In this document: positions 1-64,000 of the stretch, piece by piece | How positions within the stretch are numbered: the first letter of the stretch is position 1 | How the letters are laid out: every line of letters begins with the position of its first letter | Assembly (NCBI GenBank): GCA_964464735.1 | Contig: CAYXKF010000003.1 | Location: 3,808 to 67,807 of the forward strand | Direction: 5' to 3' | DNA: 64,000 bases | Source of the DNA: an uncultured Candidatus Saccharibacteria bacterium | GTDB lineage: Bacteria; Patescibacteriota; Minisyncoccia; Phycocordibacterales; UBA1006 | The notes under the pieces: model-generated | Told to the model about the DNA's origin: nothing | What the model saw: the letters and a program-made list of their open reading frames with translations, nothing else | The model's database searches: none | Program-made: the position numbers and the translations under genes

Positions 1-476
1 CCTGAACCTGGCGCTGGCGAAGTGACAGTGGTACCGGTTTGAATTCCCGAACCAGGATTAAACGATCCAATAGGCGTATTGGGCAATTGAGGAGTGCCTA
101 ATCCAGGATATGGTCCATTGGGGTCAAATTGAATCCAGCCAATATATTCGCTATACGCCCATCCATGCAGATATCCGTTTTGATCAATCCAAACTTCGTT
201 TGCTTGCTCGGCAGCAGTTGGGTTTTGTGACGCATAATCTTCGTAGTTAAATGCAATCCATCCGACACCAGCGCCTACATTTCCTTTATGGCTGGCATTT
301 TGCCACTGGGTATCATTTTGGTCGTTTTTGTCTGGCATGTATGCCCACCCCCAACCTTTTACCTCGCCTATTTTCTGGGCCGCTCCAACACTGGGCGCAA
401 ATGGGTAACCGACCAATGAAATAATTACCGCAGCTGCAGCAAGTGCTGATAACAAGGTTTTTTTGGTCGAGGTCAT
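1..476 (-). CDS. secreted hypothetical protein, N-terminal part (start codon at 476; 3' end outside window)
   Basis: Open minus-strand frame from ATG at 476 to the window edge. N-terminus MTSTKKTLLSALAAAAVIISL looks like a signal peptide or TM segment. The stop of the next gene lies 2 nt away (479), indicating coupling. Not in the ORF track because it is truncated. Confidence 0.5.
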   Translation of the reverse strand, partial: MTSTKKTLLSALAAAAVIISLVGYPFAPSVGAAQKIGEVKGWGWAYMPDKNDQNDTQWQNASHKGNVGAGVGWIAFNYEDYASQNPTAAEQANEVWIDQNGYLHGWAYSEYIGWIQFDPNGPYPGLGTPQLPNTPIGSFNPGSGIQTGTTVTSPAPGS

Positions 477-478
477 AA

Positions 479-811
479 TTATTGATTAGATACTGCTTGC
501 ATTTTTTGCGCAGCGTCAGACTCGCGCGCTTCTGATGTCATTTTGGCATCGGCCGCTTTAGCGGCGTTCATAGCTTTATACATATCAGCAATTTGCGCAT
601 TGGTCGCAGGGCTTGCTTCAGGAAGCGCCTGAAATGCTTGTTGGTATTGCATTGCTTCGGGTGACAACATGGCAGCACTTTGGTTATTGTTTTTTGGTAT
701 GCGCGAATACATCCACCACGCAGCGATGATGACCACAACGATTGCAAGAATGACAAACACAGTATTAAGCGGATGGCGCGAATGGGTACCAGTATTAGGA
801 TAAAATTCCAT
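479..811 (-). CDS. small single-pass membrane protein, hypothetical
   Basis: 110-aa ORF with one hydrophobic helix (VFVILAIVVVIIAAWWMY) and an Ala/Gln-rich tail. Tightly packed between neighbouring minus-strand genes. Confidence 0.45.
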   Translation of the reverse strand: MEFYPNTGTHSRHPLNTVFVILAIVVVIIAAWWMYSRIPKNNNQSAAMLSPEAMQYQQAFQALPEASPATNAQIADMYKAMNAAKAADAKMTSEARESDAAQKMQAVSNQ

Positions 812-863
812 ACGTACGGTTATTATACCGCATCAAATTGCACACGCAATGCCACCAGTGGAT

Positions 864-1301
864 TTATTTTGCGCGAAACGCGTTTTCCATTAGTATATTG
901 CGCGGCATGTCGGCAATAGTAATTGTATTAGCATGTATTTGAGTGAAAATGGAGACCGTACGCGTATCGAAAAGACGTTCGCGAAGTGTTGTTTGCGTAG
1001 TTTCGATTTTGATTATGTGGTCGCGCGCAATAATAATCGTATCAGCATTCCATAGTGATCGCTGATGGATCACTTTAATATAGCGTTCAGTAATTAATAT
1101 GCCTGAAAGTAAGTATTGCGCCACGCGATACCCCATGCTTATCCACGCCAATGTTGCGGCAGTTGCAAAAATAAGCCAAAACGCGCTTACCAAAAAATTA
1201 TTTTGAAAGAAAGCGGGTACAAGAAATACAACAAAAGGTAAACCAAGCACGGCGACTGCAATTGCAATCATACGAAGGAGTACCGACCAGTGCCGGCGCA
1301 T
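864..1301 (-). CDS. membrane protein with bacterial PH (bPH_2/YdbS-like) domain
   Basis: I trimmed the track ORF 864..1502 to the internal ATG at 1301 (MRRHWSVLL...). It has two N-terminal TM helices followed by a soluble domain (ITERYIKVIHQRSLWNADTIIIARDHIIKIETTQT) typical of DUF304/bPH_2. The upstream part of the long ORF is Cys-rich junk that overlaps another frame. Confidence 0.5.
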   Translation of the reverse strand: MRRHWSVLLRMIAIAVAVLGLPFVVFLVPAFFQNNFLVSAFWLIFATAATLAWISMGYRVAQYLLSGILITERYIKVIHQRSLWNADTIIIARDHIIKIETTQTTLRERLFDTRTVSIFTQIHANTITIADMPRNILMENAFRAK

Positions 1302-1348
1302 TATGATTCCATGATCAGAGATAGTTTTATGCATTGATGACTGCATAA

Positions 1349-1600
1349 TTACCACAGCGAACCTACCGCAACATATATTGCAATGATGCCTGTAATCGAC
1401 CCTAAAACATACAAAGAAAGAAATAGCGGAGAAATCAACCGCACTGCTTCGTATTTTCGCATCCGAACAACAAGCATAACAACCAAGGCTATGACAATAC
1501 ACGAAATACCAATGCTATAAGCAATTAACACATTGTGGTCGATCGCTTGTTTTATCGTTTGCAGCAAAACCGATGCGTACATTAACACAAAGTATAGCAT
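1349..1600 (-). CDS. small polytopic membrane protein, hypothetical
   Basis: I trimmed the track ORF 1349..1708 to the internal Met (MLYFVLMYAS...) to avoid a 57-nt overlap with the upstream gene. It has about three hydrophobic helices. It could be part of one frameshifted gene with 864..1301. Confidence 0.3.
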   Translation of the reverse strand: MLYFVLMYASVLLQTIKQAIDHNVLIAYSIGISCIVIALVVMLVVRMRKYEAVRLISPLFLSLYVLGSITGIIAIYVAVGSLW

Positions 1601-1650
1601 AAGCCCGTCGCACGATAGTGCGACGGGCTTATTTTCATACGACCAAATTT

Positions 1651-4506
1651 TTATCCGCTTAATCGTCCAACATAATCCTGAGGGGTCGCCCCATAAAAGT
1701 CGCGGCATTGAATATCTTCGCGGTTATCGCGATACAGTGTAAGGAAATACGGGTCGCTGTAATTCGGAAAGAATAAATCGGTATCAACGAATGGGTAAAT
1801 ACGCTCGTTCAACGCGGCACCATTATTGCCTCCGTTAGGGCTCATAAAGATACCGTTATTTATATTTTGAATATCCTGCGACGAAAGTCCCAATGCCTGC
1901 TGCGCGATTGAAGGTGCAAGTGCAACGGCGCTTGTTTGATCGCTCGTGACGTCGCGCAAATAACAGAAGTCTTGTTTAAGCACATATGCGACCGCAAACG
2001 GAAGGCGATATCCATCCCCCCATGCTGGGTCTCCTGGAGTCACCGGACTTGCTTTTGCTTTTACTTCGAGCTTACAAGTTTCGGTTAACGAATCAATATT
2101 CTCGATCTGCGCTTTTGCTTTTTCAAGGTCTTCAACGCGACGGTCAACGACTTGCTGTATCGGAAGATCAGCTCCGATCGCAAGATATTCGCGATAAAAC
2201 TTTGCTTTTTCGGCAGGCGTGGTTGCCGCATTCCATGAAAGGTATCGATTTGAAAGGTTATCAAGCCGTGCCATGACCTGACGGCGTTCGGCAAGAATAT
2301 TTTGAAGCTGGGCAAAGTCACTTTGCATACGCGGCGTCTGGTTTATCACATCAATGATACGCTGAGCACTTGGAATGCTCCAAAAAGTATTAAGCAAGTT
2401 TTCGCTGATCATTTGCTTAAGGACGCTGATCTGATACGGCGCATCTTCAATATGCTGACATGCCCAACCGTATAAGCTATTGTTTTTATCGCCCTCAGCC
2501 TTGCTTTCGCAAATAATGCGGGTGTTCTGGAATTTACGATCATATGCTTTATCAAGGCGATTTTGCCAACCGTAATCGGGTCCCGGCATGCATTGATCAA
2601 GCGTCTGCATTTTTTGAGGGAACAAGCGCAACGTGTCACGCTCTTCAGACAATATACCAACTTCGTCATGGATTAATTTGATGACGCCTGGTGAACCGCC
2701 AGCATCAGGATCAGTATTTCGCTTAAGCGAACCATCAGGATTTTTTTCGTATTGAATCTCACCATTGACCGTAATGATTACATTATTCGCATCACGCTGC
2801 GGGATGCGTGGTCCATAAAATGTTTCATCAATATCAAGTACGATGTCAGGCGTAACCGTAATATCGTTTGAACCTGTGTATTGCAATGACGATGGACCCG
2901 CTACACTTATGCCGTTTCCAAGATCATATGAAAACTCGTCGCTGTCGGTAAGCCCTTGGTGTATTGGATCATACCCTTCATTCGAGCTGTCGTTACCAAC
3001 TACCTGCCCAATTTTTGCTATACCTCCATTAGCCAAATCGGTAACGATTCGTGTTGCCCCGGCAACCAGCACTTCAGTATATTTGTCAGCCATATTAAGG
3101 CGTTCAGTTGGAGCCTTAATGGCATTTGAAAGCGTATCCTTAAGGATCTGCGCAGGAGTTTGAGTAATGCGCTGCTTGCACACCTGGGGCTTTTGTCCGC
3201 CTGATGGAATAATATCCGGCGCTGTTGGATTATTACCCCCGTCTATTGTAAATTGCTGGCCTGAATCAGGAGTTTGAGGAGCACCAGACCCACCGAAACT
3301 ACCACTATCCCAAAAGTTTCCTTGAGCACCTGAAGGGTTTAAGTTCAAACTGTTACCACTTCCTGATCCTCCACCACTCTGAGTGTTTGAAGTGTAGCAG
3401 ATACCCCCAAAGTAGCACCCATCATGACTATTGAGCCATGCCTGTGCCTGGTCTCGCACATACCGCGCATCCAAACATTGCTGATTTTCTTGCCCAACTA
3501 TAGCGCCCGCACAATGAATTCCGATCTGATTAAGCGCATCCTCAAGATCTTGGTTATGTGTCGCACAAGAAGAACAATAAGAAGGGAGCGGTGAACTTGA
3601 ACCACTTCCTGATCCCGAACCTCCTGAAAACGAGTCAGGTGTAAACTGTGACCCACCAGTATCCCAGTAATTACCTTGCGTGCCAGTTGGATTTGTTTCA
3701 ACCGTTTGATTATTTGCCGCGTTTTGGTAGTTTTGCACTTGTTGAATGTCTTGTTGGATTGCCTGCGCTTCATCTTCGGGGTCGCCCCACTCGATACATT
3801 TTTCTACGCCCAAAAATCCTTGCCCGACGTTAACCGCATACTGACGCTGCGATTGCACACTTGCAATATCTTTTGCAAGTTCTTCTTGCAAAAGCATTTG
3901 GCTTCCTAACAAGTTGTTTCCTGGATCTAAAAATGCGCGGTATCCTCCTTGCCCACCAACACTATAGTTACCCTCGGTAAAACTCTCCCATCCTGGGCCA
4001 AGCACCTTATCAAGTGTAAAAGGCGAGCCGGTCAGCGCGCCGCCGCGATTACGGAATGGAGACGCCAAGATAGCCATTTGCGCCATGCTGCGCGAATACG
4101 GACTGTTCATATATTCAAACTTTGAGACAACATAATCGTACCGTTGTAATGCGACATCGCGCAGGTCTTGACCAAGGTCTTGGATATAAAAAGGGTTTCC
4201 CTCGAAGCCGCTGTTTGCCCAACTACTGACGCTTTTTACAGCAAAGTTCATCAAAGTCGACGCAATTGCGTATCCAGCCGGATCAAGCACGTTATTGATG
4301 ATGTCATCTTTAATATCCTTTTGCGCCCCTGCTGTCGTAGCAACACCAGTAAGAATGTTTGGGACAAGATTTTGCGCGTCGATTGTCGGCGCGTCTGCAT
4401 GCACCTGATGCGCAAATACAAAAATACCCATAAGCACAACCACCATGGTTGCACCTGTAATTCTAGAAATGAGAGCGCGCTTCATACTGTGCCGATAGTG
4501 TACCAT
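1651..4506 (-). CDS. large secreted hypothetical protein (951 aa) with Gly/Ser-rich low-complexity segments
   Basis: N-terminal signal peptide (KRALISRITGATMVVVLMGIFVFAHQVHA). Internal GGSGSGSGSSSP and GGGSGSGN tracts and conserved Cys pairs. No recognisable catalytic motif. The alternative start MKRALIS is at 4485. Confidence 0.7.
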   Translation of the reverse strand: MVHYRHSMKRALISRITGATMVVVLMGIFVFAHQVHADAPTIDAQNLVPNILTGVATTAGAQKDIKDDIINNVLDPAGYAIASTLMNFAVKSVSSWANSGFEGNPFYIQDLGQDLRDVALQRYDYVVSKFEYMNSPYSRSMAQMAILASPFRNRGGALTGSPFTLDKVLGPGWESFTEGNYSVGGQGGYRAFLDPGNNLLGSQMLLQEELAKDIASVQSQRQYAVNVGQGFLGVEKCIEWGDPEDEAQAIQQDIQQVQNYQNAANNQTVETNPTGTQGNYWDTGGSQFTPDSFSGGSGSGSGSSSPLPSYCSSCATHNQDLEDALNQIGIHCAGAIVGQENQQCLDARYVRDQAQAWLNSHDGCYFGGICYTSNTQSGGGSGSGNSLNLNPSGAQGNFWDSGSFGGSGAPQTPDSGQQFTIDGGNNPTAPDIIPSGGQKPQVCKQRITQTPAQILKDTLSNAIKAPTERLNMADKYTEVLVAGATRIVTDLANGGIAKIGQVVGNDSSNEGYDPIHQGLTDSDEFSYDLGNGISVAGPSSLQYTGSNDITVTPDIVLDIDETFYGPRIPQRDANNVIITVNGEIQYEKNPDGSLKRNTDPDAGGSPGVIKLIHDEVGILSEERDTLRLFPQKMQTLDQCMPGPDYGWQNRLDKAYDRKFQNTRIICESKAEGDKNNSLYGWACQHIEDAPYQISVLKQMISENLLNTFWSIPSAQRIIDVINQTPRMQSDFAQLQNILAERRQVMARLDNLSNRYLSWNAATTPAEKAKFYREYLAIGADLPIQQVVDRRVEDLEKAKAQIENIDSLTETCKLEVKAKASPVTPGDPAWGDGYRLPFAVAYVLKQDFCYLRDVTSDQTSAVALAPSIAQQALGLSSQDIQNINNGIFMSPNGGNNGAALNERIYPFVDTDLFFPNYSDPYFLTLYRDNREDIQCRDFYGATPQDYVGRLSG

Positions 4507-4510
4507 ATTA

Positions 4511-5452
4511 TTATCGCAGTTTTAACAAAGCTCGTTTAAAGTCGTTAAGCGCTGTTTCAATCGCGTCGGCACGGTCTTCAAACTGGCTTACCGCCCTAAG
4601 CGCATACAGGGGTTGTTCCTCGACCTGTGCAAGACCATCAATAACCGTTACCTTAAATGCAATAAGCGTATTTACCAGCTGCAGATGCACCGCAATCATC
4701 GATTCGGGCACCGTGATATTGCGCAACTGATCAATCATGCGCCCGTATGGAATAGCGACTGAATCATGCAGCTCATCCGGCACATTACCCAATCGTGCAG
4801 CTTGAAACATTTCGGCGACTGCGGCAGGAATGATGTTATTTTTATGAATTTTAAAGAAATCATCGATCTGAAGCAGGTAGGTCTGGCGCACTGAAGCGTC
4901 GTCAGGCACCGTTTTAAGATCAGCCGCAGTGATGCCCGTATTTGGCACTTGGTTTACATATGCAATAAACACATCGGTAAGTTCGTCTTGGCGTGCAGGT
5001 GTAAGCTGGTCAGATTGTTCTAAATACGCAACTGCCGCATATAATTGGCGCTGAAAAAGTTCGCTTTCACTTTGCGGCGCAGTCATTTGCACCTCACCGC
5101 CAGATTGGTTTTTTAAAAACTGCTTGCGTTCCATGATAAATGCGCCATCAGAAATGCCGTCAGCGTCAGTATCCTTATTATTGGGATCAGTACCCCAAAG
5201 CGATTCCTCCCAATCAGCAATACCATCTTGATCGGCGTCGTTTCCAAATGCTTGTTCAAGCACAACGGCCGGCACAGCGGGAATATCTTTACCAAATTGT
5301 TTTGGCTGCTTTACATGCGTCTCTTTTCCAAAACGTTCAATAAGAAAAACTGCTAACAAAACAGCAATAACAATGCCAAGCGCGATGGCAACTTTTTTAC
5401 TCGGAAGCAGTGATCGTATGCGTTCACTAACCATGTTGCCCAAGTATAGCAC
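4511..5452 (-). CDS. membrane-anchored hypothetical protein with two Dx[DN]xDG calcium-binding-like motifs
   Basis: 313-aa ORF with an N-terminal TM helix (VAIALGIVIAVLLAVFLI). Contains DADQDGIADWEE and DKDTDADGISDG, which resemble thrombospondin-type-3 or EF-hand-like Ca-binding loops. Its stop is 5 nt from the next start. Confidence 0.6.
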   Translation of the reverse strand: MLYLGNMVSERIRSLLPSKKVAIALGIVIAVLLAVFLIERFGKETHVKQPKQFGKDIPAVPAVVLEQAFGNDADQDGIADWEESLWGTDPNNKDTDADGISDGAFIMERKQFLKNQSGGEVQMTAPQSESELFQRQLYAAVAYLEQSDQLTPARQDELTDVFIAYVNQVPNTGITAADLKTVPDDASVRQTYLLQIDDFFKIHKNNIIPAAVAEMFQAARLGNVPDELHDSVAIPYGRMIDQLRNITVPESMIAVHLQLVNTLIAFKVTVIDGLAQVEEQPLYALRAVSQFEDRADAIETALNDFKRALLKLR

Positions 5453-5473
5453 GAAGGATTTTTTGCTTCTAGG

Positions 5474-6280
5474 TTAGATGAGTTTTTTTACCAGCGCGAT
5501 CCATATACCCCATGGAATATCCTCGGCGCGCACATCAGGCGACAACTTAAGCGAGTCCAATGCATTGCGAAGTAGCGGTTCGGAAACGGTTTCTTTAAGA
5601 TTTTTAACCAATTGCTTACGTTTGTGAGCAAAAGCGCTTTTCGTTATAGCAAAAAACGCCTTTTCGGAAATGCCTTTTTGCCCATGGTTAATACCATTAA
5701 TAGTAATAACCGCCGAAGTTACCTTAGGTGGAGGCGAAAACGCCTGCTTTGATACCGTAAAGCCATGTTTTGGCGTACCAAAATAATGTACCGCCCATGC
5801 CAAAATGCTTCCCTTGCCATCACGCGCAACAATACGATCAGCGACCTCCTTTTGTATCAAAAGGGTCATGTCGGTTGGCTGGCTTGGTGTAGTTAGCAAT
5901 GCTTCGATCAGCGATCCAGTGATATTGTATGGAATATTGGCAACGACTTTGTACGAATGGTCCAACAGCATTTTTTGCGTAGCGACCCAATTCATAATAT
6001 CGTCGTTTACGATCGATAATTGTCTTGCGGCTATTTCAGCTGCAAATATTTCGTTAAGTAACGGAATTAAATCGCGATCTTTTTCGACCGCAACTACATG
6101 CGCGCCGGTTGCCAGCAACCGTTTAGTCAAAGCGCCTTTTCCTGGGCCGATTTCAAGGATCCTATCCTGTGGAGTGATATGTGATATTTCGACAATGCGT
6201 TTTAATACCCGCGCATCTTTTAAAAAATGCTGGCCGAAATTCTTTTTTGCAATATGACGTGATGGTTGCATACCTACCAA
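5474..6280 (-). CDS. rsmA: 16S rRNA (adenine1518/1519-N6)-dimethyltransferase RsmA/KsgA
   Basis: Motifs FGQHFL, EIGPGKGALT (SAM-binding) and NIPYNI are diagnostic of KsgA/Dim1. The likely true start is MQPSR (6271). Confidence 0.9.
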   Translation of the reverse strand: MVGMQPSRHIAKKNFGQHFLKDARVLKRIVEISHITPQDRILEIGPGKGALTKRLLATGAHVVAVEKDRDLIPLLNEIFAAEIAARQLSIVNDDIMNWVATQKMLLDHSYKVVANIPYNITGSLIEALLTTPSQPTDMTLLIQKEVADRIVARDGKGSILAWAVHYFGTPKHGFTVSKQAFSPPPKVTSAVITINGINHGQKGISEKAFFAITKSAFAHKRKQLVKNLKETVSEPLLRNALDSLKLSPDVRAEDIPWGIWIALVKKLI

Positions 6281-8220
6281 TCAAGATACACTGTTTTAAC
6301 GTGCGACGCATCCGACGGGTCACTGTTGCCGTCGTAACACACATATTCGGGCGGGATATCGGCCAAAAATTCCGACGGTGTCTGCCATCCTTGCTTGCCA
6401 TAAATCGTGCGCGTCGCGGCATAAGTCAAATACAACATTTCTTTTGCACGTGTCATCGCAACGTACATCAGTCGACGTTCCTCCTCGCGCTCTTCAACAT
6501 TTTTTGCCATGCGCTCGGCAGGAAATAGCCCTTGCTCTAGGCCCACTACGAACACGCGCTTAAATTCAAGCCCTTTGGCGGCATGGATCGTCATCATCGA
6601 GACCGCATCTTTTTTCTCATCGCGTTCATCGGCATCCGACATCAAGGCAATATCATCAAGCATTGCATCAAATTGGTTTTCAGGAAGATTATCATACCGC
6701 TTAGCAAACGACACCAATTCTTCAAGGTTCAGTAATCGTTCGGTCCCCTCTTCACCGCCCATGTCTTTATATAAATTAAGCAGTCCGCTTGCTTCCAGGG
6801 TTTTTCGCATGACCTCGCTTGGCGCATTTTTATTTGCATTACCAATACTAGCAAGCGCTTTTTGCACGGCGTCGTATCCGTTTTTTGCCGATGCTGCAAG
6901 GCTGCTAATTGACCCTGACAAAATATGAGCCAACGCCACTTTACCGATGCCGCGCTTAGGTGTTGTATAGATGCGTTTGTAGTCAGCAAAGCTTGCGCGG
7001 TTAAATGCAGCGCGCACATATGCCAGCGCTTCTTTGATTTCACGCCGTTCAAAGAACTTGGTTCCTACTACCGCGTACGGGATAGTTGACTCGATGCAGG
7101 CACCTTCAAGCACGCGCGACTGAAAGTGCTGCCGATATAAAATAGCCATTTCACTTAAGTGCACACCATCGCGCAGCGCTTGGCGGATTTTTTCAACAAC
7201 AAAACGTCCTTCGTCATATTCTGACATGGCACCATACATGCAAATGCGCTCACCTTCTGACTTAAATGCGCGGATATCTTTGGGTATACGAAGCGTGTTT
7301 TTTTCGATGACCGCATTTGATGCCGCAACAATCGTATCGGTAGAACGGTAATTGATGCCAAGCGTCACAATGCGCGTGCCCGGAAAGTCGCGTTCGAAAT
7401 TTAAAATATTGCGAATCTCGGCACCGCGCCAGCTGTAGATATTTTGATCACTATCGCCCACTACGCAAATGTTGTGCTTGTCGCCGACTAATAGTTTTAC
7501 CAGTTCGTATTGTAACTTGCTCGTATCCTGAAACTCATCAACGTGGATGTGCGACCACTGTTTATGGCACCATGCACGCACGTCGGCATTGTCGCGAATG
7601 ATCTCATATGGAAGCCGGATCAGGTCATCAAAATCGACCGATTGCGATTCTTTTTTTAAGGCTTCATAGCGCTCGCCAATACGTGCAATCAGTTCATCGC
7701 GATAATTTCCTTCGGCCATGTCGGCAAACGTCTGTCCATCACCGCGCACGCGCGAAATGCGGCTTTGAGTCGCCTTAGGATCAAGCTCTTTTGGGTTTAC
7801 GCCTTCTCTTTCGTACGCATCCTTAATCAAATCAAGCGCATCGTCGCGATCGAGTATCGAAAATTGTTTACCGTAACCAACATGATGCCCATGCTCGCGC
7901 AGTAACCGCACACCAAGACTGTGAAATGTGCATAACAGTGGCGTTGCAGCGTAATCAAATGGAGAAACGTTCAAAAGTAATTGCATGCGTTCGCGCATTT
8001 CGGCAGCAGCCTTATTGGTAAACGTGATTCCTAAAATGGTACGCGCAGGAATACCGTTTTGGATCATGTAAAGCATCCGATACGTCAACGTTTTTGTTTT
8101 TCCTGCCCCCGCCCCCGCAACAACCAACAATGGTCCATCAATTGCTGTTGTTGCAGCGCGTTGATCGTCGTTTAATTCGGCAAGATATTTTTCCATGCGA
8201 CCGAGTATACCCCCACACAA
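6274..8220 (-). CDS. pcrA: ATP-dependent DNA helicase, UvrD/PcrA family
   Basis: Walker A AGAGAGKTKTL, FTNKAAAEMRER (motif Ia), DEFQDTS (DEAD-like motif II) and C-terminal helicase motifs. Overlaps rsmA by 7 nt. The likely start is MEKYLAELNDDQ at 8196. Confidence 0.85.
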   Translation of the reverse strand: MCGGILGRMEKYLAELNDDQRAATTAIDGPLLVVAGAGAGKTKTLTYRMLYMIQNGIPARTILGITFTNKAAAEMRERMQLLLNVSPFDYAATPLLCTFHSLGVRLLREHGHHVGYGKQFSILDRDDALDLIKDAYEREGVNPKELDPKATQSRISRVRGDGQTFADMAEGNYRDELIARIGERYEALKKESQSVDFDDLIRLPYEIIRDNADVRAWCHKQWSHIHVDEFQDTSKLQYELVKLLVGDKHNICVVGDSDQNIYSWRGAEIRNILNFERDFPGTRIVTLGINYRSTDTIVAASNAVIEKNTLRIPKDIRAFKSEGERICMYGAMSEYDEGRFVVEKIRQALRDGVHLSEMAILYRQHFQSRVLEGACIESTIPYAVVGTKFFERREIKEALAYVRAAFNRASFADYKRIYTTPKRGIGKVALAHILSGSISSLAASAKNGYDAVQKALASIGNANKNAPSEVMRKTLEASGLLNLYKDMGGEEGTERLLNLEELVSFAKRYDNLPENQFDAMLDDIALMSDADERDEKKDAVSMMTIHAAKGLEFKRVFVVGLEQGLFPAERMAKNVEEREEERRLMYVAMTRAKEMLYLTYAATRTIYGKQGWQTPSEFLADIPPEYVCYDGNSDPSDASHVKTVYLDW

Positions 8221-8276
8221 ACTTTCTGTCCAAACTACTGGTGTGGCATATTAATTTCGTGCGGTATAATGCATGC

Positions 8277-8738
8277 ATGGATATTTGTTTTTACCCGGCC
8301 ACACTATTTATGTATGCACTGCGCCACTCTGGCGTGCAAACTTTGTGCACCGACATACTACAGCGTTTTGCATTCGCCGGGCACTATTCATTAGCCACTT
8401 ACCTTGTTTATTTTGCCGTAACGTATGCGCTTGAGCTTCCGGCGTATTGGTTTTTCTTGCGAAACGATTTTTCATTTTTAAAGATCGCGCGCCTAACACT
8501 AGTAGTAAATATCCTGACCCACCCTATTGTTTTTTGGATTTTCCCGCGCATTGCGCTGATGCAGCAATGGAACACCCTTACTTATTTACTTGCTGCCGAA
8601 TTTTTTGCCTTTGCGGTCGAAGCGGCCGCTTTAGTATGGCTGTATAACGTCAAAGCGCCCCAAGCAATTGCCGGAGCGCTTATCGCAAATATCGTTTCGT
8701 GGCAGTTAGGGCTGATGATTCTGCAAAAAATACTTTAG
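8277..8738 (+). CDS. small polytopic membrane protein, hypothetical
   Basis: I trimmed the track ORF 8094..8738 to the in-frame ATG at 8277 (MDICFYPATLF...), because the N-terminal extension is antisense to the helicase gene. About four hydrophobic helices. It is the only plus-strand gene in the first 22 kb. Confidence 0.45.
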   Translation: MDICFYPATLFMYALRHSGVQTLCTDILQRFAFAGHYSLATYLVYFAVTYALELPAYWFFLRNDFSFLKIARLTLVVNILTHPIVFWIFPRIALMQQWNTLTYLLAAEFFAFAVEAAALVWLYNVKAPQAIAGALIANIVSWQLGLMILQKIL

Positions 8739-9058
8739 CTCGTTTGGTTTGCTGTTTTTGCATCAATCAACAACGAATCAATTTCTTTTTTCAGCGTTTC
8801 AATTTCGCCGATAACCATATGTTCAAAATTTGTCAGCCGTGCTTTTAGGTACGCAACTACTTGTTCGGGTTCGGCATTTTGATCGAACATCGTTCCCAGT
8901 TCGGCTTGCGATTCTTCGGGAAGCGTTTCAAGTGCTTGTATCATCACACCCTTAAATACCACTTCACCTACATTTGCCAGCATCTCTTCTTTTTGCGCAT
9001 CAGGAAGATGGTCAAAGTAGAATGCCTGCGCGATTTGTTGATTGATGTCGTTGGTCAT
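8735..9058 (-). CDS. small acidic hypothetical protein (107 aa)
   Basis: Clean ORF lying 28 nt downstream of the 1449-aa gene. Probably the last gene of the giant-protein operon. Confidence 0.5.
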   Translation of the reverse strand: MTNDINQQIAQAFYFDHLPDAQKEEMLANVGEVVFKGVMIQALETLPEESQAELGTMFDQNAEPEQVVAYLKARLTNFEHMVIGEIETLKKEIDSLLIDAKTANQTS

Positions 9059-9086
9059 ACTAATTTATATTATACACGAATAATAA

Positions 9087-12000
9087 TTATTGTGAGCGCT
9101 TTTCAGCAATCTTATTGACCAAGCTCTCGACCCACTGGTGCACTGAAAAGTTTTCAGGATATGCCATAATGGATACTCCATATACTTCTTGTTCCATGAG
9201 GTGAATCTGCTGTTGCAACTTTTCCACCATTGGCATTTCACCCATAAAATCGTTTGTCATAAAATCACGAAGTGGCACATATGTCTGCTGGTCACCTGCG
9301 ACAACCTGATAAAAGTTCGCAACATTTTCAGCGCTGCGGCCTAGGGCCAAGACTGGCTCAAAGATTTTCTCGGCTAGAATGTCCCTGTGCTCAAGGGTCC
9401 TTTCACTAAAGACATCCGCAGCTGCTAGACGTTCGATCGCCTCTTGCGCACCACGGTGGAGATTTTCAGGCGTAACAAAGGCAGAAACAACTTCGTTAGG
9501 ATTGGTATTTGTCGCAGCATTTTCAACTGCTGCCGCTGTAAGATTTTGTGGCGCCTCTTGCTTAATAATGCCTTCAGTAGCATCAGTTTGAACTGTATCA
9601 GTTGCTGTATTTGCAACTCCTTCGGTTACATCTTGCGGCGCAGCTTCAATCGGTGTAGTTTGCGTAATCACTTCGGGTGTCGCGCTAACCGTCGACATGC
9701 CCGGCGGAATTTCTTGTTTGATGATGCCCTCGGTAGCATTTACCACATTTGATGCACCGACCGGCGCAACCTGGTCAATCAGCCTTCCGTCAGGCAACCG
9801 CTCGTCAACCGTACTGGTTCCCTGTGGTACCTCTTGCTTAATGAGCCCTTCGTTTACTGGAGGCACCGGCGTTTGCGGTAGCACGCCCATTTTCTGCAAG
9901 CGCGCATATTCTTCGGGTGAATAATTATCGCGTGATACGCTGTTAAAGTTACTGATCTGGTCTTTAGTCAAAGCGTCAGCATTTTGTGCCGAGCCACCTT
10001 TTGGATCCCAGTACAAGGTGTCTTCTGTGCCGCCAGTTCCATACGACGGTTCAATGCGAGGGGTCGATGCAGCTTGCGATACCCCTGCAGGACGAACTTG
10101 TTGGTTGCCTGTTTGCGAACCATTAGTATGAGTATGGGTTCCAGGATTTGCATGATTATGCGTTTGCGCCGCGCCTTGGCTCATCGAACCTTGTTGCAAA
10201 GGAGCCCCCGCAGCTGCAGCTGTCGCCCTTGCCTTTTCTTCGACAGCTTGTTGTGGAGCACTATAATGTTCAAAGGATTCAAGATCAGTGCGCAGCGGGA
10301 ACCCAAGCATGTTCGCAAGCATCGGCGCGCTGTAATTGTTCATTGTTGGCGGTTGGTAAAAACCAAACTTCGAATGAAATTCGTCCAAGAATTGCGGTGT
10401 CAATTTATTTTCGGCAGCGCGCGCCATCAATTCAAGCGTTACTGCTTTTTGCTCAAGCGACATCTTGCCTTCGGGATACTCCATGATTGTTTGAACAAAT
10501 GCTTTTACCGGGTCAATGGTTGCCTTATTTCCTCCTGCATACAAGTTTGCAAGGAATTTGTCCCCGAGGTCGCGGTCACCATGGAACCAATACGAAGCTA
10601 CAAAACCATGGTCGGTATTAATGCGATCGCGCAGCAATAGATTAAGCGCATTTAGTGCCGGCGAATTTGGACGCGACAAAAATCCAAGCATTTCGTTGTA
10701 ACGCGCATTGCCGGTAAAGTGCGGGAAGTCGACATTTTCAAGCGCTTTAGGATTTGGTGCAGTCGCTGCATTCGTATCAATATTCGTATTGCCACCATTT
10801 TGGCCGCCCGCAGCACCTGGCACTGTTTGTTCAATTAAACCACTGCCAACTTTTGATCCACCAACAGGAACTTGCTGATTACCACCAGTGTTTGTAGTTG
10901 GGTCACTAGGCGTCGTGGTACTGCTTCCTTGCGGAACTTCTTGTTTAATAATACCTTCGTTGTCATTTGGCCCTGCATCAGTATGCGTATCGCTTGGCGC
11001 GCCATCATAGCGATGGAAGTATTCGTGTTTTTCGATACCCGCGGCACCGCCTTCGGTATGCGAACCATCAAGCGTTTCGATGATGCCGCCCTTTGCGTCA
11101 TATTCGACCGAAGTCATGTCGCCGCTACCGTCAAGCTTAAGCACATAAGCGGCACCGACATTATAGGTGCGCACTTCGCCCTCGGGCGTAATGTATCCAA
11201 ATTTTTTCGCAAGCTCGACTGCTTCGTGTCGCGCAAAACTATGCAAGTCATCGCCCGGCTTGTAACCCAATGCAGCCTGTAGCTTAGGATCGTGTTCGAT
11301 CTGGCGCATAAAGGCATACGTAATACCGTCGTTCGGGCGGATTTTTGCCTCAATAGGGATGTCAGGATTAGCCGTTGTTTCAGGTGCTGCCGCTGGAGTT
11401 TTTGGTGCAGGTGATGTTTGGGTATCGTCTGCGCTTTCTTTTGCAGACGGTGCCGGTGTTTCTTGTTTGGCTTCATCAGCAGCCGGTGCTTGTTCGTCAT
11501 GCTTAGGCTGTGCATTTGCGTCACTTGGGTGTTCGGTTGCCGGCGCTTCGGTAGTTGCCGGGTGCGAGCCAAGGTCGACACCGGTTTTTACCTCATGTGC
11601 ACCATGTGATACAGTTGCAGTATCTTGATGACCAAAAAGCTTATCCAAAATTGCTTGCGAATTATTTGCTTGAGATGCAGGCGTACCAGTCGCAACGGTA
11701 TCGATATGTGGTTCTTGCATTGCAATCGTATCAACCGATGGGTTTTGACCCAAAGCAGCTGCAACAGTATCGCGCGACTGCTGTCCGGCTGCAGCCTTTA
11801 GACTATCTTGTGCAGATACACCCCCATTAGTTTGATTACCGTGTTGAGCAACCGTGTCAGTCGAAGGCACGTGCACTTCTTCTTCGACACCCGTGAACGG
11901 ATTTCGAAAATGAATAACGTCCGAGATACCCTTCATAAGAGGCTGCATGTTCTTTGCCTGCTCTTTAAGTATTTCTTGCCCAGTGTCGGTGTGTTCAAGA

Positions 12001-13436
12001 ACAGTACGCGCGATAGAGCCAGCACCAAAAGCACCCAAGCGTGTCGCAACATTAGTTAGGTTTTTATACCATTCTTCCTTAAACTTTAATTGCGCCGCTT
12101 CGCGTTGTACATCGGCAAACGTTTTAGTACCTGCTTCAAGTTCCTTCGAAAGCGCTTCTACTTTTTCTTGGTAAGTACCGCCAGCACCAAATTCGTCTCC
12201 CACTTTCCATTTGGCCTTGCTGATAGCCAACTTTATAGCTGCCGAACTTGCCATCCCCGCACCGGCACCGATCAAAAGCGCAGGAGTAAATACCGCAGCC
12301 GCAGTACCGGCACCTGCAAGTGCGGCAACAATAGCGGCTTTTTTTGTACGCGGATACTTGTCGATCGCCGCCATAATCTTTCCTTTAATAGTATCGTTTT
12401 TTGTTTCCGAAGCATGTGACGGGGTTCCTTCAAGCATCGCCTTAACATCAAACGTTGTCCTGCGATGAGCAAGCCCGCCAATGACAGACGTTACTGCGCC
12501 ACCCGTAGTACCCATGATGCCGCGAAGCCCAAACCCAAGCGTGCCCCAAATTGCGCCACTACGCACTGCCTTGCCAATACCCCCCGTTCCATTAAACCAC
12601 TTAGTAAAACCGCGCACCACATCGCGCGCACTGTTATCAAGTGTCTTATCCAATTGTTCGTGCATGAACTTGCTTTCGGTTTCAGTCAAAACCAGCGCAC
12701 GGTGGTCAGTATTTGCCAACAACGCAAGAGTTGCCAGTCTTTTCTCGGTAGTCAGGATTTCCTTTTGTAAACGATTGACCTCGTTTTGGTCAACACCCGC
12801 AGGATTGCTCATCGCATCACTTAAGGCTTTTTTTCGCTCAGCCAGAAATTGTGTATAAAAAAGGTTTTTTGAATCCAAGCCCTCGGCAAGGATACGTTCG
12901 ATCTGCCGGTTCTTTAATATTTGATAGTCATTAAGCTTCGCTTCGTAGGCCGCTTTCGCTGCAAGCGCCTCTTGTTCGGTCTTTGGCTGAAATCCAAGGC
13001 CCGACATGATGCTTTTCTTGACTTTGATCCATGTTCCTTTGTTTGCCTGGCGTTCAGCCGCAAGATACGCCATTTTCAGTTGGCGCAATTCAGCCATCTC
13101 GACCGAATCGCCTGGCCGGGGCCGGGCACCATCAAGGGGCTTTGCCAGTTGCTGCTTTATGCGATCACGTTTTTCTTCGTCAGTTTCTTCTTGTATTGGG
13201 TTTAAGAGAGCTTCCTGCTCTTCAGGCTCCTCTTCACCCGCGACAGGCTCGACAACCGGCGATTGTTCCACCTGGGTAGTCGTTTGCTGATTGGTGGTAT
13301 TTAAATTGTTTAACAATTGATCAATTGCACCGGCAGTATTTTGCTGTTGAACCTCAAGACCCGCCACGGTGTTATTCGCAGCCTCTATTTGCTGGTTAAG
13401 ATTATTAAGTGCGCTTAGATCAGGAATTCGGTTCAT
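9087..13436 (-). CDS. giant hypothetical protein (1449 aa) with N-terminal coiled coil, glycine-zipper hydrophobic segments and an internal EG(I/L)IKQE(V/I/A)PQG repeat
   Basis: Long uninterrupted ORF. The N-terminus is Gln/Asn-rich coiled coil. Gly-rich helices (GGIGKAVRSGAIWGTLGFGLRGIMGTTGGAVTSVIGGLA; AAIVAALAGAGTAAAVFTPALLIGAGAGMASSAAI). A Pro/Thr/Ala-rich linker. A 4-fold peptide repeat (GIIKQEVPQG-like). A His-rich patch (HNHANPGTHTHT). Confidence 0.8.
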   Translation of the reverse strand: MNRIPDLSALNNLNQQIEAANNTVAGLEVQQQNTAGAIDQLLNNLNTTNQQTTTQVEQSPVVEPVAGEEEPEEQEALLNPIQEETDEEKRDRIKQQLAKPLDGARPRPGDSVEMAELRQLKMAYLAAERQANKGTWIKVKKSIMSGLGFQPKTEQEALAAKAAYEAKLNDYQILKNRQIERILAEGLDSKNLFYTQFLAERKKALSDAMSNPAGVDQNEVNRLQKEILTTEKRLATLALLANTDHRALVLTETESKFMHEQLDKTLDNSARDVVRGFTKWFNGTGGIGKAVRSGAIWGTLGFGLRGIMGTTGGAVTSVIGGLAHRRTTFDVKAMLEGTPSHASETKNDTIKGKIMAAIDKYPRTKKAAIVAALAGAGTAAAVFTPALLIGAGAGMASSAAIKLAISKAKWKVGDEFGAGGTYQEKVEALSKELEAGTKTFADVQREAAQLKFKEEWYKNLTNVATRLGAFGAGSIARTVLEHTDTGQEILKEQAKNMQPLMKGISDVIHFRNPFTGVEEEVHVPSTDTVAQHGNQTNGGVSAQDSLKAAAGQQSRDTVAAALGQNPSVDTIAMQEPHIDTVATGTPASQANNSQAILDKLFGHQDTATVSHGAHEVKTGVDLGSHPATTEAPATEHPSDANAQPKHDEQAPAADEAKQETPAPSAKESADDTQTSPAPKTPAAAPETTANPDIPIEAKIRPNDGITYAFMRQIEHDPKLQAALGYKPGDDLHSFARHEAVELAKKFGYITPEGEVRTYNVGAAYVLKLDGSGDMTSVEYDAKGGIIETLDGSHTEGGAAGIEKHEYFHRYDGAPSDTHTDAGPNDNEGIIKQEVPQGSSTTTPSDPTTNTGGNQQVPVGGSKVGSGLIEQTVPGAAGGQNGGNTNIDTNAATAPNPKALENVDFPHFTGNARYNEMLGFLSRPNSPALNALNLLLRDRINTDHGFVASYWFHGDRDLGDKFLANLYAGGNKATIDPVKAFVQTIMEYPEGKMSLEQKAVTLELMARAAENKLTPQFLDEFHSKFGFYQPPTMNNYSAPMLANMLGFPLRTDLESFEHYSAPQQAVEEKARATAAAAGAPLQQGSMSQGAAQTHNHANPGTHTHTNGSQTGNQQVRPAGVSQAASTPRIEPSYGTGGTEDTLYWDPKGGSAQNADALTKDQISNFNSVSRDNYSPEEYARLQKMGVLPQTPVPPVNEGLIKQEVPQGTSTVDERLPDGRLIDQVAPVGASNVVNATEGIIKQEIPPGMSTVSATPEVITQTTPIEAAPQDVTEGVANTATDTVQTDATEGIIKQEAPQNLTAAAVENAATNTNPNEVVSAFVTPENLHRGAQEAIERLAAADVFSERTLEHRDILAEKIFEPVLALGRSAENVANFYQVVAGDQQTYVPLRDFMTNDFMGEMPMVEKLQQQIHLMEQEVYGVSIMAYPENFSVHQWVESLVNKIAEKRSQ

Positions 13437-13502
13437 ATAATTAGGCAGTTACATTGTAATACAAAGCGGTTAATAAGCAATTTTATGGGCTTATCTTGGC
13501 AC

Positions 13503-16500
13503 CTATTTTTCAATAAGCTTAGCACCAATACCCTTAAGGTAGGTGTTAATATTATCGGTATTTTTCGAATAATTTTTTGTAATCTTAAGCAAGTCGCCAA
13601 CTTCTTCGACAATACCCGCTTTTTCCAATTGGGTGACAATTGCATCACGACGAGGAATAGGAAGACCAAGTTCAATTCCTAATTTTGTAATATCGATTCC
13701 CTTACTATTAGCAGCAAGAATTTTTTTAACCACATCGGTAATTTTTTCATCAACAGCTTCTTTGTTTTCAAGAGGCAACCCAAGTGCCTTAAGTTCGTTA
13801 TCGAATAGTGCATTGATCGAAGCTTTGGCCAAATCCATTGATTTCGAAATAGTGGTATATTCTTTGCCCTTATTATCTTTTGTGATAGCAATATATTTTC
13901 CGTCTTTTAAATTAATACTATTTAAAGCATCGGCACGGCGCTTTTCAATATCAGCTTTTTTCGCTTCAAGGTCGTCAGCAGTTTCTTCTTTTTTTCCATC
14001 AACCAAAGCAAGTTCAGTATCGATAATTTGTTCGATTTTTTCCAATTTATCTTGATTACCCAAAAGCCAGTGAGAAATCATACTTTCGAGCCGAACCGTT
14101 ACTCCACGGTCAGCATAGGTATACTTGCTTGAAAGTAGTTCTTCCACCTTGCCTAGACCACCAACTTTTTCAGCAAGCAGCACGATCTTATCAACTAAAA
14201 CAGACGTAAGAATCTCAAGAGCTCTTTTATCTTTATTGTACAAAGCCTGAACTTTCGGCAATTCTTTTTTTGCATTCTCGACAGCCTGATCCCCTAGCGT
14301 GGCGTTACTAATCCACGGCCCGCCAAGATGCTGATAGGTTCCCGAATCAGCATATGATCCATCGGGATTTAGCCGGATAAAGATATTAGTATCAGGTACA
14401 AGATATTCTCTTTTCTCTAAAATCTTTTTGATCATTTCAATCGTCTTTACTACTGCCTCGGGCCTTGGTCGTTCTTTGATATCAGCATCTTGCGTCTCGA
14501 TATCGTCCACTGGATCATCCGCATCGATTCCCCGTCGTTCTTCTTTCGATTGTTTTGAACCAGCCCCATCTCCTAAAAACTTGACTGCAACCGGTTTTAT
14601 TACTTGCCATACACCATTTACTAGTTGTGCTTCGCCGTAAGCAACTAATTGAATCTTTTTCGTATCGCTTGTTGGTTTATTGAGAAGCATAACGCTTGGA
14701 TTATTAAGATAGTATTCCCAATTGCCGTCAGTAAAGACATATTTTTGAACGCTTGGATCTTTTGAGATTCCCAAAAACGCCTTATGATCCTCTTTTTGGA
14801 CTAACAATTCAAAAATCTGTTCGCCGTTTGAGGCTTTGCGTGCATCAATCGAATTAAATCCTCCATTGACCGGGATTTTACAATACAATTTATGAGTAAA
14901 TGGCGGCTCGACGGGTTCAATTGTTTCTTTTTTCTCATCAACTGTCGGCGCATCGCCCCAATACATCTCGCCGCCACTTTCAAGTACTAATTTTCCATTC
15001 TCAGTTTTATAAATAATCGGTTTTGTAACGGTAATTTTAGACGGGCACTCTTTTGGTTGTGCATTTAATATCTTAAAAACATTATACAAAATGAGTTCAG
15101 GTGAAGCATACGCGGCGGCAAGGGCACGCTTGGTATTTGCGAAGGTCATTTCCATTCGACCATTTGGCAACGCTTTTCCATGATAAAATATAGAGGATTC
15201 ATCTTCTGGAGACATTTGTGCTACAGAGATAGGAAAACTTCCATCGGCATTAGGAATTGGAAAATACCAGATTTTGCCTTTGGTTTCTTTTTGTTCGGGA
15301 CTATTGGCATTAAGACCCTGCAAAGCGTCGTCAAGGCGCTTATCATATGCAAGGTAATTATCAATCTTGATTTCAAAAGGCAAAGTTTGGGCTTCGGCAA
15401 CATATTGTTCCTTAATGCCCTTAAGTTTTACATCAAGATCATTATATTCAATACCTGACGACAAGTAGTCCTTAAATTCTTGACCATAGCGATGTCCTGA
15501 AATCCCTCGTTCGCGCACAGCTTCATTCAGTGAATCATAAAATCGTTTATTAAAATCTTGTTCAATGATTGTTTTCCCACGGTTCTTTAATTTATGCTCA
15601 AAAGACTGTGCTATCTCATGCATTTGCACAAATGCAACTTTATCCATATCAGGCAACTTTTGCCCTAATATATTTTTTACATTTTCAAATTTCCTCGCAA
15701 CATCATTATATGTCCCGGTTAATTCATTTTCAGCATATAATTTTGTCCATTGAGCAGCCACGTCCGACAACTGTGCGATTTGAGTTCCTTTATAAGTAAT
15801 TGCCGTAGGTGTTACCTCATAGTCACTTGTTCCAACCTTTCCTAACGGAAGGTCCAGTGCATATTCCAATGTTTCTGTTTTCGCCTTTTTCTCGAAACGA
15901 TAATCAATAACCCCGCCCATTCCTTTTTCGGCTTTTAGTTCGTAACCAGCAAGTTCGCTCCAGGTTGCTAAGTCGTCGGCAACTTGTTTGTCAGTGGTCG
16001 TAAACGAACCGTTTTTAATTTGCTGAATAAACGACTTACGCACTGCTTCGCTGTATTTAGGATGCGCCTGTTTTTCAACAAGCTGTAATTGGCCAAACGC
16101 GTAAGCCTTAAATAGTTCGTCTTTTGGATACGTCTTAATAACACCCGATGCATTTTTTAGTTCATAACCCCTAGCTCCCGACGAAGCTAACGCGTAAGTG
16201 TCGCCATCGACAACAAAATCGTGCGTAGAAATTGCGTTTAAAATATATGTCTTAATACTTGCAGCTACTTTTTTATACTCCTCTTCGCGCGCATCATTAA
16301 GATCCTTAAGTTGCTGTTTGGCGTTTTGCAATTTTTCGGCACCTTCTTGCTTAACACGCTGTAGCGTCGCAACAAGTTCGGCGTTTGTTTTTGGAAGACT
16401 GTCGGCAGCAAGTCCAAGCGCAGCAAGCTGCTCGTTTGTCATGCCCTTAAACATGTCGGCGATTTTTTGCGCTTCGGCATCAATGGTATTGGCATCAAGG

Positions 16501-16664
16501 GACGCGTCTAATTGCTGCATCGCAGCAAGTACCGTTTCGTCTTTTTCAAGTGCTTTCTTTTTGGCCTCGATATTCTTTGCATGCGTAATTGCCTGCTCGA
16601 GCATGTTGGGGGTTACCCCTTTTTCCTTAAGCATTTTTACCAAGTCGCGTGCTTCAAAACCCAT
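13503..16664 (-). CDS. giant hypothetical protein (1053 aa) with C-terminal winged-helix resembling the FtsK gamma domain
   Basis: Long ORF with no Walker motifs. The C-terminus (ITKLGIELGLPIPRRDAIVTQLEKAGIVEEV) resembles the FtsK-gamma / wHTH consensus (..LQR.L.IGY.RAAR.ID.LE..GIV). Confidence 0.75.
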   Translation of the reverse strand: MGFEARDLVKMLKEKGVTPNMLEQAITHAKNIEAKKKALEKDETVLAAMQQLDASLDANTIDAEAQKIADMFKGMTNEQLAALGLAADSLPKTNAELVATLQRVKQEGAEKLQNAKQQLKDLNDAREEEYKKVAASIKTYILNAISTHDFVVDGDTYALASSGARGYELKNASGVIKTYPKDELFKAYAFGQLQLVEKQAHPKYSEAVRKSFIQQIKNGSFTTTDKQVADDLATWSELAGYELKAEKGMGGVIDYRFEKKAKTETLEYALDLPLGKVGTSDYEVTPTAITYKGTQIAQLSDVAAQWTKLYAENELTGTYNDVARKFENVKNILGQKLPDMDKVAFVQMHEIAQSFEHKLKNRGKTIIEQDFNKRFYDSLNEAVRERGISGHRYGQEFKDYLSSGIEYNDLDVKLKGIKEQYVAEAQTLPFEIKIDNYLAYDKRLDDALQGLNANSPEQKETKGKIWYFPIPNADGSFPISVAQMSPEDESSIFYHGKALPNGRMEMTFANTKRALAAAYASPELILYNVFKILNAQPKECPSKITVTKPIIYKTENGKLVLESGGEMYWGDAPTVDEKKETIEPVEPPFTHKLYCKIPVNGGFNSIDARKASNGEQIFELLVQKEDHKAFLGISKDPSVQKYVFTDGNWEYYLNNPSVMLLNKPTSDTKKIQLVAYGEAQLVNGVWQVIKPVAVKFLGDGAGSKQSKEERRGIDADDPVDDIETQDADIKERPRPEAVVKTIEMIKKILEKREYLVPDTNIFIRLNPDGSYADSGTYQHLGGPWISNATLGDQAVENAKKELPKVQALYNKDKRALEILTSVLVDKIVLLAEKVGGLGKVEELLSSKYTYADRGVTVRLESMISHWLLGNQDKLEKIEQIIDTELALVDGKKEETADDLEAKKADIEKRRADALNSINLKDGKYIAITKDNKGKEYTTISKSMDLAKASINALFDNELKALGLPLENKEAVDEKITDVVKKILAANSKGIDITKLGIELGLPIPRRDAIVTQLEKAGIVEEVGDLLKITKNYSKNTDNINTYLKGIGAKLIEK

Positions 16665-16696
16665 AGCTGCAATTATACATGGTTTACTGTTTCATG

Positions 16697-17992
16697 CTAT
16701 CGCAAAATAGTGCGAAGCTGGTCGTCCGTCATCGACTTAACGGTTGCCGTGTCCGAACTGTAAGCGTTGATCTCGATATGCAAATGCTGACCGTGCCCCG
16801 GCTGGCTTGCATTGATGCCGGTATGACCAACGGTACCAATTGTAGCGCCTGCAGTGATCGCATCACCCGGCTTTACCTTTACCTGCTCAAGATGCGCATA
16901 GCGGTAAAAATAATTTTTATCTGGGTTATACATAATGACCGTATTTCCGCCCTTCATCGAGCTGGTCGAAAGCGAATCGTCCTTGGTCCACGAACTTTCC
17001 GCCAAGACTACAATGCCGCGTTCCATGGCGTTAACAGGATTTCCTTCGTGCGTAAACAAATCAAGCGCGTCGTGATGGTTTTCGCCCGCTCCAAAACTAA
17101 ATACCTTAAGTGGCTTAGTGCCCGCAATATCAGCTATTTGCGCATCATAAAAGCGTTTTCCCAGGTATTCGATATATTTTTTGCGCACATCTTTGGTAAC
17201 ATACGGCGATATTTCGCGCACAATAATTGATTGCGGAGTCAGCGAATCGTGTGCCTTATGATACACATATTCGTCCGAATAATATAACACTGATACCACG
17301 TACGGGTTTGCCAACGCGATTTCAGGGCTTTCGCCCGAAGCTATTTTAGAAAGCGTATCGCGGGCATTGGCAATGATGGTTTCCATACGCTGGCGCATTT
17401 CGATAGAAAACTGTTCCATCCCTTTTTGGTTTATCGGATGAATATCAGCTGACGTACTTTCTGACGGTTGGGTTTTTGCATCCTTTGTGTGGCCAGGATT
17501 ATTTTTGGATGTTTTTTTGTCACTAGAATCATCTAACAGTTCACTAATGCCATAGGCGCCCGCCGCAGCGGCGACGGCGCCTATGCCAAGGAACTTTAAA
17601 AACTTGCCGCGTGGCATAGTACTTGTTTCGTTTACCGGCGCTTGATGCGTATCGGTATCGACTAAAGCTGACTCGTCTACTGTATTAGTATTTTCTTGCA
17701 CCACAGCTTCTCCTGCAGTATCTTCAGCAATTGGATTATCAATCTTTGCATCTTGTTGATCTGTCGATGCTGGGTTTAAAAGAGCCTCAAGTTCTTTTCT
17801 TTGCTGCAAGACGCTGCGTTCAAGATCGGCAAGATATGCTTCAAGTTCGATTTTATTTTTTGGAGTGCGATCACCAAGATTAATACCTTTGTTTGCCAAA
17901 AACTCCCTGATCTTTTTTGCTTCAGCGGTTTCAACATTATTGTTTGGTATGACATTTTCCCGCACCATAATAAGCAAGGGTTGCTTACGCAA
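16697..17992 (-). CDS. membrane-anchored M23 family metallopeptidase (LytM-like)
   Basis: C-terminal M23 signature with the HxH motif (GATIGTVGHTGINASQPGHGQHLHIEI). A central TM helix (FLGIGAVAAAAGAYGI). The N-terminal region is coiled coil. Confidence 0.85.
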   Translation of the reverse strand: MRKQPLLIMVRENVIPNNNVETAEAKKIREFLANKGINLGDRTPKNKIELEAYLADLERSVLQQRKELEALLNPASTDQQDAKIDNPIAEDTAGEAVVQENTNTVDESALVDTDTHQAPVNETSTMPRGKFLKFLGIGAVAAAAGAYGISELLDDSSDKKTSKNNPGHTKDAKTQPSESTSADIHPINQKGMEQFSIEMRQRMETIIANARDTLSKIASGESPEIALANPYVVSVLYYSDEYVYHKAHDSLTPQSIIVREISPYVTKDVRKKYIEYLGKRFYDAQIADIAGTKPLKVFSFGAGENHHDALDLFTHEGNPVNAMERGIVVLAESSWTKDDSLSTSSMKGGNTVIMYNPDKNYFYRYAHLEQVKVKPGDAITAGATIGTVGHTGINASQPGHGQHLHIEINAYSSDTATVKSMTDDQLRTILR

Positions 17993-19580
17993 ACTTTACT
18001 GCCAACGTATCGCTTTTTAATTTAATGCGTGCAATCTTTTTGCCAAGCTTCCCTTCAAGATATTCTTTAAGCTTGTCACCCAAGCTGTTTAATTGATCAA
18101 GAGGGATTTTTGATTTCACTAAACTATTCGCATCGATCTTAAGACTTTTTGGATCAACGGCAATGGTATCATCTTGATTATCGATTATCGCAAAGATATG
18201 GGGGCTCCCAACAGCAAGACCTTTTAGCCCAACACCTTCGAACTGCGCATTAATGTGCCAATTTAATACTCCTGCGTCGATGTGCAAACTTGAAAGCTTT
18301 ATAGGCTGACCTTTTATGACATTAGCTAGAAGATTTTTTATTTCTGCTTCGATATCACGTACAGCATATTCGACATCAAACTTATTTCGCTCGATTTCTT
18401 CAGCAATGGCCTTATCACCGACTTCAGGCTGCTCAAGCATGTTGTTTTGCCTAAACCATTCAAGGGCGTCCTTGTCTGATGTGAAGGAAAAATGTTTAGG
18501 CTCTACACCAGACATAATAGCCAAGATTTCCTGAAAACCGGCACCGCCCCGGCGAAGCATGGTTTCAAGTGTTTGCCCATGATTACTCCACGCATAAATT
18601 TCGTACGGAAGTATCGTATCCCATTTTATAAAATATGCATTAGGATATTCACTGCTCATGATTGGATATCCTTTTGGATATTTTTTCTTCATGTATTCTA
18701 GTTTTTCCGCGTACGGCAATTTAAATGAATTAAAATCGATACCCGAAGAGTCTTTCATTTCCATATACGTAATACCTCCGCGGACTTTTGTATGTGGATA
18801 TTTTTCAAGATGAGCCCTAAGAAGCTTTTGTATTTCAGGATCAAGCGCTGCAACATCTTCTATGGTTACATTACTTTTTGATTTAAGTTTTTCACTGATT
18901 AAATTCAAAGATTCGATGCCCATGTCGCGCGCTAAATTATGAGGCACTCCAAATTGGTTAAGCTTGTTTGCAGTTTCTTGCTCGGCAGATTCACTAATAA
19001 CCTCAGGTTCTTCTTTTTTATCTTCAGACGTAGTTTCTTCGACAACAGGCGCAGCTTCTACTACTGGTTCAATCGGAGCAATTGGCTGTTCGTCTTTTAT
19101 TTCTTCTTTACTTGATTCCTCTTCTTTAGGAGTTTCTTCGACAACAGGTTCAACTGATTCAGCGACAGGAGCTACCTCATCCACAGCTGGCATTTCTTCA
19201 GCTGCTGGTTTTTCGGCTTCGTTAAATAACTGCATCATTTCATCGAGCTCGGCTTTTGTTTTTGGCCAAACCTCAGTAGGAATATCACTGATATCTATTT
19301 TAAGCGTGTTTACCAAATATGCTTTTAGATCTTCGATATTAAACTCAATCGGTTCAGATTCGACGACTGGCGTAGAAACTTCAATAACCGGAGTTTCACT
19401 AGCAGCTGCCACTTCGGCTTCCCTTGCCTTTTCTTCTGCCTCTTTTCTACGCCGTTCCATTTCGGCAGCTGCCCTTTGCTTTGCCACTGCTTCCGCTCGC
19501 TTAAACGCAGCTCGAAACTGTTCGGCCGTGATGCCTTTTTTATTGTTCTCGACTGCAAGTTTGTTTGGATTGAACATCAT
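17985..19580 (-). CDS. hypothetical protein (531 aa) with acidic Glu/Pro/Val-rich N-terminal low-complexity region
   Basis: Clean ORF overlapping the downstream gene by 8 nt and starting 5 nt after the upstream stop. The PVVE/EEPE repeat region is followed by a globular C-terminal domain. Confidence 0.7.
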   Translation of the reverse strand: MMFNPNKLAVENNKKGITAEQFRAAFKRAEAVAKQRAAAEMERRRKEAEEKAREAEVAAASETPVIEVSTPVVESEPIEFNIEDLKAYLVNTLKIDISDIPTEVWPKTKAELDEMMQLFNEAEKPAAEEMPAVDEVAPVAESVEPVVEETPKEEESSKEEIKDEQPIAPIEPVVEAAPVVEETTSEDKKEEPEVISESAEQETANKLNQFGVPHNLARDMGIESLNLISEKLKSKSNVTIEDVAALDPEIQKLLRAHLEKYPHTKVRGGITYMEMKDSSGIDFNSFKLPYAEKLEYMKKKYPKGYPIMSSEYPNAYFIKWDTILPYEIYAWSNHGQTLETMLRRGGAGFQEILAIMSGVEPKHFSFTSDKDALEWFRQNNMLEQPEVGDKAIAEEIERNKFDVEYAVRDIEAEIKNLLANVIKGQPIKLSSLHIDAGVLNWHINAQFEGVGLKGLAVGSPHIFAIIDNQDDTIAVDPKSLKIDANSLVKSKIPLDQLNSLGDKLKEYLEGKLGKKIARIKLKSDTLAVKFA

Positions 19581-19585
19581 ATATA

Positions 19586-22084
19586 TTATGCGTTTTTAGC
19601 CTCAACGCTGTAACGACCATCAGGATTTTTGATCTCTTTAAGAATGTCCTCGGCCGGTTCTTTTGAATACACTTGGTCTCCGTCGATTTTTCGCATGTGT
19701 ACCATTAATTTCCCGTCAACATTTTTTTTGATTTCATTTATTTTTAACAATGCCCCTGTCTTAGTCTTTAAAAGCACATTCGCAAATAGCTTTGCCGCTT
19801 GATCCGAAGAAATTTCGCTGTTGGTTTTTAAAATCTCGGCAACCCAGCGGGTATTAGTGTCAAGCGCTGACAAATCTTCTTTTGCCTCGATTGGCCGATC
19901 TTCGACTGCCGGGTTAACTTCTTCTTCGTTTTCTAAAGCTTCAGGTACACCTTCGACAATCTCGATATATGCAATTTGGTCACCAGTTTTTAGTGTCGAA
20001 CCTTCGGCAACGGTAAAGTGAATAATACCTTCTTCGGGCGCTTTCCATTTTATGGGACCGGCAAGAGTCATAAATTCGGCAATCTTATCCCCTTTCACGA
20101 CAGGTTTTCCATCAGCTATAAGATATTTAGTTAATGTAATTTGAGCTTCTTTTTCGTTTGCAAACGCCCGCACTTCTACCATTTTAGGAGCATCGTCACT
20201 GGTTTCTTCTTGCTCAGGGACTGGCGCATGTTCTTGCACCGATTCTTCTGGGTTAGTAACAGGCTCATCTTCTACTACTGGTTCTTGAACAGAATTTTCT
20301 ACTTTTGTTACTTTTGCCGCTTCTACTGCAGCATTTTCTTTTGCTTGCAGGTGCGCACCAAGCGAAGAAACAACCGAACCAAGCGTTTCGTGCGCTTTCA
20401 TTTTATGTTCTACCTGAAGCAATTCGGTAAAGTTTTTAGGAAGTTCGTCATCTGAAAACTGAGAAACATCAATGCCCAGGTTTTGGTATTCTGTGCAAAG
20501 CGCCTCAACCAAAAATTGCCGTTCAAGAATTTCTTGTTCAGAATATTTTTGCTCAAGCGGATTCACAACTTTTCTATCAGCCAAAGTTTTCTTCAAAAAT
20601 CCTACACGTGCTTCAAGAAGTTTGTTGCGAATTTCGTCACGAATTTTTATCAATTCGTTCACATGTTTGGCATTGGGCTTTTTATTTGCACTTTCAATTT
20701 CGGCATCAATCTTTTTCAGATCACGTTCAAGCTCTTGAATCGGCTGATCAGGATGCACAATGGTTTTTTCAGCAACGGTGTCGGCATAGTTTACATCAAA
20801 ATCCACATTCGGAGATTTGGCATATTCTTTAGCAAGGCGCTCCCTGATTGCGCCTAACTCATATTTCTCGGCCCGTGAGCGCTCTTCCTCTTCAGTTCTG
20901 CTTGTTACAGAAAGGTTATTCACTAATAAAAAGTTCTCAATGTCTTTATAGGCAATAATAAAATCTTTACCGTTAACATACTTCTTTTTCGAATCATCGT
21001 AATCGCGTTCAATAAACCGTACATACCATTTACCAAGGCCATCAATGAAAAACTTTTTCGTTTTTGAATCACCCCCTACCGGCGAAGACTCCGATAATTC
21101 CACACCAAGACGAAGCACGACATATTTTCGGGATTGTTCCAAAAATATTTTCTTGTCCGGAAACTTCCTCTCTTGAGCACGCAGTTCCTTAAACTCATTT
21201 TGGCGTTCTTTTAATCTTTCAGCATAACCATCAGCGGCATCCAGCTTTCCAGATTCTTTGGCCATTAACACTAGCATCTCAAGGTCCTGGATTTCTTCTG
21301 CTAAGCGATCAGGCGAATGGGCACGCTTAAATGCAGCATGCTGTGGTTCAGTAAATTCATGCCGAACTAGATAGTCATGTAAGTTTTTATCTCGACTATG
21401 ACGCTGGACCGTATCAATGTGTACCTGCTTCATACTATTAAGCGTGAAGTCAGGTCTTTGAATGTCTTTTTGACGAAGAAGTTCACGCATAACTTCTTTC
21501 AGCGCCAAACCATAGCGCTTTGAATTTGTCGAAGCAGGGAGTTCGCTAAACTCATCGACTAGCCGAAGCATATTATCAACCGACGAAAAATAATACTTTT
21601 TAAATTCATCGAAGCTTGAATAGGCTTTTTGCAATCTTTTGATGCGATACTCTTTGTCTTTTTTCTCATTATCAGTTTTTGCCGAACTTGCTTCGACTTG
21701 GATTTTTCTGATAAGACTATTAGCTATATCACCCTTGAATTTTTCATACAAAAACCTGAGTGTTCGCTTAAGAACCTCTCGGTCATTACCAATAACGTTT
21801 TCGATTGAAAAGGGTTGTTTTTGGTGCAATGCAGCGCTGGCAACTTTTTTATACTTCGTTTTATCAACAGGAGTACTCATTCGCTCCAAAGCACGTTTAG
21901 CCTCATTGTCCTGTTTGCTCTTTTCATCAGCGCTGAGCGCTTTAATAAACTCTATTTCTTCTCGTGTTTCTGGTTTAATGGGAAAGTTTTTTAAATCTAA
22001 GCCAGCCTTATACTTTAAACGTACATGCGAGTCGTTTTTATTAAGAGAGCGGGAGCCAGTTGAGATAATTTCTTCTCGAGGCAT
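19586..22084 (-). CDS. hypothetical protein (832 aa) with biotinyl/lipoyl-like hybrid-barrel segment near the C-terminus
   Basis: First gene of the minus-strand operon. Contains a segment (KGDKIAEFMTLAGPIKWKAPEEGIIHFTVAEGSTLKTGDQIAYIEIVEG) resembling a biotinyl/lipoyl-like barrel fold. The rest is charged coiled-coil-rich sequence. Confidence 0.7.
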   Translation of the reverse strand: MPREEIISTGSRSLNKNDSHVRLKYKAGLDLKNFPIKPETREEIEFIKALSADEKSKQDNEAKRALERMSTPVDKTKYKKVASAALHQKQPFSIENVIGNDREVLKRTLRFLYEKFKGDIANSLIRKIQVEASSAKTDNEKKDKEYRIKRLQKAYSSFDEFKKYYFSSVDNMLRLVDEFSELPASTNSKRYGLALKEVMRELLRQKDIQRPDFTLNSMKQVHIDTVQRHSRDKNLHDYLVRHEFTEPQHAAFKRAHSPDRLAEEIQDLEMLVLMAKESGKLDAADGYAERLKERQNEFKELRAQERKFPDKKIFLEQSRKYVVLRLGVELSESSPVGGDSKTKKFFIDGLGKWYVRFIERDYDDSKKKYVNGKDFIIAYKDIENFLLVNNLSVTSRTEEEERSRAEKYELGAIRERLAKEYAKSPNVDFDVNYADTVAEKTIVHPDQPIQELERDLKKIDAEIESANKKPNAKHVNELIKIRDEIRNKLLEARVGFLKKTLADRKVVNPLEQKYSEQEILERQFLVEALCTEYQNLGIDVSQFSDDELPKNFTELLQVEHKMKAHETLGSVVSSLGAHLQAKENAAVEAAKVTKVENSVQEPVVEDEPVTNPEESVQEHAPVPEQEETSDDAPKMVEVRAFANEKEAQITLTKYLIADGKPVVKGDKIAEFMTLAGPIKWKAPEEGIIHFTVAEGSTLKTGDQIAYIEIVEGVPEALENEEEVNPAVEDRPIEAKEDLSALDTNTRWVAEILKTNSEISSDQAAKLFANVLLKTKTGALLKINEIKKNVDGKLMVHMRKIDGDQVYSKEPAEDILKEIKNPDGRYSVEAKNA

Positions 22085-22091
22085 AGTTGGT

Positions 22092-22120
22092 ATTTTAATA
22101 TATTACTTGACCTAAGTCAA
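22092..22120 (-). promoter_or_regulatory. sigma70-like promoter (TTGACT-17-TAAAAT) for the giant-protein operon, predicted leaderless
   Basis: The -35 is at 22120-22115 and the -10 at 22097-22092 (minus strand). The ATG of the 832-aa gene at 22084 is 7 nt downstream of the -10. The -35 is embedded in the inverted repeat TTGAC-ctaa-GTCAA (22107-22120). Confidence 0.55.
22107..22120. promoter_or_regulatory. inverted repeat TTGAC-CTAA-GTCAA overlapping the -35 of the operon promoter (candidate operator)
   Basis: 5-bp perfect arms with a 4-nt spacer, seen directly in the sequence. Confidence 0.35.
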
Positions 22121-22309
22121 TAAAGTATGCTTAATAAGTCAGTCCCTTGCATTCAGTCGGCGGTCAGGCTACCGTGTACCTTAGTACGCACTCTATCGGA
22201 ATGTCAGATATGCTGTAACGATACCGCAACTTAAGCGGTTTGTCCATGTGCGGCTTGGCTTATCAAACAAAACACCACATCCCGGCAAGCACAACAATAC
22301 CCTAGTGCA

Positions 22310-23416
22310 ATGCTTCGCCGAACTATATCTAATGCCCTGCATTATGTTGCGACCGTTCCGGCCGCAGTTTTATTGTCAGCATTTCTAGTAGCCATCCCGG
22401 TTGGCGTTTTTGCGTTATCCGTTGTCGACGTTTTTGGCAGCAAGGCGCATGCTGATAGCCCAATTACCCGAAACGACGCAATGGCAACCATGGCGGTACT
22501 GTCGCCCGCGCAGACCTTTATTGCTAAACAAGTTGCCTTTGCCGATACCGAAGTCGAGACCTTGGACGAAACGGCATTGGTCCCAGTGATCGGACCTAAA
22601 GGTACATCGGCCGACGTAATCGAGGAAGATACCGCTGGCAGTATTTCGATCCACCACGTACAATCGGGCGAAACGATTGAGCAAATTGCAAAAATGTACG
22701 GCGTTAAGACCTCGACCATCCGCGTTGCAAACAGTATTGCCGCGAAGGCGGGCATCAAGCCGGGGCAAGACCTGCTTATTTTGCCGGTTGATGGAGCACA
22801 ATATAAAGTACAAAAGGGTGACACTGTACGTTCGATCGCTAAAAAGTTTGGCGGTAAAAACATGACCGAAGCCGACCTTGAAAGCGCTATGTCAGATATT
22901 GCCATCTATAACGATATCGAAACCGATTCAGTATTAAAGGCTGGAACCGAACTGGTTATTCCAGGTGCCGAATTGGCAACGGTTACCACAACCGCCAAAA
23001 CAACAACGAAAGGAAGCAGCAAAATGACAAGCTTGCCTGCGGCTAAGGGCGGCAAGTACCAAGGCGGCAAAGATTACTTTAAGCGCGCATGGGGAGGGGT
23101 TCAGACACAAGGCTTCCACGATAAATACCGCGCCAAAGATTACGGCATTCCAATTGGATCAAAAATTGGCGCAGCAGCTGCAGGAACCGTGATCGCAGCC
23201 TGCAAAGGCTGGTGTGGTGGATACGGTAATGTAATTACCCTTTCGCATGACAACGGCACTCAAACATTGTACGCGCACCTAAGCCAAATTAATGTCACGC
23301 AAGGTCAGCAAGTACAGCAGTTCGAGACCATTGGACTTTCGGGATCAACTGGACGCTCGACCGGCCCGCACTTGCACTTTGAAATTCGCGGTGGTTGGGG
23401 TGACATTCCATTCTAA
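22310..23416 (+). CDS. secreted peptidoglycan hydrolase with 2x LysM plus M23 peptidase domain
   Basis: Signal/TM N-terminus. Two LysM repeats (HHVQSGETIEQIAKMYGV...; YKVQKGDTVRSIAKKFG...). C-terminal M23 (YGNVITLSHDNGTQTLYAHLSQ...GSTGRSTGPHLHFEI). Followed by an intrinsic terminator. Confidence 0.9.
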   Translation: MLRRTISNALHYVATVPAAVLLSAFLVAIPVGVFALSVVDVFGSKAHADSPITRNDAMATMAVLSPAQTFIAKQVAFADTEVETLDETALVPVIGPKGTSADVIEEDTAGSISIHHVQSGETIEQIAKMYGVKTSTIRVANSIAAKAGIKPGQDLLILPVDGAQYKVQKGDTVRSIAKKFGGKNMTEADLESAMSDIAIYNDIETDSVLKAGTELVIPGAELATVTTTAKTTTKGSSKMTSLPAAKGGKYQGGKDYFKRAWGGVQTQGFHDKYRAKDYGIPIGSKIGAAAAGTVIAACKGWCGGYGNVITLSHDNGTQTLYAHLSQINVTQGQQVQQFETIGLSGSTGRSTGPHLHFEIRGGWGDIPF

Positions 23417-23433
23417 ATTTCATATATACAAAA

Positions 23434-23466
23434 ACGCCCGGCAATTTGCTTGGGCGTTTTTTGTTT
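23434..23466 (+). terminator. bidirectional intrinsic terminator after the LysM-M23 gene
   Basis: ACGCCC-ggcaatttgctt-GGGCGT followed by TTTTTTGTTTTG. The reverse complement gives a T-run for the convergent gene. Confidence 0.7.
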
Positions 23467-23486
23467 TGCATTTTGTGTTTACGTTC

Positions 23487-23882
23487 TTAGTCCTCGGCAG
23501 TAGTACTAAAAGCAGCATCCGATCTAAAAGTACTCACTCGTATCTTTTCGTACAGCGCTTCGGTGGTTAGGTGAAACCGACCATACTGCCGAGTACAGAT
23601 GATAAAAAGCGAGATATGATTAAAGGTTTCAAAATAAAGCACCTCGGCTTCATTGGCAACATCCCTACTGCCTTGAATAACCAAAATGAACTCTTGATCC
23701 TCTGTTACATATATCGATACATCGTTAATTGGTTCAAAAATTCTGACTGCCTTTATGCCTACCATTTCGGCATTTGGAAAAGCAGCCTTGCCTAAAAACC
23801 AATCATTCAGTGTTTGTATAATGACCTGATTGCTTGCAGCATAAGCTGCAAGACTTAGATAAAGTGTTTCATAACTTTTCAT
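23487..23882 (-). CDS. hypothetical protein (131 aa)
   Basis: Clean ORF between two terminators or promoters. No recognisable motif. Confidence 0.4.
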   Translation of the reverse strand: MKSYETLYLSLAAYAASNQVIIQTLNDWFLGKAAFPNAEMVGIKAVRIFEPINDVSIYVTEDQEFILVIQGSRDVANEAEVLYFETFNHISLFIICTRQYGRFHLTTEALYEKIRVSTFRSDAAFSTTAED

Positions 23883-23963
23883 TTTCCTTGTTTTTCGTTT
23901 TGCGCATCATACGGTTTTTTGGATGATATGCAAACCCATAGCTGATCGTGATATAATCGCCGT

Positions 23964-24383
23964 ATGAAATTTACATTTAACCCATTTAGCTCTGAAAATA
24001 AGGCATCTAAGAAAGATGACAAAGAGGATCCTATCGAGCTTCAGCTTGGTAAAGACAATCCAAAGATAAGTGAACTAAAAGATATTCAAGAAACCCACAA
24101 ATCACTTTTAAAGTTTGAAAAAATATCCGAAGAGGAAGTGCGCGACACCGTTCCCGAATTATTTGCCGAGACGCGCGACGAAAAATATAAAGACTGCCAA
24201 TTTTATAAATTTATTAAAGCACAGATCAGTAACGATATATTCGAATACCAAGCAATCGGCGATGTTCATACGACCGACGAACAATACGGCGTGGTATTAA
24301 GCATCCGCACTGCATTTGGAAAACCGATTGGCGAAGTAAAAGAAATGATCATCAAGGTCGATACTGCCCCCAATCAAAACTAA
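23964..24383 (+). CDS. hypothetical protein (139 aa), Lys/Glu-rich
   Basis: Clean ORF, convergent with comM and overlapping its stop by 4 nt. Confidence 0.45.
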   Translation: MKFTFNPFSSENKASKKDDKEDPIELQLGKDNPKISELKDIQETHKSLLKFEKISEEEVRDTVPELFAETRDEKYKDCQFYKFIKAQISNDIFEYQAIGDVHTTDEQYGVVLSIRTAFGKPIGEVKEMIIKVDTAPNQN

Positions 24384-25906
24384 ACGCGCGCTCGATACTG
24401 CAGCGCTTCTAAAATATGCGGTATCTCGATCGCGTCTTTGTTGTCCAAGTCGGCAATGGTGCGCGCAACCTTTAACACGCGATGGTACGAGCGCGGCGAA
24501 AGCGCCAACTTTTTTGCGCTACTATTTAACACCTCTTGCACATCGGGCGCGACAGCAAGTGATTCAATATCCTTGACGTTCATATGCGCATTGGTTTTTG
24601 TGGTAACACCAAAACGCTCAAACTGTCTTTTGCGCGCACCAATGACGTGGTCGCGAAGCGTTGCCGAGCTTTCGGTTACCGACGCAGTATTCAGCTTGTC
24701 ATAGTCAACATGTTCGACGGTAACCCATAAGTCGATGCGGTCGACGATGGGGCCGGAAACTTTTTTTGCATAGCGCTCGACATTGTGCGCACTGCAGGTA
24801 CACGAGCGATGGCGCGCACCACGAAATCCGCATGGGCACGGGTTCATTGCCGCAACTAACGTAAACGATGCCGGAAAAACGCTGGTCCCTTTTGCGCGGG
24901 CAATCGACACAATGCGGTCTTCAAGCGGTTGGCGAAGCGATTCAAGCACGTCGCGATGAAATTCGGGAAACTCATCTAAAAATAGTACGCCACGGTGCGC
25001 AAGCGTTACTTCGCCTGGGCGGATCGTTGCCCCGCCACCAATGACAGCAACATAACTTGCCGTGTGATGCGGACTTCGAAACGGCGCCTTGCTACATACA
25101 AAACCATCAAGTGTTCCGGCGACGCTATGGATGCCGGTAATTTCAAGCGCTTCGTCGCGTGACAGTGGCGGCAGTATTCCGGCAAACGCACGTGCAAGCA
25201 TGGTTTTTCCGGTTCCGGGCGGACCCGACATGGCAATATTATGTGCGCCAGCCGCGGCAATCAGCATCGCGCGCTTGGCTGACGCTTGTTCACGAATGTC
25301 GGCAAAATCAACGGTCGAAAAAAGCGCTTCGGATAAAATTTCTTGCACGGGGGTTGGTACAATTGCAAAAGGATTTTTTTGGTCAAAGTGGTCAATCAAT
25401 TCGCGAAGCGTCTTAACGCCGTAAATGGTCAGCCCATCAACGAGCGCCGCCTCAGTTGCGTTTTCAAACGGAACAAACAAATTTTTAAATCCGTCGGCTT
25501 TGGCTTTTTGTGCAATTGGCAAAATGCCGCGCACGGTTCGAACCTCGCCATTAAGCGCAAGTTCACCCACAAACACGCATGCATCCAAATCTTTTGGAGT
25601 TGAAACATCGCCGTGCGCAATTAAATAACACAGCGCAATGGCCAAATCAAAAAATGATCCTTCTTTTTTTAGTTCGGCAGGCGCAAGCGATACGGTAATT
25701 TTTTTATTGCACGATTTTGGAGATTCAAGGCCGGTATTTTTAATTGCGGCACTGACGCGGTCTTTTGCTTCTTCGACGGCCTTATCAGGAAGTCCGACGA
25801 TCGAATACGAATGCAGCCCGCGGGCAAGGTCAGTTTCAACAATGACCATGTGCCCCATCAATTGGTGCGGTTGCGCGCTCGTAAGTCTTGCAAAAGAATG
25901 TTCCAT
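24380..25906 (-). CDS. comM: Mg-chelatase-like AAA+ ATPase YifB/ComM
   Basis: N-terminal Lon-like domain (SYSIVGLPDKAVEEAKDRV). Walker A GPPGTGKTMLA. Zinc-finger region (CPCGF...CTCS) and C-terminal ChlI-type helices. A -10 TATACT lies 7 nt before the ATG. Confidence 0.9.
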   Translation of the reverse strand: MEHSFARLTSAQPHQLMGHMVIVETDLARGLHSYSIVGLPDKAVEEAKDRVSAAIKNTGLESPKSCNKKITVSLAPAELKKEGSFFDLAIALCYLIAHGDVSTPKDLDACVFVGELALNGEVRTVRGILPIAQKAKADGFKNLFVPFENATEAALVDGLTIYGVKTLRELIDHFDQKNPFAIVPTPVQEILSEALFSTVDFADIREQASAKRAMLIAAAGAHNIAMSGPPGTGKTMLARAFAGILPPLSRDEALEITGIHSVAGTLDGFVCSKAPFRSPHHTASYVAVIGGGATIRPGEVTLAHRGVLFLDEFPEFHRDVLESLRQPLEDRIVSIARAKGTSVFPASFTLVAAMNPCPCGFRGARHRSCTCSAHNVERYAKKVSGPIVDRIDLWVTVEHVDYDKLNTASVTESSATLRDHVIGARKRQFERFGVTTKTNAHMNVKDIESLAVAPDVQEVLNSSAKKLALSPRSYHRVLKVARTIADLDNKDAIEIPHILEALQYRARV

Positions 25907-25969
25907 TGCCGAAAGTATAGCGCATTTTTATAAAAACAAAAAGATATGGTGCGCGCGATGCAAGTATCG

Positions 25970-25975
25970 TATAAT
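25970..25975 (+). promoter_or_regulatory. -10 hexamer TATAAT 7 nt upstream of ATG 25983 (leaderless)
   Basis: Seen directly in the sequence. The divergent comM has TATACT (25919-25914) 7 nt before its ATG at 25906. Confidence 0.5.
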
Positions 25976-25982
25976 GTTGTGC

Positions 25983-26939
25983 ATGAGTGACGAACAAAAA
26001 CCAAAGACTGCGCGCACGATGCAAGATGATATTGCATCAGCCATGAAAACCGGCAGCATCGAGGAGTCACAGAAAATATTTCGCCTTGCCCGCGAAGAAG
26101 AAGTAGAAGAAGCACTGACGCAAGCCGACAAAAAAAATGATCGCTTGTATACAGTGTTAGGAATCATCGTGTTGTGCGTTGCCATACTTGCAGGCGGATA
26201 CGCACTGACGCACCGCAAAAAAAGCGCTACGCCGGCAACATCAACAGTAAATACATTGACCGAATCGTTTTCGTACGACACCAGTATTTCACTTTCACTT
26301 GCAAACTTGCGTACATTTGAAAAAAAAGATGCGTGGAATAAATCGCTTGCAACTGTTGGCACGCGGGGACTAACTAAAATCGTGATTACGCCGACGTCGG
26401 TCCTTCCTGATATTTTTGCCACCAGCGCAATTACTGTGGCACCATTTGCAGGTATTCAAAAAACTGACATCGGCGCACTTACCGACACACAGGACACCCA
26501 ATATCCATTTATCGTCGCGACCATAAGTAGCATCGATGCAGCAAGCGAAGCATTGCTTAACCGCACAAGCGATTTTTCAGAAGGCCTTGCGATCTTTTTT
26601 GGATACGACACTTTAAGCGATAACGACCGGTCAAACATTACCGTTACCCCAACCATATACCAAAATCAGCCGATGAACCGCGTGTCTGCGCGCGTGCGCA
26701 CCAGAGAAGTTGCCACCGAAGCTTCAAGCGGCAGCGCCGAAATGGTTTTGCAATCGTTGGTTGATTCGGTAAACCAAACACCGGATGATATCGACGGCAA
26801 CGGTTCAACCGCAAAAATACAAAACACCTATACCGACCAACTGTTATTCGTATACGCGATCGTACGCCAAAAATATCTTATTGTTGCATCAACTGAAGCT
26901 ACACTGGCAACCGTACTTGCACGCGTAAATCCAAATTAG
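25983..26939 (+). CDS. membrane-anchored hypothetical protein (318 aa)
   Basis: I trimmed the track ORF 25638..26939 to the in-frame ATG at 25983 (MSDEQKPKT...). That ATG lies 7 nt after a perfect TATAAT, and upstream of it the frame is antisense to comM. One TM helix (LYTVLGIIVLCVAILAGGYAL). Confidence 0.6.
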   Translation: MSDEQKPKTARTMQDDIASAMKTGSIEESQKIFRLAREEEVEEALTQADKKNDRLYTVLGIIVLCVAILAGGYALTHRKKSATPATSTVNTLTESFSYDTSISLSLANLRTFEKKDAWNKSLATVGTRGLTKIVITPTSVLPDIFATSAITVAPFAGIQKTDIGALTDTQDTQYPFIVATISSIDAASEALLNRTSDFSEGLAIFFGYDTLSDNDRSNITVTPTIYQNQPMNRVSARVRTREVATEASSGSAEMVLQSLVDSVNQTPDDIDGNGSTAKIQNTYTDQLLFVYAIVRQKYLIVASTEATLATVLARVNPN

Positions 26940-27027
26940 ATCCATTTGTGGCATAATAAAAAATTCATTGCACCTTAGAGTATCTATGGTATACTCGCAG
27001 TCCTTTTAGTAATAATCATTACTGCAT

Positions 27028-27375
27028 ATGAATAAAGCAAAACTTGCCCACTTTCAGCAGATGCTTGATGAAGAGAAAGCGACCTTAGAAATGGAGCTTG
27101 GACGATTAGGAAAAAAAATCGGCGCCGAGGGCGATTGGATCGCGACTCCGCCCGAGCAAGACGGAAACGAAGCCGAATACTTTGACCAGGCCGACCATGT
27201 CGAAGAATTTGAAAACCGCGTTGCGGCACTTAAAAATCTTGAGGCCCGCTACAGCGAAGTCGTTGCGGCCCTGAAGCGCATCGAAGACGGGACCTACGGA
27301 AAAGACGTAAACACCGGAAAAGCAGTCGACGAAAAGCGACTTGAAGCAAACCCGGCTGCGGCTACAAATATTTAA
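27028..27375 (+). CDS. DksA/TraR-family protein lacking the zinc-finger cysteines
   Basis: The C-terminus (ALKRIEDGTYGKDVNTGKAVDEKRLEANPAA) aligns to the DksA/TraR consensus (L.RIEDG.YG.CE.CGE.I...RLEA.P.A..C..C), but all four Cys are replaced. A promoter TTGCAC-16-TATACT lies upstream, and a terminator follows. Confidence 0.65.
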   Translation: MNKAKLAHFQQMLDEEKATLEMELGRLGKKIGAEGDWIATPPEQDGNEAEYFDQADHVEEFENRVAALKNLEARYSEVVAALKRIEDGTYGKDVNTGKAVDEKRLEANPAAATNI

Positions 27376-27384
27376 ATAGACGGA

Positions 27385-27413
27385 AACCTGATCTTGGGAT
27401 CGGGTTTTCTTTT
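27385..27413 (+). terminator. intrinsic terminator after the dksA-like gene
   Basis: CCTGATC-ttgg-GATCGGG followed by TTTTCTTTTG. Confidence 0.6.
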
Positions 27414-27458
27414 GTGTGATTTTTATTTTACGACATTAAACGCTATACTATGCGTATC

Positions 27459-28367
27459 ATGACTGCTGCAGAATTGAAAAACCGTTTTCTTGAATACATC
27501 GAAATCGAAAAAGGTCGAAGTCTAAAAACGGTCGAAAATTACGATCACTATCTTTCAAAATTCTTTAAAGCGGCAAACATCAAAAACCTCTCGGACATCA
27601 CCGAAGAAACGATTCGCAAATTTAGGCTTGAACTAAACCGCTCGCCGGGCGTCAAGGTTAAAGGCCAATCGCAAGCAACGATGAAAAAAAGCACGCAAAA
27701 TTATCATCTAATTGCGCTGCGTTCGTTTTTAAAATATGTCCGCCGGCACGGCCACGATGCCGTATCCCCCGATGTGATCGAACTGGCAAAAGTAGGAGCG
27801 CGCGAACTTGACTTGCTTTCAGTCGAAGAACTCTCGCGCCTGCTTGCCGCGCCAACGGGCGACTCGCTTAAGGCCCTGCGCGATCGCGCTATTATGGAAT
27901 TATTTTTCTCGACGGGGCTGCGCTTGGCAGAACTGTGTTCTTTAAATAGCGATTTAGATTTATCAAAAGAAGAATTTTCGATCCGCGGTAAGGGCGAAAA
28001 AGTGCGTGTAGTGTTTTTATCTGATGCCGCCAAGGATGCTATTAAAAAATATTTACACAAGCGGGGCGATATGGGCGAGGCAATGTTTATTCATATTTCA
28101 AACGTTGCCGAAAATGGTGCGCGCTTAACTCCCCGCTCGATCGAACGTATTATTAAACAGTACGCGATCAAGGCTGGCATTTCAAAAAAAGTGACACCTC
28201 ACGTGCTTCGTCACAGTTTTGCAACCGACCTGCTCAGCAACGGTGCCGACTTGCGTTCGGTACAAATGATGCTTGGGCACGCCAACATTGCAACGACGCA
28301 AATATATACCCATATTACAAACAAACAATTAAGGGATATTCATAAAAAGTTTCACTCAAAGCGATAA
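27459..28367 (+). CDS. site-specific tyrosine recombinase, XerC/XerD family
   Basis: N-terminal SAM-like core-binding domain. A catalytic C-terminus with the R..HxLRHSFAT..L..G.DLRSVQMMLGHANIATTQIYTH (R-H-R-Y) signature. The start was chosen at the second ATG (MTAAELK), 9 nt after a -10 TATACT. Confidence 0.88.
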   Translation: MTAAELKNRFLEYIEIEKGRSLKTVENYDHYLSKFFKAANIKNLSDITEETIRKFRLELNRSPGVKVKGQSQATMKKSTQNYHLIALRSFLKYVRRHGHDAVSPDVIELAKVGARELDLLSVEELSRLLAAPTGDSLKALRDRAIMELFFSTGLRLAELCSLNSDLDLSKEEFSIRGKGEKVRVVFLSDAAKDAIKKYLHKRGDMGEAMFIHISNVAENGARLTPRSIERIIKQYAIKAGISKKVTPHVLRHSFATDLLSNGADLRSVQMMLGHANIATTQIYTHITNKQLRDIHKKFHSKR

Positions 28368-28377
28368 TAAATGAAAA

Positions 28378-28406
28378 GGCCACCATTATGGTGACCCTTT
28401 ATTTTT
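28378..28406 (+). terminator. intrinsic terminator after the xer recombinase gene
   Basis: GGCCACCAT-ta-ATGGTGACC followed by CTTTATTTTTG. Confidence 0.6.
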
Positions 28407-28419
28407 GCAGCACTGAAGT

Positions 28420-28728
28420 TTAAGCTGCACGGGGAAACTTTTGCATGCCAATCCGCTCGGCTTGTGCCAGCAGTTTATGCTTGAGCTCTTTATCCCCATT
28501 TATACCCCGGGTTGTATTCCTTTCATACCTCGCCTCATCAAGTGGCCCAAGGTCAACCTCAAATATTGGCAGGTTAACTTTTACGTGCCTAAACATATTG
28601 ATGTAGAAATGCATAAAGTGCTCTTGCTGTTTTTCATTACCTGTATATTTGTAATCGTGATACGACAGCCAAATGATAATAAAAAACAAATAGCACACCC
28701 AAAATAAATTTAAAAATACGGAAGACAT
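28420..28728 (-). CDS. hypothetical small membrane protein
   Basis: 102-aa ORF with a hydrophobic N-terminus (VFLNLFWVCYLFFIIIWL). The opposite-strand ORF 28441..28707 is the alternative call. Weak. Confidence 0.3.
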   Translation of the reverse strand: MSSVFLNLFWVCYLFFIIIWLSYHDYKYTGNEKQQEHFMHFYINMFRHVKVNLPIFEVDLGPLDEARYERNTTRGINGDKELKHKLLAQAERIGMQKFPRAA

Positions 28729-28853
28729 ACGCTATAATTTTGATTAGAAAATTGGTTCCAGAATCTTGATTTTATATTACTCCCCGAACCTAATGGATGT
28801 CAAATGATAAAAGGGCCCCTTAACAAGTGGCCCTTTTTAATCCATATAAAAAG

Positions 28854-29186
28854 TCATGGAAAATGTATTACCGCTGCTTCTGCCCCTAATACGTCATCAT
28901 CTTTGGATAATTCTTTAAAATCAGTTGTTGCAAGAAATGTCGAGCGGAGGCTGATTCCCAACCCCATATGTGGCCGGTATTCTACTTCAAATGAATAGCT
29001 AAAACGGTAAATAAAATATCTTATCATTTTCACCATATCAGGATCAGACTTATGAAAATAAAGTAAGCCTGATAAAAAGAAAAAAATGATAACGGGGTCA
29101 AATACGTCAAGTAGCTTCATACAGTCTGTTTTAATGTTAATTAATGCAATGGTTAATTGATATGATACATCTGCGTATGCAACCAT
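28854..29186 (-). CDS. hypothetical small membrane protein
   Basis: 110-aa ORF with one hydrophobic helix (VIIFFFLSGLLYF). No homology recognised. Confidence 0.3.
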   Translation of the reverse strand: MVAYADVSYQLTIALINIKTDCMKLLDVFDPVIIFFFLSGLLYFHKSDPDMVKMIRYFIYRFSYSFEVEYRPHMGLGISLRSTFLATTDFKELSKDDDVLGAEAAVIHFP

Positions 29187-29238
29187 GCAACCTATCGTTA
29201 TTTTTTGTTCGAAAGTAAAAACATGCTACAGTTACCCT

Positions 29239-30045
29239 ATGAAAATTTTTTGCTGGAACGTGAATGGGGTCCGCGGCACACACAAGGCTGACAAACTGCT
29301 GTCGCATTTTGAATCGGGCGAATATGATTTTATTTGCCTACAAGAAACCAAGGCCGAGTTTGAACAACTGCCCGAAGAGCTAAAAAATATTTCGGGATAC
29401 TTTCCCGTTTTTTCACACTCGAAAAAGAAAAAAGGATACAGCGGGACCGCAATCTATTCGAAGCAAAAATTGTTATCAGTCATTTATGACTTTCCCCCCG
29501 CGATTGCAAAAAAGTTTCCGATGCACGAAGACCAGTATGGCGACCCCGATAACGAAGGGCGCTTGATTACTGCCGAGACCGAAAAATTTTTTTTAGTAAC
29601 AGTGTACACGCCAAATTCGAAGGGGGACCTTTCGCGATTAAAGCTAAGACACACGCTTTGGGATCCAGCATTTTTGGAATACATGAAGCTGCTTGAAAAA
29701 ACCAAGCCCGTTATTTTTTGCGGCGACCTAAATGTTGCGCATACCGAGGACGACCTAGCTAATCCAAAACAAAACGATGGCGAACATGGATTCACTAAAG
29801 AAGAGCGCGAAGGTATCGACAAGATAATTGCCGCCGGGTTCATCGACGCGTTTCGGTTGTTTAAAAAAGGAAAAGGATTTTATACCTGGTGGGCGCCGTA
29901 CGCCAAGGCGCGCGAGCGGAATGTTGGCTGGCGTATTGATTACTTTTTTGTATCCCAAGAATTAAAAAGCAAAGTAAAAGGCTGCGAAATTTTACCCCAT
30001 ATTATGGGTTCGGACCATTGTCCGGTTGTATTGGAGTTAAAATAA
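29239..30045 (+). CDS. xth: exodeoxyribonuclease III / AP endonuclease (Xth family)
   Basis: The N-terminus MKIFCWNVNGVRG...DFICLQETK and the C-terminus WRIDY...SDHCPV are the EEP-fold ExoIII signature. I trimmed the start to the ATG at 29239, which lies 6 nt after a -10-like TACAGT. Confidence 0.9.
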   Translation: MKIFCWNVNGVRGTHKADKLLSHFESGEYDFICLQETKAEFEQLPEELKNISGYFPVFSHSKKKKGYSGTAIYSKQKLLSVIYDFPPAIAKKFPMHEDQYGDPDNEGRLITAETEKFFLVTVYTPNSKGDLSRLKLRHTLWDPAFLEYMKLLEKTKPVIFCGDLNVAHTEDDLANPKQNDGEHGFTKEEREGIDKIIAAGFIDAFRLFKKGKGFYTWWAPYAKARERNVGWRIDYFFVSQELKSKVKGCEILPHIMGSDHCPVVLELK

Positions 30046-30058
30046 AATCAAAAGTATT

Positions 30059-30340
30059 AGTGCCAGTTTTTTATCAAACCTTTCCAAAAAACTCGAATAT
30101 TTGCCTGCTGGCAAATTTCGTCCACCTCGGCACCAAGCCCCTGCGATGAGCTTTTTGGAAAGGTCTGACGGGGTTCTTTTTAACGCAAATACATCACGCT
30201 CTCTAAAAATAAAAGTACCCGCTTACTTCAGAAAATCAACCGATCCAACCTTTTTTAAAAAGCTCGCCGGAGGCCAAGTGCCTGTTTGAGGGCTTTAGGA
30301 TCGGAGGAACCGCGCGAGCACGCGCGGATTCTGGTTTTTT
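30059..30340 (+). repeat. copy 1 of a ~290-nt structured repeat element (candidate ncRNA gene or MITE-like element)
   Basis: About 85% identical to 61664..61965 over the first 120 nt and the last 60 nt. Contains the hairpin ATTTGCC-tgct-GGCAAAT, the long-range pairing CTTTCCAAAAAACTC/GAGCTTTTTGGAAAG, and the 3' hairpin CCGCGCG-agca-CGCGCGG followed by a T-run. Lies between convergent xth and the aminopeptidase gene. Confidence 0.75.
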
Positions 30341-30443
30341 AAAAGGGTTGGATGAAAACTGGTACGATCTCTACATTATCTCAAGACCATCTCAAAAGTT
30401 GAGTACGACTCACACGCTCAAAAACTCCCTATGTTTCAATGTT

Positions 30444-31688
30444 TCACACCGTAAATCGCCCACGCTTGTACACAACCTTTTGCGTCCCGTCGTGCATGTG
30501 TGCAACCACGGTTCGATCAATAGTCGAGATAACATCGGTATGTACAACCGAGTCGTTATACCCCATCTTTTTCCATCCCGCCTTACTAACTTTACTTGGA
30601 TCGCCATCGTAACAATCGTGATAACTATTACCAACGGCGATATGTGTATTACCAAATGGCCCACCGACGTTTTCGTCGTATAGCGTATCTGCCATAAATT
30701 TAGTGATGCGCGACAAACGGTTATCGGTCAGCGACCACTCGCCCACTTTGTCAGCATTGCGCTGGGCAATCATCTCGCGAAGCACATGCTGGTTCTTTTT
30801 TGCGGTTGCATGGGCAACAACGCCATTTTTAAATTCCAGCTTAATTCCTTCGATGCGCGTACCGTGGTAATACAAGGGCTGGTTAAACGCGATCCATCCG
30901 TTGGTACCGCGCCAATCGGGTGACGTAAAAAGTTCAAAGCTTGGGATATTACGCCCCGAACCGCCAACCCACTTACGGTCTTTTCCAAGCTTAAACGTAA
31001 TGTCACAATCGGCGCCGTACATATGAAAGTAGTCTGCCCTTTTGGTAACCGCGTTCATAAACTGTTCAAACTTTTTAAGCTTTGCAAAAAGCGCTTGCCA
31101 CTTTTGTACCGGCTTTGGCGCGTCCAAGTAACACGCTTTGATGATTTGGTTCCAGTATTCAGTATGCGTAAGCTTTGCTTCACGCGCCATTTGCGGCGTA
31201 CCATACAGCGCCAACGTCCAGGTAAACTTTCCGGCATTTTCTTTTTTGATCAGCCAGTCGCGGTACGGTTTTGCGCTTTTGCCGCTTTCCATGATCTTTT
31301 TTGGATCTACCCCATCAAGCCCATGCGGATGCGTTTCGCTGATGATGTAAATTTGATGGTCGATCGTTTCGGCCATCGCCTTAAATATTTTTTTTGGAAA
31401 AAATGACAGCTGGTCGCTATCGGCAATTTCAAAGAACTCGCGGCTTAGGTTGCATTCTTCGGTATCGTCAGGAATGTAATGCCCAACAACATGGCCACCC
31501 GACTTTAATACTGCCTTGCGCAGTTCTTGGTACAGCGGCTTTGCGTATTCGTGGCAGGCAACGCGCACTACGTCACCTTTTTTAATTCCGTTGCCGTTAT
31601 TAAGCGCAAAGTTCACTAATATGTGCGCATAGCGTTCAAGCACTTTTTGGCTTGGGCGAAATTCGCCCGATTTCTTTTTGGTCGTCAT
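30444..31688 (-). CDS. aminopeptidase, M29 (AmpS/PepS-like) family
   Basis: The N-terminus (ERYAHILVNFALNNGNGIKKGDVVRV) and overall length match thermophilic-metalloprotease M29 aminopeptidases. The upstream stop is 6 nt away. Confidence 0.6.
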   Translation of the reverse strand: MTTKKKSGEFRPSQKVLERYAHILVNFALNNGNGIKKGDVVRVACHEYAKPLYQELRKAVLKSGGHVVGHYIPDDTEECNLSREFFEIADSDQLSFFPKKIFKAMAETIDHQIYIISETHPHGLDGVDPKKIMESGKSAKPYRDWLIKKENAGKFTWTLALYGTPQMAREAKLTHTEYWNQIIKACYLDAPKPVQKWQALFAKLKKFEQFMNAVTKRADYFHMYGADCDITFKLGKDRKWVGGSGRNIPSFELFTSPDWRGTNGWIAFNQPLYYHGTRIEGIKLEFKNGVVAHATAKKNQHVLREMIAQRNADKVGEWSLTDNRLSRITKFMADTLYDENVGGPFGNTHIAVGNSYHDCYDGDPSKVSKAGWKKMGYNDSVVHTDVISTIDRTVVAHMHDGTQKVVYKRGRFTV

Positions 31689-31694
31689 ATGGTT

Positions 31695-32723
31695 TTATTG
31701 TACGCGCATTACGATTTGTGGCAACAAAAAAAGCCTCGCTTGTAGCGAAGGCTTTGTACCGGGTTTTTCCGGCCTTAGTTTATCTTTCTTCTTTTTTTCT
31801 TTATTAGGTGGGCAGCACTTAAAGTATGTGGTTATTATGACCCCATCATCATAGTAATCAATACGTCGGCGCTCTTTGCCTTTTTCTTTTTTCAGGATTT
31901 CTATTATGACATCCCGGCCAGGCATTTTATCGGAACTAAGTCTGTATATGTGCGAGTTCGTATCAGATCTTTCAACCTTATACTTACTTAGGTTGCTCTC
32001 ACACAGCAAGGATTGGGCTAAATTATTTGTTTGTGCTGGGCCGTGGTAAAACGCCCAAGAAAGAGCAGTAAGAACTACCTTCCACTCTTTTTTTCTTTTC
32101 GCTTTGTGTTTTATATCTACATTCTTAAAAAACTTCATCTTCTGCTTTACGTCTAACGTGACTGGTGTACCAGACTTGGCAACAAGGGTCAGCAGGCAAG
32201 ATGAGCTTAAAGCATCACTCACCGTATCGGTTAAACTTATCAGCGTAGAAACTGTAGTAGAAGTAGTATCAGCAGCAACTGGCGCTGCAAAAGTATTCTT
32301 AGAAGGCGCAATATTTACGCTTTTTTCGTTACAGGCAGGGCAAGCAATATCAGAAGTTGCAGTTTTCAGGGTCGGACAGGCAGTTTTCAGGTCATGGGTC
32401 AGCACTTTCTGAGTGCAAGAATAAATCATTTGGTCACCAGATGAGGCAGTAAATACTATTTCCTTAGTTTCAGTATCATACGAAAGGATTTCGCCGGGTT
32501 TTACCAGCATTGCACTATCAGTAACATTGCGCTTGGCAAAGTGCATGCCAAACACAATTTGGTAGGTGCCAAACGGAGATCCATACCCCGCCTCGGCAAC
32601 CGTTTTTTGCAAGCAAGCTATTTTACAGCTTGCTGCGTCACCTCTTTCAAAGGTAACCGAAATTACCTCTGATTTTGCCGCCATCGTAATTACGATGAAC
32701 AACAATAAGAATAACTGTTTCAT
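31695..32723 (-). CDS. secreted hypothetical protein (342 aa) with Lys-rich C-terminus
   Basis: Signal peptide MKQLFLLLFIVITMAAKSEV. No catalytic motif. The C-terminus is a KKEKKKKDK tail. A promoter TTGTCT-16-TATAAT lies upstream. Confidence 0.6.
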   Translation of the reverse strand: MKQLFLLLFIVITMAAKSEVISVTFERGDAASCKIACLQKTVAEAGYGSPFGTYQIVFGMHFAKRNVTDSAMLVKPGEILSYDTETKEIVFTASSGDQMIYSCTQKVLTHDLKTACPTLKTATSDIACPACNEKSVNIAPSKNTFAAPVAADTTSTTVSTLISLTDTVSDALSSSCLLTLVAKSGTPVTLDVKQKMKFFKNVDIKHKAKRKKEWKVVLTALSWAFYHGPAQTNNLAQSLLCESNLSKYKVERSDTNSHIYRLSSDKMPGRDVIIEILKKEKGKERRRIDYYDDGVIITTYFKCCPPNKEKKKKDKLRPEKPGTKPSLQARLFLLPQIVMRVQ

Positions 32724-32891
32724 GAACTAAACAATTTAAAATTAACAATGAACGTGTTTTTAGGTTGCTGGTATTATACCATATCTATATAAAAAGACAA
32801 GTCCTTGCTGGTTTTTGCATTGCTCATGTGTTGCAGGGTATAATAACTACCTGAAAGCATCTTTTATTTTTTCTACCCAAAACTTAACGCA

Positions 32892-33359
32892 ATGCCAGTA
32901 ACAATAAAAACCGCGCCACTATGCGCTTGTACCGACTCCCAAAAACTATGGGATTTTTTTAAACAAAGCCCCATCCACAAAAGATTTTCTTACATCGACC
33001 GAGATGCACATTTGCTGCTCAAGGCCGAAAAACCACCATCGAAATACCTGCAACCTTATAGTTTCGAGCTTATGACCGATACCATACTTCCGCAACTCGC
33101 AGCCACATACACAGTTTTAGGAAACTCAGTTGCCGGCGTCTATGGACTGATATCATATGCGCTTTCGATTGACGTAAATACCTTCAATACCGAGCTTGAA
33201 GACGGATGGTACCTATCACCGCGACTTTTCGGAACGCGCATTCCGGCAATAAAAAAAGAAAAAAACAGTTTGTCGCTTATGATCGGCGGCAAAAAATCAC
33301 TTTACCAAAATTGGAGAGGCTCAAACCTTATCTTGTATCAAAACTTTACCACGACATGA
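32892..33359 (+). CDS. hypothetical protein (155 aa)
   Basis: Clean ORF downstream of a TTGCAT-18-TATAAT promoter. Followed by a bidirectional terminator. Confidence 0.45.
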   Translation: MPVTIKTAPLCACTDSQKLWDFFKQSPIHKRFSYIDRDAHLLLKAEKPPSKYLQPYSFELMTDTILPQLAATYTVLGNSVAGVYGLISYALSIDVNTFNTELEDGWYLSPRLFGTRIPAIKKEKNSLSLMIGGKKSLYQNWRGSNLILYQNFTTT

Positions 33360-33368
33360 CATACCACT

Positions 33369-33400
33369 GTAGCCGCTTTTTTAATGCGGCTACTTTTTTA
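33369..33400. terminator. bidirectional terminator between convergent genes
   Basis: GTAGCCGC-ttttttaat-GCGGCTAC with T-runs on both sides. Confidence 0.65.
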
Positions 33401-33444
33401 TTAACTTCAGCCTACTAGTACACTGATACTAAGAGCAAAAGAAC

Positions 33445-34260
33445 TTACGATCTTTTTTTGTTCATAAAATGCTGTTTCTTTTTTGCATTAAGCCGTTCGA
33501 TCGCATATCGAAGCGCGGTGCGAGGCATACTCGAGGCGTGCTGTTCAAGAAATTCACAAAGCATCTTTTCACCACAACGCTTCCCTACCTCGCGAAGCAT
33601 CCATCCGACGGCCTTGTGCATTAAGTCGTGCGTATCATGTAATAACTTTTCGGCAACCCATAGCGAAAGTCCGCTTTTGCCTTGCTTAATAAAGTGAAAC
33701 GTACTGATCATTGCAATACGCCTTTCCCAAATATTTTGTGACTTGATAAGCGGCAACAAGAATTTCTTTTGCTGGGATATTGTAAGATCGCCAAGATATA
33801 ACCCAACGCAATGTTCGGCCGAAACATCTACTAAATCCCAATTGTTTATTCCTTGTATATTAGCAAAATAAAAGCCACAGACGGCTTTTCTTTCGGATGG
33901 AGTTTTTGCTTTTCTTGTTTTACCCGAGAGTAAAATAGCGCCGGCCAATCGGTATTCGTGCCATTTACTTAGCAAAAGTTTTTTAATGTCTCGGAGTGGC
34001 AAATCAGAGTAAGATTTTAAAATTGCCCGAGTAGTCGCAACCGAAATGCCTAAAAACTTGTCGCCATATCCATACTGCCCTTTTGCAGTCTTAAAAAACA
34101 TCGCGATTGCACCAGCACGCTGGGTATTTGTGTGCTTCTGAAATTCTTTTAATAAATGCGTAATAGTATTTTTCACTAAATCTATTTTTATCACAAAGCA
34201 CGCAAAACAAAAAGCCGGGTAATGCCGGCTTTTAGTAATTTTAGTGAAATAATCCACCAT
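33445..34260 (-). CDS. DNA alkylation repair protein (AlkD/AlkC-like HEAT-repeat glycosylase family)
   Basis: The FFKTAKGQYGYGDKFLGISV...W..R.A motif pattern is typical of the DNA_alkylation family. The start was chosen at the internal Met MVDYF (34260), so the track ORF 33445..34281 is shortened. Confidence 0.65.
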   Translation of the reverse strand: MVDYFTKITKSRHYPAFCFACFVIKIDLVKNTITHLLKEFQKHTNTQRAGAIAMFFKTAKGQYGYGDKFLGISVATTRAILKSYSDLPLRDIKKLLLSKWHEYRLAGAILLSGKTRKAKTPSERKAVCGFYFANIQGINNWDLVDVSAEHCVGLYLGDLTISQQKKFLLPLIKSQNIWERRIAMISTFHFIKQGKSGLSLWVAEKLLHDTHDLMHKAVGWMLREVGKRCGEKMLCEFLEQHASSMPRTALRYAIERLNAKKKQHFMNKKRS

Positions 34261-34465
34261 AGTTTTGCAAAAACAATTCATAGTCTTTTACATAAACAAA
34301 TTTTCCTAAAGTAGTAAGAAACATAAATTGTTCTGCATCAATGCAGTTAAAGGTAATATACACTTGATATGCCCTTTCGGTGAAATAATGGGTCTTACCG
34401 CAGGTGCACTGTATTACCCCTTCGTCATCAACTGATGTGATAACATGCGTATCTTTTTGATTCAT
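34241..34465 (-). CDS. hypothetical small Cys-containing protein (74 aa)
   Basis: Short ORF with CxC...C residues. No support beyond the ORF itself. Confidence 0.25.
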   Translation of the reverse strand: MNQKDTHVITSVDDEGVIQCTCGKTHYFTERAYQVYITFNCIDAEQFMFLTTLGKFVYVKDYELFLQNYGGLFH

Positions 34466-34663
34466 AAATCATAATTAAATTGTAAAAGAAAACAGCCCTC
34501 GACCTAGAGAGCTGTTTTCTTATATTTGTAGATCTATACCAACACAATGAACAGCCCCCTATTTCGCAGGGCTGTAATAGTTAACGTTGTTGATATGCGT
34601 TTGCATAAAGTTAATAGTACTGAACTAAGACTAATTGTCAAACAAGGTTTGTTTCACGCGAAA

Positions 34664-36175
34664 CTATTTTTCTTTTCGTACTTTATGTTTCGCGTGTAGC
34701 GCAGCAACTTCAGCTTCTTCTAATTCTTTTTGTTTCTCCTTCCCTGCCTCACCTAGTTTCTTTAATTCTGCATCTGAAAGATCCAAAAGTTCTGTTGCAC
34801 GTTTCACAAGAAACTCATTTGTATTTTTTTGCGGATCTTCAAGTACTTCTTCCATTAATGCATTGAGTGTCCAACCTATGCGCGGCCCTGGTTTCACGTC
34901 AAACGTTTTCATAATTGTGTTTCCATCAATCTTTAACTGTGAAACAGAAATCGGATCACGCAGCGCTTCTTCGATCATTGCTTCGTATTTGCGTAAGCGG
35001 TATGGATCTTCTTTTGCACGGCCCATACCTATGCGATCACATCGTCGCACCTTCATAAGATCCCATATCAACTCTGGTGAAACATTACGGATAATTCGCC
35101 GAACAGCCGATAGAGTTATTTGATCAGTATCACTAAAGAACATATGGTAGCGAATAAGCTTCACTACTTTATTAATCATGTCGTTATCATACTTCATGTT
35201 TCGCATGAAACGCTCAGCAATTTTCGCTCCCACCACTTCATGGCCATAAAAAGTATGTTCATTTTGAGCCGCATCCCAGCGTTTGGTCGCCGGCTTTCCT
35301 ATATCATGAAAAAGAGCCGCAAGTCTCACGTGAAACTCCCATCCATTATCTGCCGCAAACTGGCATGCTCGAACTAAGTGTTCGTATACGTCATAAATAT
35401 GGCTTCGATTTTGTCCGATTCCGTAGGAATCAACCAAATCCTTAGAAATATATTGTAATAATTGAGTTTCACGTAAAACATTGATACCTTTCATTGGGCT
35501 AGGCGATAAGATGATCTTGTTAAATTCATCCCTGATTCTTTCACATGAAACCTTTGAAAGTAAAGAATAATTAGATTTTAAAGCTTCAAAGGTTTCACGT
35601 GACACATCAAAACCTAGTTGCACATGAAAACGCACACATCGCATAAGTCGAAGGGCGTCTTCCTGGAACCTGTCACTGGGATTTCCAACGGTTTTAATCG
35701 ACATGTCTTTTATGTCTTTTATACCCCCATATGGGTCAACAATGTCGTTTAAGATAGGATCAAAGGCTATGGCATTTATAGTAAAATCACGCCTTGATAG
35801 ATCATCTTCTAGACTTGCGTTAAACGACACTACGTCAGGATGCCGGGCATCAGAATACCCACCCTCAAGCCGATACGGCGTAATTTGGATCTCACGAAAG
35901 ATTGATTCGGTAGGCTCGTTCTCGTCAATAACAAATACCGTTCCAAAATCGTTCTCGTAGACTGTTTTTGGATATAATCCTTGAATTTGTTCGGGGTTAG
36001 CATTGGTTGTAATATCCCAATCTTTGGGTTCGCGATTCATTAGTACGTCGCGCACGCACCCGCCTACCAAATAGGCGCTATAGCCCGCCTTATGCAGTAC
36101 ATCCAAAGTATTAAGTACTTTTTTAGGAATATACTCACGCATGGGGTTTAACTGGCATGACAATCGCAGCCACAA
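34664..36175 (-). CDS. cca: CCA-adding tRNA nucleotidyltransferase / poly(A) polymerase family with HD domain
   Basis: LVGGCVRD...DWD nucleotidyltransferase motif. HD-domain His/Asp motifs (FHDIGK...). The likely start is MREYIP at 36142. Confidence 0.85.
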   Translation of the reverse strand: MWLRLSCQLNPMREYIPKKVLNTLDVLHKAGYSAYLVGGCVRDVLMNREPKDWDITTNANPEQIQGLYPKTVYENDFGTVFVIDENEPTESIFREIQITPYRLEGGYSDARHPDVVSFNASLEDDLSRRDFTINAIAFDPILNDIVDPYGGIKDIKDMSIKTVGNPSDRFQEDALRLMRCVRFHVQLGFDVSRETFEALKSNYSLLSKVSCERIRDEFNKIILSPSPMKGINVLRETQLLQYISKDLVDSYGIGQNRSHIYDVYEHLVRACQFAADNGWEFHVRLAALFHDIGKPATKRWDAAQNEHTFYGHEVVGAKIAERFMRNMKYDNDMINKVVKLIRYHMFFSDTDQITLSAVRRIIRNVSPELIWDLMKVRRCDRIGMGRAKEDPYRLRKYEAMIEEALRDPISVSQLKIDGNTIMKTFDVKPGPRIGWTLNALMEEVLEDPQKNTNEFLVKRATELLDLSDAELKKLGEAGKEKQKELEEAEVAALHAKHKVRKEK

Positions 36176-36335
36176 TGTACACTAAGATTCCCGGACCAAT
36201 ACCAGTAATAAGGGTTAAAAATAAGTATCCAAGGCGCACCAACACCGGATCGACATTAAAATATTCGCCAATCCCGGCACAGACGCCCGAAATTACATGA
36301 TGCGTTCGGCATCGGTAGATTTTTTTTATTTCCAT
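36135..36335 (-). CDS. PspC-domain small membrane protein
   Basis: RCRTHHVISGVCAGIGEYFNVDPVLVRLGYLFLTLI matches the PspC N-terminal domain consensus. One TM helix. Confidence 0.6.
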   Translation of the reverse strand: MEIKKIYRCRTHHVISGVCAGIGEYFNVDPVLVRLGYLFLTLITGIGPGILVYIVAAIVMPVKPHA

Positions 36336-36534
36336 AAACAGGATAATTATAACAAATTTAATAGAAGCAAGAGAACTAAAGGCTTTAAAACCTTATACGA
36401 ATATAGGATATATTCTATTTAGTTCTTTCGTTCCTGCGGATATGCAACATATTCCACCTGTGCGGATACGATGCGTATCCTGCACAACTCTCTCTGCAAA
36501 TCGCAAGCGTACTTGCGTTTGCGCTCGTTCGTTG

Positions 36535-36605
36535 TGCGGATAGGGAGAATCGAACTCCCGTCTCGTCCTTGGCAAGGACGCATTCTACCACTAAACCATA
36601 TCCGC
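36535..36605 (-). tRNA. tRNA-Gly (anticodon GCC)
   Basis: Manual cloverleaf fold gives acceptor GCGGATA/TATCCGC, anticodon stem CGTCC/GGACG with loop TTGCCAA, and T-arm GGGAG-TTCGATT-CTCCC. 71 nt, no encoded CCA. A divergent promoter TTGCAC-16-TATAAT lies just upstream. Confidence 0.85.
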
Positions 36606-36720
36606 GACGAAAGCGATTATAGCAAGAAACCGCAGTTGTGCAACTTTTTGCTTGAGTTGCACGGGTTTTATGCTATTATCAGCAGCGTAATGCATCGTTT
36701 GAGCAATCAAAAGATGTATA

Positions 36721-36792
36721 TGCCCTCGTGGTGAAATGGATATCACAGCGGTCTTCGGAACCGTTATTCTGGGTTCGAGTCCTGGCGAGGGC
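36721..36792 (+). tRNA. tRNA-Arg (anticodon TCG), probable
   Basis: Acceptor GCCCTCG/CGAGGGC, D-stem GTGA/TCAC, anticodon stem GCGGT/ACCGT with loop CTTCGGA, T-loop TTCGAGT. The T-stem has two G-U pairs, so the anticodon call is moderately confident. Confidence 0.7.
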
Positions 36793-37092
36793 ACAGACAA
36801 GAACAGAAGTAGCAATGTTTACACAGTAACGAAGTTCACTTTGTCAAATACGTCGTTTTTAAGTTTTAGGCCAAAGATTTGCAAAATCTTTATCACACAA
36901 AGGCTCTTAAACCACAGTTTTTGACCCTTGTGGATAATCCTGTTACTTTGGGGGAAAAGGACGTCCTTTTGACGGTTAGAATTTTTAAACGACAATACCA
37001 AAAAAGACGCATAAAAGTCATACACAATAAGGGTTTTCTAACACTTTTGCCATAAAAAACAGTCTTAAAATGTTTCACGTGAAACATGTTTC

Positions 37093-37461
37093 ATGATACG
37101 AATATTTACCTCAAAAACTCAAAAAATAGGCGAACGCGGCGAGAAAATCGCTATGCAATTTCTGCAAAAACATGGTTTCACAATTGTTGAACAAAACTAC
37201 AGTACGCGTTATGGCGAGATCGATATTGTTGCACAAAAAGGGGATACGCTGTACTTAGTCGAAGTAAAATCCCAAAACATCAATACGACAGTAAGCCCTT
37301 TTGAAAACTTAACGCCAAAAAAGATCCGGTCGCTTACCGTCATGACGCAAATCTACGTCGAGCATAAAAAATGGAAGGGTGATTACCGTTTAATAGGGTG
37401 CCTGGTGCGCCTAGACGACATAAACAGGCAAGCATTGGTCGAAACGATTGACCTGGCTTAA
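37093..37461 (+). CDS. YraN/UPF0102 family endonuclease-like protein
   Basis: GEKIAMQFLQKHGFTIVEQNYSTRYGEIDIVAQKGDTLYLVEVK matches the UPF0102 (YraN) core with the conserved E-D...E-V-K pattern. Confidence 0.7.
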   Translation: MIRIFTSKTQKIGERGEKIAMQFLQKHGFTIVEQNYSTRYGEIDIVAQKGDTLYLVEVKSQNINTTVSPFENLTPKKIRSLTVMTQIYVEHKKWKGDYRLIGCLVRLDDINRQALVETIDLA

Positions 37462-37514
37462 AAAGGGAAGTAAGGCTTTTATTTTATAAATAGTATGGTA
37501 TATTCCAAAAGCTT

Positions 37515-37590
37515 CGGGGCGTGGTGTAACGGCTAACATTCCTGTTTTGGGAACAGGCGACTCTGGGTTCGAATCCCAGCGCCCCGACCA
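37515..37590 (+). tRNA. tRNA-Pro (anticodon TGG)
   Basis: Acceptor CGGGGCG/CGCCCCG, anticodon stem CCTGT/ACAGG with loop TTTGGGA, T-arm CTGGG-TTCGAAT-CCCAG. The 3' CCA is encoded. Confidence 0.85.
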
Positions 37591-37599
37591 TTGGACAAC

Positions 37600-38442
37600 T
37601 TAATCGATTTTTAAATGCTTTGGAATATAAAAATCTTTAGCTAACTTTTTGCGAAGCAGTGCGGCTTTTTTCTTTTTGCGCGAAATTTTTATGCGCACAG
37701 GGTAGGGCCTGTCGAAGTACGATTCAAATTCGGTAGTATTTTTTTCGTCTAATTTTTGATATTTTTGAAAAAATTTATCAATAAGATTTGCCAAGCGTTG
37801 GTCAACATGCACTTCGATGACAAAATCTTGAAATACATTAAGGAAATAGTTGTTCGGAAAAGTGCTTTTAATGTCGTTATTAAGCGCAACACATTTATTG
37901 CCCCATGTTCTTTTCCACTGCTGGTCAAGTCTGGTATTGCCGCCACTAATAAAATAACAATACTTGTTTTCTCTCTCGAACTCGGCAAAAATAGATACTT
38001 CGATGTCACGGCGCCATATCGAGAAAATAGGGTGCGGATGCCATGCAAAAATAGGGTATTGGGCAGGAATCCAATCAGTCAGAAGTTTAAATAAATGCGC
38101 CCAGTATGTATCACATACCGCAAGGTTTGGATATTTATACGAAAATGATTTTCCCTCTTTAAGCGCAAACACTGACTCTCCTATAAGTTCGCGCTTTTTT
38201 TGGATATCAAAAAGTTCGTATACTCGCTGTATCCAAACGCGGCTTACATAGTACTTGCCGCCAGCTTTCGCAATTGCTTCGCTTTGAGCAAGCAATCGAA
38301 GTGCTGCATATACTGCCTGCTTGGTAGTATGCGATCGTTTTGACTGAACAAGGTCAACCAAATTGGGCCCTGTAATATAAGGATTTTTTGCCAAAAACTC
38401 AACTACTAAATCTTCGATACTTTTGTTTTTAGTTAGAATCAC
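37600..38442 (-). CDS. hypothetical protein (280 aa) with N-terminal winged-helix-like segment
   Basis: Clean ORF. The N-terminus VVEFLAKNPYITGPNLVDLV...TKQAVYAALRLL looks like a wHTH. The rest is unrecognised. Confidence 0.5.
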   Translation of the reverse strand: MILTKNKSIEDLVVEFLAKNPYITGPNLVDLVQSKRSHTTKQAVYAALRLLAQSEAIAKAGGKYYVSRVWIQRVYELFDIQKKRELIGESVFALKEGKSFSYKYPNLAVCDTYWAHLFKLLTDWIPAQYPIFAWHPHPIFSIWRRDIEVSIFAEFERENKYCYFISGGNTRLDQQWKRTWGNKCVALNNDIKSTFPNNYFLNVFQDFVIEVHVDQRLANLIDKFFQKYQKLDEKNTTEFESYFDRPYPVRIKISRKKKKAALLRKKLAKDFYIPKHLKID

Positions 38443-38460
38443 AATACTATATTAGTAAAA

Positions 38461-40239
38461 ATGGATTTTACTAGCAAGATGAAATACGCAGCAATAGTGG
38501 AATACCAAATTGCTACAACATATAATAAGTGGCATATGCAAAACATAATCTCCTCGTGCCAAAGTTGTAAAAAAGATTTTACCATTGATACTCGTGACCA
38601 AGCTTTTTACGAAAAAATACACGTGCCGCCCCCAACGTGGTGTCCGCCGTGCCGGTTTATTCGTCGAATGACTACTCACAACGTATGGACAGTGTATTTT
38701 CGTGAATGCGATAAATGCAAAAAGCGTATGCTTTCGATGTATCACAAAGACAAGCCTATTCAAGTATATTGCAACGAGTGCTGGTGGGCTGACGATTGGG
38801 ATGGAACCGAATACGCAATGGATTACGACCCAAGCCGAAACTTTTTTGAACAGCTGCATGAACTTTCACGAAAAACACCATGGGTTGCACAAGAAGTAAT
38901 TGCCCCAACCATGGTGAATTCTGAATACTGCAACGGGGCATCATACCTACGTAACTGCTACCTAACATTCTGGGCTGACTACTGCGAAAACATAAACAAT
39001 TCGTCAATTATCTTAGAGCTTAAAGACTCGTCTGACTGCGTACGTGCACGCGAAAGCCAGCTGTCATACCAATCAATTGGTATCACTAAATGCTATCGGA
39101 CATTTTTTTCAGAAGAATGCGAGGCATGCAGTGATGTGTGGTTTTCACGCAACTGCTATAACTGCACTGACTGCATTGGATGCGTAAATTTGCGCGGCCA
39201 ATCATATTGCATTTTTAATCAAAAATATTCAAAAGAGGAATACGCTAAAAAAGTTGCCGAACTAGGTCTGGATTCGCGCGATGCGCTTAAAGATATTCAA
39301 AAGCAGGCGCAGGCATTTTGGCTTACAAAACCGTACCGCGCTTATACCGGTAATTCACTGAACCTTAATGTTACCGGTGAATATGTTTTTGAATCAAAGA
39401 ATTCCGAAGACCTGTATCTATGCACCAGCACCGAAGAATCCCGTTACTGCCAATTTGTTACCGTTCCGTCTGCAAAAGAATGCTACGACTATTCGGGATG
39501 GGGAGCGAATGCACAATTAGTTTGCGATGCGCATTCAAGCGGTGAAAATGTAAGTAACATCAAATTTTCGTACTGTGCGTACACCGAAAGTTCCGATATC
39601 GAATATAGTATCTGGACCATTGCGGGTAAAAATAATTTTGGATGTGTGAACTTAAAACGCAAAAAATATTGTATTTTAAACAAAGAATACTCAAAAGAAG
39701 AATACGAACGATTGCGCACGCAAATTATCGAAGACATGAAGAAAAATCCATACGTGGATGCACTAGGTCGCGCGTATTTGTATGGCGAATTTTTACCGCC
39801 AATATTCAGCCTGTTTGGATACAACGAATGCAGCGCAATGAAGTTTATTCCTAAAACCAAAGACGAGGCCATTGCCGAAGGTTTTACGTGGTTTGATGTT
39901 GCAAAAAATGAACACGCATCAGATATAGACGGCGCTGACTTGCCGCAAAATATTAGCGGGGTGGATGACACTGTTTTGCAAAAAATCGTAAGCTGCAGCA
40001 CGTGCAAGCGAGGATATAAAGTAAGTGCAATTGAACTTACTTTGTTAAAAAAGATGGGTATTCCACTTTCTGACGATTGTCCGTCGTGTCGCATAACTGC
40101 GTTATTTAGACGATTGAATCCCATTGCTTTGTATAAACGTACCTGCGCCCAGTGCCAAGCAGCAATCACCACTGCATTTGCGCCTAACCGCCCCGAAACA
40201 GTATATTGCGCCGATTGCTACCAAAAAGAGATCTCATAG
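38461..40239 (+). CDS. Cys-rich repeat protein (592 aa) flanked by near-identical N- and C-terminal zinc-ribbon motifs
   Basis: N-terminus SSCQSCKKDFTIDTRDQAFYEKIHVPPPTWCPPCR and C-terminus SCSTCKRGYKVSAIELTLLKKMGIPLSDDCPSCR share the C..C-x(n)-CP.CR pattern. The middle holds about 25 Cys in N/S-rich repeats with an internal duplication (GCVNLRGQSYCIFNQKYSKEEYAKK / GCVNLKRKKYCILNKEYSKEEYERL). Confidence 0.7.
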   Translation: MDFTSKMKYAAIVEYQIATTYNKWHMQNIISSCQSCKKDFTIDTRDQAFYEKIHVPPPTWCPPCRFIRRMTTHNVWTVYFRECDKCKKRMLSMYHKDKPIQVYCNECWWADDWDGTEYAMDYDPSRNFFEQLHELSRKTPWVAQEVIAPTMVNSEYCNGASYLRNCYLTFWADYCENINNSSIILELKDSSDCVRARESQLSYQSIGITKCYRTFFSEECEACSDVWFSRNCYNCTDCIGCVNLRGQSYCIFNQKYSKEEYAKKVAELGLDSRDALKDIQKQAQAFWLTKPYRAYTGNSLNLNVTGEYVFESKNSEDLYLCTSTEESRYCQFVTVPSAKECYDYSGWGANAQLVCDAHSSGENVSNIKFSYCAYTESSDIEYSIWTIAGKNNFGCVNLKRKKYCILNKEYSKEEYERLRTQIIEDMKKNPYVDALGRAYLYGEFLPPIFSLFGYNECSAMKFIPKTKDEAIAEGFTWFDVAKNEHASDIDGADLPQNISGVDDTVLQKIVSCSTCKRGYKVSAIELTLLKKMGIPLSDDCPSCRITALFRRLNPIALYKRTCAQCQAAITTAFAPNRPETVYCADCYQKEIS

Positions 40240-40253
40240 TTTACAATACGACC

Positions 40254-40718
40254 ATGGCTCATATTAACGAACGCATCGACCATTGTGTTGAAGTATTCAT
40301 AGTCCATGATGAAAAAGTATTATTGCGCTGGCATGACAAATACAGCATCTGGCTTTCAATCGGCGGACATATCGACCCTGGGGAAGATCTTATTGAAGCA
40401 GCACACCGCGAAGTAAAAGAAGAAGTTGGGTTACCAATTGAAATTATCGAAGCTTCAGCGCAGCAATTTAGTGACGGAGGGGAACTTCTACCGCAACCAC
40501 GCTACGTATACTCACATATGGTAAACGAAACACACCGCCATGTGGCCTTTGTATATTTTGCACGTACCAACGACGCAACAATTAAAAGTGCGGAATTCGA
40601 ACACGAACAAAATACGGAATGCCGCTGGTGCTCGCGCGAAGACATCGAAGCAATGAAAGGGGAATTAAAAGAAAATGTCTATTACTTTGCAACAGAAGCT
40701 TTAAAAGCACTGGGTTAA
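40254..40718 (+). CDS. NUDIX hydrolase
   Basis: Nudix box GGHIDPGEDLIEAAHREVKEEVGL. The start was set to the ATG at 40254, 6 nt after a -10 TACAAT. The track ORF 40206 start would overlap the upstream stop. Confidence 0.85.
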   Translation: MAHINERIDHCVEVFIVHDEKVLLRWHDKYSIWLSIGGHIDPGEDLIEAAHREVKEEVGLPIEIIEASAQQFSDGGELLPQPRYVYSHMVNETHRHVAFVYFARTNDATIKSAEFEHEQNTECRWCSREDIEAMKGELKENVYYFATEALKALG

Positions 40719-40779
40719 TACACAATATATTTATGAGGTTGTGATATACTAGCCATATTATCGACTAATTGTTTTTTAT

Positions 40780-41610
40780 ATGTCTAAAGCCCTTACTGCC
40801 ATTAAAACTCTTTTTGTTATTGCACTGACTGTGTGCCTTATACTGCTTGCCATTTTAGTTATCCAACTGATTCCACAAACTCGTATTACATCGCTAGTAA
40901 AGATTCCACAAAAACAACAATCACAAAAACCTACCTACGAAATGCCAACGGTTACATACCAAACCGACGCAGCAAAAGATACAACTTATCAAATTAGCTT
41001 GGTACGTCCAAGTGGCTTTCCACCAGCAATCCAACAAAAAGTCGATGCTTTTTATAACACCGCAAAAACATCATTACTAACCGCAGCGGCAATTCCACAA
41101 GATCCAGCACTGCGCGAACCATTTGTGTATACGATGACCAGTGAAAAGCCGCTTGTTACCAATGCTGGGCCATACGTATTTATCATCGCACAAATTGCCG
41201 AATACACCGGCGGGGCACACGGCAACGTTGCGTATTTTCAAGTTGCATACGACGTACGTACACGGCAAGAAGTTACCTTGCCGCAATTTTTTAAAGACCC
41301 GACCACGGCATACCAGGTTATCGCAAACATCGTAGCGCCGGTTGCCGTCGACCAAGTGATTAAGAAAAGCACCGAAGGACAAAACCCTGCCGACATAACC
41401 GAGGAACAAAAGACATCAATCAGCGCAATGGCATATCAAGGCTTGGCGCCACTATCTGAAAATTTCCAATACTGGTATTTTACCAAAGACGGAAAATTAG
41501 TATTTGTCTTTCCGCCGTACCAAATTGGCCCATGGGCATTAGGCGTACAAACAGTCGCAGTACCGCTTGCAAGCATGCAAGAAAGTTTAAACTTGCAGAT
41601 GTTTAAGTAG
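40780..41610 (+). CDS. membrane-anchored DUF3298/DUF4163 (RsiV-like) domain protein
   Basis: N-terminal TM helix. A central EYTGGAHG motif characteristic of DUF3298. A terminator follows. Confidence 0.65.
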   Translation: MSKALTAIKTLFVIALTVCLILLAILVIQLIPQTRITSLVKIPQKQQSQKPTYEMPTVTYQTDAAKDTTYQISLVRPSGFPPAIQQKVDAFYNTAKTSLLTAAAIPQDPALREPFVYTMTSEKPLVTNAGPYVFIIAQIAEYTGGAHGNVAYFQVAYDVRTRQEVTLPQFFKDPTTAYQVIANIVAPVAVDQVIKKSTEGQNPADITEEQKTSISAMAYQGLAPLSENFQYWYFTKDGKLVFVFPPYQIGPWALGVQTVAVPLASMQESLNLQMFK

Positions 41611-41660
41611 TTTATAGAAATTTTATCTTAGTTTGATAAGGTAGCGTAAATGCACTTACG

Positions 41661-41693
41661 AAAAAGCCTCCGCTTTGCGGGGGCTTTTTTGTT
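41661..41693. terminator. bidirectional terminator between the DUF3298 gene and the HTH-like gene
   Basis: GCCTCCGC-tttg-CGGGGGC followed by TTTTTTG. The reverse strand also gives a T-run. Confidence 0.65.
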
Positions 41694-41710
41694 TACCGGG
41701 GTTTCAATAT

Positions 41711-42016
41711 TTACTTTACATGAACCCCTGTTGTTTGTGCCTGATATTCTTGCTGCAAGTCAGCGTAAGTTTTTTTAAGGAACTGAAGGACTTTTTGTAA
41801 AGCTAAATCAGTTTCAAATAATTCTTTAGCATTTTCAAGACGATACAATTCGTCATCGCTAATGCCGGCCATACGCGCAAACTGCTTGCTTTCTTTGTTA
41901 GCTGGATGTGTCTGCCTCCAGCAGGTAATCACATTCCCTAAGCGGATAAAATTCTCTTCCATAATGATAGATGGTTTGGTTTCATAAAACTTTACCCGAT
42001 ATACAGTATATGTCAA
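41711..42016 (-). CDS. small XRE-like HTH protein, hypothetical
   Basis: SKQFARMAGISDDELYRLENAKE resembles a helix-turn-helix. The likely start is the internal MEENF (41962). Confidence 0.4.
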   Translation of the reverse strand: MTYTVYRVKFYETKPSIIMEENFIRLGNVITCWRQTHPANKESKQFARMAGISDDELYRLENAKELFETDLALQKVLQFLKKTYADLQQEYQAQTTGVHVK

Positions 42017-42074
42017 CTTTGCCTTGGCAATACAAAATGCTTATAAAGCAATGCTTTTTTAAGAATAAGGTATA

Positions 42075-42103
42075 TTGACAAATGGTATATAAAATGCTAT
42101 AAT
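42075..42103 (+). promoter_or_regulatory. perfect consensus sigma70 promoter TTGACA-17-TATAAT
   Basis: TTGACAaatggtatataaaatgcTATAAT upstream of the lipoprotein gene. Followed by a 16-bp hairpin leader (42130-42178). Confidence 0.65.
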
Positions 42104-42247
42104 GTATGCAGAAATACGTTGACATAGCAGACTCCGGCAAAGAGGCTTTTACGCGCTAAAACCTTCTTTGCCGGAGTCAAAACATCGCCATATTGGCGAA
42201 ATCCGGCAATTTGTAAACCCTTTCATAACAAAAAAAACAGGAACAAA

Positions 42248-43027
42248 ATGAAAAAAGGAAACCTTTTCACTCTGATGCTGACCATATTGGTAGCCACATT
42301 TTTAACAACAAGCTGCGGCAACAACTGCGATGAGCTGAACAGCCAGATCGCTCAACTGCAACAAGACACAACGAATTTGCGTGCAGCACTTAACGAAGCT
42401 CCTACAAAGGCCATTGAGGCCTATAAAGAAGAGCAACAAAGGCTTGCCGACTCAGCCGCGGCATCAGCTGAAGCACTTGGATTAAATTTAATTAAGTTGG
42501 AAAGTATCACAAAAAAAATTGACCCCTACGCCATATCAGCATTACGCGCTGAGGATCAGTTTCAATACCTGGGAAGTAGCGTTGCAAATTTTTTAGGAAG
42601 CTCAGAAGCTGATCTGAAAGTGCTCCTAAGTAATCCGGCAATTATCAGCGCTGTATTTAATGCAAACAAGGATGTATTACCACAGGTGCTAGATAAAACG
42701 GGATTAAGACCCGCGGCCCAAAGATGGACGGCAATTTTGCTACCGTACCTTAACGGTACCAGCAAAAACATTCAAATATTCAACGCATTCTATGCGAAGT
42801 ATGGAAATTACAAGGAAGATTTAGGAGACTACTCTTACTCTACAATTCCGCGCAATACAGAAGAATGGGCCAAAATGGAAGCCTCTACAGGGCTGGATCG
42901 CGCCAGATTAAATAATGAATACTGGGCGTATCTATGCGCAAAAAGACTTACCGATCCAAAATGGGGTGGATCTGCTGCCCTAAACGCAGAAATAGTAAAA
43001 ATACTAACCGTTGTTAAGGCCTCCTAG
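42248..43027 (+). CDS. lipoprotein, hypothetical (259 aa)
   Basis: The signal peptide has a lipobox (LTTSC). Preceded by a perfect TTGACA-17-TATAAT promoter, a structured leader of about 140 nt, and an AGGA Shine-Dalgarno. Confidence 0.7.
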   Translation: MKKGNLFTLMLTILVATFLTTSCGNNCDELNSQIAQLQQDTTNLRAALNEAPTKAIEAYKEEQQRLADSAAASAEALGLNLIKLESITKKIDPYAISALRAEDQFQYLGSSVANFLGSSEADLKVLLSNPAIISAVFNANKDVLPQVLDKTGLRPAAQRWTAILLPYLNGTSKNIQIFNAFYAKYGNYKEDLGDYSYSTIPRNTEEWAKMEASTGLDRARLNNEYWAYLCAKRLTDPKWGGSAALNAEIVKILTVVKAS

Positions 43028-43185
43028 ATGAGGCAAAAGTTAATCAAAAAGGGCTCCTGTAAAAGGGGCCCTTTTAATTATAGAAAAGCTTTACATTTCA
43101 AGAATATCTGATACTATGCGTCCATTGCCTTTGGGCCTTTTTTTATGCCTAAAAGCCTTATTATTTAAGCCCGATTAATAAACTC

Positions 43186-44982
43186 ATGGAAATTCGAAAC
43201 ATCGCGATTATCGCCCACGTAGACCACGGAAAGACAACTTTGACAGACCAGATGATGAAACAAACTGGCGGCCTTGCCGATGGTGTTTCGATGGACAGCA
43301 ACCAAATCGAACGTGAACGCGGTATTACGATTTACGCAAAAAATACATCGGTTACCTATAAGGGAACCAAGATCAACATCGTCGACACGCCGGGCCACGC
43401 CGACTTTGGGTCAGAGGTAGAACGCGTACTACGATCGATTGACTGCGTACTTTTGATTGTCGACGCGCAAGAAGGCCCGATGCCTCAGACCCGATTCGTA
43501 CTTCGAAAATCTTTAGAGTTGGGACTTAAACCAATTGTAGTTTTAAACAAGATCGATAAGCCCGGAGCTGACTGCCAAAAAGCACACGACGCGGTATTTG
43601 AACTGTTTATGGAACTGGGCGCAACCGAAGAGCAGTTGGATTTTACGACCGTCTACGCAATCGGCCGCGATGGCGTTGCAATGCGAACCCTTGATGACGA
43701 ACGTAAAGATTTGCTTCCGCTATTTGAAACCATTTTGGAAAAAGTTCCCGTTGCAGCAAACGACACCACGAAGCCACTACGCATGCAGGCATTTAACTTA
43801 GCGTACGATAACTTTTTAGGACGCTTGGCCGTTGGTCGCGTGTACGAAGGTACTATTAAATTAGGCGATACTGTATATGTAAAAAAGCATGACGGCCCAA
43901 CGCGAACAGCAAAAATTACTAAACTGTTTACTTTTGAAGGCGTAAACCGCAAAGAAACCAACGAAGCAATCGCGGGCGATATTGCCATGGTTGCGGGTAT
44001 TGCCGATATTTACATTGGCGAAACTATCACCAAAGATGCCGAAGCAGAATTGCTGCCAGCCATTACCATTGATGAGCCAACAATTGTCTTGGACTTTTTA
44101 GTAAACAATAGCCCCTTTGCCGGACGCGAAGGAAAGTTTGTAACATCGCGCCAAATTCGCGAACGCCTTGAACGCGAACTTGAAGTTAACGTCGGCTTAA
44201 AAGTCGATTTTACCCCTGATCCAAACCGCACCATTGAAGGCTTTAAAGTATACGGCCGTGGCGAAATGCACATTGCCGTACTGCTTGAGACTATGCGCCG
44301 CGAAGGATTTGAAATCCAAGTTTCACAACCACAAGTAATCTTTAAAGAAATTGACGGCATCATGTGCGAACCGTTTGAAGAAGCGACCGTTGACGTACAT
44401 GTAGACATTCAGGGAACCGTCATCGAAAAACTGGGTATGCGTGGATTTATTATGAAAGTGCACGACAGCCCAGTGCGCATCATTTTTGAAGGTCCGACCC
44501 GGGGATTGTTTGGTTATCGTGGCGTCTTTACCATCGACACCAAGGGTGAGGGAATTTTGGCGTCACGCTTTGTCGGATTCAAGCCACATGCGGGCGAGAT
44601 CCAAAAGCGAAACGTCGGCTCGATGACCTCAATGGAAACTGGAAAAGCGCTTGCGTTTGCATTGGGCAACTTGCAAGACCGCGGCGTGCTATACATTACG
44701 CCGACAACCGAAGTCTACGAAGGCATGGTGGTTGGTAACACGTCAAAGGGCGACGAAATGCAGGTAAACCCAATTAAGGGCAAGCAGCTAACCAACATGC
44801 GCGCATCAGGAAGTGACGAAATGATCATGCTGGTACCGGCTTGGGAACTAACCATCGAACGCGGACTTGAGGTAATGACCGACGACGAATATCTTGAAGT
44901 AACGCCAAAATCTGTCCGACTTCGAAAGCAATTTTTGACCGAAAGCGAACGCGCGAAAGCGAAACGACAGAAAGTTGCGTAA
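43186..44982 (+). CDS. typA: ribosome-associated translational GTPase TypA/BipA
   Basis: G1 [11 protein letters not shown]3 DTPGHADF, G4 NKID, plus EF-G-like domains over 598 aa. Confidence 0.95.
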
Positions 44983-44996
44983 CGGTCTTTCAAAAA

Positions 44997-45061
44997 GCCA
45001 CCTAGGGGTGGTTTTTTGGTGCATAAAAAAGCCGCCCGAATTTTGGGCGGCTTTCTTTATT
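44997..45061. terminator. two tandem terminator hairpins after typA
   Basis: GCCACC-tagg-GGTGG followed by TTTTTT, and GCCGCCC-gaatttt-GGGCGGC followed by TTTCTTTATT. The second is bidirectional. Confidence 0.7.
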
Positions 45062-45077
45062 AAGTGGGGACTTAGTG

Positions 45078-45332
45078 TTATCGAGGGCTCAGCTCAAGCA
45101 TGGCACAAAGCCAATTGACCTTCTTTTCAAGCTGGTTCTGGTTCTTTTTAAGCATAGCGTTTTCTTTTTCAAGATCGCCTTGCTTTTTTTCAAGAGTCTG
45201 AATTGCTTTCGAACGGGCCGGTTGGTTGCCGCCTTTGCCTTTTCCGCGTATTACTTCTTTGTTTTGGTTCATCGCGGGAGAACTTTTTTCTTCCTTTCTC
45301 ATAATCACACATTTTTTAAAATTACATAACAA
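45078..45332 (-). CDS. small coiled-coil hypothetical protein
   Basis: Lys/Gln-rich ORF (LEKKQGDLEKENAMLKKNQNQLEKKVNWL). The opposite-strand ORF 45075..45329 is an equally long alternative. A terminator lies at its 3' side. Confidence 0.3.
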   Translation of the reverse strand: MLCNFKKCVIMRKEEKSSPAMNQNKEVIRGKGKGGNQPARSKAIQTLEKKQGDLEKENAMLKKNQNQLEKKVNWLCAMLELSPR

Positions 45333-45390
45333 ATGAGTCCTTACACAAAATCTACTGAATACACATGAAATGTCAATGAATTTTTATGTT

Positions 45391-45418
45391 TTGAAACCGG
45401 TTTTTAAAAGAGTACAAT
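45391..45418 (+). promoter_or_regulatory. promoter TTGAAA-16-TACAAT, leaderless for helicase-nuclease gene
   Basis: The -10 ends at 45418 and the ATG is at 45425. Confidence 0.55.
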
Positions 45419-45424
45419 AGCGCC

Positions 45425-48415
45425 ATGGCAACTTCGGCAAACTTTGAATCAGCATACAAGCAACTAAACGCTGCGCAAAAAAAGGTAGTCGACACGATCG
45501 ACGGTCCAGTTATGGTCATTGCGGGCCCTGGAACCGGTAAAACGCAAGTATTGGCAATTCGCATTGCAAACATTTTACAAAAAACCGACACTCCAGCCGG
45601 CGGTATTTTATGCCTTACGTTTACCAATTCGGGCGTTCGTGCAATGCAACAACGATTGCGTACTTACATTGGCAGCAGCGCGTCGCGCGTCGTCATAAAC
45701 ACATTTCATAGTTTTGGAATGAATCTGCTTGAGGAATTTTATACGTACTTGGATTTTGCAGCGCCACCGATTTTGATTGACGATATTCAGTCGGTCGCAT
45801 TGTGTGACGAAATTTTACACCAAGGCAACTGGAAACACATTCGCAGCCGCGCAAATCCAGCACTATACTTTAACGACATCAAATCGCTGGTGTCATTACT
45901 CAAGCGCGAACGTATAACACCCGACGCGTTTTTGATCGAAATTGTAAACGAGATACATCAAATCGAACAGAACCCAGACAATATTTCGAGCCGCGGCGCA
46001 ACCAAGGGGCAACTCAAACAAGATGCTCAAAAAAATATTGAATCGCTTGAGCGCACGAAGGAACTGGTAACATTTTACGAAACGTACGAAACACTAAAAA
46101 AGGAAAGGGGGTTGCTGGATTACGACGACGTGCTTGAAAGCATCGTGCGATTGGTCGAAACATCAGACGACGTGCGCGACACGATTCGCGAACGTTATTT
46201 ATACGTATTGGTCGACGAGCACCAAGATTCAAGCGGGGTGCAAAACGAATTTTTGGCGCGAGTATGGGGCGGCATCGAAAAGCCCAACGTTTTTGTGGTA
46301 GGGGACGACCGCCAGCTGATTTACGGATTCGGCGGTGCATCACTTTCGTACTTTGAAGGCTTTAAGACCATGTTTGGCGGCGTGCAATTATTTACACTGA
46401 CCGACAATTACCGATCGACCCAAAGCATTTTAGATTCGGCCGAAGAACTATTAAAAAGCTCGCTTGCCGACGCAAAACTTGCGGGAAAAAAGGGTGGCGA
46501 AAAAATTCAACTAGTCGAATGCGACTATCCTCGTGACGAAATTATTATGGCCGGTCTTGCGATTAAGCAAAAAATTGCCGCTGGCATCGATGCAAACGAC
46601 TGCGCAATACTGGTTCCCAAAAACGCGCAAGTAAAAAATGCCGTTCGCGTATTGCAAGACATGGGCCTTGAAGTTTCGGCAAACAACGGCACAAAATTAT
46701 TTGCACTTTCAGAAACGCAATCACTGTTGCAAGTGCTGCATGCAATAAACGACAGCGCAAACAGTACGTACTTGGTTGGAACGTTGCTTGACCCACTATC
46801 GGGCATCAATCCCATCGAAGCGCACGAATATCTTGCCGGCATACGGGCATCAACCATAACCCTTGCAAAACTAGGCGACGTAAAAGAAAAAAGTATTAGC
46901 GCGTGGGCCAAAAAGTTGCACACATGGGTAAGTTTGATGATGCAAACTGACGTATACGGGCTAATTCAGCGCATTGGTGACGAACTATTGCTGCAAACTG
47001 CTACTGATCATGAAGCATTAATCAAACGCGTCGAAATTGTGCGCACGATGCTGCATTTAGTACTTTCGAGCCAAGAGAAATCGGCCAGTAACCGCACATT
47101 AACGCTTAGTGAATTTTTAGCATTCATTGCACGGCTTGAATCGTATGCAAGCGACGTAAACTTGGCCGTATTTGCAGCCGACAAGGGCGTAAAAGTAATG
47201 ACCCTGCACGCATCAAAGGGCCTTGAATTTGATGTTGTATGGATCGCACACGCCGACGAACGCAGCCTTGCCGGCAAGCATGCATCCGCATTTACACTTC
47301 CACAATCGATCAAGACGCGCGTCGAGGAAAAAGACGAACTGACCACCAAGCGCCAATTGTATGTGGCCATTACGCGCGCAAAACGCTTTTGCAGTATTTC
47401 GTACGCACGCCACAACCATACCGGCGCCGACCAAACGCTTGCCTCGATAATTAGCGATTTGCCCACTGATACGTTTGAAACAAAAACCCTTTCGGATTCA
47501 GAAAGTATTATTAAAGAACACGACATTACCGCATACGTAACATCCAAACCAGCAGGCAAAAACGAAGACATGCTTGGCGAATTGGTTGAACTAGTAAAAG
47601 ACCAATACGTTAAGCGAAACGTATCGGTTTCGGCACTCAATAACTTTTTTGAATGCCCGTGGAAATGGTATTTTCGTAATATGCTGTGCCTGCCCGAGAT
47701 CGAAACACCAAGTTTGATATTTGGAAACATCGTCCATAGCGCAATCGAAGACATGCTAAAACACAACACTGTTCCTAGCATTGAAACATTGCGAAGCATC
47801 ATTAACGCACGCACAGAAAAAATTATTGGTATCAATGATGCCGCATTAGCCCAAATGGCAAACGAAGCATTAGATATTTTATCGCGCTGGAGCGAAACAC
47901 GTTTGGCTGACATTGCACCTGAACGTCAAAGCGAATTTCCGTTTTACAATTTTCACGACCCCGAATTTGAGCACCTAAAAATTACCGGCAAAATAGACTT
48001 GCTTGAAAAAATCGATGACGCAACCGCGCGCGTAACCGACTTTAAGACCGGAAAGGCGCGCACTAAAAATGAAATCGAGAAAATCGATGATGAAGGGCGC
48101 ATGTCGGATTACCTTCGCCAACTTGCGATGTATTCGTACCTGCTTTCGGGCAAAAGCAACGACACGATTTCGGTAAACGAATCACGCCTTGAATTTATCG
48201 AAGCAGAACCAGAAAGCAAAAATGCCTTATATGCGACGCACATCACCGACGAGCAAATTCAAATGCTTAAAGATGACATTCGCACGTTTGACCACATGCT
48301 TAAAGAGGGAACTTGGATTAACCGCCCATGCAACTTTAAACCGTACGGAAAGACGGATGCCGAATGTGACTATTGCCGGCTATCAAAAATATACACAAAA
48401 GAACACCGTAAATAG
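45425..48415 (+). CDS. UvrD-family helicase fused to C-terminal PD-(D/E)xK (RecB-like) nuclease domain (AddA-like)
   Basis: Walker A AGPGTGKTQVL and DEHQDSS motif II. The C-terminus has a nuclease motif (GKIDLLEKIDDATARVTDFKTGK ... QLAMYSYLL) and a Cys cluster (C..C.....C.YC). A TTGAAA-16-TACAAT promoter ends 6 nt before the ATG. Confidence 0.85.
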   Translation: MATSANFESAYKQLNAAQKKVVDTIDGPVMVIAGPGTGKTQVLAIRIANILQKTDTPAGGILCLTFTNSGVRAMQQRLRTYIGSSASRVVINTFHSFGMNLLEEFYTYLDFAAPPILIDDIQSVALCDEILHQGNWKHIRSRANPALYFNDIKSLVSLLKRERITPDAFLIEIVNEIHQIEQNPDNISSRGATKGQLKQDAQKNIESLERTKELVTFYETYETLKKERGLLDYDDVLESIVRLVETSDDVRDTIRERYLYVLVDEHQDSSGVQNEFLARVWGGIEKPNVFVVGDDRQLIYGFGGASLSYFEGFKTMFGGVQLFTLTDNYRSTQSILDSAEELLKSSLADAKLAGKKGGEKIQLVECDYPRDEIIMAGLAIKQKIAAGIDANDCAILVPKNAQVKNAVRVLQDMGLEVSANNGTKLFALSETQSLLQVLHAINDSANSTYLVGTLLDPLSGINPIEAHEYLAGIRASTITLAKLGDVKEKSISAWAKKLHTWVSLMMQTDVYGLIQRIGDELLLQTATDHEALIKRVEIVRTMLHLVLSSQEKSASNRTLTLSEFLAFIARLESYASDVNLAVFAADKGVKVMTLHASKGLEFDVVWIAHADERSLAGKHASAFTLPQSIKTRVEEKDELTTKRQLYVAITRAKRFCSISYARHNHTGADQTLASIISDLPTDTFETKTLSDSESIIKEHDITAYVTSKPAGKNEDMLGELVELVKDQYVKRNVSVSALNNFFECPWKWYFRNMLCLPEIETPSLIFGNIVHSAIEDMLKHNTVPSIETLRSIINARTEKIIGINDAALAQMANEALDILSRWSETRLADIAPERQSEFPFYNFHDPEFEHLKITGKIDLLEKIDDATARVTDFKTGKARTKNEIEKIDDEGRMSDYLRQLAMYSYLLSGKSNDTISVNESRLEFIEAEPESKNALYATHITDEQIQMLKDDIRTFDHMLKEGTWINRPCNFKPYGKTDAECDYCRLSKIYTKEHRK

Positions 48416-48453
48416 CCAAATCTCGCATACGTATTCATGGTATAGTACTAGTC

Positions 48454-50403
48454 ATGAAGCACGAACATGTGCACCAAAACCCTGATAAGGAATCTGCCGA
48501 TAATTATGCAAACGCACAGCATGCTCTTTTTACGAACATAAAAAACAAAATCGAGGGATACAAAGAGTCGAAGCCACTAAGCGGCACTGAACTGCAAATG
48601 TATATATTTGAACTTTGCAACGCAATCGGTAATAACGAACGTGAATGGACGATGCTATACAATACGATTATCACTATTGCTGACGAACATCCGGTCGAGG
48701 CTGGATACATGCTTGATGCAGTCGGACAAAACGGCCAGATGATTCCTAAAGGCGAGTATGCAAAAGGCATGGCGAAGCTTTTTGCTCGGCCCTGCTCACT
48801 AAACAGCAGCATATATACCCATGCAGTATCGGGCATGAATTACATCAATTCGTTCTACCCTGATTACGATAAAGCATGTGTTGAGCTTCTGGATTTTACC
48901 CATGAAGAGAAATTCGCTGAAACTGCAGGCATGCTGTTATTTTTAAATCGCCTTGCGTCATATTCAAAAGGGTGGAGTTTTTCAAAGCATACTACTAATC
49001 GCCTAGAAACAATGCTTGCCAACACTGTCGCTGACCAAAAAGAAAATTATCTGCTTGGATTATACGCAACGATGCTCCATGATCGCCTTGAGAGAAAAGA
49101 AAAAATACCGTTTAATGCTCCATTCATCCTATTACCAGACACGTACGCATATGTTTTTGACGATGGGCTTTATATCGCACGCCCCGAAGACAAAAAAGCA
49201 ATCGAGGAACTTGCGCAAAAAATAGCCACCCCACATAAAGATTTTGATGATATCCGTCAACAGCATTTTCAGGTGCGGCAAGATGCGCACCAGCTTGAGA
49301 AACTGCTTCACCACACAAAAGTCACACCCGAAGCATTTGGTCTAGGCAACAAGAAGGCTTTTGCAGACAGCACATACTTTAATTATCTAACAATTCTTCA
49401 GCAGCCAAAATTACGCGATGCACTTATGCATGATTTTCACGTCGAACTGCCCGACCTGACCCTTCCCGAACAACTGCAGTTGATAAACTATATTGCATCA
49501 GTTCCAAAATACGAAGTATCCTCGGTAGGTAAAAAACTTGATATTTATGGATTGCCGATGATGCGTTCGTTTTTATCGGTCATTCATGGCGGTAAGGCGG
49601 CTCGTAAATCAATTATGGCTATTACCGATAATTTTTCTGAACCTGATGCAAAAATTCTATTCGAAAAGTACTCTTCGCTTGTATCAATAGCACAAGACAT
49701 CGCAGTTGAGGTGCAAAAAATTATTCCCAATCACGCCAGTATAGATAGCGCAAAGGTGCAAGACGCATTACTGGTTCGCGGAAAAGATCTTATCTTAAAA
49801 GCAGTGGAAACTTTGGATAAGTCAGCGCTTGAGGCACGTCTTGATCGATTTAAAGAAGAATTGATCCTAGCAAGTGAGGTGTATAAAAACCTTGCAGCGG
49901 CTGGCACAAAAATACACCCCGAAGATATCAAAGGAATGACCATTAACATTCTCGGCAAGGACGAGCGCCTAAATGTATCAAGCACCTTGTGGGCAATCAA
50001 TAAGATGAACCGACCATTTATCGAAGAGAGGGACGAGATTGCTTTGCGCGAGATACGATTTGAAAAAACACTGAACGATGAAAACACCGTATGGTACGCC
50101 CTTAAACACAACAGCCAAATAACCGCATTTTGCAGTTTTGAGCCCCAAGCCGATGGCACCTTATTAGTTGAGTCATTAAATGTCGAAACCGAGATCAAGG
50201 GAAACAAACTGGGAGGAGATTTTTTCAAGACCATCATTGAAAAATTAGGACGGGAAAAGACGATTATCGGCTATGTTCATTTTAAAAACCGCACCACCAT
50301 TCCATTTTACGAATCCCTAGGCTTTATTTCAGAACCTATCACCAAAGACGGTAAGCCAGTATATAAAATCACACGGATTACTGATTCTCAGAAACATTCA
50401 TAG
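48454..50403 (+). CDS. hypothetical protein (649 aa) with C-terminal GNAT-like acetyltransferase fold
   Basis: The C-terminal 130 aa (ITAFCSFEPQADGTLLVESLNV...GNKLGGDFFKTIIEKL...FYESLGF) has the GNAT beta-strand and FYxxxGF pattern. The N-terminal 500 aa is unrecognised. Lies 38 nt downstream of the helicase-nuclease. Confidence 0.6.
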   Translation: MKHEHVHQNPDKESADNYANAQHALFTNIKNKIEGYKESKPLSGTELQMYIFELCNAIGNNEREWTMLYNTIITIADEHPVEAGYMLDAVGQNGQMIPKGEYAKGMAKLFARPCSLNSSIYTHAVSGMNYINSFYPDYDKACVELLDFTHEEKFAETAGMLLFLNRLASYSKGWSFSKHTTNRLETMLANTVADQKENYLLGLYATMLHDRLERKEKIPFNAPFILLPDTYAYVFDDGLYIARPEDKKAIEELAQKIATPHKDFDDIRQQHFQVRQDAHQLEKLLHHTKVTPEAFGLGNKKAFADSTYFNYLTILQQPKLRDALMHDFHVELPDLTLPEQLQLINYIASVPKYEVSSVGKKLDIYGLPMMRSFLSVIHGGKAARKSIMAITDNFSEPDAKILFEKYSSLVSIAQDIAVEVQKIIPNHASIDSAKVQDALLVRGKDLILKAVETLDKSALEARLDRFKEELILASEVYKNLAAAGTKIHPEDIKGMTINILGKDERLNVSSTLWAINKMNRPFIEERDEIALREIRFEKTLNDENTVWYALKHNSQITAFCSFEPQADGTLLVESLNVETEIKGNKLGGDFFKTIIEKLGREKTIIGYVHFKNRTTIPFYESLGFISEPITKDGKPVYKITRITDSQKHS

Positions 50404-51151
50404 CATTGCTCCACAGGGCTTCAAAAATTATGCGATGCGTTTCATAAAGCAATGCGTCTTCAACAATGAACGCAATCGAGCGATCATCAAGGGTAAAGTA
50501 GCTGATCTTGTTGTCATAGATCTGAATCACAGTACCGAAATCATTTTCCGCCTTAATGACACGTCGTACAGTAAAATCAGGGTCATCATGTTGGGCCAAA
50601 TTGCGAATATACGGCGTGTCGCGCGAAATGATACGCCGCTTGATACCTGACTTTTTTCGCTTAAGTACTTGCGTCTGATTAAGCTCGTGATACTTTGCAT
50701 TCATGCGTTCATTGTCGGCGATCGTAAGAATTTCAGTAGCCGACGTTAAGCAATCTTCCATTGCCTTTCTGACACCAGCCTCGCCTTCGTAAAATTGCAC
50801 GTTAGGCTTGCCGGCAATCAGATTGTATTTCGAAGCAAAACTTCCCAACGCAAAGGTAAGCGTTTCTTTTGCCAGCGCAACTTCTTTTTCTTTGCGTTCA
50901 ATCAAGTCAATAAGCGCATGAGGATGGGATGGAAAAAACGTTGCCACCGTACCCTTTGCGCCTTTTTTCTGCACCAGTCCCATCGCCTCAAGTTGTTCAA
51001 GTACTTTATAGGTCAACCCGCGCTTTATGCCAACCCATTGCGACAGGGCACTGGCCCGCTGAGGTCCCCTATCTAAAAGTGCTTGGTATATAAGGGCTTG
51101 TTCTTGTGACAACCCTGCTTGGATTAATAGGTTTTCATCGTTTTTCTGCAT
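50378..51151 (-). CDS. TrmB-family transcriptional regulator
   Basis: N-terminal HTH (GLSQEQALIYQALLDRGPQRASALSQWVGIKRGLTYKVLEQLEAMGLV) and a C-terminal TrmB-type effector domain. A TTGTAT-17-TATGAT promoter ends 6 nt before the ATG. Confidence 0.8.
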   Translation of the reverse strand: MQKNDENLLIQAGLSQEQALIYQALLDRGPQRASALSQWVGIKRGLTYKVLEQLEAMGLVQKKGAKGTVATFFPSHPHALIDLIERKEKEVALAKETLTFALGSFASKYNLIAGKPNVQFYEGEAGVRKAMEDCLTSATEILTIADNERMNAKYHELNQTQVLKRKKSGIKRRIISRDTPYIRNLAQHDDPDFTVRRVIKAENDFGTVIQIYDNKISYFTLDDRSIAFIVEDALLYETHRIIFEALWSNAMNVSENQ

Positions 51152-51157
51152 AAAATT

Positions 51158-51186
51158 ATCATAGCATTTTCTTCTTTGTTATACAA
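51158..51186 (-). promoter_or_regulatory. promoter TTGTAT-17-TATGAT of the trmB-like regulator, leaderless
   Basis: The -10 ends 6 nt before the ATG at 51151. Divergent from the 51264 promoter. Confidence 0.55.
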
Positions 51187-51263
51187 CTATGACAATATCT
51201 GTATATAAAAACACTTATACAATAATGTTTCTTGGTACTTATTAGATTTTTGGTCATAGGTTA

Positions 51264-51292
51264 TTGACAATCGGTAAAATAGATGCTATACT
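51264..51292 (+). promoter_or_regulatory. near-consensus sigma70 promoter TTGACA-17-TATACT
   Basis: TTGACAatcggtaaaatagatgcTATACT. The nearest downstream annotated start (51953) is 660 nt away, and a strong terminator hairpin sits at 51576-51616. Confidence 0.6.
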
Positions 51293-51575
51293 ACACTCAA
51301 GCTAAGATTTATAAAAATACTGCACGCGAAGGAACCGAAAGGAGATTGGCGGCAATCATGTGCGCCAGTGCATGCAGTTGGTCATTGAAAATCAATAGTC
51401 GCATAGATCAGAAAGTATTTGTGATCTCTGCAACCCCTATAAGCAAAGCTTGTAGGGAAAAATAAACCTATCGGTTGGTGTATGAGTTCCTTCAGGATGG
51501 CCTGAACCAAGGAGTAAGGACCATGCCAAGCCATAAACGGCTTTCAAGGGAATATGCCTCCGATAGGCCAAAATC

Positions 51576-51616
51576 GTGGCAACGCAAAAAATCGCGTTGC
51601 CACTCTTATTCGAATT
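51576..51616 (+). terminator. intrinsic terminator-like hairpin (10-bp perfect stem GTGGCAACGC/GCGTTGCCAC) followed by a U-rich tract
   Basis: Stem at 51576-51585 and 51594-51603 with loop aaaaaatc, followed by tcttattcgaatt. Lies about 310 nt downstream of the 51264 promoter. Confidence 0.6.
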
Positions 51617-51952
51617 ACAAACGAAAGTTTGCAGTTCGATAGGAGATTTCTATACCTAAAAAGAAATTAGAATAAACCCACGGGGATGGAGTCCGAGTGG
51701 AATTTGGCAGGGTTTTAAGAAACCCTTGCTATTGTGGTAGTGCGCAACCACACGATTGTCGGGGTCGTTAAACCGCTCTATGTTTGTAAACAGAAAAATT
51801 ACATGGTTTTGCCGAAAGCAAGCGGATGACGCAGCTTAAGGACGCTATACGTAGCGGAAATCACGAAATACCCGCTGGTGGGTAAAGTAGAGGCTATCCA
51901 ATTCAGACGGTTTGTTAGTTTTCCGTAAAAACTAATATTTTTTCTTTCACCA

Positions 51953-52945
51953 ATGCACGGTTTGCTTCCGTGGGTAAAGAAGAGCGAAAAAATGGAAGAA
52001 GTTAAAGAAGTTTACGAAGTACCCTACAAGTCTGAAGGATACTGCTCAAACAACGGCAACGTGAGCAACAGGAGCTCACGAAGTTACATTCCTATTGCCC
52101 GAATGGGTAATGGGGACAGGTGGTTCATGCCTCTAGAAGAGGCGTGTAGCTATTCAGGCGCAAACGGCTGGAACCGAAAAAACTTCGGTGAACCGGCAAA
52201 GTTTATTCCTCAAATAAAAGTTGTTGAGGAAAAAATATACGGCACGTGCGGTGCCGATTATAAAACTTCGGGAGTAAGAAAAGCGCAAGAACAAGCGCTT
52301 TTTACCCAATCTAACCAAGAGCAGTTTTGGGGGAGCACAAAAACTTGGCTCAGGTGGACAGGAGAGCCGTTGTCAAATGAAATTGCAGAAATGTTCGACG
52401 GGCTTTACACCCCCGCAACGGGTGGAAACCCCGTTCACGAAATACAATTAGGGTGTTCCGAATGGGACACCAATTCATGGTCTACAGGGTGGACGTGTTC
52501 TGCCCTTAAGTGTTTTTGCCAAGAGAAGAATTGGACCGAGTGGAGCATGTCCACATGGTTCAAGGTATTCGAATTGGCCCACAAAGCCAATTTCGGCGAG
52601 TTCCTAAAGACCAAAATTGTTGCAAGCGAAAGCTATCGCAACAGTTTGGGGCAAAATCGTCCGACCACGTACTGGTCACACGATGAAAAGTTTTGGGCAA
52701 TCTGGTCGCATTGCGACCACGATCCAGATACTTTTAAAAAGTTCTGGAAAAATAGGCCGACAAACTCGGCCTTGGCTCAAATCTACACTGCCGCCGTAGC
52801 CAAGCATGGCTATAAAGCGGTAAAAAATGCGCTACTGAAGCGCAAAAAATTGAAAGAAATACTGAACCTGCCATCTGCATGGATGGCAGTTATACACAAA
52901 CAAGCGGAATTTATTCCTCTTGAAATGATAGGCATTGCTGCCTAA
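51953..52945 (+). CDS. Trp-rich, Cys-containing hypothetical protein (330 aa)
   Basis: About 18 Trp and about 10 Cys with no signal peptide and no recognisable domain. Preceded by about 660 nt of structured non-coding sequence and followed by a strong hairpin terminator. Confidence 0.55.
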   Translation: MHGLLPWVKKSEKMEEVKEVYEVPYKSEGYCSNNGNVSNRSSRSYIPIARMGNGDRWFMPLEEACSYSGANGWNRKNFGEPAKFIPQIKVVEEKIYGTCGADYKTSGVRKAQEQALFTQSNQEQFWGSTKTWLRWTGEPLSNEIAEMFDGLYTPATGGNPVHEIQLGCSEWDTNSWSTGWTCSALKCFCQEKNWTEWSMSTWFKVFELAHKANFGEFLKTKIVASESYRNSLGQNRPTTYWSHDEKFWAIWSHCDHDPDTFKKFWKNRPTNSALAQIYTAAVAKHGYKAVKNALLKRKKLKEILNLPSAWMAVIHKQAEFIPLEMIGIAA

Positions 52946-53172
52946 TCATAAACCAGCCTTTTGATGGCAAGAGGGGACAACTGGTGATTGCCATTACTGC
53001 ATGAATTTTAGGCAGTAACTACAACCAAATAAAAAAACAACGGAGGAGCTCAAAGAGTTCCTCCACTTTATTCGGTTTATCATTGGCCTGCCATGAGCAA
53101 AGTCGAATGGTAAATCGATAGGGAACGCTGAAAACCTAGAAACGAGTAAGCAAAAAATTAAATAAAAAAAGG

Positions 53173-53655
53173 ATGGCTAAGAATTATCCTGTAAAAATTG
53201 CCCGCGTAGGCAATGAACTCTGGGTACAATACGAGGTACTTGGAGAAAATCTGCCCGGTAAGGCGGATTTTCATTATCTTTTTATCACAGAAGGAGGCAA
53301 CAATCCTTCGTGGAAAAAAGTCCGCGATGCCGACGCGGAAGATCGGAAAAGGATTAAAAACTTGCATTTCATCGAAGGTGAAATGCCCAGAGAGGCACTG
53401 GTGTCTTTTTGGAAGGAAGGAATGGACAGATTTGTCTCTCAAAGAGACGAGCATTGTCCAAAGACTCACCAGTTTTTGGGTGAGTTAAGTTACGACTCTC
53501 TTAAAGACAAATTCGTCGTAGAAGTCTACGGCGAAACATGGTTCGGCTACCCCGGAGCAACGGGCGCCGAATATTACGAAGATCACCAAACTCGTAAAGA
53601 AGAGTTTGATGATCTGCCAGACGTGCTGTTGCACGGTCGGTGGGACTGGCGATAA
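53173..53655 (+). CDS. hypothetical protein (160 aa)
   Basis: Clean ORF with an AAAGGA-like Shine-Dalgarno immediately upstream. No homology recognised. Followed by about 430 nt of non-coding sequence. Confidence 0.5.
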   Translation: MAKNYPVKIARVGNELWVQYEVLGENLPGKADFHYLFITEGGNNPSWKKVRDADAEDRKRIKNLHFIEGEMPREALVSFWKEGMDRFVSQRDEHCPKTHQFLGELSYDSLKDKFVVEVYGETWFGYPGATGAEYYEDHQTRKEEFDDLPDVLLHGRWDWR

Positions 53656-54091
53656 TAAATCCTATCCTTGGGATATCAAGGTTGCCAAAGTCGGTAATGG
53701 GACTGCGGCTTAAAAATACAAGGAAGTTCGCGTAGGCGAATGAGCTGTCATTACATGCAGAGAAGAAACTTCTCGGGTTATCTTCTGCATCAACAACGAA
53801 GGACTTGCTGTCCCGAGACACGTCATAATCCAGGCAAGCTGTTGTCTTATAGCTTCGACGACCTGGTACGTACTGCGGTTATATCGGCTTAGCATGAAAA
53901 TGCTAACAACCGGTACAGGCACAGAGAAAAGTGAAGAAAAAATTGAATATTGTGAGTAAATGACTTTGTGCCAAGGTAAAATAACCTTGGCCTCTGTTCT
54001 TTCAGTATCACGCTGTGATAAAGAAAGTGATCAGAGAATTACACAATACGGCACCTACAAAAAACAAAAGCGCACTGATATACTTATGTTT

Positions 54092-54481
54092 ATGGAACTA
54101 TCCGATAAGCAATGGAAAGAAAGACTGACCGATGAACAATATCGCGTGCTTCGCGAAAAGGGAACCGAAGCGCCTTTTAAGGGCGAATATGTCGATTTTA
54201 ACGAAAAGGGGGACTACGTATGTGCCGGCTGCGGTAACATATTATTTACATCCGACCATAAATTCGATTCACATTGCGGGTGGCCAAGTTTTGACGACAT
54301 TGCAAATAACGATGCGATCATGACCGCGCAAGACATGTCGCATAACATGAACCGCACCGAAGTTATTTGTAAGCAATGCGGCGGGCACTTGGGCCATGTT
54401 TTTCCGGACGGACCAAAAGAAACAACCGGCATAAGGTATTGCATCAATTCGGTCGCATTAAACTTTAAGAAAAAAGAATAA
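54092..54481 (+). CDS. msrB: peptide-methionine (R)-S-oxide reductase MsrB
   Basis: CxxC...CGWPSF...HLGHVF SelR signature. The start was set to MELSDKQW (54092), 7 nt after a -10 TATACT. The upstream part of track ORF 53960 is not MsrB-like. Confidence 0.9.
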   Translation: MELSDKQWKERLTDEQYRVLREKGTEAPFKGEYVDFNEKGDYVCAGCGNILFTSDHKFDSHCGWPSFDDIANNDAIMTAQDMSHNMNRTEVICKQCGGHLGHVFPDGPKETTGIRYCINSVALNFKKKE

Positions 54482-54482
54482 T

Positions 54483-54998
54483 ATGCAAAAGACGATCATA
54501 TTTGGTGGCGGATGTTTTTGGTGTACCGAAGCATTATTTCAGCGCGTAACAGGAGTAACAAAAGTTGTGTCAGGATATGCCGGAGGACATGACAATAACC
54601 CTAACTACCAATCAGTTTGTGGTGGAACAACCGGCCATGCCGAAGTGATCGAAGTAACGTATGATCCGGCAATTATTTCGCTAAGCGATTTATGTGCAAT
54701 CTTTTTTGCGACCCACAACCCAACCACTAAAGACCAACAAGGTGCCGACAAGGGTTCGCAGTACCGATCAATTATTTTGTATACCGACGACGCCGAAAAA
54801 CCGGTTATCGAAGAGGCGATTAACGGCGCGCAAAAAGATCAAAAGAATCCAATCTTAACCGAAGTAGCAAAACTAGAGAAATTTTATCCAGCCGAAGATT
54901 ATCATCAAAATTATTACAACAACAACCCCGACCAGCCGTATTGCGCTGTCCTTATTGCGCCAAAATTAGAGAAATTTCTTAAGTCTAAAAATATATAG
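54483..54998 (+). CDS. msrA: peptide-methionine (S)-S-oxide reductase MsrA
   Basis: The GGGCFWC active-site motif at the N-terminus is the PMSR family signature. The start is 1 nt after the msrB stop. Confidence 0.92.
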   Translation: MQKTIIFGGGCFWCTEALFQRVTGVTKVVSGYAGGHDNNPNYQSVCGGTTGHAEVIEVTYDPAIISLSDLCAIFFATHNPTTKDQQGADKGSQYRSIILYTDDAEKPVIEEAINGAQKDQKNPILTEVAKLEKFYPAEDYHQNYYNNNPDQPYCAVLIAPKLEKFLKSKNI

Positions 54999-55070
54999 TA
55001 CTATTTGACATTTCGACTAATTTTGGGATCATGCTTATAAGCACCTTTGCCCAAAACTTAAATCCAGCTT

Positions 55071-55376
55071 ATGGCAGCAAATCAAATAACTGGCGTTGTT
55101 CGAAATATAACCCTTAGAATATTAGAACAGGCACGCTTAGAAAAGAAACAGCTTTCGGTAGTACTTGTTGGCGAAGACAATACCATTTTCATGTCTCCCG
55201 AACTGACAGACATACAAAAATCGGATGGTACCACTTATATAGCAGATATAGAAGGAAAAGGAAGTGTTGCAATAGTGCAAAGAGACGAAAATATCCTAAA
55301 CTTTACCTTTTACGGCTATGACCGGCTTGAAGAAACACCTAAGGACGATTTAGAACATCAAGCAACAAGAGTTTAA
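55071..55376 (+). CDS. hypothetical protein (101 aa)
   Basis: Clean ORF followed by two tandem bidirectional terminators. Confidence 0.4.
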   Translation: MAANQITGVVRNITLRILEQARLEKKQLSVVLVGEDNTIFMSPELTDIQKSDGTTYIADIEGKGSVAIVQRDENILNFTFYGYDRLEETPKDDLEHQATRV

Positions 55377-55399
55377 ATTCTTATTGCAACTTTATAAAA

Positions 55400-55472
55400 A
55401 ACGCCCTTTATAGGGCGCTTTTTAGTACAAAGAAAAAACCCTCCGTACGCGTTCGGAAGGCTTTTTCTTTTT
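55400..55472. terminator. two tandem bidirectional terminators between the 101-aa gene and HU
   Basis: CGCCC-tttata-GGGCG followed by CTTTTT, and CCTCCG-tacgcgtt-CGGAAGG followed by CTTTTTCTTTTT. Both give T-runs on the reverse strand. Confidence 0.65.
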
Positions 55473-55482
55473 AGATAACTAA

Positions 55483-55764
55483 TTACTTAGTCTTAGCCAC
55501 AGCGTCTTTCAAAACTTTTGAAGGACGGAACTTAGGCTTTTTGCTGGCAGGAACCGCTACCGGTTCGCCAGTCTTAGGGTTTCGGGCAGTTCGCGCTGCG
55601 CGCTTTGCTACCAAAAACTTGCCGAATCCTGCAATGTCTACCGTGTCGCCTTTCAGCATAGCGGTAGTCATTGATTCGAAGATTTGTTCCACAAGAGTTT
55701 GTGATTGGATTTTAGTTCCTCCAATCGTCTCGTGAATCATTTTTGCAATGTCAGTTTTCTTCAT
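55483..55764 (-). CDS. hup: HU/IHF-family nucleoid-associated DNA-binding protein
   Basis: GFGKF...R.ARNP.TGE beta-arm motif (DIAGFGKFLVAKRAARTARNPKTGEPV). Confidence 0.9.
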   Translation of the reverse strand: MKKTDIAKMIHETIGGTKIQSQTLVEQIFESMTTAMLKGDTVDIAGFGKFLVAKRAARTARNPKTGEPVAVPASKKPKFRPSKVLKDAVAKTK

Positions 55765-55917
55765 ATGAAGTGTTTACTAATTGCTATCAACATTCGACCA
55801 CTTCGACAAAGGGTGGCGCAGATGTTCTAGGGCTATTATACGACAAGGGGTTTTTGTAATGCAAGTATAGACACACAACTGTAAGTGTAGTCAAATGTAT
55901 TGGAAAATAAGGAGTTT

Positions 55918-57438
55918 TTAACGAGCGTATTCAATGACGCGGCTTTCGCGAATAACCGTAACCTTGATTTCTCCTGGATATTTAAGGTCTTGTTCAATGC
56001 GGTCGGCAATATTGCGCGCCAAACTTTTTGACTCGGCGTCAGACATTTCGCCTGGGCGGACAAACACGCGAACCTCACGTCCGGCAGACAGGGCATAGGC
56101 TTTTTCAATACCATCAAAGCTTGTTGCAACTGTTTCAAGGTCTTGCAACCGCTTAATATAGTTTTCAACCGTATCCCGGCGCGCTCCCGGGCGGGCACCA
56201 GAAACATTGTCGGCAGCTTGGACAATGACAGCTTCGATTGATTCGTGGGGAACATCATCGTGGTGCGACTTCATTGCAGTCACAATGCGCGGATCGGCGC
56301 CAAACTTTTGCAAAATACGAATACCAATATCCACGTGCGTCCCCTGTACTTCGTGATCAAGCGCCTTGCCGATGTCGTGCACTAAGGCACCAGCCTTAGC
56401 AATCGCCACGTCCGCCTTTAATTCTTCGGCAAGCATGCCGGCAATATGTGCCATTTCGACACTGTGCTGCAATACGTTTTGCCCGTAACTGGTACGGAAA
56501 TACAAACGACCCAAAATCGCGACGATGCGCGGATCAAGGTTTAGTACGCCCACTTCCATTACAGCTTGTTCGCCTTTTTCCTTGATAATCTTATTAATTT
56601 CTTCTTTTGCCTTATCGACAAATTCCTCGATCTTTGCAGGCTGGATACGTCCGTCCAAAATTAAGTTCTCAAGCGCTAACCGTGCGATCTGTCGGCGAAT
56701 CGGGTCAAAGCTTGAAATAATAATTGCACCCGGAGTTTCATCAACAATTAATTCGACGCCCGCGGCGCGTTCAAACGACTTAATGTTGCGGCCTTCTTTA
56801 CCAATAATCTTACCCTTAAGATCCTCGTTAGGAATCGCAACGTTGGTCGTCGTTACATCGGCAGCAGTGCTGCTGGCCAAGCGCTGAATGGCAGTCACCA
56901 AAATTTCTTGCGCGCGCTTATCAAACTTTTCACGGTTTGATGTTTCAAGTTTTTGCATTTGCACCATCAAGTCTTGGCTATAGCGCTCTTCGGCTTCTTT
57001 GATAATTTGTTCTTTTGCTTCTTCGGCCGACAACGATGCGACTTTCTCTAGTTCAGCTTTTTTCGCGTCACGCACGCCTTCAATCTCGGTTTTAATAGCC
57101 GCAACTTCTTCGACTTTTGATTTTAATGATTCTGATTCCTTGTCGATATCAAGCTGGCGCTTGTCCAAAAATTCTTCTTTTTTAATCAGGCGCTCGTGCT
57201 CGCTTTTTAAGTCGTCGCGCTTTTGCTTTTCTTCGCTTTTCGCTTCGGCAATTATTTTTTCAGCCTTTGCTTCGGCTTCACGCACGACTTTTTGCGCTTC
57301 TTCTTTTGCAGCAATACCAATTTGCTTTACCTCGATCTCTAGCGTTTTCTTTTTTGCGAGCAAATAAATAGTGCGCCCAGCATAGCCTAAAACTGCTCCA
57401 AGAAGCAGGGCAATAAGTGCTATAAGAATTGTTCCCAT
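55918..57438 (-). CDS. rny: ribonuclease Y
   Basis: N-terminal TM helix plus coiled coil. KH domain (KGKIIGKEGRNIKSFERAAGVEL). HD domain (HSVEMAHIAGMLA...VHDIGK). Confidence 0.92.
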   Translation of the reverse strand: MGTILIALIALLLGAVLGYAGRTIYLLAKKKTLEIEVKQIGIAAKEEAQKVVREAEAKAEKIIAEAKSEEKQKRDDLKSEHERLIKKEEFLDKRQLDIDKESESLKSKVEEVAAIKTEIEGVRDAKKAELEKVASLSAEEAKEQIIKEAEERYSQDLMVQMQKLETSNREKFDKRAQEILVTAIQRLASSTAADVTTTNVAIPNEDLKGKIIGKEGRNIKSFERAAGVELIVDETPGAIIISSFDPIRRQIARLALENLILDGRIQPAKIEEFVDKAKEEINKIIKEKGEQAVMEVGVLNLDPRIVAILGRLYFRTSYGQNVLQHSVEMAHIAGMLAEELKADVAIAKAGALVHDIGKALDHEVQGTHVDIGIRILQKFGADPRIVTAMKSHHDDVPHESIEAVIVQAADNVSGARPGARRDTVENYIKRLQDLETVATSFDGIEKAYALSAGREVRVFVRPGEMSDAESKSLARNIADRIEQDLKYPGEIKVTVIRESRVIEYAR

Positions 57439-57610
57439 AATAGTGTGGGCGGGAGTTTTTAAAGCAACCCCCGCGGGGTGCCAAAAATGACACAGTTAAG
57501 TAAATAAAATGGTTGAGAATGCAGCCGCCCAGGCAAAAAAATAAGAGTGAGTAACAACCTATATGTATAGTACTTGCATTTTAGGTAAAAGCAAGGTTGT
57601 GCTTATTACA

Positions 57611-57632
57611 AAAAAACTCCCCCAAGGGGAGC
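57611..57632 (-). terminator. clpP intrinsic terminator
   Basis: On the minus strand, GGCTCCCC-ttg-GGGGAG followed by TTTTTTT, immediately after the clpP stop. Confidence 0.6.
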
Positions 57633-57639
57633 CTTTTGT

Positions 57640-58239
57640 TTATTTTCGCTTCTTGATGATCTCGTCGACAAGGCCGTATTTTTTCGCTTCATCGGCCGAC
57701 ATCCAGTAATCACGATCGGCATCCTGGGCGACTTTTTCAATTTTTTGTCCGCTTGCGTCGGCAAGCATTTTATTAAGGCGGTCGCGGGTTTTCAAAATTT
57801 GGCGCGCATTGATTTCAATATCCGATGCCTGTCCTTGTGCTCCACCCAACGGCTGATGGATCATGATTTCAGAATTGGGCAGGGCAAAGCGCTTACCCTT
57901 TGCGCCCTGCGACAAAATCATCGCACCCATCGATGCGGCCATACCGATACAAATTGTTTGCACATCGGGCTTGATAAAATGCATCGTATCAATAATCGCC
58001 AATCCGGCTGACACATGTCCGCCGGGCGAGTGGATATAAATTTGGATATCCTTTTTTGAGTCTTCTTGCTCAAGATGAAGCAACTGCGCAATAACTAAGT
58101 TCGCAACAGTATCATCGATTGGTCCGCCCAAAAAAATGATGCGCTCTTTCAATAGGCGAGAATAGATATCGTATGCGCGTTCGCCAAGATTTGTTTTTTC
58201 GATAACGGTTGGGACTAAATATGACATATATAAATTCAT
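57640..58239 (-). CDS. clpP: ATP-dependent Clp protease proteolytic subunit ClpP
   Basis: Catalytic Ser motif GMAASMGA. The N-terminus [30 protein letters not shown] matches ClpP. The likely start is MSYLVP (58227). Confidence 0.93.
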
Positions 58240-58343
58240 TTAAGCTTGTACTGGGCTAGTATATACCCATGTTTGCAATCTGTCCACTATCGCGAAAAGA
58301 TTGCAAATAACCAACAAACCGCCCTTTTGGGGCGGCTTTGGTA

Positions 58344-59390
58344 TTATTTTTGTGATTCAAGAAATTCGATAACCTTTTTGTTCGTTATTGATGACACCAC
58401 ATAAGCGCGAACATTCGCTTCATCTAATTGCTTGTCGCCATAATGCTCTTTAATATGAGCGACTTCGTGCGAAACTTCTTCGTCGGTCGGTGCAATTTTC
58501 TCGGCAGTTGCAATATGATTAAGTACCAGTTGCATCTTGGCGCGCTTTTCGGCCTCGGCATACCATTCGGTCTTAATGTCATTTCGCGTCTTGTTTGACT
58601 GCTTAAGATAGCCATCCAATGTTATACCGCCGCGGCTTAAGTCTTGTTCAAGCTGCGCCAGCATTTTTGACAGTTCGTAATCAACCAACATTTCAGGAAC
58701 CTCACCTTTGGTGTCGGCAACGATCGCTTCAAGCAAGTCTGCACGGCGCTTGTCGCGGGCACGATCAATTTTTTCGGCTGCCATGTTTTCGGTAAGCTTT
58801 TCAATAAACTGTGCCTTTGATTCAAAACCGCCAAATGATTTTACCATTTCGTCGGTTAATTCAGGAAGCTCGTCATCTTTAATATCAGCCATTTTTACTT
58901 CGGGATTGGTCGCAACTTTTTCGTGATGCGCACGAAAACGAAGCAGTTCTTTAAGGGCAGAATCAATTTCGCTTTGGGGAACTTCGGTGTCCATTTTTTC
59001 ACCCATTACTTTTTTTGCCGCTTTTTTATAATCACCCACATTAATGTCAGGGAGCACGGCAGTAACAATGGTGCATTCAAACGGATTTCCAAATGCCAAT
59101 TTTTTAATGACAATCGACGGACGACCAATGGCATCAATTTTTTCCTGTTCGATAATTTTTGGATACGAATCAATGACGGCCAAGTGCGCCATTTCATCAA
59201 GAAGCGCTGCACTGCCAACATGCTTTTTTACGGCATCAAGCGGAGCTTTTCCTTCACGAAAACCATCCATTTTTACATTGTCACGAAGTGATTCAAGCGC
59301 TTTTTGTTCGAAGCCGGCAAATACATCAGCAGGCAAGGTAAGGGCGATTTCTACGGTACTTTTTTCTTTTTTTGTGACTTGTACGTCCAT
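58344..59390 (-). CDS. tig: trigger factor (partial-length, 348 aa)
   Basis: The N-terminal ribosome-binding domain (MDVQVTKKEKSTVEIALTLPADVF...GFREGKAPL) and the C-terminal chaperone arms are recognisable. It is shorter than canonical (about 430 aa), and the PPIase region appears reduced. Confidence 0.8.
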   Translation of the reverse strand: MDVQVTKKEKSTVEIALTLPADVFAGFEQKALESLRDNVKMDGFREGKAPLDAVKKHVGSAALLDEMAHLAVIDSYPKIIEQEKIDAIGRPSIVIKKLAFGNPFECTIVTAVLPDINVGDYKKAAKKVMGEKMDTEVPQSEIDSALKELLRFRAHHEKVATNPEVKMADIKDDELPELTDEMVKSFGGFESKAQFIEKLTENMAAEKIDRARDKRRADLLEAIVADTKGEVPEMLVDYELSKMLAQLEQDLSRGGITLDGYLKQSNKTRNDIKTEWYAEAEKRAKMQLVLNHIATAEKIAPTDEEVSHEVAHIKEHYGDKQLDEANVRAYVVSSITNKKVIEFLESQK

Positions 59391-59715
59391 AAATATAGAG
59401 TGTTTACATCGGTTAACCCCGCCATACTAGCACCTTTTTAAATTTTTGCAAAAACAAAAGAATATGGTATGGTGATGGTAACCCAAAAGCACCTTTATTT
59501 TTTTATTTACCAAACACCCACTTAATTTATGGAGCGATGTCCTTGTACATGGCACATGGAAACCCCTGCATTTCCAATAAGCGTTCTAAATCCACCGGAA
59601 GAGGAACGCCAACATAAGATAAGAGTTATTGGTTTTTTTGGTTAGCAACAATGAAAGCGGTCAACCCTTAAAAGTTGGCCGTTTTTTTATTTGTATCAAA
59701 AAATGTGCGCGTAAA

Positions 59716-60720
59716 TTATTTACGCTTATGCTGCGCATACTCACGAAGATCAGTATACTCGTCGGTTTCGTCAACGATTTCTCCGACCAACTGTTCAATA
59801 ACATCTTCAAGGGTAACGACACCCGCAGTACCACCAAATGGGTCACGAACAACCGCCAAGTGGATACGAGTTTTCTGAAACAGGGTCAAAAGCGCATCAA
59901 GCTTGATGTCTTCTTTTACCATTAATGGCTTTGTCATCATGTCGCTAATTTTGGTGCCGCCTTGGGTATCAGCAATCGCGATTAACAAATCTTTTGTTTG
60001 GCAAAAACCAACAACATCGTCAATATCACGCCCAACAACCGGATAGCGCGAATACGGCGTATCACAAATGATCGCACGCTGTTCGTCAATCGTTTTGTCG
60101 GCATATAAAAATTCAATGACCGTTCGCGGGGTCATCACATCACGCGCCAAAAGGTCGTTCATGCGAAATGCGTTATGGATCAGTTCGTGCTCGTCGGTTT
60201 CAATCGAGCCTTGAGTGCTTCCTAGTTTGGTAAGTGCTTTTAATTCGTCTTCGGACACATGACGGTCATGGCGATGAAAAAATTTAGTCACATGGTGTAA
60301 CACCCATACCAAAGGATAGAGCGCAAGCATCACAATGTGCAGTGCGCGAGCACTGTAGCGCGCAATAACCGCAGCGTGCAATTGGCCAATGGTTTTAGGA
60401 ATGATCTCGCTTGCGATGATCATGGTAAGCGTTAATATGGCCGATACCAACCCAAGCCATGCTTCGCCCAATAAGCGAGTTGTTAAAAACGCGACGATCA
60501 TAGTACCCACGGTAACAATGGTGTTATTTAAAATAACAATTGTGACAATAGGTTCACCGGGCTGTGCCTTTAACTTTTTAAGTTCAGCAGACCCTACAAG
60601 GCCTTTTTGCACGGCAACCTCGATTTCGCCTTGGCTTACGGTAAAAAACGCCGTTTCAACAATAACAATAATGGCGGTTAAAAGGACAACAAAAAATGCT
60701 ACGAGAATGATTATTCCCAT
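59716..60720 (-). CDS. CNNM/DUF21-CBS-CorC_HlyC family membrane protein (putative divalent-cation transporter/hemolysin-like)
   Basis: N-terminal DUF21 TM region. A CBS pair. A C-terminal CorC/HlyC transporter-associated domain (GGTAGVVTLEDVIEQLVGEIVDE). Confidence 0.8.
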   Translation of the reverse strand: MGIIILVAFFVVLLTAIIVIVETAFFTVSQGEIEVAVQKGLVGSAELKKLKAQPGEPIVTIVILNNTIVTVGTMIVAFLTTRLLGEAWLGLVSAILTLTMIIASEIIPKTIGQLHAAVIARYSARALHIVMLALYPLVWVLHHVTKFFHRHDRHVSEDELKALTKLGSTQGSIETDEHELIHNAFRMNDLLARDVMTPRTVIEFLYADKTIDEQRAIICDTPYSRYPVVGRDIDDVVGFCQTKDLLIAIADTQGGTKISDMMTKPLMVKEDIKLDALLTLFQKTRIHLAVVRDPFGGTAGVVTLEDVIEQLVGEIVDETDEYTDLREYAQHKRK

Positions 60721-60729
60721 GAAGTGTAA

Positions 60730-61647
60730 TTATTTGTGAGTACGAAGTGGGATGATAAAAGTATTCGCAGATACGTTTGACACATCCGAAATAACGGCAA
60801 CCAAATCTTCTTTTGCATCATTCTTATCAAGCGTTGCTGACGCAGTGATACCAAAATCGTTCTGAGCAATTGCAGTCTTTGCAACTTCTTTTGCACCGTT
60901 AATTGTTTGGATGCTTACTGATCCAAAAGCGCTTCCATTAGTATTCCAGCCATGCTGGCAAAGCACAGTATCTTTTTGTGCGAATTTCAACGTAACAACA
61001 TTTGCATCATTTGATGCGACATACAACGTATCGCTGCTTGGGCCAAACGAACATGCACTAAATGACAACAGGTGCGCAGGAATATTTGCCGTCCGAAGCG
61101 CTTCGACGCGTTCAAGCGATGCGACGCCCATATCGGCGATAATCGATTTTGCAGCAGCCACTTGCGCTTCAAATTCGGCAATGGTTTCTTTTGCGGCATT
61201 TTTTCGGTACGCAACCATGGCGGCAATAGTTTGAGCCAATTGATCCTCATCGTCGGCAATTGTCACCTTTGCAGCAATGTTTGCATCGGGCGTATACGCA
61301 TCTTCAAGTGCCCCCATATACTGCGAAGTCTCGGCAAGATACACCGATGCGGTAGTGAATTTTTGGATCACCTGATCAATAATTGCAAGCGCATCCGCAG
61401 AAAGGGGAGTGCGCGCATCGACACCCAGGCGTTCGCGGATATTTTCGCGGCGTTCGGTCGAAGCGTTCAATTTGCTTTGAAAGAATGACGAAATGATGCC
61501 GTCGTCGGCAAATGCCGGACTGGCCAAAAGAAAAGAGCCCAAAAAGCCCACAGATAATATAGCTATATACTTTTTCATACTGCATGACACTTTAGCATAC
61601 CTGTGGTAAAAAATCAAGCTTTTGCATACAAATATTAGATTTGTCAA
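60730..61647 (-). CDS. secreted hypothetical protein (305 aa)
   Basis: Signal peptide MKKYIAILSVGFLGSFLLASPAFA. Ala-rich. No recognisable domain. Confidence 0.55.
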   Translation of the reverse strand: MTNLIFVCKSLIFYHRYAKVSCSMKKYIAILSVGFLGSFLLASPAFADDGIISSFFQSKLNASTERRENIRERLGVDARTPLSADALAIIDQVIQKFTTASVYLAETSQYMGALEDAYTPDANIAAKVTIADDEDQLAQTIAAMVAYRKNAAKETIAEFEAQVAAAKSIIADMGVASLERVEALRTANIPAHLLSFSACSFGPSSDTLYVASNDANVVTLKFAQKDTVLCQHGWNTNGSAFGSVSIQTINGAKEVAKTAIAQNDFGITASATLDKNDAKEDLVAVISDVSNVSANTFIIPLRTHK

Positions 61648-61663
61648 GTTTTAGAGTGATTGG

Positions 61664-61965
61664 GTGCCATTTTTTATCAGACCTTCCAAAAAACCCGAAT
61701 ATCCGCCTGCTGGCGGATTTCGTCCACCTCGGGGCCTAGCCCCTGCGGTGAGCTTTTTGGAAAGGCCTGATGGGGTTCTTTTTTCGGGAAATTCCCCGCC
61801 TTATCATTTTAAAAGGCTTGGCATACAAGCATTTAGATATGACGAAAGGGATTTTTTAGAAAAAGCCCCGGTTAGTCTTTTTCAAAGGCTTCGCGCAATC
61901 CCCGAGTGCCTGTTCGAGGGGTGAGCGAGAGGAACCGCGCGAGCACGCGCGGATTCTGGTCTTTG
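61664..61965 (+). repeat. copy 2 of the ~290-nt structured repeat element
   Basis: Homologous to 30059..30340 with compensatory changes (ATCCGCC-tgct-GGCGGAT versus ATTTGCC-tgct-GGCAAAT), an identical 29-nt 3' hairpin (GGAACCGCGCGAGCACGCGCGGATTCTGG), and a divergent central region. Lies in the divergent intergenic region upstream of the NUDIX gene at 62048. Confidence 0.75.
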
Positions 61966-62047
61966 AAAAAGATTAACCAAAAATTGGCACCTGTATTTAT
62001 GACTGACACTTAACTTCCTTGTCTTTTCTCTATGCTATAATCCCCGC

Positions 62048-62593
62048 ATGGAAAAGATCGTCTATCAAGGAAAAATCATCGAAGTCGTCGAAAAAACCCG
62101 CGAAGTTAAAGGAAAAGAAAAGTCATTCGAATTTGCCCGCCGATCACCAGGGGTGCGCCTAATTATCCCAACCGAAGGGGGAATTTTAATGACCAAAGAA
62201 TTTCGCTATGAACTAAGCGATTACGACTACCGCCTGCCGGGTGGCAAAGTATTTGATACACTGGCCGAATACAACGCATTTTTAGAAAAAGGTGACGACA
62301 TGGCCATTGCCGCGCAAAACGCCGCAATTAAGGAAGCAAAAGAAGAAGTCGGCATCGACGTAAAAGATATTTCGTACCTGCACACGTCAGTCTGTGGTGC
62401 GACGGTGGTATGGGACTTGTTTTATTTTGTCGTCAATCAGTTCGAAAAATCTACACAGGCGCTTGAGGAAGGTGAAGTGATCGAGGTCGAAACCATTTCG
62501 ACCGAAGAGGTACGCCGAATGTGCCTAAATGGAAAAATGAGCGAAGAACGAAGCGCGTTGGTACTGCTTCGATACCTTGAAAGCCAAAAATAA
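62048..62593 (+). CDS. NUDIX hydrolase
   Basis: Nudix box GGKVFDTLAEYNAFLEKGDDMAIAAQNAAIKEAKEEVGI. A perfect -10 TATAAT ends 6 nt before the ATG. Confidence 0.8.
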   Translation: MEKIVYQGKIIEVVEKTREVKGKEKSFEFARRSPGVRLIIPTEGGILMTKEFRYELSDYDYRLPGGKVFDTLAEYNAFLEKGDDMAIAAQNAAIKEAKEEVGIDVKDISYLHTSVCGATVVWDLFYFVVNQFEKSTQALEEGEVIEVETISTEEVRRMCLNGKMSEERSALVLLRYLESQK

Positions 62594-62630
62594 TCGTTAG
62601 GACAAATTAAAAAGTCGCTATGTGATTAAT

Positions 62631-62648
62631 ATCAGTGTACTAGTACAC
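62631..62648. repeat. 18-bp perfect palindrome CAGTGTACTAGTACACTG
   Basis: Self-complementary 18-mer between convergent NUDIX and ppa genes. An imperfect copy CAGCCTACTAGTACACTG lies at 33405-33422 next to another bidirectional terminator. Confidence 0.5.
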
Positions 62649-62755
62649 TGAAACAAATATTTTTGAGTTTGTAAACGAACGTTTTGAAAACTGCAAAACA
62701 AAATCCCGCTCTATTTTATCAAAGGACGGGATTTTGTTTTTAGAGTAGAAGAATA

Positions 62756-63352
62756 TTAGTCGTTGAACTTTGGAAGATACTCTTTTACATAACGCTCTTG
62801 GCATTCGGCAATAGTCTTTTTTGCCTCATCGGTTCCAAAAAATCCAAGCGGCTTGCATGTCCCGACTTTTTTCAAGTGCTTATAGTACTCAAAATAGTGA
62901 GCGGTTTCTTTTTGCCAATGTTCGCCAAGCTGTTCATACGAAGTGATGTGATCCATTCGTTTGTCGTCGGCAAGAACGGTAATAATTTTATCATCACGCT
63001 CTCCACCATCTTCAAACTTCATAACTCCAATCACGCGAGCTTCAACCAGTGAACCCGGAACAAGGGGCTCAGTAACGTTTGCAATAATAAAATCCAACAT
63101 GTCGCCGTCTTGATCCCACGTTTGAGGAATAAGTCCATATGCAACCGGATAGGCAAGTGATGAATATCCAACACGATCAAGTTTTAACTGACCGGTTTCT
63201 GTAATGAATTCATACTTATTGATTGAGTTTGCATTAATCTCAACAAGTCCGTTTACAACAGTCGCATCTTCGTTGGCATACGCTGGCAATACATGCTGCA
63301 AATTAAGCATATATTTTGAAGGTTTGTGATCAATATTTGCCATATATTTCAA
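62756..63352 (-). CDS. ppa: inorganic pyrophosphatase (family I)
   Basis: Conserved DGDPLD-like and DxDxD Mg-binding motifs (DQDGDMLDFII...KIITVLADDKRMDH). Confidence 0.88.
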   Translation of the reverse strand: MKYMANIDHKPSKYMLNLQHVLPAYANEDATVVNGLVEINANSINKYEFITETGQLKLDRVGYSSLAYPVAYGLIPQTWDQDGDMLDFIIANVTEPLVPGSLVEARVIGVMKFEDGGERDDKIITVLADDKRMDHITSYEQLGEHWQKETAHYFEYYKHLKKVGTCKPLGFFGTDEAKKTIAECQERYVKEYLPKFND

Positions 63353-63367
63353 TAGTTATTTGCTAAA

Positions 63368-64000
63368 TTACGCAGTTGCTTCTTGAGCTGATTCTTCAGC
63401 AGGGGCTTGTGCAATTTCTGCAGCTACTGGCGCTTCGGCTTCAATGGCACCAGCTTCGTCACCACTGATATCAGCACCGATCATGCCATCAACGTCAACA
63501 CCTTTGATATCAATTTTCCAACCAGTTAATTTTGCCGCCAAACGAACATTTTGTCCGCCCTTACCGATCGCCAATGACAATTTATCGTTAGGCACTTCGA
63601 CGTACGCAACATGGTTTTCGACATCAAGCGAAACGTCAAACACTTCGGCAGGCGATAATGCCTTTGCAATAAATGTCGAAGGATCTTCGCTCCACGGAAT
63701 GATATCGATTTTTTCATTATTGATTTCGGCAGACACCGTTGTTACGCGGATACCTTTTTGTCCGATGCACGCTCCTTGCGGATCGATGTTCGGATCAGCA
63801 GATGCAACCGCGATTTTTGTGCGTGATCCCGGTTCGCGGGCGATCGACTTAATTTCGACAGTGCCGGTCGCGACTTCAGGTGATTCTTGCGCAAACAATG
63901 CTTCGACAAAGCGCGGATGGCTTCGTGACAAACGCAGCGAAAGGCCGCGTGGTCCGTCATCAACTTTGTACAAGAAACATTTAATGCGTCGGCCGGTTCG
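63368..64000 (-). CDS. nusA: transcription termination/antitermination factor NusA, C-terminal part (5' end outside window)
   Basis: The frame stays open to the window edge. S1-like and tandem KH motifs (ACIGQKGIRVTTVSAEI...; LAIGKGGQNVRLAAKLTGWKIDI). The Met at 63973 is internal. Confidence 0.8.
   Translation of the reverse strand, partial: RTGRRIKCFLYKVDDGPRGLSLRLSRSHPRFVEALFAQESPEVATGTVEIKSIAREPGSRTKIAVASADPNIDPQGACIGQKGIRVTTVSAEINNEKIDIIPWSEDPSTFIAKALSPAEVFDVSLDVENHVAYVEVPNDKLSLAIGKGGQNVRLAAKLTGWKIDIKGVDVDGMIGADISGDEAGAIEAEAPVAAEIAQAPAEESAQEATA

Follow-up and report, generated by a model that had tools for sequence, protein, structure and literature searches.

An enlarged, lineage-specific version of a membrane-protein gene cluster kept across the ultrasmall Patescibacteria

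What brings together six co-directional genes, most of which encode large proteins that match no named family? In the window (the whole stretch of DNA that was analysed, 64,000 nt), all six of the minus-strand open reading frames previously proposed to form one operon were found, with products of 832, 531, 431, 1053, 1449 and 107 aa in the order of transcription. These genes are real, and represent an enlarged, lineage-specific version of a cluster that is kept across the ultrasmall Patescibacteria (CPR). The four large proteins that could not be named at first have no match in Pfam, NCBIfam, PHROG or PADLOC, and every protein of the cluster is acidic (pI 4.3-5.8) and remains a singleton when clustered at 90% identity.

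Boundaries and transcription of the cluster

The junctions between the genes, given earlier as -8 to +66 nt, measure +5, -8, +32, +66 and +28 nt, although the first of these becomes +8 nt when the public gene calls are followed, given that they start the 531-aa gene one codon later, at the ATG at 19577 (530 aa), rather than at the ATG at 19580 from which the +5 was computed. The claim that the unit continues into the helicase gene without a break does not hold, as 538 nt separate the stop of the 107-aa gene (8735) from the ATG of the helicase (8196), and this gap contains a convergent plus-strand gene for a 153-aa polytopic membrane protein (8277-8738), an exact product in the public gene calls, which bounds the unit and separates the cluster from the helicase. 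At the opposite end, the divergent gene of a membrane-anchored hydrolase with two LysM domains and an M23 domain is present as described (22310-23416, plus strand), in a position that is kept in eight genome loci. A ComM gene (24380-25906) and a tyrosine recombinase gene (27450-28367) are also found nearby.

The first-pass annotation placed a strong leaderless promoter at the head of a single transcript. The sequence TTGACT-17-TAAAAT does occur there (22092-22120, minus strand), with 7 nt between the end of the -10 box and the ATG of the 832-aa gene (22084), but the match by itself is not above chance (27 promoter-like sites observed in the region, 32.7 expected). Its position gains meaning only from a window-wide enrichment of -10 boxes immediately ahead of start codons (17 of the 50 starts have one close by, against 5% of control ATGs); a Shine-Dalgarno site precedes one start in the 50, and the organism looks broadly leaderless. 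A CATAAT is also found 7 nt before the 531-aa gene ATG (19577), a TATAAT (16672-16677) 7 nt before that of the 1053-aa gene, and a second TATAAT (9069-9074) 10 nt before that of the 107-aa gene. Given that these three genes have -10 boxes of their own, a single leaderless transcript of the six was not borne out, and one transcript for the whole cluster is doubtful.

The large membrane protein and its conserved neighbourhood

The 1449-aa protein (9087-13436, minus strand) is a large membrane protein of a conserved Patescibacteria neighbourhood, and consists of an N-terminal coiled coil, a Gly-rich region, a Pro/Thr-rich linker, an alpha/beta domain of ~115 aa, repeats, and a long C-terminal extension. 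The Gly-rich hydrophobic helices, the linker and the internal fourfold repeat (EGI[IL]KQE at residues 827, 1196, 1236 and 1288) are all as originally described. The closest relative, encoded in the locus L001, is 33% identical over 1009 aa, and the Gly-rich, putatively membrane-embedded region (FT.WFNGTGG.GKAV.SGA…; residues ~283-405, 12222-12590, minus strand) is the best-conserved stretch between the two. The N- and C-terminal regions have no detectable homology beyond L001, and the protein is tied to its wider family only through the ~115-aa domain and the overall architecture.

This domain (G.GI..AF.RQIE…GY…E.RV…AY.L…YEY; residues ~692-808, 11013-11363, minus strand) is common to 76 other protein clusters and belongs to no Pfam family, and its confident AlphaFold2 model (pLDDT 87) matched no known fold, including those of a viral structure library. 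As it also forms the C-terminal part of proteins that begin with a signal peptide, it is probably extracytoplasmic, on a membrane topology that is read from hydropathy only; if just two helices, each a single pass, crossed the membrane, the domain would be in the cytoplasm.

The conservation of the gene order, which had been proposed as a check, is found across the Patescibacteria. In nine of the ten genome loci retrieved with the ~115-aa domain, all of them from Patescibacteria (Paceibacterota, Nomurabacteria and Saccharibacteria), the large membrane protein is followed by PcrA, with a DUF5663-like gene in between in seven of the nine, and most of these loci run on into RsmA, 313-like and 951-like genes. 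A divergent LysM-M23 gene lies upstream in eight genome loci, and the conserved order is then LysM-M23, 0-4 variable genes, the large membrane protein, DUF5663, PcrA and RsmA, an order that is also present in three metagenome contigs. That the cluster expands a conserved Patescibacteria locus had escaped the first reading.

The last gene of the cluster (8735-9058, minus strand) encodes an acidic helical protein of 107 aa that gives no match to the Pfam PF18908 model at E values up to 10, but aligns along its whole length with eight homologues that are encoded at the same place in the genome, each of which matches this model. Judged from this alignment, it is a divergent member of DUF5663 (PF18908), a Patescibacteria-enriched core family without known function. 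For Southlakia epibionticum, the DUF5663 genes are listed as core genes enriched in Patescibacteria, and Tn-seq calls both SEML1_0162 and its immediate upstream neighbour, a hypothetical gene of 767 aa, essential (PMC10633639 Table S1); the essential SEML1_0161 is a literature lead to a putative counterpart of the 1449-aa protein.

The same neighbourhood bears on a phage origin, in which the cluster would derive from a prophage, as a degraded tail or ejection module, or from another mobile element, with the 1449-aa protein acting like a tape measure and the M23 protein as a virion lysin. The coiled coils, Gly-rich hydrophobic helices and M23 domain at one locus do recall tape-measure proteins, PHROG tail and lysin families match the M23 domain, and a tyrosine recombinase gene lies nearby, but the M23 domain of the cluster is a separate protein, in a conserved chromosomal locus with no phage context. 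None of the five non-M23 proteins matches PHROG, a tblastn search against 50,697 phage records gave no match, IMG/VR yielded no relatives, the viral structure library no fold match, and no capsid, portal or terminase gene is present; moreover, distant Patescibacteria have the cluster in the same slot, between LysM-M23 and PcrA-RsmA. A phage or mobile origin is thus very improbable, and the phage tail module that had been offered as an alternative is rejected, given that its PHROG matches come through M23 only and that the backbone is syntenic across Patescibacteria.

Accessory proteins and their shared motif

The remaining four proteins differ in how widely they are found. The 832-aa acidic coiled-coil protein (19586-22084, minus strand) has no transmembrane segment or signal peptide, and its C-terminal domain (residues 743-830) is conserved in L001; the lipoyl-like barrel of the first reading corresponds to a sub-threshold Pfam match in this protein (residues 651-707, E 0.044, 14.1 bits with the cutoff at 22.1). 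The 1053-aa coiled-coil protein (13503-16664, minus strand) also has no transmembrane segment, and the sole homologue found is P0002 in L001. Its tail has a winged-helix-like pattern by eye, with a best PDB match at E 0.33, and the FtsK-gamma-like winged helix of the first reading found no support. As the 832- and 1053-aa families were found in one other contig only, the expanded part of the cluster could be an addition confined to this lineage, with some other role.

The 530/531-aa acidic protein (17985-19577, or to 19580 with the first ATG, minus strand) carries the acidic PVVE-type repeats noted earlier, and its C-terminal domain of ~135 aa is encoded beside the large membrane protein in four other loci; in a fifth, L011, the two are fused, with the domain at the N-terminal end of the membrane protein and preceding its membrane helices (E 2.8e-14). 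The 431-aa protein (16697-17992, minus strand) is a putatively bitopic M23 metallopeptidase, with an N-terminal tail of ~125 aa, a hydrophobic anchor (residues ~130-152, RGKFLKFLGIGAVAAAAGA) and the expected M23 domain (residues 306-410; Pfam score 66.1 bits, cutoff 28.7; HDALD and HLH motifs). An exported M23 protein in L010 is 39% identical to it over 268 aa, without the tail.

In four loci, the slot beside the membrane protein is occupied by a wall enzyme, either M23 or YkuD, which is membrane-anchored or exported. L001 has homologues of all five large genes, at 26-41% identity overall (the 531-aa protein is 41% identical over 174 aa), with the wall-enzyme and 1053-like genes in swapped order. 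The enzyme in this case is a YkuD L,D-transpeptidase (Pfam score 25.8 bits, cutoff 23.4), and its N-terminal tail and that of the 431-aa M23 protein are homologous. In the Saccharibacteria locus L009, a bitopic YkuD shares its N-terminal 90 aa with a neighbouring soluble protein (E 1e-14).

A motif of ~45 aa, G[IL][DN]L…P[KR][TNS]xxE[LWF], is present in exactly one copy in the 832-aa protein (…NLGIDVSQFSDDELPKNFTELL…; residues ~520-566, 20387-20527, minus strand), the 531-aa protein (residues ~75-120), the N-terminal tail of the M23 protein (residues ~18-64) and the 1053-aa protein (residues ~62-108), and in one copy in each of the four L001 counterparts, including the YkuD enzyme. The 1449- and 107-aa proteins do not contain it, nor do the other proteins of the window that were checked (313, 951, LysM-M23, 433 and 212 aa); by our own estimate, chance alone would give ~0.05 matches in the four proteins. 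A comparison of the motif with the PDB returned nothing interpretable, and the SAP, HeH and Rho-N structures were not matched. The sharing of the motif by four proteins had gone unnoticed in the first-pass annotation.

These results weigh on the view that the genes have no common function, being unrelated, fast-evolving neighbours by descent that share only an acidic coiled-coil composition. Several of the genes do have their own -10 boxes, most of the sequence is of low complexity, and the 832- and 1053-aa proteins are almost without relatives; however, the view is rather unlikely in the face of one motif carried by four proteins here and by four in L001, the recurrence of the gene set in L001 despite the low identity, the domain fusion in L011, and the wall-enzyme tail common to a neighbouring protein in L009.

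Possible roles and closest known systems

Our tentative preference, held at somewhat less than an even chance, is for an envelope-spanning, Patescibacteria-specific scaffold that docks wall-remodelling enzymes, here in an unusually expanded form. Its core would be the 1449-aa protein together with the small DUF5663 protein. In the former, the coiled coil would be cytoplasmic, the Gly-rich helices would sit in the membrane, the linker would be long and flexible, and the ~115-aa domain would be extracytoplasmic; to this core the lineage would have added the soluble acidic coiled-coil 832-, 531- and 1053-aa proteins and the membrane-anchored M23 endopeptidase. The ~45-aa motif may be the docking module through which the scaffold proteins and the wall enzyme, by its cytoplasmic tail, are tied to one common partner, either the DUF5663 protein or the cytoplasmic portion of the 1449-aa protein. 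Cleavage of the cell's own peptidoglycan by M23, or its cross-linking by YkuD in the relatives, could then be positioned from inside the cell, in the service of growth, shaping or division, with the divergent LysM-M23 hydrolase acting alongside. Of the earlier proposal of a cell-envelope or cell-cell contact apparatus, the envelope part stands in outline, through the membrane-protein family, the M23/YkuD slot and the LysM-M23 hydrolase; none of the evidence is specific to cell-cell contact.

The fast divergence and the variable gene content fit a host-interaction role equally well. In such an apparatus, the membrane protein would display its extracellular domain and long C-terminal extension on the surface of the epibiont, where they would bind a host bacterium, and M23 or YkuD would act on the host wall instead of the cell's own. 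The divergence is very fast indeed (singletons at 90% identity, a closest relative only 33% identical), the genes between LysM-M23 and the membrane protein vary from locus to locus, the L001 YkuD also scores against a Tlde1 effector-type model, below threshold (E 6.6e-4), the ~115-aa domain recurs in secreted multi-domain proteins, and essentiality in Southlakia was measured in growth on the host. On the other hand, the wall enzymes have short membrane tethers and cytoplasmic tails, which suit action beside the cell's own membrane, three cluster proteins have no export signal, adhesin-type repeats were not detected in the family scans, and the core is kept in Paceibacterota, Nomurabacteria and Saccharibacteria, whose hosts differ or are not known. 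We consider this apparatus unlikely.

A chromosome-membrane tether or DNA-handling complex is a further reading. Its coiled-coil proteins would bind DNA and so connect the envelope with the nucleoid or with incoming DNA, which would account for the nearby ComM and for the conserved proximity to the PcrA helicase gene, a linkage that is tight and same-strand in nine genome loci and three metagenome contigs. P0002 carries a helix-hairpin-helix domain like that of the RNA polymerase alpha C-terminus (Pfam E 4.7e-13), and the winged-helix-like pattern in the 1053-aa tail points the same way; but the 1053-aa protein itself does not have the alpha C-terminal-like domain, no window protein has a significant match to a DNA-binding family, all of the cluster proteins are acidic, the shared motif does not match the SAP, HeH or Rho-N structures, and the PcrA/RsmA linkage may be mere inherited gene order, all of which makes a DNA-related role improbable.

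Returning to the scaffold of wall-remodelling enzymes, a parallel is offered by LmdC of Hyphomonas neptunium, which is reportedly a membrane-anchored M23 protein with a cytoplasmic N-terminal tail. In the pair formed by the bactofilin BacA and the bitopic M23 endopeptidase LmdC (PMC10945521), the likeness is that a membrane-anchored M23 enzyme with a cytoplasmic tail could couple to a cytoplasmic scaffold, and thereby position wall hydrolysis. This would be an analogy, with no homology: the cluster has no bactofilin (DUF583) or known cytoskeletal family, its scaffold candidates being unrelated acidic coiled coils, its putative coupling motif is also present in these scaffold proteins themselves, and it includes a large polytopic protein with an uncharacterised extracellular domain.

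The FtsEX-EnvC, FtsEX-PcsB and FtsEX-RipC systems likewise tie the cytoplasm, through a transmembrane complex, to a coiled-coil or LytM-type (M23-type) hydrolase, and a LysM-M23 protein is encoded alongside the cluster. The coiled coils of the cluster, however, would be cytoplasmic, and no energy source is evident. There is no ABC ATPase or FtsX-like permease in the cluster and no FtsE/FtsX pair among the window proteins scanned, which take in a part of the unassigned ORFs. Families of type IV secretion components (VirB4, coupling protein, VirB6, VirB3/PrgI and VirB8) were likewise not detected in the cluster or the other window proteins scanned; the monoderm-type T4SS of Patescibacteria (bioRxiv 10.1101/2025.01.22.634366) nevertheless resembles the cluster as an envelope machine of this group, with loci that also encode large hypothetical proteins bearing wall-hydrolase domains, the annotations of Southlakia SEML1_0006/0007 being an example.

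The conserved locus of the 1449-aa membrane protein

The six minus-strand ORFs listed by the first-pass annotation are all present exactly as described, with matching sizes and coordinates. In the order of transcription, these are the 832-aa ORF (19586-22084), the 531-aa ORF (17985-19580; the public gene call starts at ATG 19577), the 431-aa M23 ORF (16697-17992), and the 1053-aa (13503-16664), 1449-aa (9087-13436) and 107-aa (8735-9058) ORFs, separated by junctions of +5, -8, +32, +66, and +28 nt. The cluster represents an expanded form of a genuine Patescibacteria module that is conserved and has no earlier description; M23 and DUF5663 are the only described families to which any of its components belongs, and its function is inferred. 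In a set of about 15 billion proteins clustered at 90% identity, each of the six remains a singleton, and all are acidic (pI 4.3-5.8) and rich in coiled-coil-like segments. None of the four large proteins has a match in Pfam, NCBIfam, PHROGs, PADLOC, or the PDB sequences (for the 1053-aa and 832-aa proteins, PDB profiles as well), and the same is true of the 107-aa protein. No PADLOC model of anti-phage defence matched any of the six.

Residues 100-1070 of the 1449-aa protein, used as the query of an exhaustive HMMER search, brought up 77 proteins (its own cluster among them), all of them through a single stretch about 115 aa long, at query residues ~570-720 (protein residues ~670-820; 692-808 by a local HMM), which is a domain of the form G.GIEHAF.RQIE…GY…YEY. 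It occurs in two architectures, type A, in which a coiled coil is followed by Gly-rich membrane helices, a linker, the domain, and a tail, and type B, in which an N-terminal signal peptide and beta-rich domains precede the domain at the C-terminus. Hydropathy and domain positions assign the type A layout to the window protein and to most of its 12 positional homologues, and the signal peptide of the type B proteins argues that the domain is extracytoplasmic. An AlphaFold2 model built on a 30-sequence alignment (pLDDT 87.3, pTM 0.83) begins with three helices and continues into a five-stranded sheet, for which the best Foldseek match in the PDB, the PepSY-like protein YpmB, is not significant (E 0.11). 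Given that the viral structure library, Pfam, and a profile search of PDB sequences also returned nothing, the predicted fold is treated as absent from the libraries searched (PDB and viral structures).

Outside this domain, the N-terminal and membrane region is only faintly similar across the family (E 3e-5 at best), and the idea that the 1449-aa protein and other members have homologous C-terminal tails found no support. A second copy of the domain lies in L006, a related locus, in a 652-aa protein (18290-20248) past the 951-like gene, so that the domain recurs inside the same conserved neighbourhood. A 1529-aa protein with the domain is also encoded, with no adjoining PcrA, at 912-5501 of L014, a 6.4-kb contig binned as 'uncultured Gammaproteobacteria' which is probably a misbinned Patescibacteria contig.

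The domain alignment led to ten genome loci, nine of them from Patescibacteria (Paceibacterota, Nomurabacteria, and Saccharibacteria), and the contexts of these loci and of three HMMER matches reveal a common gene order: a divergent LysM-M23 gene, zero to four variable genes, the type A membrane protein, a ~100-aa protein in most loci, and PcrA, followed, where the contig reaches, by RsmA and the homologues of the 313-aa and 951-aa proteins. The 1449-aa gene occupies the family's position, upstream of DUF5663-PcrA-RsmA and downstream of the divergent LysM-M23. In the window, the PcrA/UvrD helicase (which starts at ATG 8196 in the NCBI gene calls for the 92,803-bp contig), RsmA, the 313-aa membrane protein, which bears acidic repeats of the TSP3 type, and the secreted, Gly/Ser-rich 951-aa protein form a minus-strand block at 1651-8196. 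As far as the contigs reach, this block keeps its order downstream of the membrane protein in most Patescibacteria loci, and DUF5663 stands between the two in most of them. The window differs in an extra convergent gene ahead of PcrA, encoding a 153-aa polytopic membrane protein (8277-8738, plus strand; an exact product in the NCBI and Logan gene calls), whose stop overlaps that of the 107-aa gene and for which neither a Pfam family nor a counterpart in the related loci was found. The supposed unbroken run of the cluster into the helicase is interrupted by this gene. The identity of PcrA and RsmA to those of all these loci is 38-46%, which indicates that the window organism is a Patescibacterium without a close sequenced relative. 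In L002, a related metagenome contig, the UvrD/PcrA helicase adjoining the membrane protein (2901-5972) contains an intein, according to a precomputed Pfam Intein_splicing match.

A reading of the cluster as a degraded phage tail or ejection module is barely credible: the PHROG matches arise only through the M23 domain, no tblastn match to phage records was found, three viral-contig scans of IMG/VR and the viral structure library yielded nothing, and the genes sit among housekeeping flanks in a locus order that the related loci conserve.

The ~100-aa protein is DUF5663 (PF18908) in eight of the nine aligned sequences (best E 2e-6). The 107-aa protein is 24-30% identical to these positional homologues (BLAST E 1e-10 to 4e-14), has no direct match to PF18908 even at E up to 10, and DUF5663 itself matched no PDB sequence or profile. 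Table S1 of PMC10633639 marks the Southlakia epibionticum genes for DUF5663, SEML1_0162 and SEML1_0163, as core and Patescibacteria-enriched, and Tn-seq there calls essential both SEML1_0162 and the 767-aa hypothetical directly upstream, SEML1_0161. A DUF5663 gene and the large gene beside it are thus called essential by the one Tn-seq data set that exists for Patescibacteria, and if the upstream gene belongs to the same membrane-protein family, these would be growth-essential genes of unassigned function. Literature searches on DUF5663 and on the conserved PcrA/M23 cluster found nothing relevant.

Wall enzymes, soluble proteins and their shared motif

The 431-aa protein does carry the M23 domain claimed for it, with PF01551 (Peptidase M23) scoring 66.1 bits against a cutoff of 28.7 at residues 306-410. 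The zinc-binding and catalytic motifs of LytM/M23 enzymes, HxxxD and HxH, are both present, as HDALD (residue 307) and HLH (residue 403). The divergent hydrolase gene (22310-23416, plus strand) also agrees with its first description, its membrane-anchored product combining two LysM domains with one M23 domain. In this protein the first zinc-ligand motif reads FHDKYRAKDYG instead of a plain HxxxD, with HLH intact, which may point to a LytM domain of the activator type or to a variant one.

The slot of the wall enzyme in the cluster is filled differently in the relatives. In L001, a Logan contig (SRR25018350) with the same five large gene types, the enzyme is a YkuD L,D-transpeptidase, which has in common with the window M23 only the N-terminal tail, where the shared motif lies ahead of the membrane anchor. 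The Saccharibacteria locus L009 has a bitopic YkuD (membrane segment 124-148) whose N-terminal 90 aa are common to the adjoining soluble protein (E 1e-14), and L010 has an exported M23, 39% identical, with a twin-arginine-like signal and no tail. If true, a swap between M23 and YkuD behind a retained cytoplasmic tail would be an unusual case of modular wall-enzyme recruitment.

The shared motif, about 45 aa long, ends in G[IL][DN]L…P[KR][TNS]xxE[LWF] followed by a helix. It is found exactly once in each of the 832-aa, 531-aa, M23, and 1053-aa proteins and once in each of the four L001 counterparts, is absent from the 1449-aa, 107-aa, and other window proteins checked, and occurs in only one other protein among all the retrieved loci; by our estimate, its core would be expected by chance about 0.05 times in the four window proteins that carry it. 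Its reading as a SAP/HeH/Rho-N DNA-binding motif was not supported, as the PDB profile search gave only weak sugar-binding look-alikes (E 0.17 or worse), and there was no profile similarity to the solved SAP, LEM, and Rho N-terminal domains in PDB sequences.

The genes of L001 follow the order 832-like C-terminus, 531-like, 1053-like, wall enzyme, and 1449-like, so that the enzyme comes after the 1053-like gene, and in the window before it. The 531-like protein is 41% identical over 174 aa and the 1449-like protein 33% over 1009 aa. The C-terminal domain of the 531-aa protein (~135 aa) is present in this 531-like gene and again in the gene that directly precedes the membrane protein in L004, L005, and L007; L011 has it as an N-terminal fusion to the membrane protein, before the membrane helices. 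Such a fusion is a classical indication of a functional link, here with the membrane protein, and its position indicates that the domain is on the cytoplasmic side. The domain had no match in PDB sequence or profile searches, and a single-sequence AlphaFold2 model of the whole 531-aa protein was unusable (pLDDT 42.9). Three observations speak against the idea that the six genes are unrelated neighbours, which is accordingly quite unlikely: the shared motif, the L011 fusion, and the reappearance of the gene set in L001.

The 1053-like protein of L001, P0002 (2149-5355), contains an RNA polymerase alpha C-terminal-like domain at residues 519-574 (Pfam E 4.7e-13), from which, together with the linkage of the locus to PcrA and ComM, a tether of DNA or the nucleoid might be proposed. 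This proposal is decidedly improbable, given that the domain occurs in P0002 only, the window 1053-aa protein being without it, and that no significant DNA-binding family was found in the window proteins. The FtsK-gamma-like winged helix once assigned to the 1053 C-terminus could not be recovered, with no Pfam match at E up to 10 and a best winged-helix-like PDB match at E 0.33. For the biotinyl/lipoyl-like barrel of the 832-aa protein, residues 651-707 have a similarity to PF00364 (14.1 bits, E 0.044) that is below the cutoff of 22.1, and the L001 homologue lacks the domain. Read by eye, EFMTL stands in place of the modifiable lysine of (A/S)MK(M), so that the region would be at most a cofactor-less barrel.

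Word-indexed protein searches returned the 1053-aa protein and P0002 only, the 1449-aa protein alone with its alignment, and one 179-aa fragment with the alignment of the 531 C-terminal domain, near-empty results which probably reflect the swamping of the candidate lists by low-complexity words. Scans of genome contigs with the 1449-aa protein, and of metagenome contigs with the 1449 and 1053 alignments, gave no match.

A possible role in the cell envelope

The best-supported picture, as read from the sequences, would be that of an envelope-spanning complex. Its core may consist of the type A membrane protein and DUF5663, with the divergent LysM-M23 as a constant neighbour and either M23 or YkuD in the variable slot, and the soluble coiled-coil proteins would be additions specific to this lineage. 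The shared motif may tie these soluble proteins and the cytoplasmic tail of the enzyme to a common partner, and wall cleavage or cross-linking would thereby be placed from inside the cell. The observation in the first-pass annotation was largely right and its envelope reading right in outline, even if several details were wrong.

Action on the cell's own wall is favoured over attack on a host because the enzymes are membrane-anchored on short tethers and the relatives have a cross-linking YkuD. On the other hand, a host-contact apparatus would fit the fast divergence and variable gene content of the locus, and the cytoplasmic tails and soluble proteins fit it less well, which leaves it unlikely. 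Placement of wall enzymes from within would resemble the working principle of bactofilin-LmdC and FtsEX-EnvC, although the Pfam and NCBIfam searches found no bactofilin (DUF583), FtsE ATPase, or FtsX permease in the cluster; since none of the defining proteins is present, the likeness is one of analogy and not of membership. As for a monoderm type IV secretion system, a Pfam scan of 47 window proteins yielded no VirB4, VirB3, VirB6, or VirB8-like family.

A more far-reaching version of the envelope-spanning complex can be put forward tentatively, in which the membrane protein and DUF5663 would form a phylum-wide, possibly essential envelope machine found only in Patescibacteria, of which the window would hold the most elaborate known form, with accessory scaffolds and interchangeable M23 and YkuD enzymes recruited by one docking motif. 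The Patescibacteria account for a large part of bacterial diversity and their envelope biology is largely unknown, and the conserved multi-gene module, with its domain without a known fold and its shared motif, offers a testable wiring diagram.

Transcription and translation starts

The promoter proposed for the cluster, TTGACT-17-TAAAAT, is present on the minus strand at 22120-22092, 7 nt ahead of the 832 ATG at 22084. Promoter-like sites in the region number 27 against 32.7 expected, so this match is not above chance by itself. It gains credibility from the enrichment of -10 boxes near starts across the window, where a box matching at least five of six positions and ending 3-12 nt upstream (most commonly 7 nt) precedes 17 of 50 ORF starts, compared with 5% of control ATGs; examples are the hexamers at 22092-22097, 19585-19590, 16672-16677, 9069-9074, and 8204-8209. 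A leaderless reading of the 832 promoter is plausible on these patterns. The single transcript proposed along with it is undermined, given that several genes have a -10 box of their own: the 531 start is preceded at 7 nt by CATAAT, the 1053 start at 7 nt and the 107 start at 10 nt by TATAAT, and within the cluster only the M23 gene, with its 8-nt overlap, and the 1449 gene are without one.

A Shine-Dalgarno-like site was found at only one of the 50 window starts, and in the related loci, nearly all from Patescibacteria, -10 boxes precede 35 of 109 starts and Shine-Dalgarno sites six. Initiation in this organism appears to be largely leaderless or Shine-Dalgarno-independent, a subject on which a literature search for Patescibacteria found nothing relevant, and the near-absence of such sites together with frequent leaderless starts affects gene calling in these genomes.

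Finally, some other features of the window may be recorded. A XerC/D-type tyrosine recombinase gene (27450-28367, plus strand) and a cluster of three tRNA genes (36535-37587) lie near the locus, with no sign that they bound a mobile element. A 592-aa protein (38461-40239, plus strand) has treble-clef zinc fingers at both ends and a middle without an assigned domain, and the trigger factor (58344-59390, minus strand) is only 348 aa long and shows its N- and C-terminal domains, a PPIase domain not being detected.

Follow-up and report, generated by a model that had tools for sequence, protein, structure and literature searches.

The window analysed here is a 64,000-nucleotide stretch of the chromosome of a Candidatus Saccharibacteria (TM7) bacterium. 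The gene under study and the neighbors referred to below are arranged as follows:

8735–9058, minus strand: partner gene for a 107-aa acidic DUF5663-like protein lacking a signal peptide, 28 nt downstream of the gene under study
9087–13436, minus strand: the gene under study, stop codon included; 1449 aa, ATG start, the only member of its cluster in the NCBI-derived protein collection
6274–8220, minus strand: PcrA/UvrD helicase, conserved downstream neighbor and synteny anchor
16697–17992, minus strand: membrane-anchored M23 peptidase, operon neighbor
22310–23416, plus strand: divergent LysM-M23 peptidase gene, upstream border of the conserved block

The open reading frame is a real gene, with the boundaries and length of the original prediction, yet its product as a whole had no match in Pfam, NCBIfam, PHROG, PADLOC or PDB. 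A phage tape-measure or other phage structural protein was rejected (no PHROG match, and a locus that belongs to the syntenic core genome across classes), as was a component of an anti-phage defence system (no match among the PADLOC models). On the other hand, an exhaustive HMMER search revealed one domain of ∼125 residues (“domain A”, aa ∼685–825) common to 72 proteins; all phmmer matches to the target fell at aa ∼670–820, with E-values down to 5.7e-15, and an iterated search (alignment A1) recovered 72 of 74 proteins. Among the carriers are the 1765-aa product of the syntenic ORF in a distant Saccharibacterium (E 4.8e-14) and two products annotated as “hypothetical protein”, OGI59726.1 (Candidatus Nomurabacteria) and MFA6257125.1 (Candidatus Paceibacterota). 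The AlphaFold model of domain A comprises three helices and five strands, and a structure search with it returned no significant neighbor. The parts of the protein, all encoded on the minus strand, are listed from the N- to the C-terminus:

12591–13436, minus strand: N-terminal region (aa 1–282), with a Q/N-rich start and an acidic stretch, charged, helical and coiled-coil-like; no signal peptide
12474–12590, minus strand: Gly-rich stretch 1 (aa 283–321), amphipathic/hydrophobic, with 36% Gly and the basic cluster HRR at its end; counterpart, in the alignment, of the first Gly-rich hairpin of the family
12219–12347, minus strand: stretch 2 (aa 364–406), a two-lobed Ala/Gly-rich hydrophobic segment between Lys clusters, the sole strongly hydrophobic stretch
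12012–12071, minus strand: stretch 3 (aa 456–475), weakly hydrophobic, with LGAFGAGS; counterpart, in the alignment, of the final pre-linker membrane helix of the family
11385–11939, minus strand: linker or stalk (aa 500–684), low-complexity, Ala/Pro/Thr/Glu/His-rich, with equivalents in relatives
10962–11384, minus strand: domain A (aa 685–825; IRPNDGITYAFMRQIEHDP...YEY-type), the only part in common with the wider family; pLDDT 86.8
10923–10958, minus strand: motif copy 1, EGIIKQEVPQGS (aa 827–838)
10815–10847, minus strand: degenerate motif copy, GSGLIEQTVPG (aa 864–874)
10242–10799, minus strand: probably globular region without detectable relatives (aa 880–1065)
10125–10160, minus strand: His patch HNHANPGTHTHT (aa 1093–1104)
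9816–9851, minus strand: motif copy 2, EGLIKQEVPQGT (aa 1196–1207)
9756–9791, minus strand: degenerate motif copy, DGRLIDQVAPVG (D-G-R-L-I-D-Q-V-A-P-V-G; aa 1216–1227)
9696–9731, minus strand: motif copy 3, EGIIKQEIPPGM (aa 1236–1247)
9540–9575, minus strand: motif copy 4, EGIIKQEAPQNL (aa 1288–1299)
9090–9524, minus strand: C-terminal domain (aa 1305–1449), conserved in near relatives only

The order of these parts is that of the whole family, in which a charged coiled-coil N-terminus is followed by Gly/Ala-rich hydrophobic segments, a Pro/Thr/Glu-rich linker, domain A and a hypervariable distal part. The hydrophobic segments (rich in Gly, Ala, Ser and Thr) precede domain A in 57 of the 72 members and follow it in none. 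Twelve members possess an N-terminal signal or anchor sequence only, with domain A at the C-terminus and, in some of them, Cys-rich repeats in between; the existence of this subclass suggests that domain A probably lies outside the cell. With the family the target has in common domain A, the upstream Gly/Ala-rich membrane segments, the low-complexity linker and a charged N-terminus, the first 60 residues of which contain 21 Gln or Asn, in agreement with the Gln/Asn-rich start noted originally. It differs in its length (most members have 600–1200 aa), in an extra two-lobed hydrophobic hairpin, and in its own distal domains and EG(I/L)IKQE repeat. The family's common C-terminal domain (...TGLKP...ET.EQYI.RALQKA..G.L) was not found in the target by hmmsearch with all filters off, and hhalign gave it a probability of ∼1%. 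Likeness in the distal part is confined to close relatives: aa 1324–1448 are 66% identical to a fragment at locus L081, and the protein at L082 ends in the same sequence. The predicted His-rich patch is present at aa 1093 but is not kept by the close relative. A weak internal similarity connects aa 155–241 with aa 1331–1425, which would be odd if the two regions lay on opposite sides of the membrane, as the topology proposed below would have them.

The three Gly/Ala-rich stretches had been likened to glycine-zipper segments for membrane insertion or pore formation. All three are there, and their membrane character is supported by the family-wide distribution described above and by family-wide elements that align with stretches 1 and 3, each segment being flanked by basic clusters. 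In alignment A4, the sole nearly invariant column is a Gly within the LGAFGAGS segment. Only aa 364–406 pass a Kyte-Doolittle threshold of 1.6, stretches 1 and 3 containing two to three charged residues each (Arg and Lys among them) and falling below the usual hydrophobicity thresholds, a feature that counts against the layout proposed below; no hydrophobic segment follows aa 475. The possibility that these are buried helices of a soluble fold was addressed with an AlphaFold model of aa 260–500, which consists of helices only and shows no confident packing, and thus does not bear this possibility out. The pore part of the original reading found no support: the gene belongs to the syntenic core genome, basic clusters border the segments as they do in ordinary anchors or hairpins, and canonical zippers are few (three strict GxxxG across the three stretches, as compared with 13 small-xxx-small-xxx-small patterns). 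The segments are best read as a membrane anchor. Chlamydial Inc proteins are characterized by a membrane hairpin made of a two-lobed hydrophobic domain of ∼40 aa, which aa 364–406, a putative hairpin, resemble in layout. However, the Inc proteins belong to another organism and secretion route and have no sequence relation to the target, and in the present family the hairpin is accompanied by other Gly-rich segments and precedes both an additional helix and a large portion that is probably extracellular.

The genomic setting is conserved as well. In many Saccharibacteria and Paceibacteria contigs, as in the target, the domain-A gene has a LysM-M23 peptidase gene on one side and PcrA-KsgA on the other, and the complete block (LysM-M23, domain-A gene, DUF5663, PcrA, KsgA) is found repeatedly, both in Saccharibacteria and in contigs that bear the names Paceibacterota and Nomurabacteria. 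A same-strand DUF5663-like gene is found within ∼240 nt of the domain-A gene at 27 of ∼43 evaluable loci, including some without the PcrA synteny. The DUF5663 protein of S. epibionticum has fold matches to the trigger-factor C-terminal and LTXXQ/Spy-like chaperone folds (PMC10633639 supplement).

The distal part is distinguished by its repeat. The four predicted EG[IL]IKQE copies were found at aa 827, 1196, 1236 and 1288, all in the target, as compared with ∼0.1 chance occurrences of the strict pattern expected in 130 family proteins after shuffling. Conservation at the DNA level holds as well: a DNA repeat finder returned the same four copies (29 nt each, 66–83% identity), at positions within ∼15 nt of those originally given. 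Two degenerate copies (aa 864–874 and 1216–1227) add to the four first noted, and with these included the spacing (37, 332, 20, 20 and 52 aa) is not periodic, contrary to the original description. Within the 7-codon core of the motif, 21 synonymous differences between copies stand against three non-synonymous ones, which indicates purifying selection on the peptide; it is kept across copies while the spacers drift. None of the other 129 of the 130 family members has the motif, which thus cannot explain the core function of the family, although the sole close relative at hand carries a diverged version at the same place, DQGPAIVEQVPGG in three copies (DQGPAI(T/V)(Q/E)Q(T/V)PGG). Short repeats of their own occur in 51 of 130 members (6 of 130 after shuffling); many of these repeats are located C-terminal to domain A, and P and G are often among their residues. 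By these comparisons, the four-fold repeat is an addition specific to this lineage and kept by selection, and not a hallmark of the family.

Whether these repeats make the protein an adhesin or fibre module, as first proposed, can be answered in part. The probably extracellular location of the C-terminal ∼970 aa, the purifying selection on the motif and its diverged counterpart speak in favor; the restriction of the motif to one member of 130, the irregular spacing and the lack of a signal peptide, LPXTG or fibre-type fold speak against, leaving this reading plausible but unproven. A sortase-anchored adhesin in the strict sense was rejected, as the target has neither an N-terminal signal peptide (nor any N-terminal hydrophobic segment) nor an LPXTG-like motif near its C-terminus (...NKIAEKRSQ). 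FnBPA of Gram-positives binds fibronectin through short linear repeats in a disordered region by a tandem beta-zipper. The target resembles such adhesins in having several copies of 10–12 residues, with Ser/Thr-rich spacers between them, in a region that is probably both exposed and extended, but differs from them in its putative anchoring by N-proximal membrane segments and in an unrelated motif sequence. A pure adhesin would not usually combine a large, presumably cytoplasmic domain with an anchor of several segments and a place in a deeply conserved, housekeeping-flanked block.

We tentatively prefer, at a little under even confidence, a layout in which the protein spans the envelope with its N-terminus inside and its C-terminus outside, a membrane anchor bearing an exposed stalk on which short binding motifs are displayed multivalently. 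The first ∼280 aa, a charged coiled coil, would be kept in the cytoplasm; aa 283–321 and 364–406 would form membrane hairpins and aa 456–475 the final outward helix, the small residues of these stretches permitting tight helix-helix packing in an anchor rather than a pore. The Pro/Thr/Glu-rich stalk would place the conserved alpha/beta domain A outside the cell, followed by the lineage-specific distal part of ∼620 aa.

Other readings weigh the same evidence differently. The protein may instead be a trans-envelope coupler of cell-wall remodelling, a possible but rather doubtful reading modelled on FtsX-EnvC/PcsB or YpmB (TseB), in which the cytoplasmic coiled coil would sense or bind a partner, domain A, possibly PepSY-like, would position or regulate M23/LysM peptidoglycan hydrolases, and the repeats would be lineage-specific wall- or enzyme-docking sites. 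In most Saccharibacteria-type loci the LysM-M23 gene is indeed divergently adjacent to the domain-A gene or a few genes upstream of it, and at loci L085, L105 and L106 the domain-A gene is also closely preceded, on its own strand, by a homologue of the membrane-anchored M23 peptidase encoded in the window. Conservation of the block across classes suggests a housekeeping role, and SEML1_0161 with the DUF5663 genes 0162/0163, a putatively orthologous pair of S. epibionticum, scored as essential in Tn-seq; however, the neighborhood, which also includes PcrA and KsgA, may be a matter of frozen gene order and not of function, and a hypervariable distal half and a length range of 700–2100 aa would be unusual for a housekeeping regulator. 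The top Foldseek match of the domain A model is the PepSY-like B. subtilis YpmB/TseB (PDB 2gu3), with a YpmB-MreC model matched alongside, which agrees with this reading but falls short of significance (E 0.07, probability 0.75, TM-score 0.21–0.23), and Pfam PepSY (PF03413) matched neither the whole protein, nor domain A alone (E up to 10), nor 10 relatives. The Foldseek match covers a helix (47–61) and four strands (69–106) of the model, and both proteins would be membrane-anchored with an extracytoplasmic helix-plus-antiparallel-sheet module; domain A, on the other hand, has an extra N-terminal helical pair bearing the most conserved motif, GEGIEHAFxRQIE, and the target is ten times larger.

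Two further readings concern the membrane itself. In an unlikely one, the protein would be a monotopic or wholly cytoplasmic scaffold, with hairpins that reach no deeper than the inner leaflet and with both domain A and the repeats on the cytoplasmic side. This would suit the missing signal peptide, the weak hydrophobicity of two of the three stretches, the weak similarity between the N- and C-terminal helical regions and a cytoplasmic partner protein, but it is at odds with the 12 paralogue-type members with domain A behind a classical signal or anchor, with Pro/Thr-rich linkers and Ser/Thr-rich spacers typical of exposed regions, and with the fact that domain A is never followed by a hydrophobic segment. 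We consider very improbable a pore-former or secreted effector, whose glycine-zipper helices would enter the host membrane after export, shielded until then by the DUF5663-like protein as a secretion chaperone. In type VI effectors, Gly-rich hydrophobic helices form transmembrane domains, and Eag chaperones are encoded alongside. The target is similar in that its hydrophobic segments and an adjoining gene for a small acidic helper both come without signal peptides, and epibiotic growth of Saccharibacteria needs a type IV secretion system (PMC10633639). However, neither the operon nor the conserved block contains a secretion-system gene, the helper is of another family (DUF5663, PF18908), and domain A occurs also in proteins with ordinary N-terminal signal or anchor sequences. 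Moreover, the segments are internal with basic clusters alongside, as in resident membrane anchors, strict GxxxG zippers are few, PHROG and PADLOC gave no match, and the core-genome position is fixed across classes.

Overall, the 1449-aa protein evolves fast and belongs to an undescribed family of envelope proteins, spread through the ultra-small Patescibacteria, which are probably membrane-anchored and outward-facing. In the envelope-spanning layout that we prefer, the adjacent DUF5663-like protein would most likely serve its large partner as a cytoplasmic chaperone or adaptor. The motif, G-[ILPA]-I-x-[QE]-x-[VTA]-P-x-G, occurs six times (four strict and two degenerate copies) within Ser/Thr-rich, probably extended sequence, and these copies would most likely be multivalent docking sites for one ligand, located on either the cell wall or the surface of the epibiont's host cell.

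The minus-strand ORF at 9087-13436 proved to be genuine (ATG start, 1449 aa), and neither the whole protein nor its sub-domains gave a sequence match in Pfam, NCBIfam, PHROG, PADLOC or PDB; in a large protein collection it is a singleton. A word-indexed search with the full protein returned the query alone (low-complexity words had probably swamped the candidate list), the same search with an alignment of the conserved region described below returned nothing, and direct locus scans with the protein across genome and metagenome contigs gave no relative. Relatives were reached via the neighbouring PcrA gene, a small partner protein and a tighter alignment of the conserved region. When aa 250-1449 were used as the query of an exhaustive HMMER search, 74 proteins were retrieved, 72 of which match exclusively aa ~685-825, a ~125-residue region common to the family (hereafter domain A), with the consensus ..I.KGEGIEHAFxRQIEHNP.LA..LG...DLH.FA..AH.LA...GYV...G.EVRV....AYEL....G...V.E...G...E.H..G..FE....YEY. 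The named members are annotated as 'hypothetical protein' in Candidatus Nomurabacteria and Candidatus Paceibacterota, and ten full-length members contain no Pfam domains. One protein matched in the scan, P0057 (681 aa with ~nine near-identical 70-residue repeats, E 1e-4), has no domain A and was rejected as spurious.

Domain A was modelled with confidence by AlphaFold (pLDDT 86.8, 40-sequence alignment) as three helices followed by five strands, and Foldseek found nothing significant for it in PDB or among viral models (BFVD). The top PDB match, the PepSY-like YpmB (E 0.07, TM-score ~0.2), was itself not significant, and domain A is at best distantly similar to PepSY. A LysM identity considered for the segment 'IRPNDGITY...' was dropped, there being no Pfam LysM match and a different predicted fold. 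Homology between the C-terminal domain of the 1449-aa protein and the one common in the family, plausible by eye, failed both HMM and profile-profile tests. On a 731-bp contig (L137:263-541) the counterpart of the C-terminal domain of the 1449-aa protein is a separate ORF of 92 aa with a DUF5663-like gene immediately after it; a gene split, a frameshift or an artefact of assembly could account for this. In two loci (L093:11823-13547 and L094:15972-17696) a second domain-A gene, of 574 aa and with domain A at its extreme C-terminal end, lies ~7 kb farther downstream than the main one, past homologues of the 313-aa and 951-aa proteins listed below; the family therefore falls into two architectural classes, and a single genome can have both. 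Judged by sequence, the 1449-aa protein falls outside every described family and is a member of an undescribed family, widespread in Patescibacteria, with a fixed partner gene.

The window, with genes for RsmA/KsgA, PcrA, TypA, RNase Y, a short trigger factor, CCA-adding enzyme, XerC and three tRNAs, is bacterial chromosome. Its PcrA shares 88% identity with the PcrA of one uncultured Candidatus Saccharibacteria MAG and 48% with that of a second, which places the organism in the Saccharibacteria (TM7). A 1053-aa orphan gene precedes the ORF by 66 nt, and the partner gene follows it after 28 nt.

Genes surrounding the 1449-aa ORF
1651-4506, minus strand: 951-aa protein, no library match; conserved block in many Patescibacteria loci
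4511-5452, minus strand: 313-aa protein, weak bacterial TSP3 (calcium-binding repeat) match; conserved block
6274-8220, minus strand: PcrA
8735-9058, minus strand: partner, DUF5663-like protein
13503-16664, minus strand: 1053-aa large acidic Lys/Glu-rich protein, upstream, same operon
17985-19580, minus strand: 531-aa large acidic Lys/Glu-rich protein, upstream, same operon
19586-22084, minus strand: 832-aa large acidic Lys/Glu-rich protein, upstream, same operon

The partner is an acidic protein of 107 aa without a signal peptide, whose close relatives give weak matches to PF18908 (DUF5663). A distant Saccharibacterium (locus L002) shows the same order as the window, namely a large ORF (1765 aa, carrying domain A), a small protein, PcrA, KsgA and the 313-aa protein, and 52 metagenome loci with domain-A genes show this pattern too. 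The recurring order is a divergent LysM-M23 gene, zero to four variable genes, the domain-A gene, the DUF5663-like gene, PcrA and KsgA, followed by homologues of the 313-aa and 951-aa proteins. In 27 of ~43 evaluable cases, including loci without PcrA synteny, a DUF5663-like gene lies on the same strand within ~240 nt up- or downstream of the domain-A gene; from this recurrent adjacency we conclude that the two genes form a unit. A sortase link through the gene after KsgA is unsupported, as the 313-aa protein gives nothing beyond the weak TSP3-repeat match. The three large acidic proteins have no membrane segment and no match in any library, two of them being singletons among ~15 billion proteins; in other genomes the genes found between LysM-M23 and the domain-A gene are different and unrelated to these, so that this interval is apparently a hypervariable site of insertion.

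PcrA is separated from the DUF5663-like gene by an unusually long gap in the window (515 nt versus ~50-100 nt in relatives). In this gap, at 8094-8738 on the plus strand, lies an ORF with three strongly hydrophobic helices and no Pfam match, perhaps a gene for a small membrane protein that was inserted in this lineage. At 45425-48415 on the plus strand, ~37 kb from PcrA, another helicase of the UvrD type is encoded (996 aa); it carries an AddA/Cas4-like nuclease tail.

A lead to a cultivated organism comes from S. epibionticum, where SEML1_0161, a 767-aa hypothetical gene, is followed by two DUF5663 genes, and where SEML1_0161 and SEML1_0162 were scored by Tn-seq as growth-defective and then essential (PMC10633639 supplement). 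One of the DUF5663 proteins was fold-matched to trigger-factor C-terminal and LTXXQ (Spy-like) chaperone folds (PMC10633639 supplement). We treat SEML1_0161 as a candidate orthologue, strictly as a lead; a search for loci with its infB/fmt context found none. A positional candidate, the 492-aa SEML1_0669 adjoining the PcrA gene of that strain, is non-essential (PMC10633639 supplement).

The four-fold motif of the original prediction is likewise real: EG[IL]IKQE occurs at aa 827, 1196, 1236 and 1288; a strict pattern for the motif gives these four occurrences in this one protein against ~0.1 expected from 130 shuffled family proteins. A DNA repeat finder recovered the same four copies at the nucleotide level (29 nt, 66-83% identity). 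Contrary to the original description, their spacing is not periodic, and two degenerate copies had been overlooked.

Motif copies in the 1449-aa protein
10923-10958, minus strand: copy 1, aa 827
9816-9851, minus strand: copy 2, aa 1196
9696-9731, minus strand: copy 3, aa 1236
9540-9575, minus strand: copy 4, aa 1288
aa 864-874: degenerate copy GSGLIEQTVPG
aa 1216-1227: degenerate copy DGRLIDQVAPVG

Pairwise comparison of the seven core codons in the four strict copies gave 21 synonymous and 3 non-synonymous differences, while differences in the flanks are mostly non-synonymous. This synonymous excess indicates that the peptide is kept by selection, and it rules out recent duplication as the origin of the copies. 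The N-terminus is Q/N-rich as proposed (21 of 60 residues), and regions at aa 155-241 and 1331-1425 (12714-12974 and 9165-9446, in the N- and C-terminal helical regions) resemble each other weakly (27% identical over 95 aa; E 2e-4, from one pairwise comparison).

The motif was not found in the other 129 family proteins examined. Only one close relative, a fragment (L082) with 82% identity in the partner protein and 66% in the C-terminal domain, has sequence across the motif region. It keeps the pre-repeat segment YGTGG..D.LYWDPKGG...KMGVLP and carries, at the same place, three tandem DQGPAI(T/V)(Q/E)Q(T/V)PGG.. units that resemble the two degenerate copies and share with the motif the core G-x-I-x-[QE]-x-[VT]-P-x-G. 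A diverged counterpart of the motif is therefore present in a homologue; the His patch, found at aa 1093 of the 1449-aa protein, is not conserved in this relative. Of 130 family members, 51 have short repeats of their own, compared with 6 of 130 once the sequences are shuffled; many of these repeats are downstream of domain A, and Pro and Gly are frequent in them (e.g. IPMEDPNG, EPIKVGPNG, IEMPDPNS). Thus a variable, repeat-bearing distal region is a family trait; the EG(I/L)IKQE motif itself is a lineage trait, and its number, spacing and sequence turn over quickly.

The three Gly/Ala-rich stretches (aa 283-321, 364-406 and 456-475) are all present, but only aa 364-406 is strongly hydrophobic; together they contain three strict GxxxG cases (rare) and 13 of small-xxx-small-xxx-small. 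The membrane regions of the family, which align at only 15-20% identity, follow a common plan: a Trp/basic lead-in, at least one Gly-rich hairpin with a basic cluster at its end, a charged helical segment whose length varies, a final helix that contains Gly and is preceded by Lys-rich sequence, and a Pro-rich linker. The first stretch aligns with the first hairpin of the family and the third with the last helix, and the two-lobed segment at aa 364-406 looks like an additional hairpin. AlphaFold predicted helices throughout aa 260-500 at low confidence (pLDDT 59, uninformative on helix packing) and no packed soluble fold, so that buried helices of such a fold were not predicted. Gly/Ala/Ser/Thr-rich hydrophobic segments precede domain A in 57 of 72 members and follow it in none of the 72. 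Twelve members have a classical N-terminal signal/anchor only, some with Cys-rich repeats after it, and domain A at the extreme C-terminus, which argues for its extracytoplasmic location. The 1449-aa protein would accordingly be oriented N-in/C-out, with ~970 residues outside.

We favour the interpretation of this protein as a resident envelope protein, similar in design to membrane-anchored modular surface proteins with short linear repeats. The pore suggested originally, or a secreted effector, is less likely, as no secretion or lysis context was seen and both conflict with the signal-anchored paralogues; the same paralogues make a wholly cytoplasmic protein less likely. Interpretations as a prophage or tape-measure protein, or as part of type IV secretion or defence, were rejected on context and for want of matches. 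The main rival is a coupler of wall remodelling, suggested by the M23/LysM genes conserved nearby and by the weak resemblance of domain A to PepSY; it and an envelope protein bearing docking sites are not mutually exclusive.

As a resident envelope protein, the 1449-aa product would be anchored by its Gly/Ala-rich segments, which would probably also mediate helix-helix packing, and a flexible stalk would present domain A. The distal region would display multiple copies of the selected short linear motif, to which a ligand on the wall or the host surface would dock multivalently, and the DUF5663-like protein would serve as a cytoplasmic chaperone or adaptor. A bolder proposition, which we consider improbable, is that the two proteins form a Patescibacteria-specific essential envelope module, in which domain A, a new extracellular fold held on a stalk by the Gly-rich membrane anchor, is coupled to a cytoplasmic coiled coil, and a hypervariable tip (here the EG(I/L)IKQEVPQG array) sets which host surface or wall structure is engaged.

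The Patescibacteria in cultivation grow attached to other bacteria, and to our knowledge few proteins at the Patescibacteria-host interface have been identified. An orphan 'hypothetical protein' now becomes a defined family, marked by a confidently predicted domain that has no structural neighbour, by a fixed partner gene and a conserved place in the genome, and by a fast-evolving, presumably exposed tip. The family offers a specific candidate for a part in host contact or in remodelling of the wall, one that can be tested in genetically tractable Saccharibacteria strains, and the short motif peptide is directly usable in binding and competition assays. If the SEML1_0161/0162 pair is orthologous, the family would represent a determinant of epibiotic life that is open to genetic study.

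Follow-up and report, generated by a model that had tools for sequence, protein, structure and literature searches.

Two homologous intergenic loci

The DNA analysed here, referred to as the window, is a single stretch of 64 kb. It carries two regions, 30052-30373 and 61655-61998, that share a strand, are separated by about 31.6 kb, and can be aligned with one another. An earlier note on this DNA had described the same pair of homologous copies but with narrower limits (30059-30340 and 61664-61965); the elements proved to be longer, and their outer ends were found to pair, GTGCCAGTTTT (30060-30070) with AAAACTGGTAC (30355-30365) in the first region and GGTGCCATTTTT (61663-61674) with AAAAATTGGCACC (61979-61991) in the second. 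The contexts differ, as the note had stated: (i) the first region is flanked by convergent genes, xth (29185-30045, plus strand) and an M29 peptidase gene (30444-31688, minus strand); and (ii) the second is flanked by divergent genes, a hypothetical gene (60730-61647, minus strand) and a NUDIX gene (62048-62593, plus strand). The homologues of xth are Paceibacterota-like, which identifies the organism as a Patescibacterium, with the nearest in the protein collection at only 69% identity. The promoter of the NUDIX gene is positioned after the second region, and the gene is apparently leaderless (window 62031-62050), with an extended -10 element, TGCTATAAT, followed 6 nt further by the ATG and no Shine-Dalgarno sequence.

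Alignment of the two regions revealed conserved ends and a diverged middle. The left block (30082-30190 versus 61684-61792) is 86% identical over 109 nt, a 32-nt perfect match (GAGGAACCGCGCGAGCACGCGCGGATTCTGGT) is located at 30304 and 61929, and the central parts do not align. Exact and near-exact searches of the 64-kb window placed these sequences at the two loci only, with none expected by chance (0 matches for a 29-mer and 0.12 matches for a 14-mer). Two further observations of the note were reproduced, the coordinated swap that turns the hairpin ATTTGCC-tgct-GGCAAAT of the first copy into ATCCGCC-tgct-GGCGGAT in the second, and a long-range helix, CTTTCCAAAAAAC.../...GTTTTTGGAAAG, that is present in both. 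The right half of each locus is inside a long helix of which the sequence differs between the copies and the pairing is kept in both. Identity between the copies is 84% and 66%; the copies are old, and each still keeps its fold. The predicted folding energies (MFE) of the whole elements correspond to z-scores of -5.1 (first) and -10.1 (second) relative to shuffled sequences, with the minus strands folding about as well as the plus strands.

Each locus is a pair of inverted modules

Each locus was found to consist of two homologous modules of about 130 nt, inverted and back to back, with their 5′ ends toward a variable spacer. When read from the centre outward, the halves of a locus align with one another and have in common an A-tract, a variable arm, a hairpin of the form GAA-N7-AGCA-N7-A-UUC with a bulged A, a U-run, and a tail. 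The modules measure 120-140 nt and the spacers 52 and 77 nt, the latter being mutually unalignable. The 3′ tail of the module ends in AAAA(C/U)UGG(C/U)AC, and the 3′ tails of paired modules are the complementary termini of the doublet. The features are as follows, with covariance-model (CM) scores and MFE values in kcal/mol; CM R1 was built from the window modules alone.

30052-30373, unstranded: doublet 1 (left module, spacer, and right module); CM R1 matches at 30052-30180 (minus) and 30233-30373 (plus)
30052-30180, minus (sense): module c1L; CM 134.1 and 127.7 bits; MFE -49.2 on the minus versus -36.1 on the plus strand
About 30148-30169 with 30073-30094, minus: helix H1 of c1L, which includes the long-range helix of the earlier note
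30095-30119, minus: hairpin a of c1L, GAA-AUUUGCC-AGCA-GGCAAAU-A-UUC (pattern match, pair counts); ATTTGCC-tgct-GGCAAAT on the plus strand
30181-30232, unstranded: spacer of doublet 1, 52 nt; unalignable with the spacer of doublet 2; no sigma-70-like promoter found
30233-30373, plus (sense): module c1R; CM 133.8 bits; MFE -50.0 on the plus versus -38.2 on the minus strand
30278-30292, plus: variable arm (hairpin b) of c1R, carrying GUGCCUGUUUGAGGG, common to c1R and c2R
30307-30331, plus: hairpin a of c1R, GAA-CCGCGCG-AGCA-CGCGCGG-A-UUC; the "terminator" hairpin of the earlier note
30060-30070, unstranded: outer terminus of doublet 1, GTGCCAGTTTT; complement AAAACTGGTAC at 30355-30365; TIR-like
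61655-61998, unstranded: doublet 2 (alignment, CM matches)
61655-61782, minus (sense): module c2L; CM 132.4 bits; MFE -57.5 on the minus versus -48.6 to -48.8 on the plus strand
61697-61721, minus: hairpin a of c2L, GAA-AUCCGCC-AGCA-GGCGGAU-A-UUC (pattern match, pair counts)
61783-61859, unstranded: spacer of doublet 2, 77 nt, with a predicted hairpin of its own
61860-61998, plus (sense): module c2R; CM 137.1 bits; MFE -61.1 on the plus versus -51.0 on the minus strand
61932-61956, plus: hairpin a of c2R, same sequence as hairpin a of c1R
61663-61674, unstranded: outer terminus of doublet 2, GGTGCCATTTTT; complement AAAAATTGGCACC at 61979-61991

Because the halves are inverted homologous modules, the tgct and agca hairpins are one feature seen on opposite strands, and the apparent "closing" helix of the whole element and its "central" helix likewise follow from ends that are inverted homologues. 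A degenerate pattern derived from the four window halves, GAANNNNGCSAGCASGCNNNNATTCNNGTYTTT, had exactly four matches in the window (30087-30119, minus; 30307-30339, plus; 61689-61721, minus; and 61932-61964, plus), with none expected by chance. Local alignment of left with right modules in the same orientation gave z-scores of up to 9, which rose to 18-27 via metagenomic intermediates (up to 20 via the contig L051); these scores connect all six modules, the four of the window and the two solo modules described below, in one orientation.

The module folds as a covarying three-way junction

The module is a three-way junction formed by helix H1, an arm made up of H1b (4 bp) and the variable hairpin b, and hairpin a. 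H1 spans about 20 bp, with the A-tract paired to the U-tract, and hairpin a rests on a GAA/UUC base and carries a bulged A and an AGCA tetraloop that does not vary. RNAalifold analysis of the four window modules gave 34 pairs, 14 of which displayed double changes. Covariation was assessed on six distinct modules from three organisms, with the four window modules and two metagenomic modules aligned to the model (alignment A7). Standard pairs occupied 93.9% of the cells, compared with 77.4% in column shuffles (none of 500 reached the observed value) and 33-57% with slid partners, and two-sided changes were detected in 20 of the 34 pairs versus 9.0 expected, in an alignment that was fitted to the model. 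The earlier note's view of the element as strongly structured, with compensatory changes, was supported. By hand segmentation, H1b was found to be paired in every one of the six modules, each time with a different sequence (CAUC/GGUG, CACC/GGUG, CCGG/UCGG, UCGC/GCGA, UCGC/GCGG, and UUGC/GCAG), and the unpaired junction nucleotides GCA, GA, and (G)A were conserved. Hairpin a is identical across organisms, with that of c1L equal to that of the solo module in L050 and that of c2L equal to that in L051; the remainder of L051 is closest to c2R, and thus the module family is a mosaic. Since H1 covaries over its whole length, the selected molecule is the full module.

The fold was also found to depend on the strand. 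The left modules fold better as minus strands (by 9-13 kcal/mol) and the right modules as plus strands (by 10-12 kcal/mol), and the sense strand is favoured in all six modules (by 6-13 kcal/mol). Counted over the six modules, each read outward, the 34 pairs comprise 166 Watson-Crick, 20 G·U, and 1 A·C. Read on the plus strand, the left half has six A·C mismatches, which the minus strand turns into G·U pairs, and the consensus fold of the whole element reaches -74.8 kcal/mol with 80 pairs on the minus strand versus -59.8 kcal/mol with 60 pairs on the plus strand. Thus, the selected structure forms on one strand only, which is minus in the left module and plus in the right module, and these strand-specific folds contradict a single plus-strand RNA. 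The plentiful G·U pairs would favour RNA rather than single-stranded DNA as the selected strand.

Solo modules and distribution

A metagenome scan with the module pattern identified four contigs, representing two distinct modules, all in Patescibacteria. These solo modules matched CM R1 over the full model at E = 1e-7 to 1e-9, and matched CM R2, which was built with the two solo modules included, at about 1e-19. Solo 1 (L051, also L048, L052, and L053) is situated in a CPR type IV pilus operon, with the pilC stop codon upstream and the pilin promoter downstream. Solo 2 (L050, also L049) has a small ORF upstream and a 23S rRNA gene about 780 nt downstream, and precedes the consensus TTGACA-17-TATAAT promoter of that gene. 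Both solos are 90-100 nt past the stop codon of a co-directional gene and ahead of the next promoter, and no partner module was detected near either, even with filters off.

The pilC site was compared with that of relatives. The pilC-pilin gap is 414 nt in L051 versus 158, 118, 153, and 165 nt in four relatives whose PilC proteins are 81-82% identical, a difference of 249-296 nt, and a CM scan of the pilC-pilin DNA of three of those relatives gave no match. The pilin promoter and its TTATCCACA box are kept in L054 and L055. A site about 250 nt shorter in four relatives indicates insertion or rapid gain and loss of the module. The roughly 230-nt insertion of L051 that holds the solo module also includes two direct repeats, GTTTTGTATTTCCAAC and GCTTTGTATTTGTATCTCCAAC (1959-1981 and 2024-2050), similar to the ancestral pilC-pilin spacer as in L054; these may reflect duplication of a target or a scar left by rearrangement. 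The DnaA-box-like TTATCCACA(CC) lies immediately upstream of the pilin promoter both in L051 (2159-2170, with the module) and in L054 (10200-10211, without it). The sequences TATCCACACCC and TATCCACG were seen after solo 2 (L049, 147-166), and the TTATCCACA-type box may be a transcription-factor or DnaA site at strong CPR promoters. This box is not enriched in the window, which has a single exact copy (36929-36937, minus). A replication origin or terminus was considered for the elements and rejected, as GC skew tracks gene strand and DnaA boxes are not enriched.

Further searches gave no additional members. The window holds four modules only, and a CM scan of about 120 kb of other Patescibacteria loci found none. 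No element was present downstream of xth in relatives; in L046, a related genome where the integrase-methyltransferase-xth synteny is kept, about 940 nt upstream of xth (9064-10000) has no called gene, and the CM detected no module there. A scan of GTDB species representatives for the right-arm motif, GTGCCTGTTYGAGGG...GGAACC, returned 42 loci, all of them chance or coding matches (Nostoc, Gemmatimonadales) and none with the GC hairpin; this motif proved lineage-specific. Viral contig scans with five patterns, including IMG/VR, gave no true match (L043 and L058-L083 being chance matches), and blastn against phage and plasmid collections gave nothing. Among about 40 ORFs from the window, no transposase, Y1_Tnp/RAYT/HUH gene, or reverse transcriptase was found; no parent IS with matching termini was found within the window, and no direct repeat that would mark a target-site duplication was visible when the flanks of either doublet were read directly. 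A literature search found no account of interspersed structured repeats in Patescibacteria. The modules form a small family of dispersed intergenic elements of Patescibacteria (CPR) that had not been described before.

Relationship to known repeats and RNA motifs

The closest structural parallels are the REPINs and BIMEs of Pseudomonas and Enterobacteria, in which palindromic, hairpin-capable units are inverted around a less conserved spacer. Published REPINs are strictly extragenic inverted doublets with compensatory changes in the paired units and decayed singlets (PMC3116915); likewise, compensatory changes are common in the modules, and solos occur beside doublets. REPINs fold in single-stranded DNA or RNA. 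The differences are substantial. A REP unit is a simple hairpin of about 20-40 nt with tens to hundreds of copies per genome and is tied to a RAYT transposase gene, whereas the module is a three-way junction of 120-140 nt (3-6 times the REP length) with four copies in 64 kb and no RAYT or HUH gene in this window; the two also share no sequence similarity, and their hosts belong to different phyla.

ERIC/IRU, Correia, RUP, BOX, and bcr1 repeats resemble the modules as intergenic imperfect palindromes of 100-160 nt. ERIC-type repeats share with the modules their conservation across species at differing locations. They also vary in presence at orthologous sites, for which the modules offer one clear case, at pilC. 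Such repeats are transcribed together with adjacent genes and can change the stability of the mRNA (PMC3184786). A repeated intergenic terminator-type element from the same work (PMC3184786) combines, like the module, an A-tract and a GC hairpin with a U-run; in the module, however, a gap separates the U-run from the stem, the U-run and the A-tract covary, and the conserved helix runs on beyond the U-run. With MITEs, which have TIRs and target-site duplications and often a cognate IS, the doublets share TIR-like ends, but no duplication or IS was found; moreover, a MITE folds as a single long hairpin, whereas the module fold is branched and strand-specific, and the doublet combines two units, each of them a palindrome in itself. 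Copies of active MITEs also tend to be near-identical, unlike these at 84% and 66%. Finally, orphan RNA motifs (Weinberg/Breaker sets, Rfam) are similar to the module in having a covarying, strand-specific fold and conserved loop and junction nucleotides; an inverted doublet with an insertion-like distribution is atypical for such motifs, and there was no Rfam 15 match at E <= 10.

Dispersed structured repeat as the leading interpretation

The inverted doublet, the solos, the varied intergenic sites, the insertion-like distribution, the compensation, and the invariant hairpin together follow a REPIN/BIME, ERIC, and MITE-like logic. We therefore put at about even odds (probability near 0.5) the interpretation that the doublets are a REPIN/BIME/ERIC-like dispersed, non-autonomous structured repeat. 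Counting against it are the low number of modules (four in 64 kb), the lack of further ones in about 120 kb of other Patescibacteria loci, the age of the copies, the length of the unit, the missing target-site duplication, the lack of a transposase in the window, and the conserved unpaired junction purines, which are more typical of a functional RNA. The fallback offered in the earlier note, a structured MITE, is near this interpretation; its other proposal, one plus-strand RNA of about 290 nt, was not supported by the dyad and strand evidence. If the doublets are such repeats, the module unit would spread, or once have spread, within genomes non-autonomously, a trans-acting protein would recognise the single-stranded fold, chiefly at hairpin a, and copies would persist by landing in neutral spacer DNA between the end of a gene and the next promoter. 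With read-through from an upstream gene, the sense module could form a very stable 3′ structure that might protect or delimit that transcript.

Patescibacteria genomes are very small and gene-dense, and for this reason a structured doublet of 320 nt kept twice within 32 kb, its fold preserved by dozens of compensatory changes, needs explaining. If the element is mobile, it would point to an unrecognised CPR transposition system, possibly one that works through single-stranded DNA; as an RNA, the element would be a new motif with a well-defined and testable fold. The CM and the degenerate pattern make a CPR-wide census feasible. We also entertain, tentatively, a reading that unites the two, in which the module is a new functional class of three-way-junction RNA in CPR, marked by the AGCA-tetraloop hairpin and the conserved junction purines, that binds a specific protein or ligand and was carried on, or turned into, a mobile inverted-pair module. 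If true, an RNA-level element would be both dispersed and structurally selected at each site.

Alternative explanations

In the foremost alternative, possible though on balance doubtful, the modules would be small structured RNA genes of one family. Each module of about 130 nt would function independently, binding a protein or ligand via the junction and the AGCA hairpin, and a doublet would be a divergently transcribed paralogous pair. Consistent with this are the strand-specific fold with its many G·U pairs, the tetraloop and unpaired junction nucleotides conserved in three organisms, the long maintenance of the structure in every diverged copy, the covariation throughout H1, and the sharing of hairpin a between organisms. 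Known RNA families were not recovered, in line with the earlier note: Rfam 15 at the gathering threshold gave three tRNAs only across the whole window; at E <= 10 it gave chance microRNA-like hairpins only for both doublets and both solos; and a search for tRNA and tmRNA at both loci gave nothing. By inspection, the core or architecture of hammerhead and other small ribozymes, the kink-turn, SRP, and 6S was a mismatch, as it was for an integron attC, invertible switch, retron, and TnpB or IscB guide RNA. Neither the spacers nor the DNA upstream of the solos yielded a sigma-70-like promoter, though clear consensus promoters lie nearby, and the modules have no canonical terminator after them; independent transcription of the modules is thus unsupported. 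A sigma-54 promoter at the TGGCAC termini was also considered and rejected, as the -12 element is missing. The recognisable promoters of the downstream genes (NUDIX, pilin, and rRNA) are all positioned after the modules, and therefore the modules are not 5′ leaders. The distribution is likewise unfavourable to RNA genes, given the absence of the module from the pilC-pilin site in the three relatives scanned and the gap shortened by about 250 nt in four of four, the lack of copies in about 120 kb of related genomes, and the mutually unrelated contexts.

A terminator-like element in the manner of the pneumococcal SPRITE, with the doublet serving as a branched intrinsic terminator or insulator pair for the flanking genes, is unlikely, although several features invite it. 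Hairpin a and its closing CUC/GAG pairs are followed by a U-run and preceded by an A-tract, and the solos sit after a co-directional stop codon and before the next promoter. The earlier note had interpreted the GC hairpin and U-tract at the end of both copies as an intrinsic terminator. The hairpin is indeed identical in the two copies; however, (i) it is the homologue of the tgct hairpin; (ii) the U-tract does not adjoin it, beginning 7 nt past the GC stem and 3 nt past the junction-closing pairs; (iii) in two of the six modules (L051 and, in the second copy, c2R) the U-run reads UCUUUG, and the A-tract has changed to compensate; and (iv) the U-run is one strand of the longer H1, of which the covariation, with G·U pairs, extends about 10 bp further, indicating that the selected strand is not cut at the U-run. 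A terminator scan rated copy 1 as marginal and rejected copy 2. Furthermore, doublet 2 lies between divergent genes and has no incoming transcript to end, transcripts entering doublet 1 must first traverse the antisense of the other module, and the conservation of tetraloop and bulge sequence across organisms is unexpected for terminators. The genome's own canonical terminators are compact GC stems abutting T6, with A/T-run flanks and often bidirectional, as at window 33371-33399, 28809-28839, 43046-43075, and 62696-62741. Since no other recognisable terminator was found for the convergent xth and M29 peptidase pair, the doublet may have some exapted role at that site. Adjoining canonical terminators between convergent genes, a perfect palindrome, CAGTGTACTAGTACACTG, and a diverged copy of it were also noted (62633-62650 and 33409-33426).

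The model first proposed for these loci, one plus-strand noncoding RNA of about 290-320 nt per locus with a terminal helix and a GC-hairpin terminator, is very improbable. Its support is that the whole element folds well and that the outer ends pair; these helices, terminal and central, are automatic from inverted homologous modules, the minus strand folds equally well and gives the better consensus fold, the six A·C mismatches of the left half are G·U pairs on the minus strand, solo modules exist, and the terminator is weak. As this case shows, a "two-copy ncRNA" that is in fact a dyad can be misread in its strand as well as in its unit.

A small protein gene formed by the overlapping ORFs (30101-30289 and 61664-61924) can be dismissed, as the note had argued, since one frame is open over the left block in both copies but the right conserved block shifts frame in copy 1, a 1-nt indel interrupts the conserved block, the starts are TTG and GTG with no ribosome-binding site, the substitutions follow helices and not codons, and a profile of the two ORF translations had no homologue among 5.8 billion proteins.

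Elsewhere in the window, positions 9087-22084 (minus) hold a run of very large ORFs (1449, 1053, 531, and 832 aa) that have no Pfam match and lie beside M23 peptidase genes, probably a CPR-specific surface or envelope cluster.

Follow-up and report, generated by a model that had tools for sequence, protein, structure and literature searches.

The longest ORF-free gap in the window (the whole 64,000-nt stretch of DNA that was analyzed), the tRNA cluster excepted, lies at 51152–51952. On balance, the region is best read as a promoter followed by a 650–690-nt structured 5' leader, which opens a hyperstructured unit of ~2.7 kb divergent from a trmB-like gene. The unit would consist of the leader, a Trp/Cys-rich gene of 317 or 330 aa and an ORF of 160 aa. 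By the ORF list and Pfam, the gap is without any ORF that has family support. The initial annotation had listed here a consensus promoter, a 10-bp hairpin, several other hairpins and the lack of an Rfam match, all of which are borne out. Of the interpretations it offered, the large regulatory leader is retained, while the discrete 315-nt sRNA and the 35-aa peptide are not.

The divergent partner (50378–51151, − strand; 257 aa) does belong to the TrmB family, as had been proposed: the TrmB HTH domain (PF01978) is matched with a score of 42.5 bits, the cut-off being 25.6 (E = 5.8e-11). In this protein, Pfam showed no sign of the sugar-binding domain that archaeal TrmB has at its C-terminus. More than 200 homologs were found, every one of them in Patescibacteria or Paceibacteria MAGs. 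A candidate operator palindrome, TTGTTAT-ACAACT-ATGACAA, can be read at 51176–51195, and one of its halves doubles as the −35 element of the trmB promoter, a − strand promoter-like site with TTGTCA at 51195. The form TTGTCAT-N6-ATGACAA occupies the equivalent position in L002, L054 and L056, with a variant in L057. The TrmB-like protein may bind the palindrome and control one or both of the divergent promoters.

On the + strand, the promoter described earlier as TTGACA-17-TATACT is a near-consensus extended −10 promoter (TTGACA-N14-TGC-TATACT, 51264–51292), which scores 11/12 against the consensus and has the TG extension in addition; transcription is predicted to start at ~51299. Two such extended sites occur in the 64 kb, against 0.04 expected by chance. 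Conservation of the promoter, and of the place where it lies, extends over a bacterial class, the Paceibacteria (candidate phyla radiation): 31 of 48 species-representative loci have the same promoter, divergent from trmB and at the same distance from it (~115–150 nt), and the window conforms to this pattern. A promoter scan found no second + strand promoter-like site between 51293 and the ORF, which would therefore depend on the 51264 promoter, with the intervening 650–690 nt as its 5' UTR. At the relatives' loci, a gap of 450–700 nt between the promoter and the first cargo ORF is the norm, and the ~690 nt of the window fits.

The leader (51293–51991, + strand) is non-coding and densely folded, the minimum free energy (MFE) of 51293–51955 corresponding to z = −7.9 on the + strand and −5.5 on the − strand. 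Its most stably folded portion is 51401–51620 (z = −9.7 for this 220-nt window and −8.5 for the 200-nt window 51401–51600). Here lies the G+C-rich hairpin of the initial annotation (51576–51616, + strand), a perfect 10-bp stem with seven G-C pairs at 51576–51603, followed by TCTTATTCGA. The hairpin satisfies the terminator criteria of the scan, although its U-tract (UCUUAUU) is poor, and it is possibly a partial terminator or a stabilizer. The other structures that had been pointed out, AGGGTTT-TAAG-AAACCCT, CGCTA-TACG-TAGCG and an AU-rich stem with a U6 run (51915–51945), all appear in the MFE fold. The last of these belongs to a hairpin directly 5' of the ORF, TTAGTTTT-CCGTA-AAAACTAA followed by TATTTTTTCTTTCAC (51915–51950, + strand), of which the U-run is good but the AU stem (51915–51935) is weak for a terminator; the U-rich tail could serve translation initiation instead of termination. 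Terminator-like hairpins are in any case abundant across 50000–54000 (15 found versus 4.9 expected), and because of this threefold excess one more such hairpin weighs little. When the window was compared with Rfam 15 at the gathering threshold, only three tRNAs were found, all elsewhere, and a cmscan of 51100–52000 at E ≤ 10 returned only noise (best E = 1.5). The families thereby left without a match include RNase P, tmRNA, SRP, 6S, the riboswitches, OLE, GOLLD, ROOL, raiA and HEARO.

What does the same promoter transcribe in the relatives? There, it drives an RNA of ~450–650 nt with covariation-supported helices and two pseudoknots, after which come variable cargo genes. This RNA is unnamed; as defined in the present analysis, it is referred to as the canonical RNA. 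Its nhmmer profile matched 33 of the 48 loci at E ≤ 2e-10. The structure comprises 40 pairs in seven helices, the two pseudoknots included, with 89.6% of cells paired versus 33–44% with slid partners and 28 pairs that vary on both sides; none of 500 shuffles reached the observed values. The 5' domain has an AGAUUG/CAAUCU helix, a CACCUCU/AGAGAGUG helix, a GGCACCUAGGCCGGUAAGCUAGG pseudoknot and a GUUUGC/GCAAAC pseudoknot, and the 3' domain a hairpin with a UUAACCC loop, hairpins with GAGGAG loops and a UUUGAMAAnAAAAUA end. Domains are lost, or the RNA is missing altogether, in L010, L011, L012, L020, L022 and L024, and it is thus not essential. Among ten cargo proteins, Pfam recognized only a MoxR AAA ATPase, a weak vWA domain and zinc ribbons. 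No Rfam 15 family was matched by the canonical RNA in a cmscan of 31 related loci, and the literature searched held no paper describing such an RNA or linking TrmB to Patescibacteria.

Several ideas about the canonical RNA were discarded. It is not a disguised RNase P or tmRNA, since the conserved elements of these are missing and the RNA is non-essential. A pairing of the 5' CUCU with a 3' loop, suggested by RNAalifold, gave way to the covarying CACCUCU helix. A protein sponge of the CsrB/RsmZ type (GGAGAGAG repeats, GGA) was rejected because the main motif is base-paired: the central GGAGAGAGUG motif pairs with CACCUCU in helix 2 (94.7% paired), where compensatory changes are seen. Two further GGA-type motifs are located in hairpin loops, and through such loop-borne motifs the canonical RNA may have a partial sponge role.

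The canonical RNA is absent from the window. Its 5' domain was not found there by nhmmer profiles, and the covariance model R1, run with filters off, gave a best match of 8.9 bits (E = 0.31) that overlaps the promoter; no similarity between the window leader and the canonical RNA could be detected, and neither search supports membership of the leader. The 3' part of the leader, on the other hand, recurs upstream of a homologous gene at L061, the only other locus compared as DNA that has the same downstream gene family, a recurrence that argues for a leader, as does the single + strand promoter before the ORF. The common domain (51690–51950, + strand) consists of collinear blocks, in order GGGATG-AGTC, a hairpin at 51706–51729 containing GGTTTTAAGAAACC, a hairpin at 51733–51752, GTCGGG, TTAAACCGC (51768–51776), CAGAA, AAATTAC, GCCGAA, GGTGGnTAA and CCAATT. 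For these 3' 250 nt, the block-chain statistic was equalled by 5 of 1000 shuffles (p ~0.005, from two sequences); the local-alignment z of 2.2 against this one other sequence is only moderately significant, and a MAFFT alignment of the two-sequence core is poor. In the hairpin at 51706–51729 a bulged U is kept and one pair has changed in a compensatory manner, from C-G to U-A, while the hairpin at 51733–51752 retains its position with a different sequence. Both loci have a hairpin and a U-run directly before the ORF (51915–51950 in the window, ~4919–4978 in L061) with the tail TATTTTTYYYTTCAC in common, the L061 version being a G+C-rich hairpin (~4919–4963) followed by TATTTTTCTCTTCAC.

Conservation in relatives, on which the initial annotation had made its reading depend, is accordingly seen for the promoter and, in L061, for the 3' 250 nt, but not for the 5' half of the leader, which has no counterpart in L061. 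L061 itself is without a consensus promoter, and the over-folding of its ORF is mild (z = −3.2). The motifs of the common domain were not found in the other 58 loci, and neither an RNA-pattern scan of metagenome contigs nor a protein-based scan yielded further leaders of the window type.

The Trp/Cys-rich gene (51953–52945, + strand) encodes 330 aa from its first ATG, and probably 317 aa from ATG 51992. The latter is the likely true start, since the alignment with two homologs begins at Met14, and the non-coding stretch would then be ~840 nt long. Having been called an orphan, the gene turns out to have two remote homologs among 1.84 billion representatives, P0123 (E = 4e-40, the closest, on a 3,262-bp contig of JGI 3300075153) and P0124 (E = 2e-10), so it is no orphan in the strict sense and is a real gene, with a syntenic homolog. 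Structure prediction for the 317-aa protein was unusable (mean pLDDT 41). A terminator-like hairpin follows this ORF at 53042–53064 (+ strand). The second ORF (53173–53655, + strand; 160 aa) is an orphan with no homolog found and no Pfam match. A 2,065-bp contig identical to window positions 51740–53804 is present in Logan run SRR11567520.

Leader, ORFs and spacers together form one contiguous hyperstructured block (51320–53995, + strand, by sliding folding z), which ends at a terminator-like hairpin (53970–53991) just upstream of msrB. All 13 200-nt bins from 51401 to 54000 have z-scores between −1.5 and −7.2, 12 of them at −2.6 or below, and this is the sole such run in the 59.8 kb scanned (59801–64000 lying outside the scan). 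The + strand is the stabler in every one of these bins. The leader and the ORFs thus fold beyond chance, strand-specifically, and in the ORFs by way of synonymous codon choice: the mRNA of the Trp/Cys-rich gene reaches −353.9 kcal/mol versus −267.3 ± 7.9 for synonymous-codon shuffles (z = −11.0), and the 160-aa ORF has z = −11.5, compared with −2.0 to +1.9 in four control genes. The trmB-like gene has a folding z of ~0. The same over-folding is seen in the dinucleotide-shuffle z-profiles of 14 canonical-RNA loci in relatives, weakest in L013 and milder in L057. In four loci, all six cargo ORFs tested had synonymous-shuffle z-scores of −5 to −14, versus −0.5 to −1.6 for the trmB genes of those loci. 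Hairpins with GNRA tetraloops number 54 on the transcript strand of the 14 loci and 19 on the opposite strand.

How might such a unit work? From sequence we infer where its transcript starts, that it is co-transcribed and where its 3' ends lie; both ORFs would be transcribed from the 51264 promoter. The leader hairpins may influence read-through, RNA stability or both, the candidates being 51576–51616 and, better supported, the conserved hairpin and U-run at 51915–51950. The global folding, in turn, might render the transcript long-lived or poorly accessible. In most relatives, the same promoter would transcribe the pseudoknotted RNA and then variable cargo with equally over-folded mRNAs. In the window, the canonical RNA appears to have been replaced by a cargo-specific leader, whose 3' 250 nt presumably travel with the Trp/Cys-rich gene family.

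Could the region instead be made up of smaller, separate elements? An independent sRNA of ~315 nt, running from the 51264 promoter to the 51576–51616 hairpin and leaving the remaining gap as a separate element, is unlikely. Its perfect G+C-rich stem and T-rich tail are listed as terminator-like, but the tail, UCUUAUUCGA, is a weak U-tract in a region with three times the expected number of such matches; and while 51401–51620 is indeed the leader's stablest fold, folding runs unbroken past 51616, no downstream promoter would be there to serve the ORF, and L061 has nothing equivalent to this half of the leader. That the gap codes for one or more small proteins, for example the 35-aa Cys-containing peptide, with the folding being incidental, is highly improbable. 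ORFs of 35–60 codons are present, and an AGGAGA motif lies upstream of ATG 51358; however, 12 nt lie between the two, more than is usual for a ribosome-binding site, and the predicted fold places the ATG inside a helix. The 35-codon ORF does exist as sequence, as an internal portion of a 60-codon ORF whose own ATG (51283) sits within the −10 hexamer region of the promoter. None of the small ORFs, the 35-aa peptide included, matches a Pfam family. The peptide would be encoded within a hairpin, in the leader half without an L061 counterpart, and the relatives' equivalent AGGAGAU...AUG is not preserved as a reading frame: the ATG is gone in L015, L019 and L038, and the codons that follow change non-conservatively.

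Two further explanations concern the nature of the folding and the ancestry of the leader. Hairpin density could be a trait of the DNA, as in a single-stranded DNA mobile element, a cassette array or a recombination hot spot, with the leader as the junction of an inserted island. The cargo 3' of the conserved promoter does differ between genomes and is mostly orphan, one cargo family being a MoxR-vWA pair with a Pfam domain named from 'MoxR-vWA-beta-propeller ternary systems', which have been proposed as conflict systems. The − strand z-scores are negative as well, but the + strand is the stabler in each bin of the block, and the roughly threefold enrichment of GNRA-tetraloop hairpins is confined to the transcript strand. 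Neither an integrase or transposase nor a repeat family or attC-like spacing was seen, and viral contigs matched neither type of RNA; overall, this explanation is very improbable. It is also unlikely that the leader is a true, extremely diverged ortholog of the canonical RNA, with the same ancestry and function. Promoter and position are the same, the length is similar, and the first ~15 transcribed bases are family-like (CAAGCTAAG versus CAAGAGTTAAG). Scattered look-alikes, AAGGAGAT and GGTCATTGAAAA, are present too, but in a different order. The hairpin GCATAGATCAGAAAG..TTTGTGATCTCTGC has words of 10 and 11 nt in common with the family's hairpin, yet a shared 10-nt word has an estimated probability of about one in four of arising at random. 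Family members are modular and can lack whole domains (L012, L020, L024, L056); however, the window has neither the invariant TAACCC loop nor the pseudoknot sequences nor the UUUGAMAAnAAAAUA end, the profile and covariance-model searches gave only the match on the promoter, and the canonical RNA is still present in genomes whose TrmB is 58–63% identical to that of the window.

Read as a structured leader, the region resembles attenuation leaders (riboswitches, T-boxes and protein-dependent attenuators) in that its promoter lies well upstream of the ORF, a structured domain is probably conserved, and a hairpin with a U-run right before the ORF is kept in the one homologous locus with a differing stem sequence. 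It differs from these in matching none of 4227 Rfam families, in having no demonstrated alternative antiterminator pairing, in a length two to five times that usual for such leaders, and in folding that continues past the start codon through the coding regions. Kilobase-long excess of folding energy over shuffles, maintained through coding sequence and within coding constraints, is known from some RNA viruses as GORS. The window block has the same kilobase-scale over-folding of protein-coding sequence, but it is a bacterial chromosomal locus, the effect is confined to one transcription unit, and there is no replicase, capsid, viral hallmark or viral-contig match.

The canonical RNA, as opposed to the window copy, is comparable to the large 'ornate' non-coding RNAs of bacteria, OLE, GOLLD, ROOL and the raiA motif: 450–650 nt in length, strongly conserved in sequence, with many covarying helices and pseudoknots. 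Unlike them, it is restricted to Paceibacteria as sampled, has a trmB-like gene as its divergent neighbor in every case, with variable genes after it, and can do without whole domains in some genomes; cmscan matched it to none of these families. The locus may also be likened to the variable islands that are found beside tRNA and tmRNA genes, and to EAR and put, which are processive-antitermination leader RNAs. By this analogy, a conserved structured RNA at a fixed site would precede variable, often orphan or conflict-system genes without obvious promoters of their own. However, no integrase or direct repeats as in islands were seen, and there is no similarity to EAR or put in Rfam.

A broader and distinctly more tentative interpretation is that these loci constitute an undescribed locus type of the Paceibacteria, composed of a trmB-like gene, a consensus promoter, a pseudoknotted RNA and exchangeable over-folded cargo, that the window holds a head-swapped variant and that the folding itself is the point. 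If so, cargo mRNAs would be folded, through the choice of synonymous codons, as strongly as structured viral RNA genomes, and the transcripts would persist or work as RNA objects, for example in storage, export or ribonuclease shielding in conflicts with hosts or phages. For the head RNA, this would imply a role in processing, antitermination or packaging of the transcript as a whole. To our knowledge, this is perhaps the clearest bacterial case of mRNA structure being under selection along entire coding regions, and since the over-folding is limited to one conserved locus, it can be compared directly with neighboring genes. If the reading holds, the canonical RNA is a candidate new class among the large pseudoknotted RNAs of bacteria: most of the Paceibacteria sampled have it, and neither Rfam 15 nor the searched literature includes it. 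Both points yield concrete predictions for these almost wholly uncultured organisms, concerning the ends and half-lives of the transcripts, the outcome of structure probing and the binding of TrmB. For annotation, the implication is that 'orphan' genes and long gaps beside trmB-like genes in these genomes should not be dismissed as noise.

The long gap reported in the initial annotation is real, and it is more interesting than first described. The source is a Patescibacteria genome, Paceibacteria/Nomurabacteria-like (all named homologs of its trmB-like gene come from such MAGs), in which 801 bases without a supported ORF separate the trmB-like gene (50378–51151, − strand) from the next ORF (51953–52945, + strand). 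The proposed TrmB family of the divergent partner is borne out by a match to Pfam PF01978. (In the window at 48454–51151, as in the related loci L002 and L057, the trmB-like gene is convergent with, and by a few codons overlaps the 3' end of, a gene encoding a 500–650-aa protein that carries a GNAT acetyltransferase domain at its C-terminus; relatives keep this gene pair.) A palindrome, TTGTCAT-N6-ATGACAA in relatives, adjoins the trmB start; in the window it lies at 51176–51195. The near-consensus promoter TTGACA-17-TATACT (51264–51292, + strand) is present as described, scoring 11/12 with a TG extension; the 64 kb contain only two extended promoters of this kind, where 0.04 would be expected, and no other promoter-like site was found before the ORF. 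Its one counterpart in the window, a perfect extended consensus TTGACA-N14-TGC-TATAAT (12/12), lies in 42075–42247. There a 140-nt leader, which contains a long perfect hairpin (GACTCCGGCAAAGAGG...CCTTCTTTGCCGGAGTC; 200-nt bin z = −8.0) and has no Rfam match, precedes the gene for a 259-aa protein whose N-terminus is hydrophobic (42248–43027).

What kind of RNA would the main promoter make? From 51293 to 51955, the + strand folds at −214.6 kcal/mol (z = −7.9 vs dinucleotide shuffles; −5.5 for the − strand). The 10-bp hairpin at 51576–51603 (+ strand) and the other hairpins first named are all there. Rfam gave no match at the gathering threshold or at E ≤ 10. Two readings had been offered, a discrete sRNA of about 315 nt and a large regulatory leader. 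The sRNA is unsupported: nothing marks out the 51576 hairpin among the 15 terminator-like hits (4.9 expected) in the 4-kb stretch scanned, and the hairpin may give a shorter by-product. The regulatory leader is supported, being densely folded and having a gene-proximal part in common with one homologous locus, where a hairpin plus U-run likewise lies close before the ORF.

That locus came from the downstream gene. Described at first as an orphan, the gene is not strictly one, since an exhaustive HMMER search found two remote homologs, P0123 (34% identity, E 4e-40) and P0124 (30%, E 2e-10). Because the alignments with these homologs begin only at Met14, translation probably starts at ATG 51992. 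P0124 is encoded on a 423-kb contig at L061, of which L060 is a duplicate, with the layout of the window: a TrmB-like gene on the − strand, only 23% identical in protein to that of the window, is separated from the homolog by 715 non-coding bases. Collinear blocks recur in the 3' 250 nt of both leaders: GGGATG-AGTC; a hairpin with GGTTTTAAGAAACC, in which the bulged U is retained and a C-G pair is exchanged for U-A; GTCGGG, TTAAACCGC, CAGAA, AAATTAC, GCCGAA, GGTGGnTAA and CCAATT; and, immediately ahead of the ORF, a hairpin with TATTTTTYYYTTCAC after it. A second hairpin is kept in place with unrelated sequence. Homology of the leaders is of moderate significance. The collinear chain is reached by 5/1000 shuffles and the local alignment has z = 2.2. 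A shared word as long as the observed 14 nt also arose in at least one of 200 shuffles, 14 being their maximum. The shared motifs were in no other locus among those compared. The 5' 400 nt of the window leader, which contain the 51576 hairpin and the 35-codon ORF, are without counterpart in L061. The suggested peptide is unsupported.

The relatives (Paceibacteria) were sampled as 48 loci from species-representative genomes, via TrmB homolog alignment, plus further contigs. The strong promoter of the window leader is conserved class-wide: as TTGACA-N14-TGN-TATACTA it is found in 31 of 48 loci, pointing away from trmB at a distance of about 115–150 nt on its upstream side. In most loci it is followed by a conserved sequence (a 20-copy profile matches 33/48 at E ≤ 2e-10) that is a genuine structured RNA, here called the canonical RNA. 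Its 5' domain has 40 pairs in seven helices, two pseudoknots included; on a 27-copy alignment, 89.6% of cells are paired vs 33–44% with partners slid, 28 pairs show changes in both partners, and values as high as these did not arise in any of 500 shuffles. The 3' domain adds three more covarying hairpins, a conserved UUUGAMAAnAAAAUA end and then further conserved hairpins, for a total of ~450–650 nt. It is similar in size and complexity to the large "ornate" RNAs OLE, GOLLD, ROOL and raiA but matches none of them, nor any Rfam 15 family, and no description was found in the literature. The 5' CACCUCU could pair with either of two GAGGAGAGAG motifs (A2 columns 119–122, 200–212 and 637–648); pairing with the central one covaries, and RNAalifold picks the near-identical motif in a 3' hairpin loop, options that may reflect an alternative conformation. 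The RNA is modular: L012, L020 and L024 lack the 5' domain, L026, L034, L046, L051 and L056 have a variant domain, and L010, L011 and L022 have lost the RNA wholly. Such losses mean that it is no essential housekeeping RNA. (L010 has the promoter twice on one 8.7-kb locus, at 72–101 and 3849–3878. With the first, nhmmer also matches the beginning of the canonical 5' domain, at 11–65, so a second copy of the locus may lie close by.)

Is the window leader a member of this family? Neither nhmmer profiles nor BLAST matched the canonical RNA in the window, and the 3'-domain covariance model, run with filters off, gave a best E of 0.31, overlapping the promoter. The likeness amounts to some 15 bases at the start of the transcript and a handful of short similar words in a different order, and loci whose TrmB is 58–63% identical to that of the window keep the canonical RNA. 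The leader might conceivably be a very diverged ortholog, but by these searches it is not a member.

The window and the canonical loci also share folding on a kilobase scale. A sliding z-score scan of positions 1–59800 found a single contiguous strong-folding block, at ~51,400–54,000, with isolated peaks elsewhere and z ~0 over trmB. It spans the leader, both ORFs and the spacers (12 of 13 200-nt bins at z −2.6 to −7.2, the last −1.5), and the + strand is the more stable in every bin of 51401–54000. With shuffles that keep protein and codon usage, the 317-codon ORF folds at −353.9 vs −267.3 ± 7.9 kcal/mol (z = −11.0) and the 160-codon ORF has z = −11.5; four control genes lie between −2.0 and +1.9 under synonymous shuffles. 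Over-folding also covers most or all of the available RNA-side sequence (1.4 to 4 kb) in 14 canonical loci, with bins commonly at z −3 to −10 and extremes to −23 (L013 being weakest and L057 milder, to −5.6). The trmB side is near 0 in nearly all of them, the exception being three L025 bins between −5 and −6. All six of the cargo ORFs (variable genes downstream) that were tested, from four of these loci, have synonymous-shuffle z of −5 to −14, MoxR ATPase and vWA protein included, vs −0.5 to −1.6 for the trmB genes. The transcript strand has 54 GNRA-tetraloop hairpins and the opposite one 19; their rate is about four times the background. Over-folding is weaker in L061 (z = −3.2). Taken together, the results place selection for the folding at the RNA level, with coding regions folded through synonymous choice. 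The folding is specific to the strand transcribed from the conserved promoter and is a property of the locus type and not of one gene.

The cargo ORFs are mostly orphans grouped in small families. L009 and L015 carry a MoxR-type AAA ATPase and a vWA-domain protein (357 and ~460 aa; z −5.0 and −8.5), the MoxR domain being named by Pfam after "MoxR-vWA-beta-propeller ternary systems", which have been proposed as conflict systems. A DUF805b RNA motif (RF02914) occurs in L010 (8706–8740) and in L012 (2110–2144), there on the transcript strand within the hyperstructured cargo region. In L052 and L053, upstream of distant trmB homologs, hammerhead-like cores (CTGATGAGTCTGAAARGACGAAA) lie on the RNA side at ~3100–3250, not called by Rfam at the gathering threshold; Rfam does call DUF3800-IX RNAs at L052 300–368 and L053 4–68. 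The only other public copy of the window locus, L001 (Logan run SRR11567520), is a 2,065-bp contig with ends at window 51740 and 53804, both within the hyperstructured unit. Isolated 200-nt bins of z −5 to −6.6 occur in the window at 11401–11600 and 46001–46200, inside long ORFs, and at 32601–32800, across the 3' end of one.

How might such a locus work? Everything said here of transcription is inferred from sequence. The TrmB-like protein would bind the palindrome and control the divergent promoters, and a transcript of ~2.7 kb would start near 51299 and run to the terminator-like hairpin at 53970–53991. The window leader is most like an attenuation-type 5' leader in its presumed working, but is of no catalogued family and unusually long; its hairpins could modulate read-through and/or protect the 5' end. 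The kilobase-scale folding through ORFs resembles what is known in certain RNA viruses as genome-scale ordered RNA structure, but belongs to a chromosomal locus without viral hallmark. There, the global folding would prolong the life of the RNA or limit access to it.
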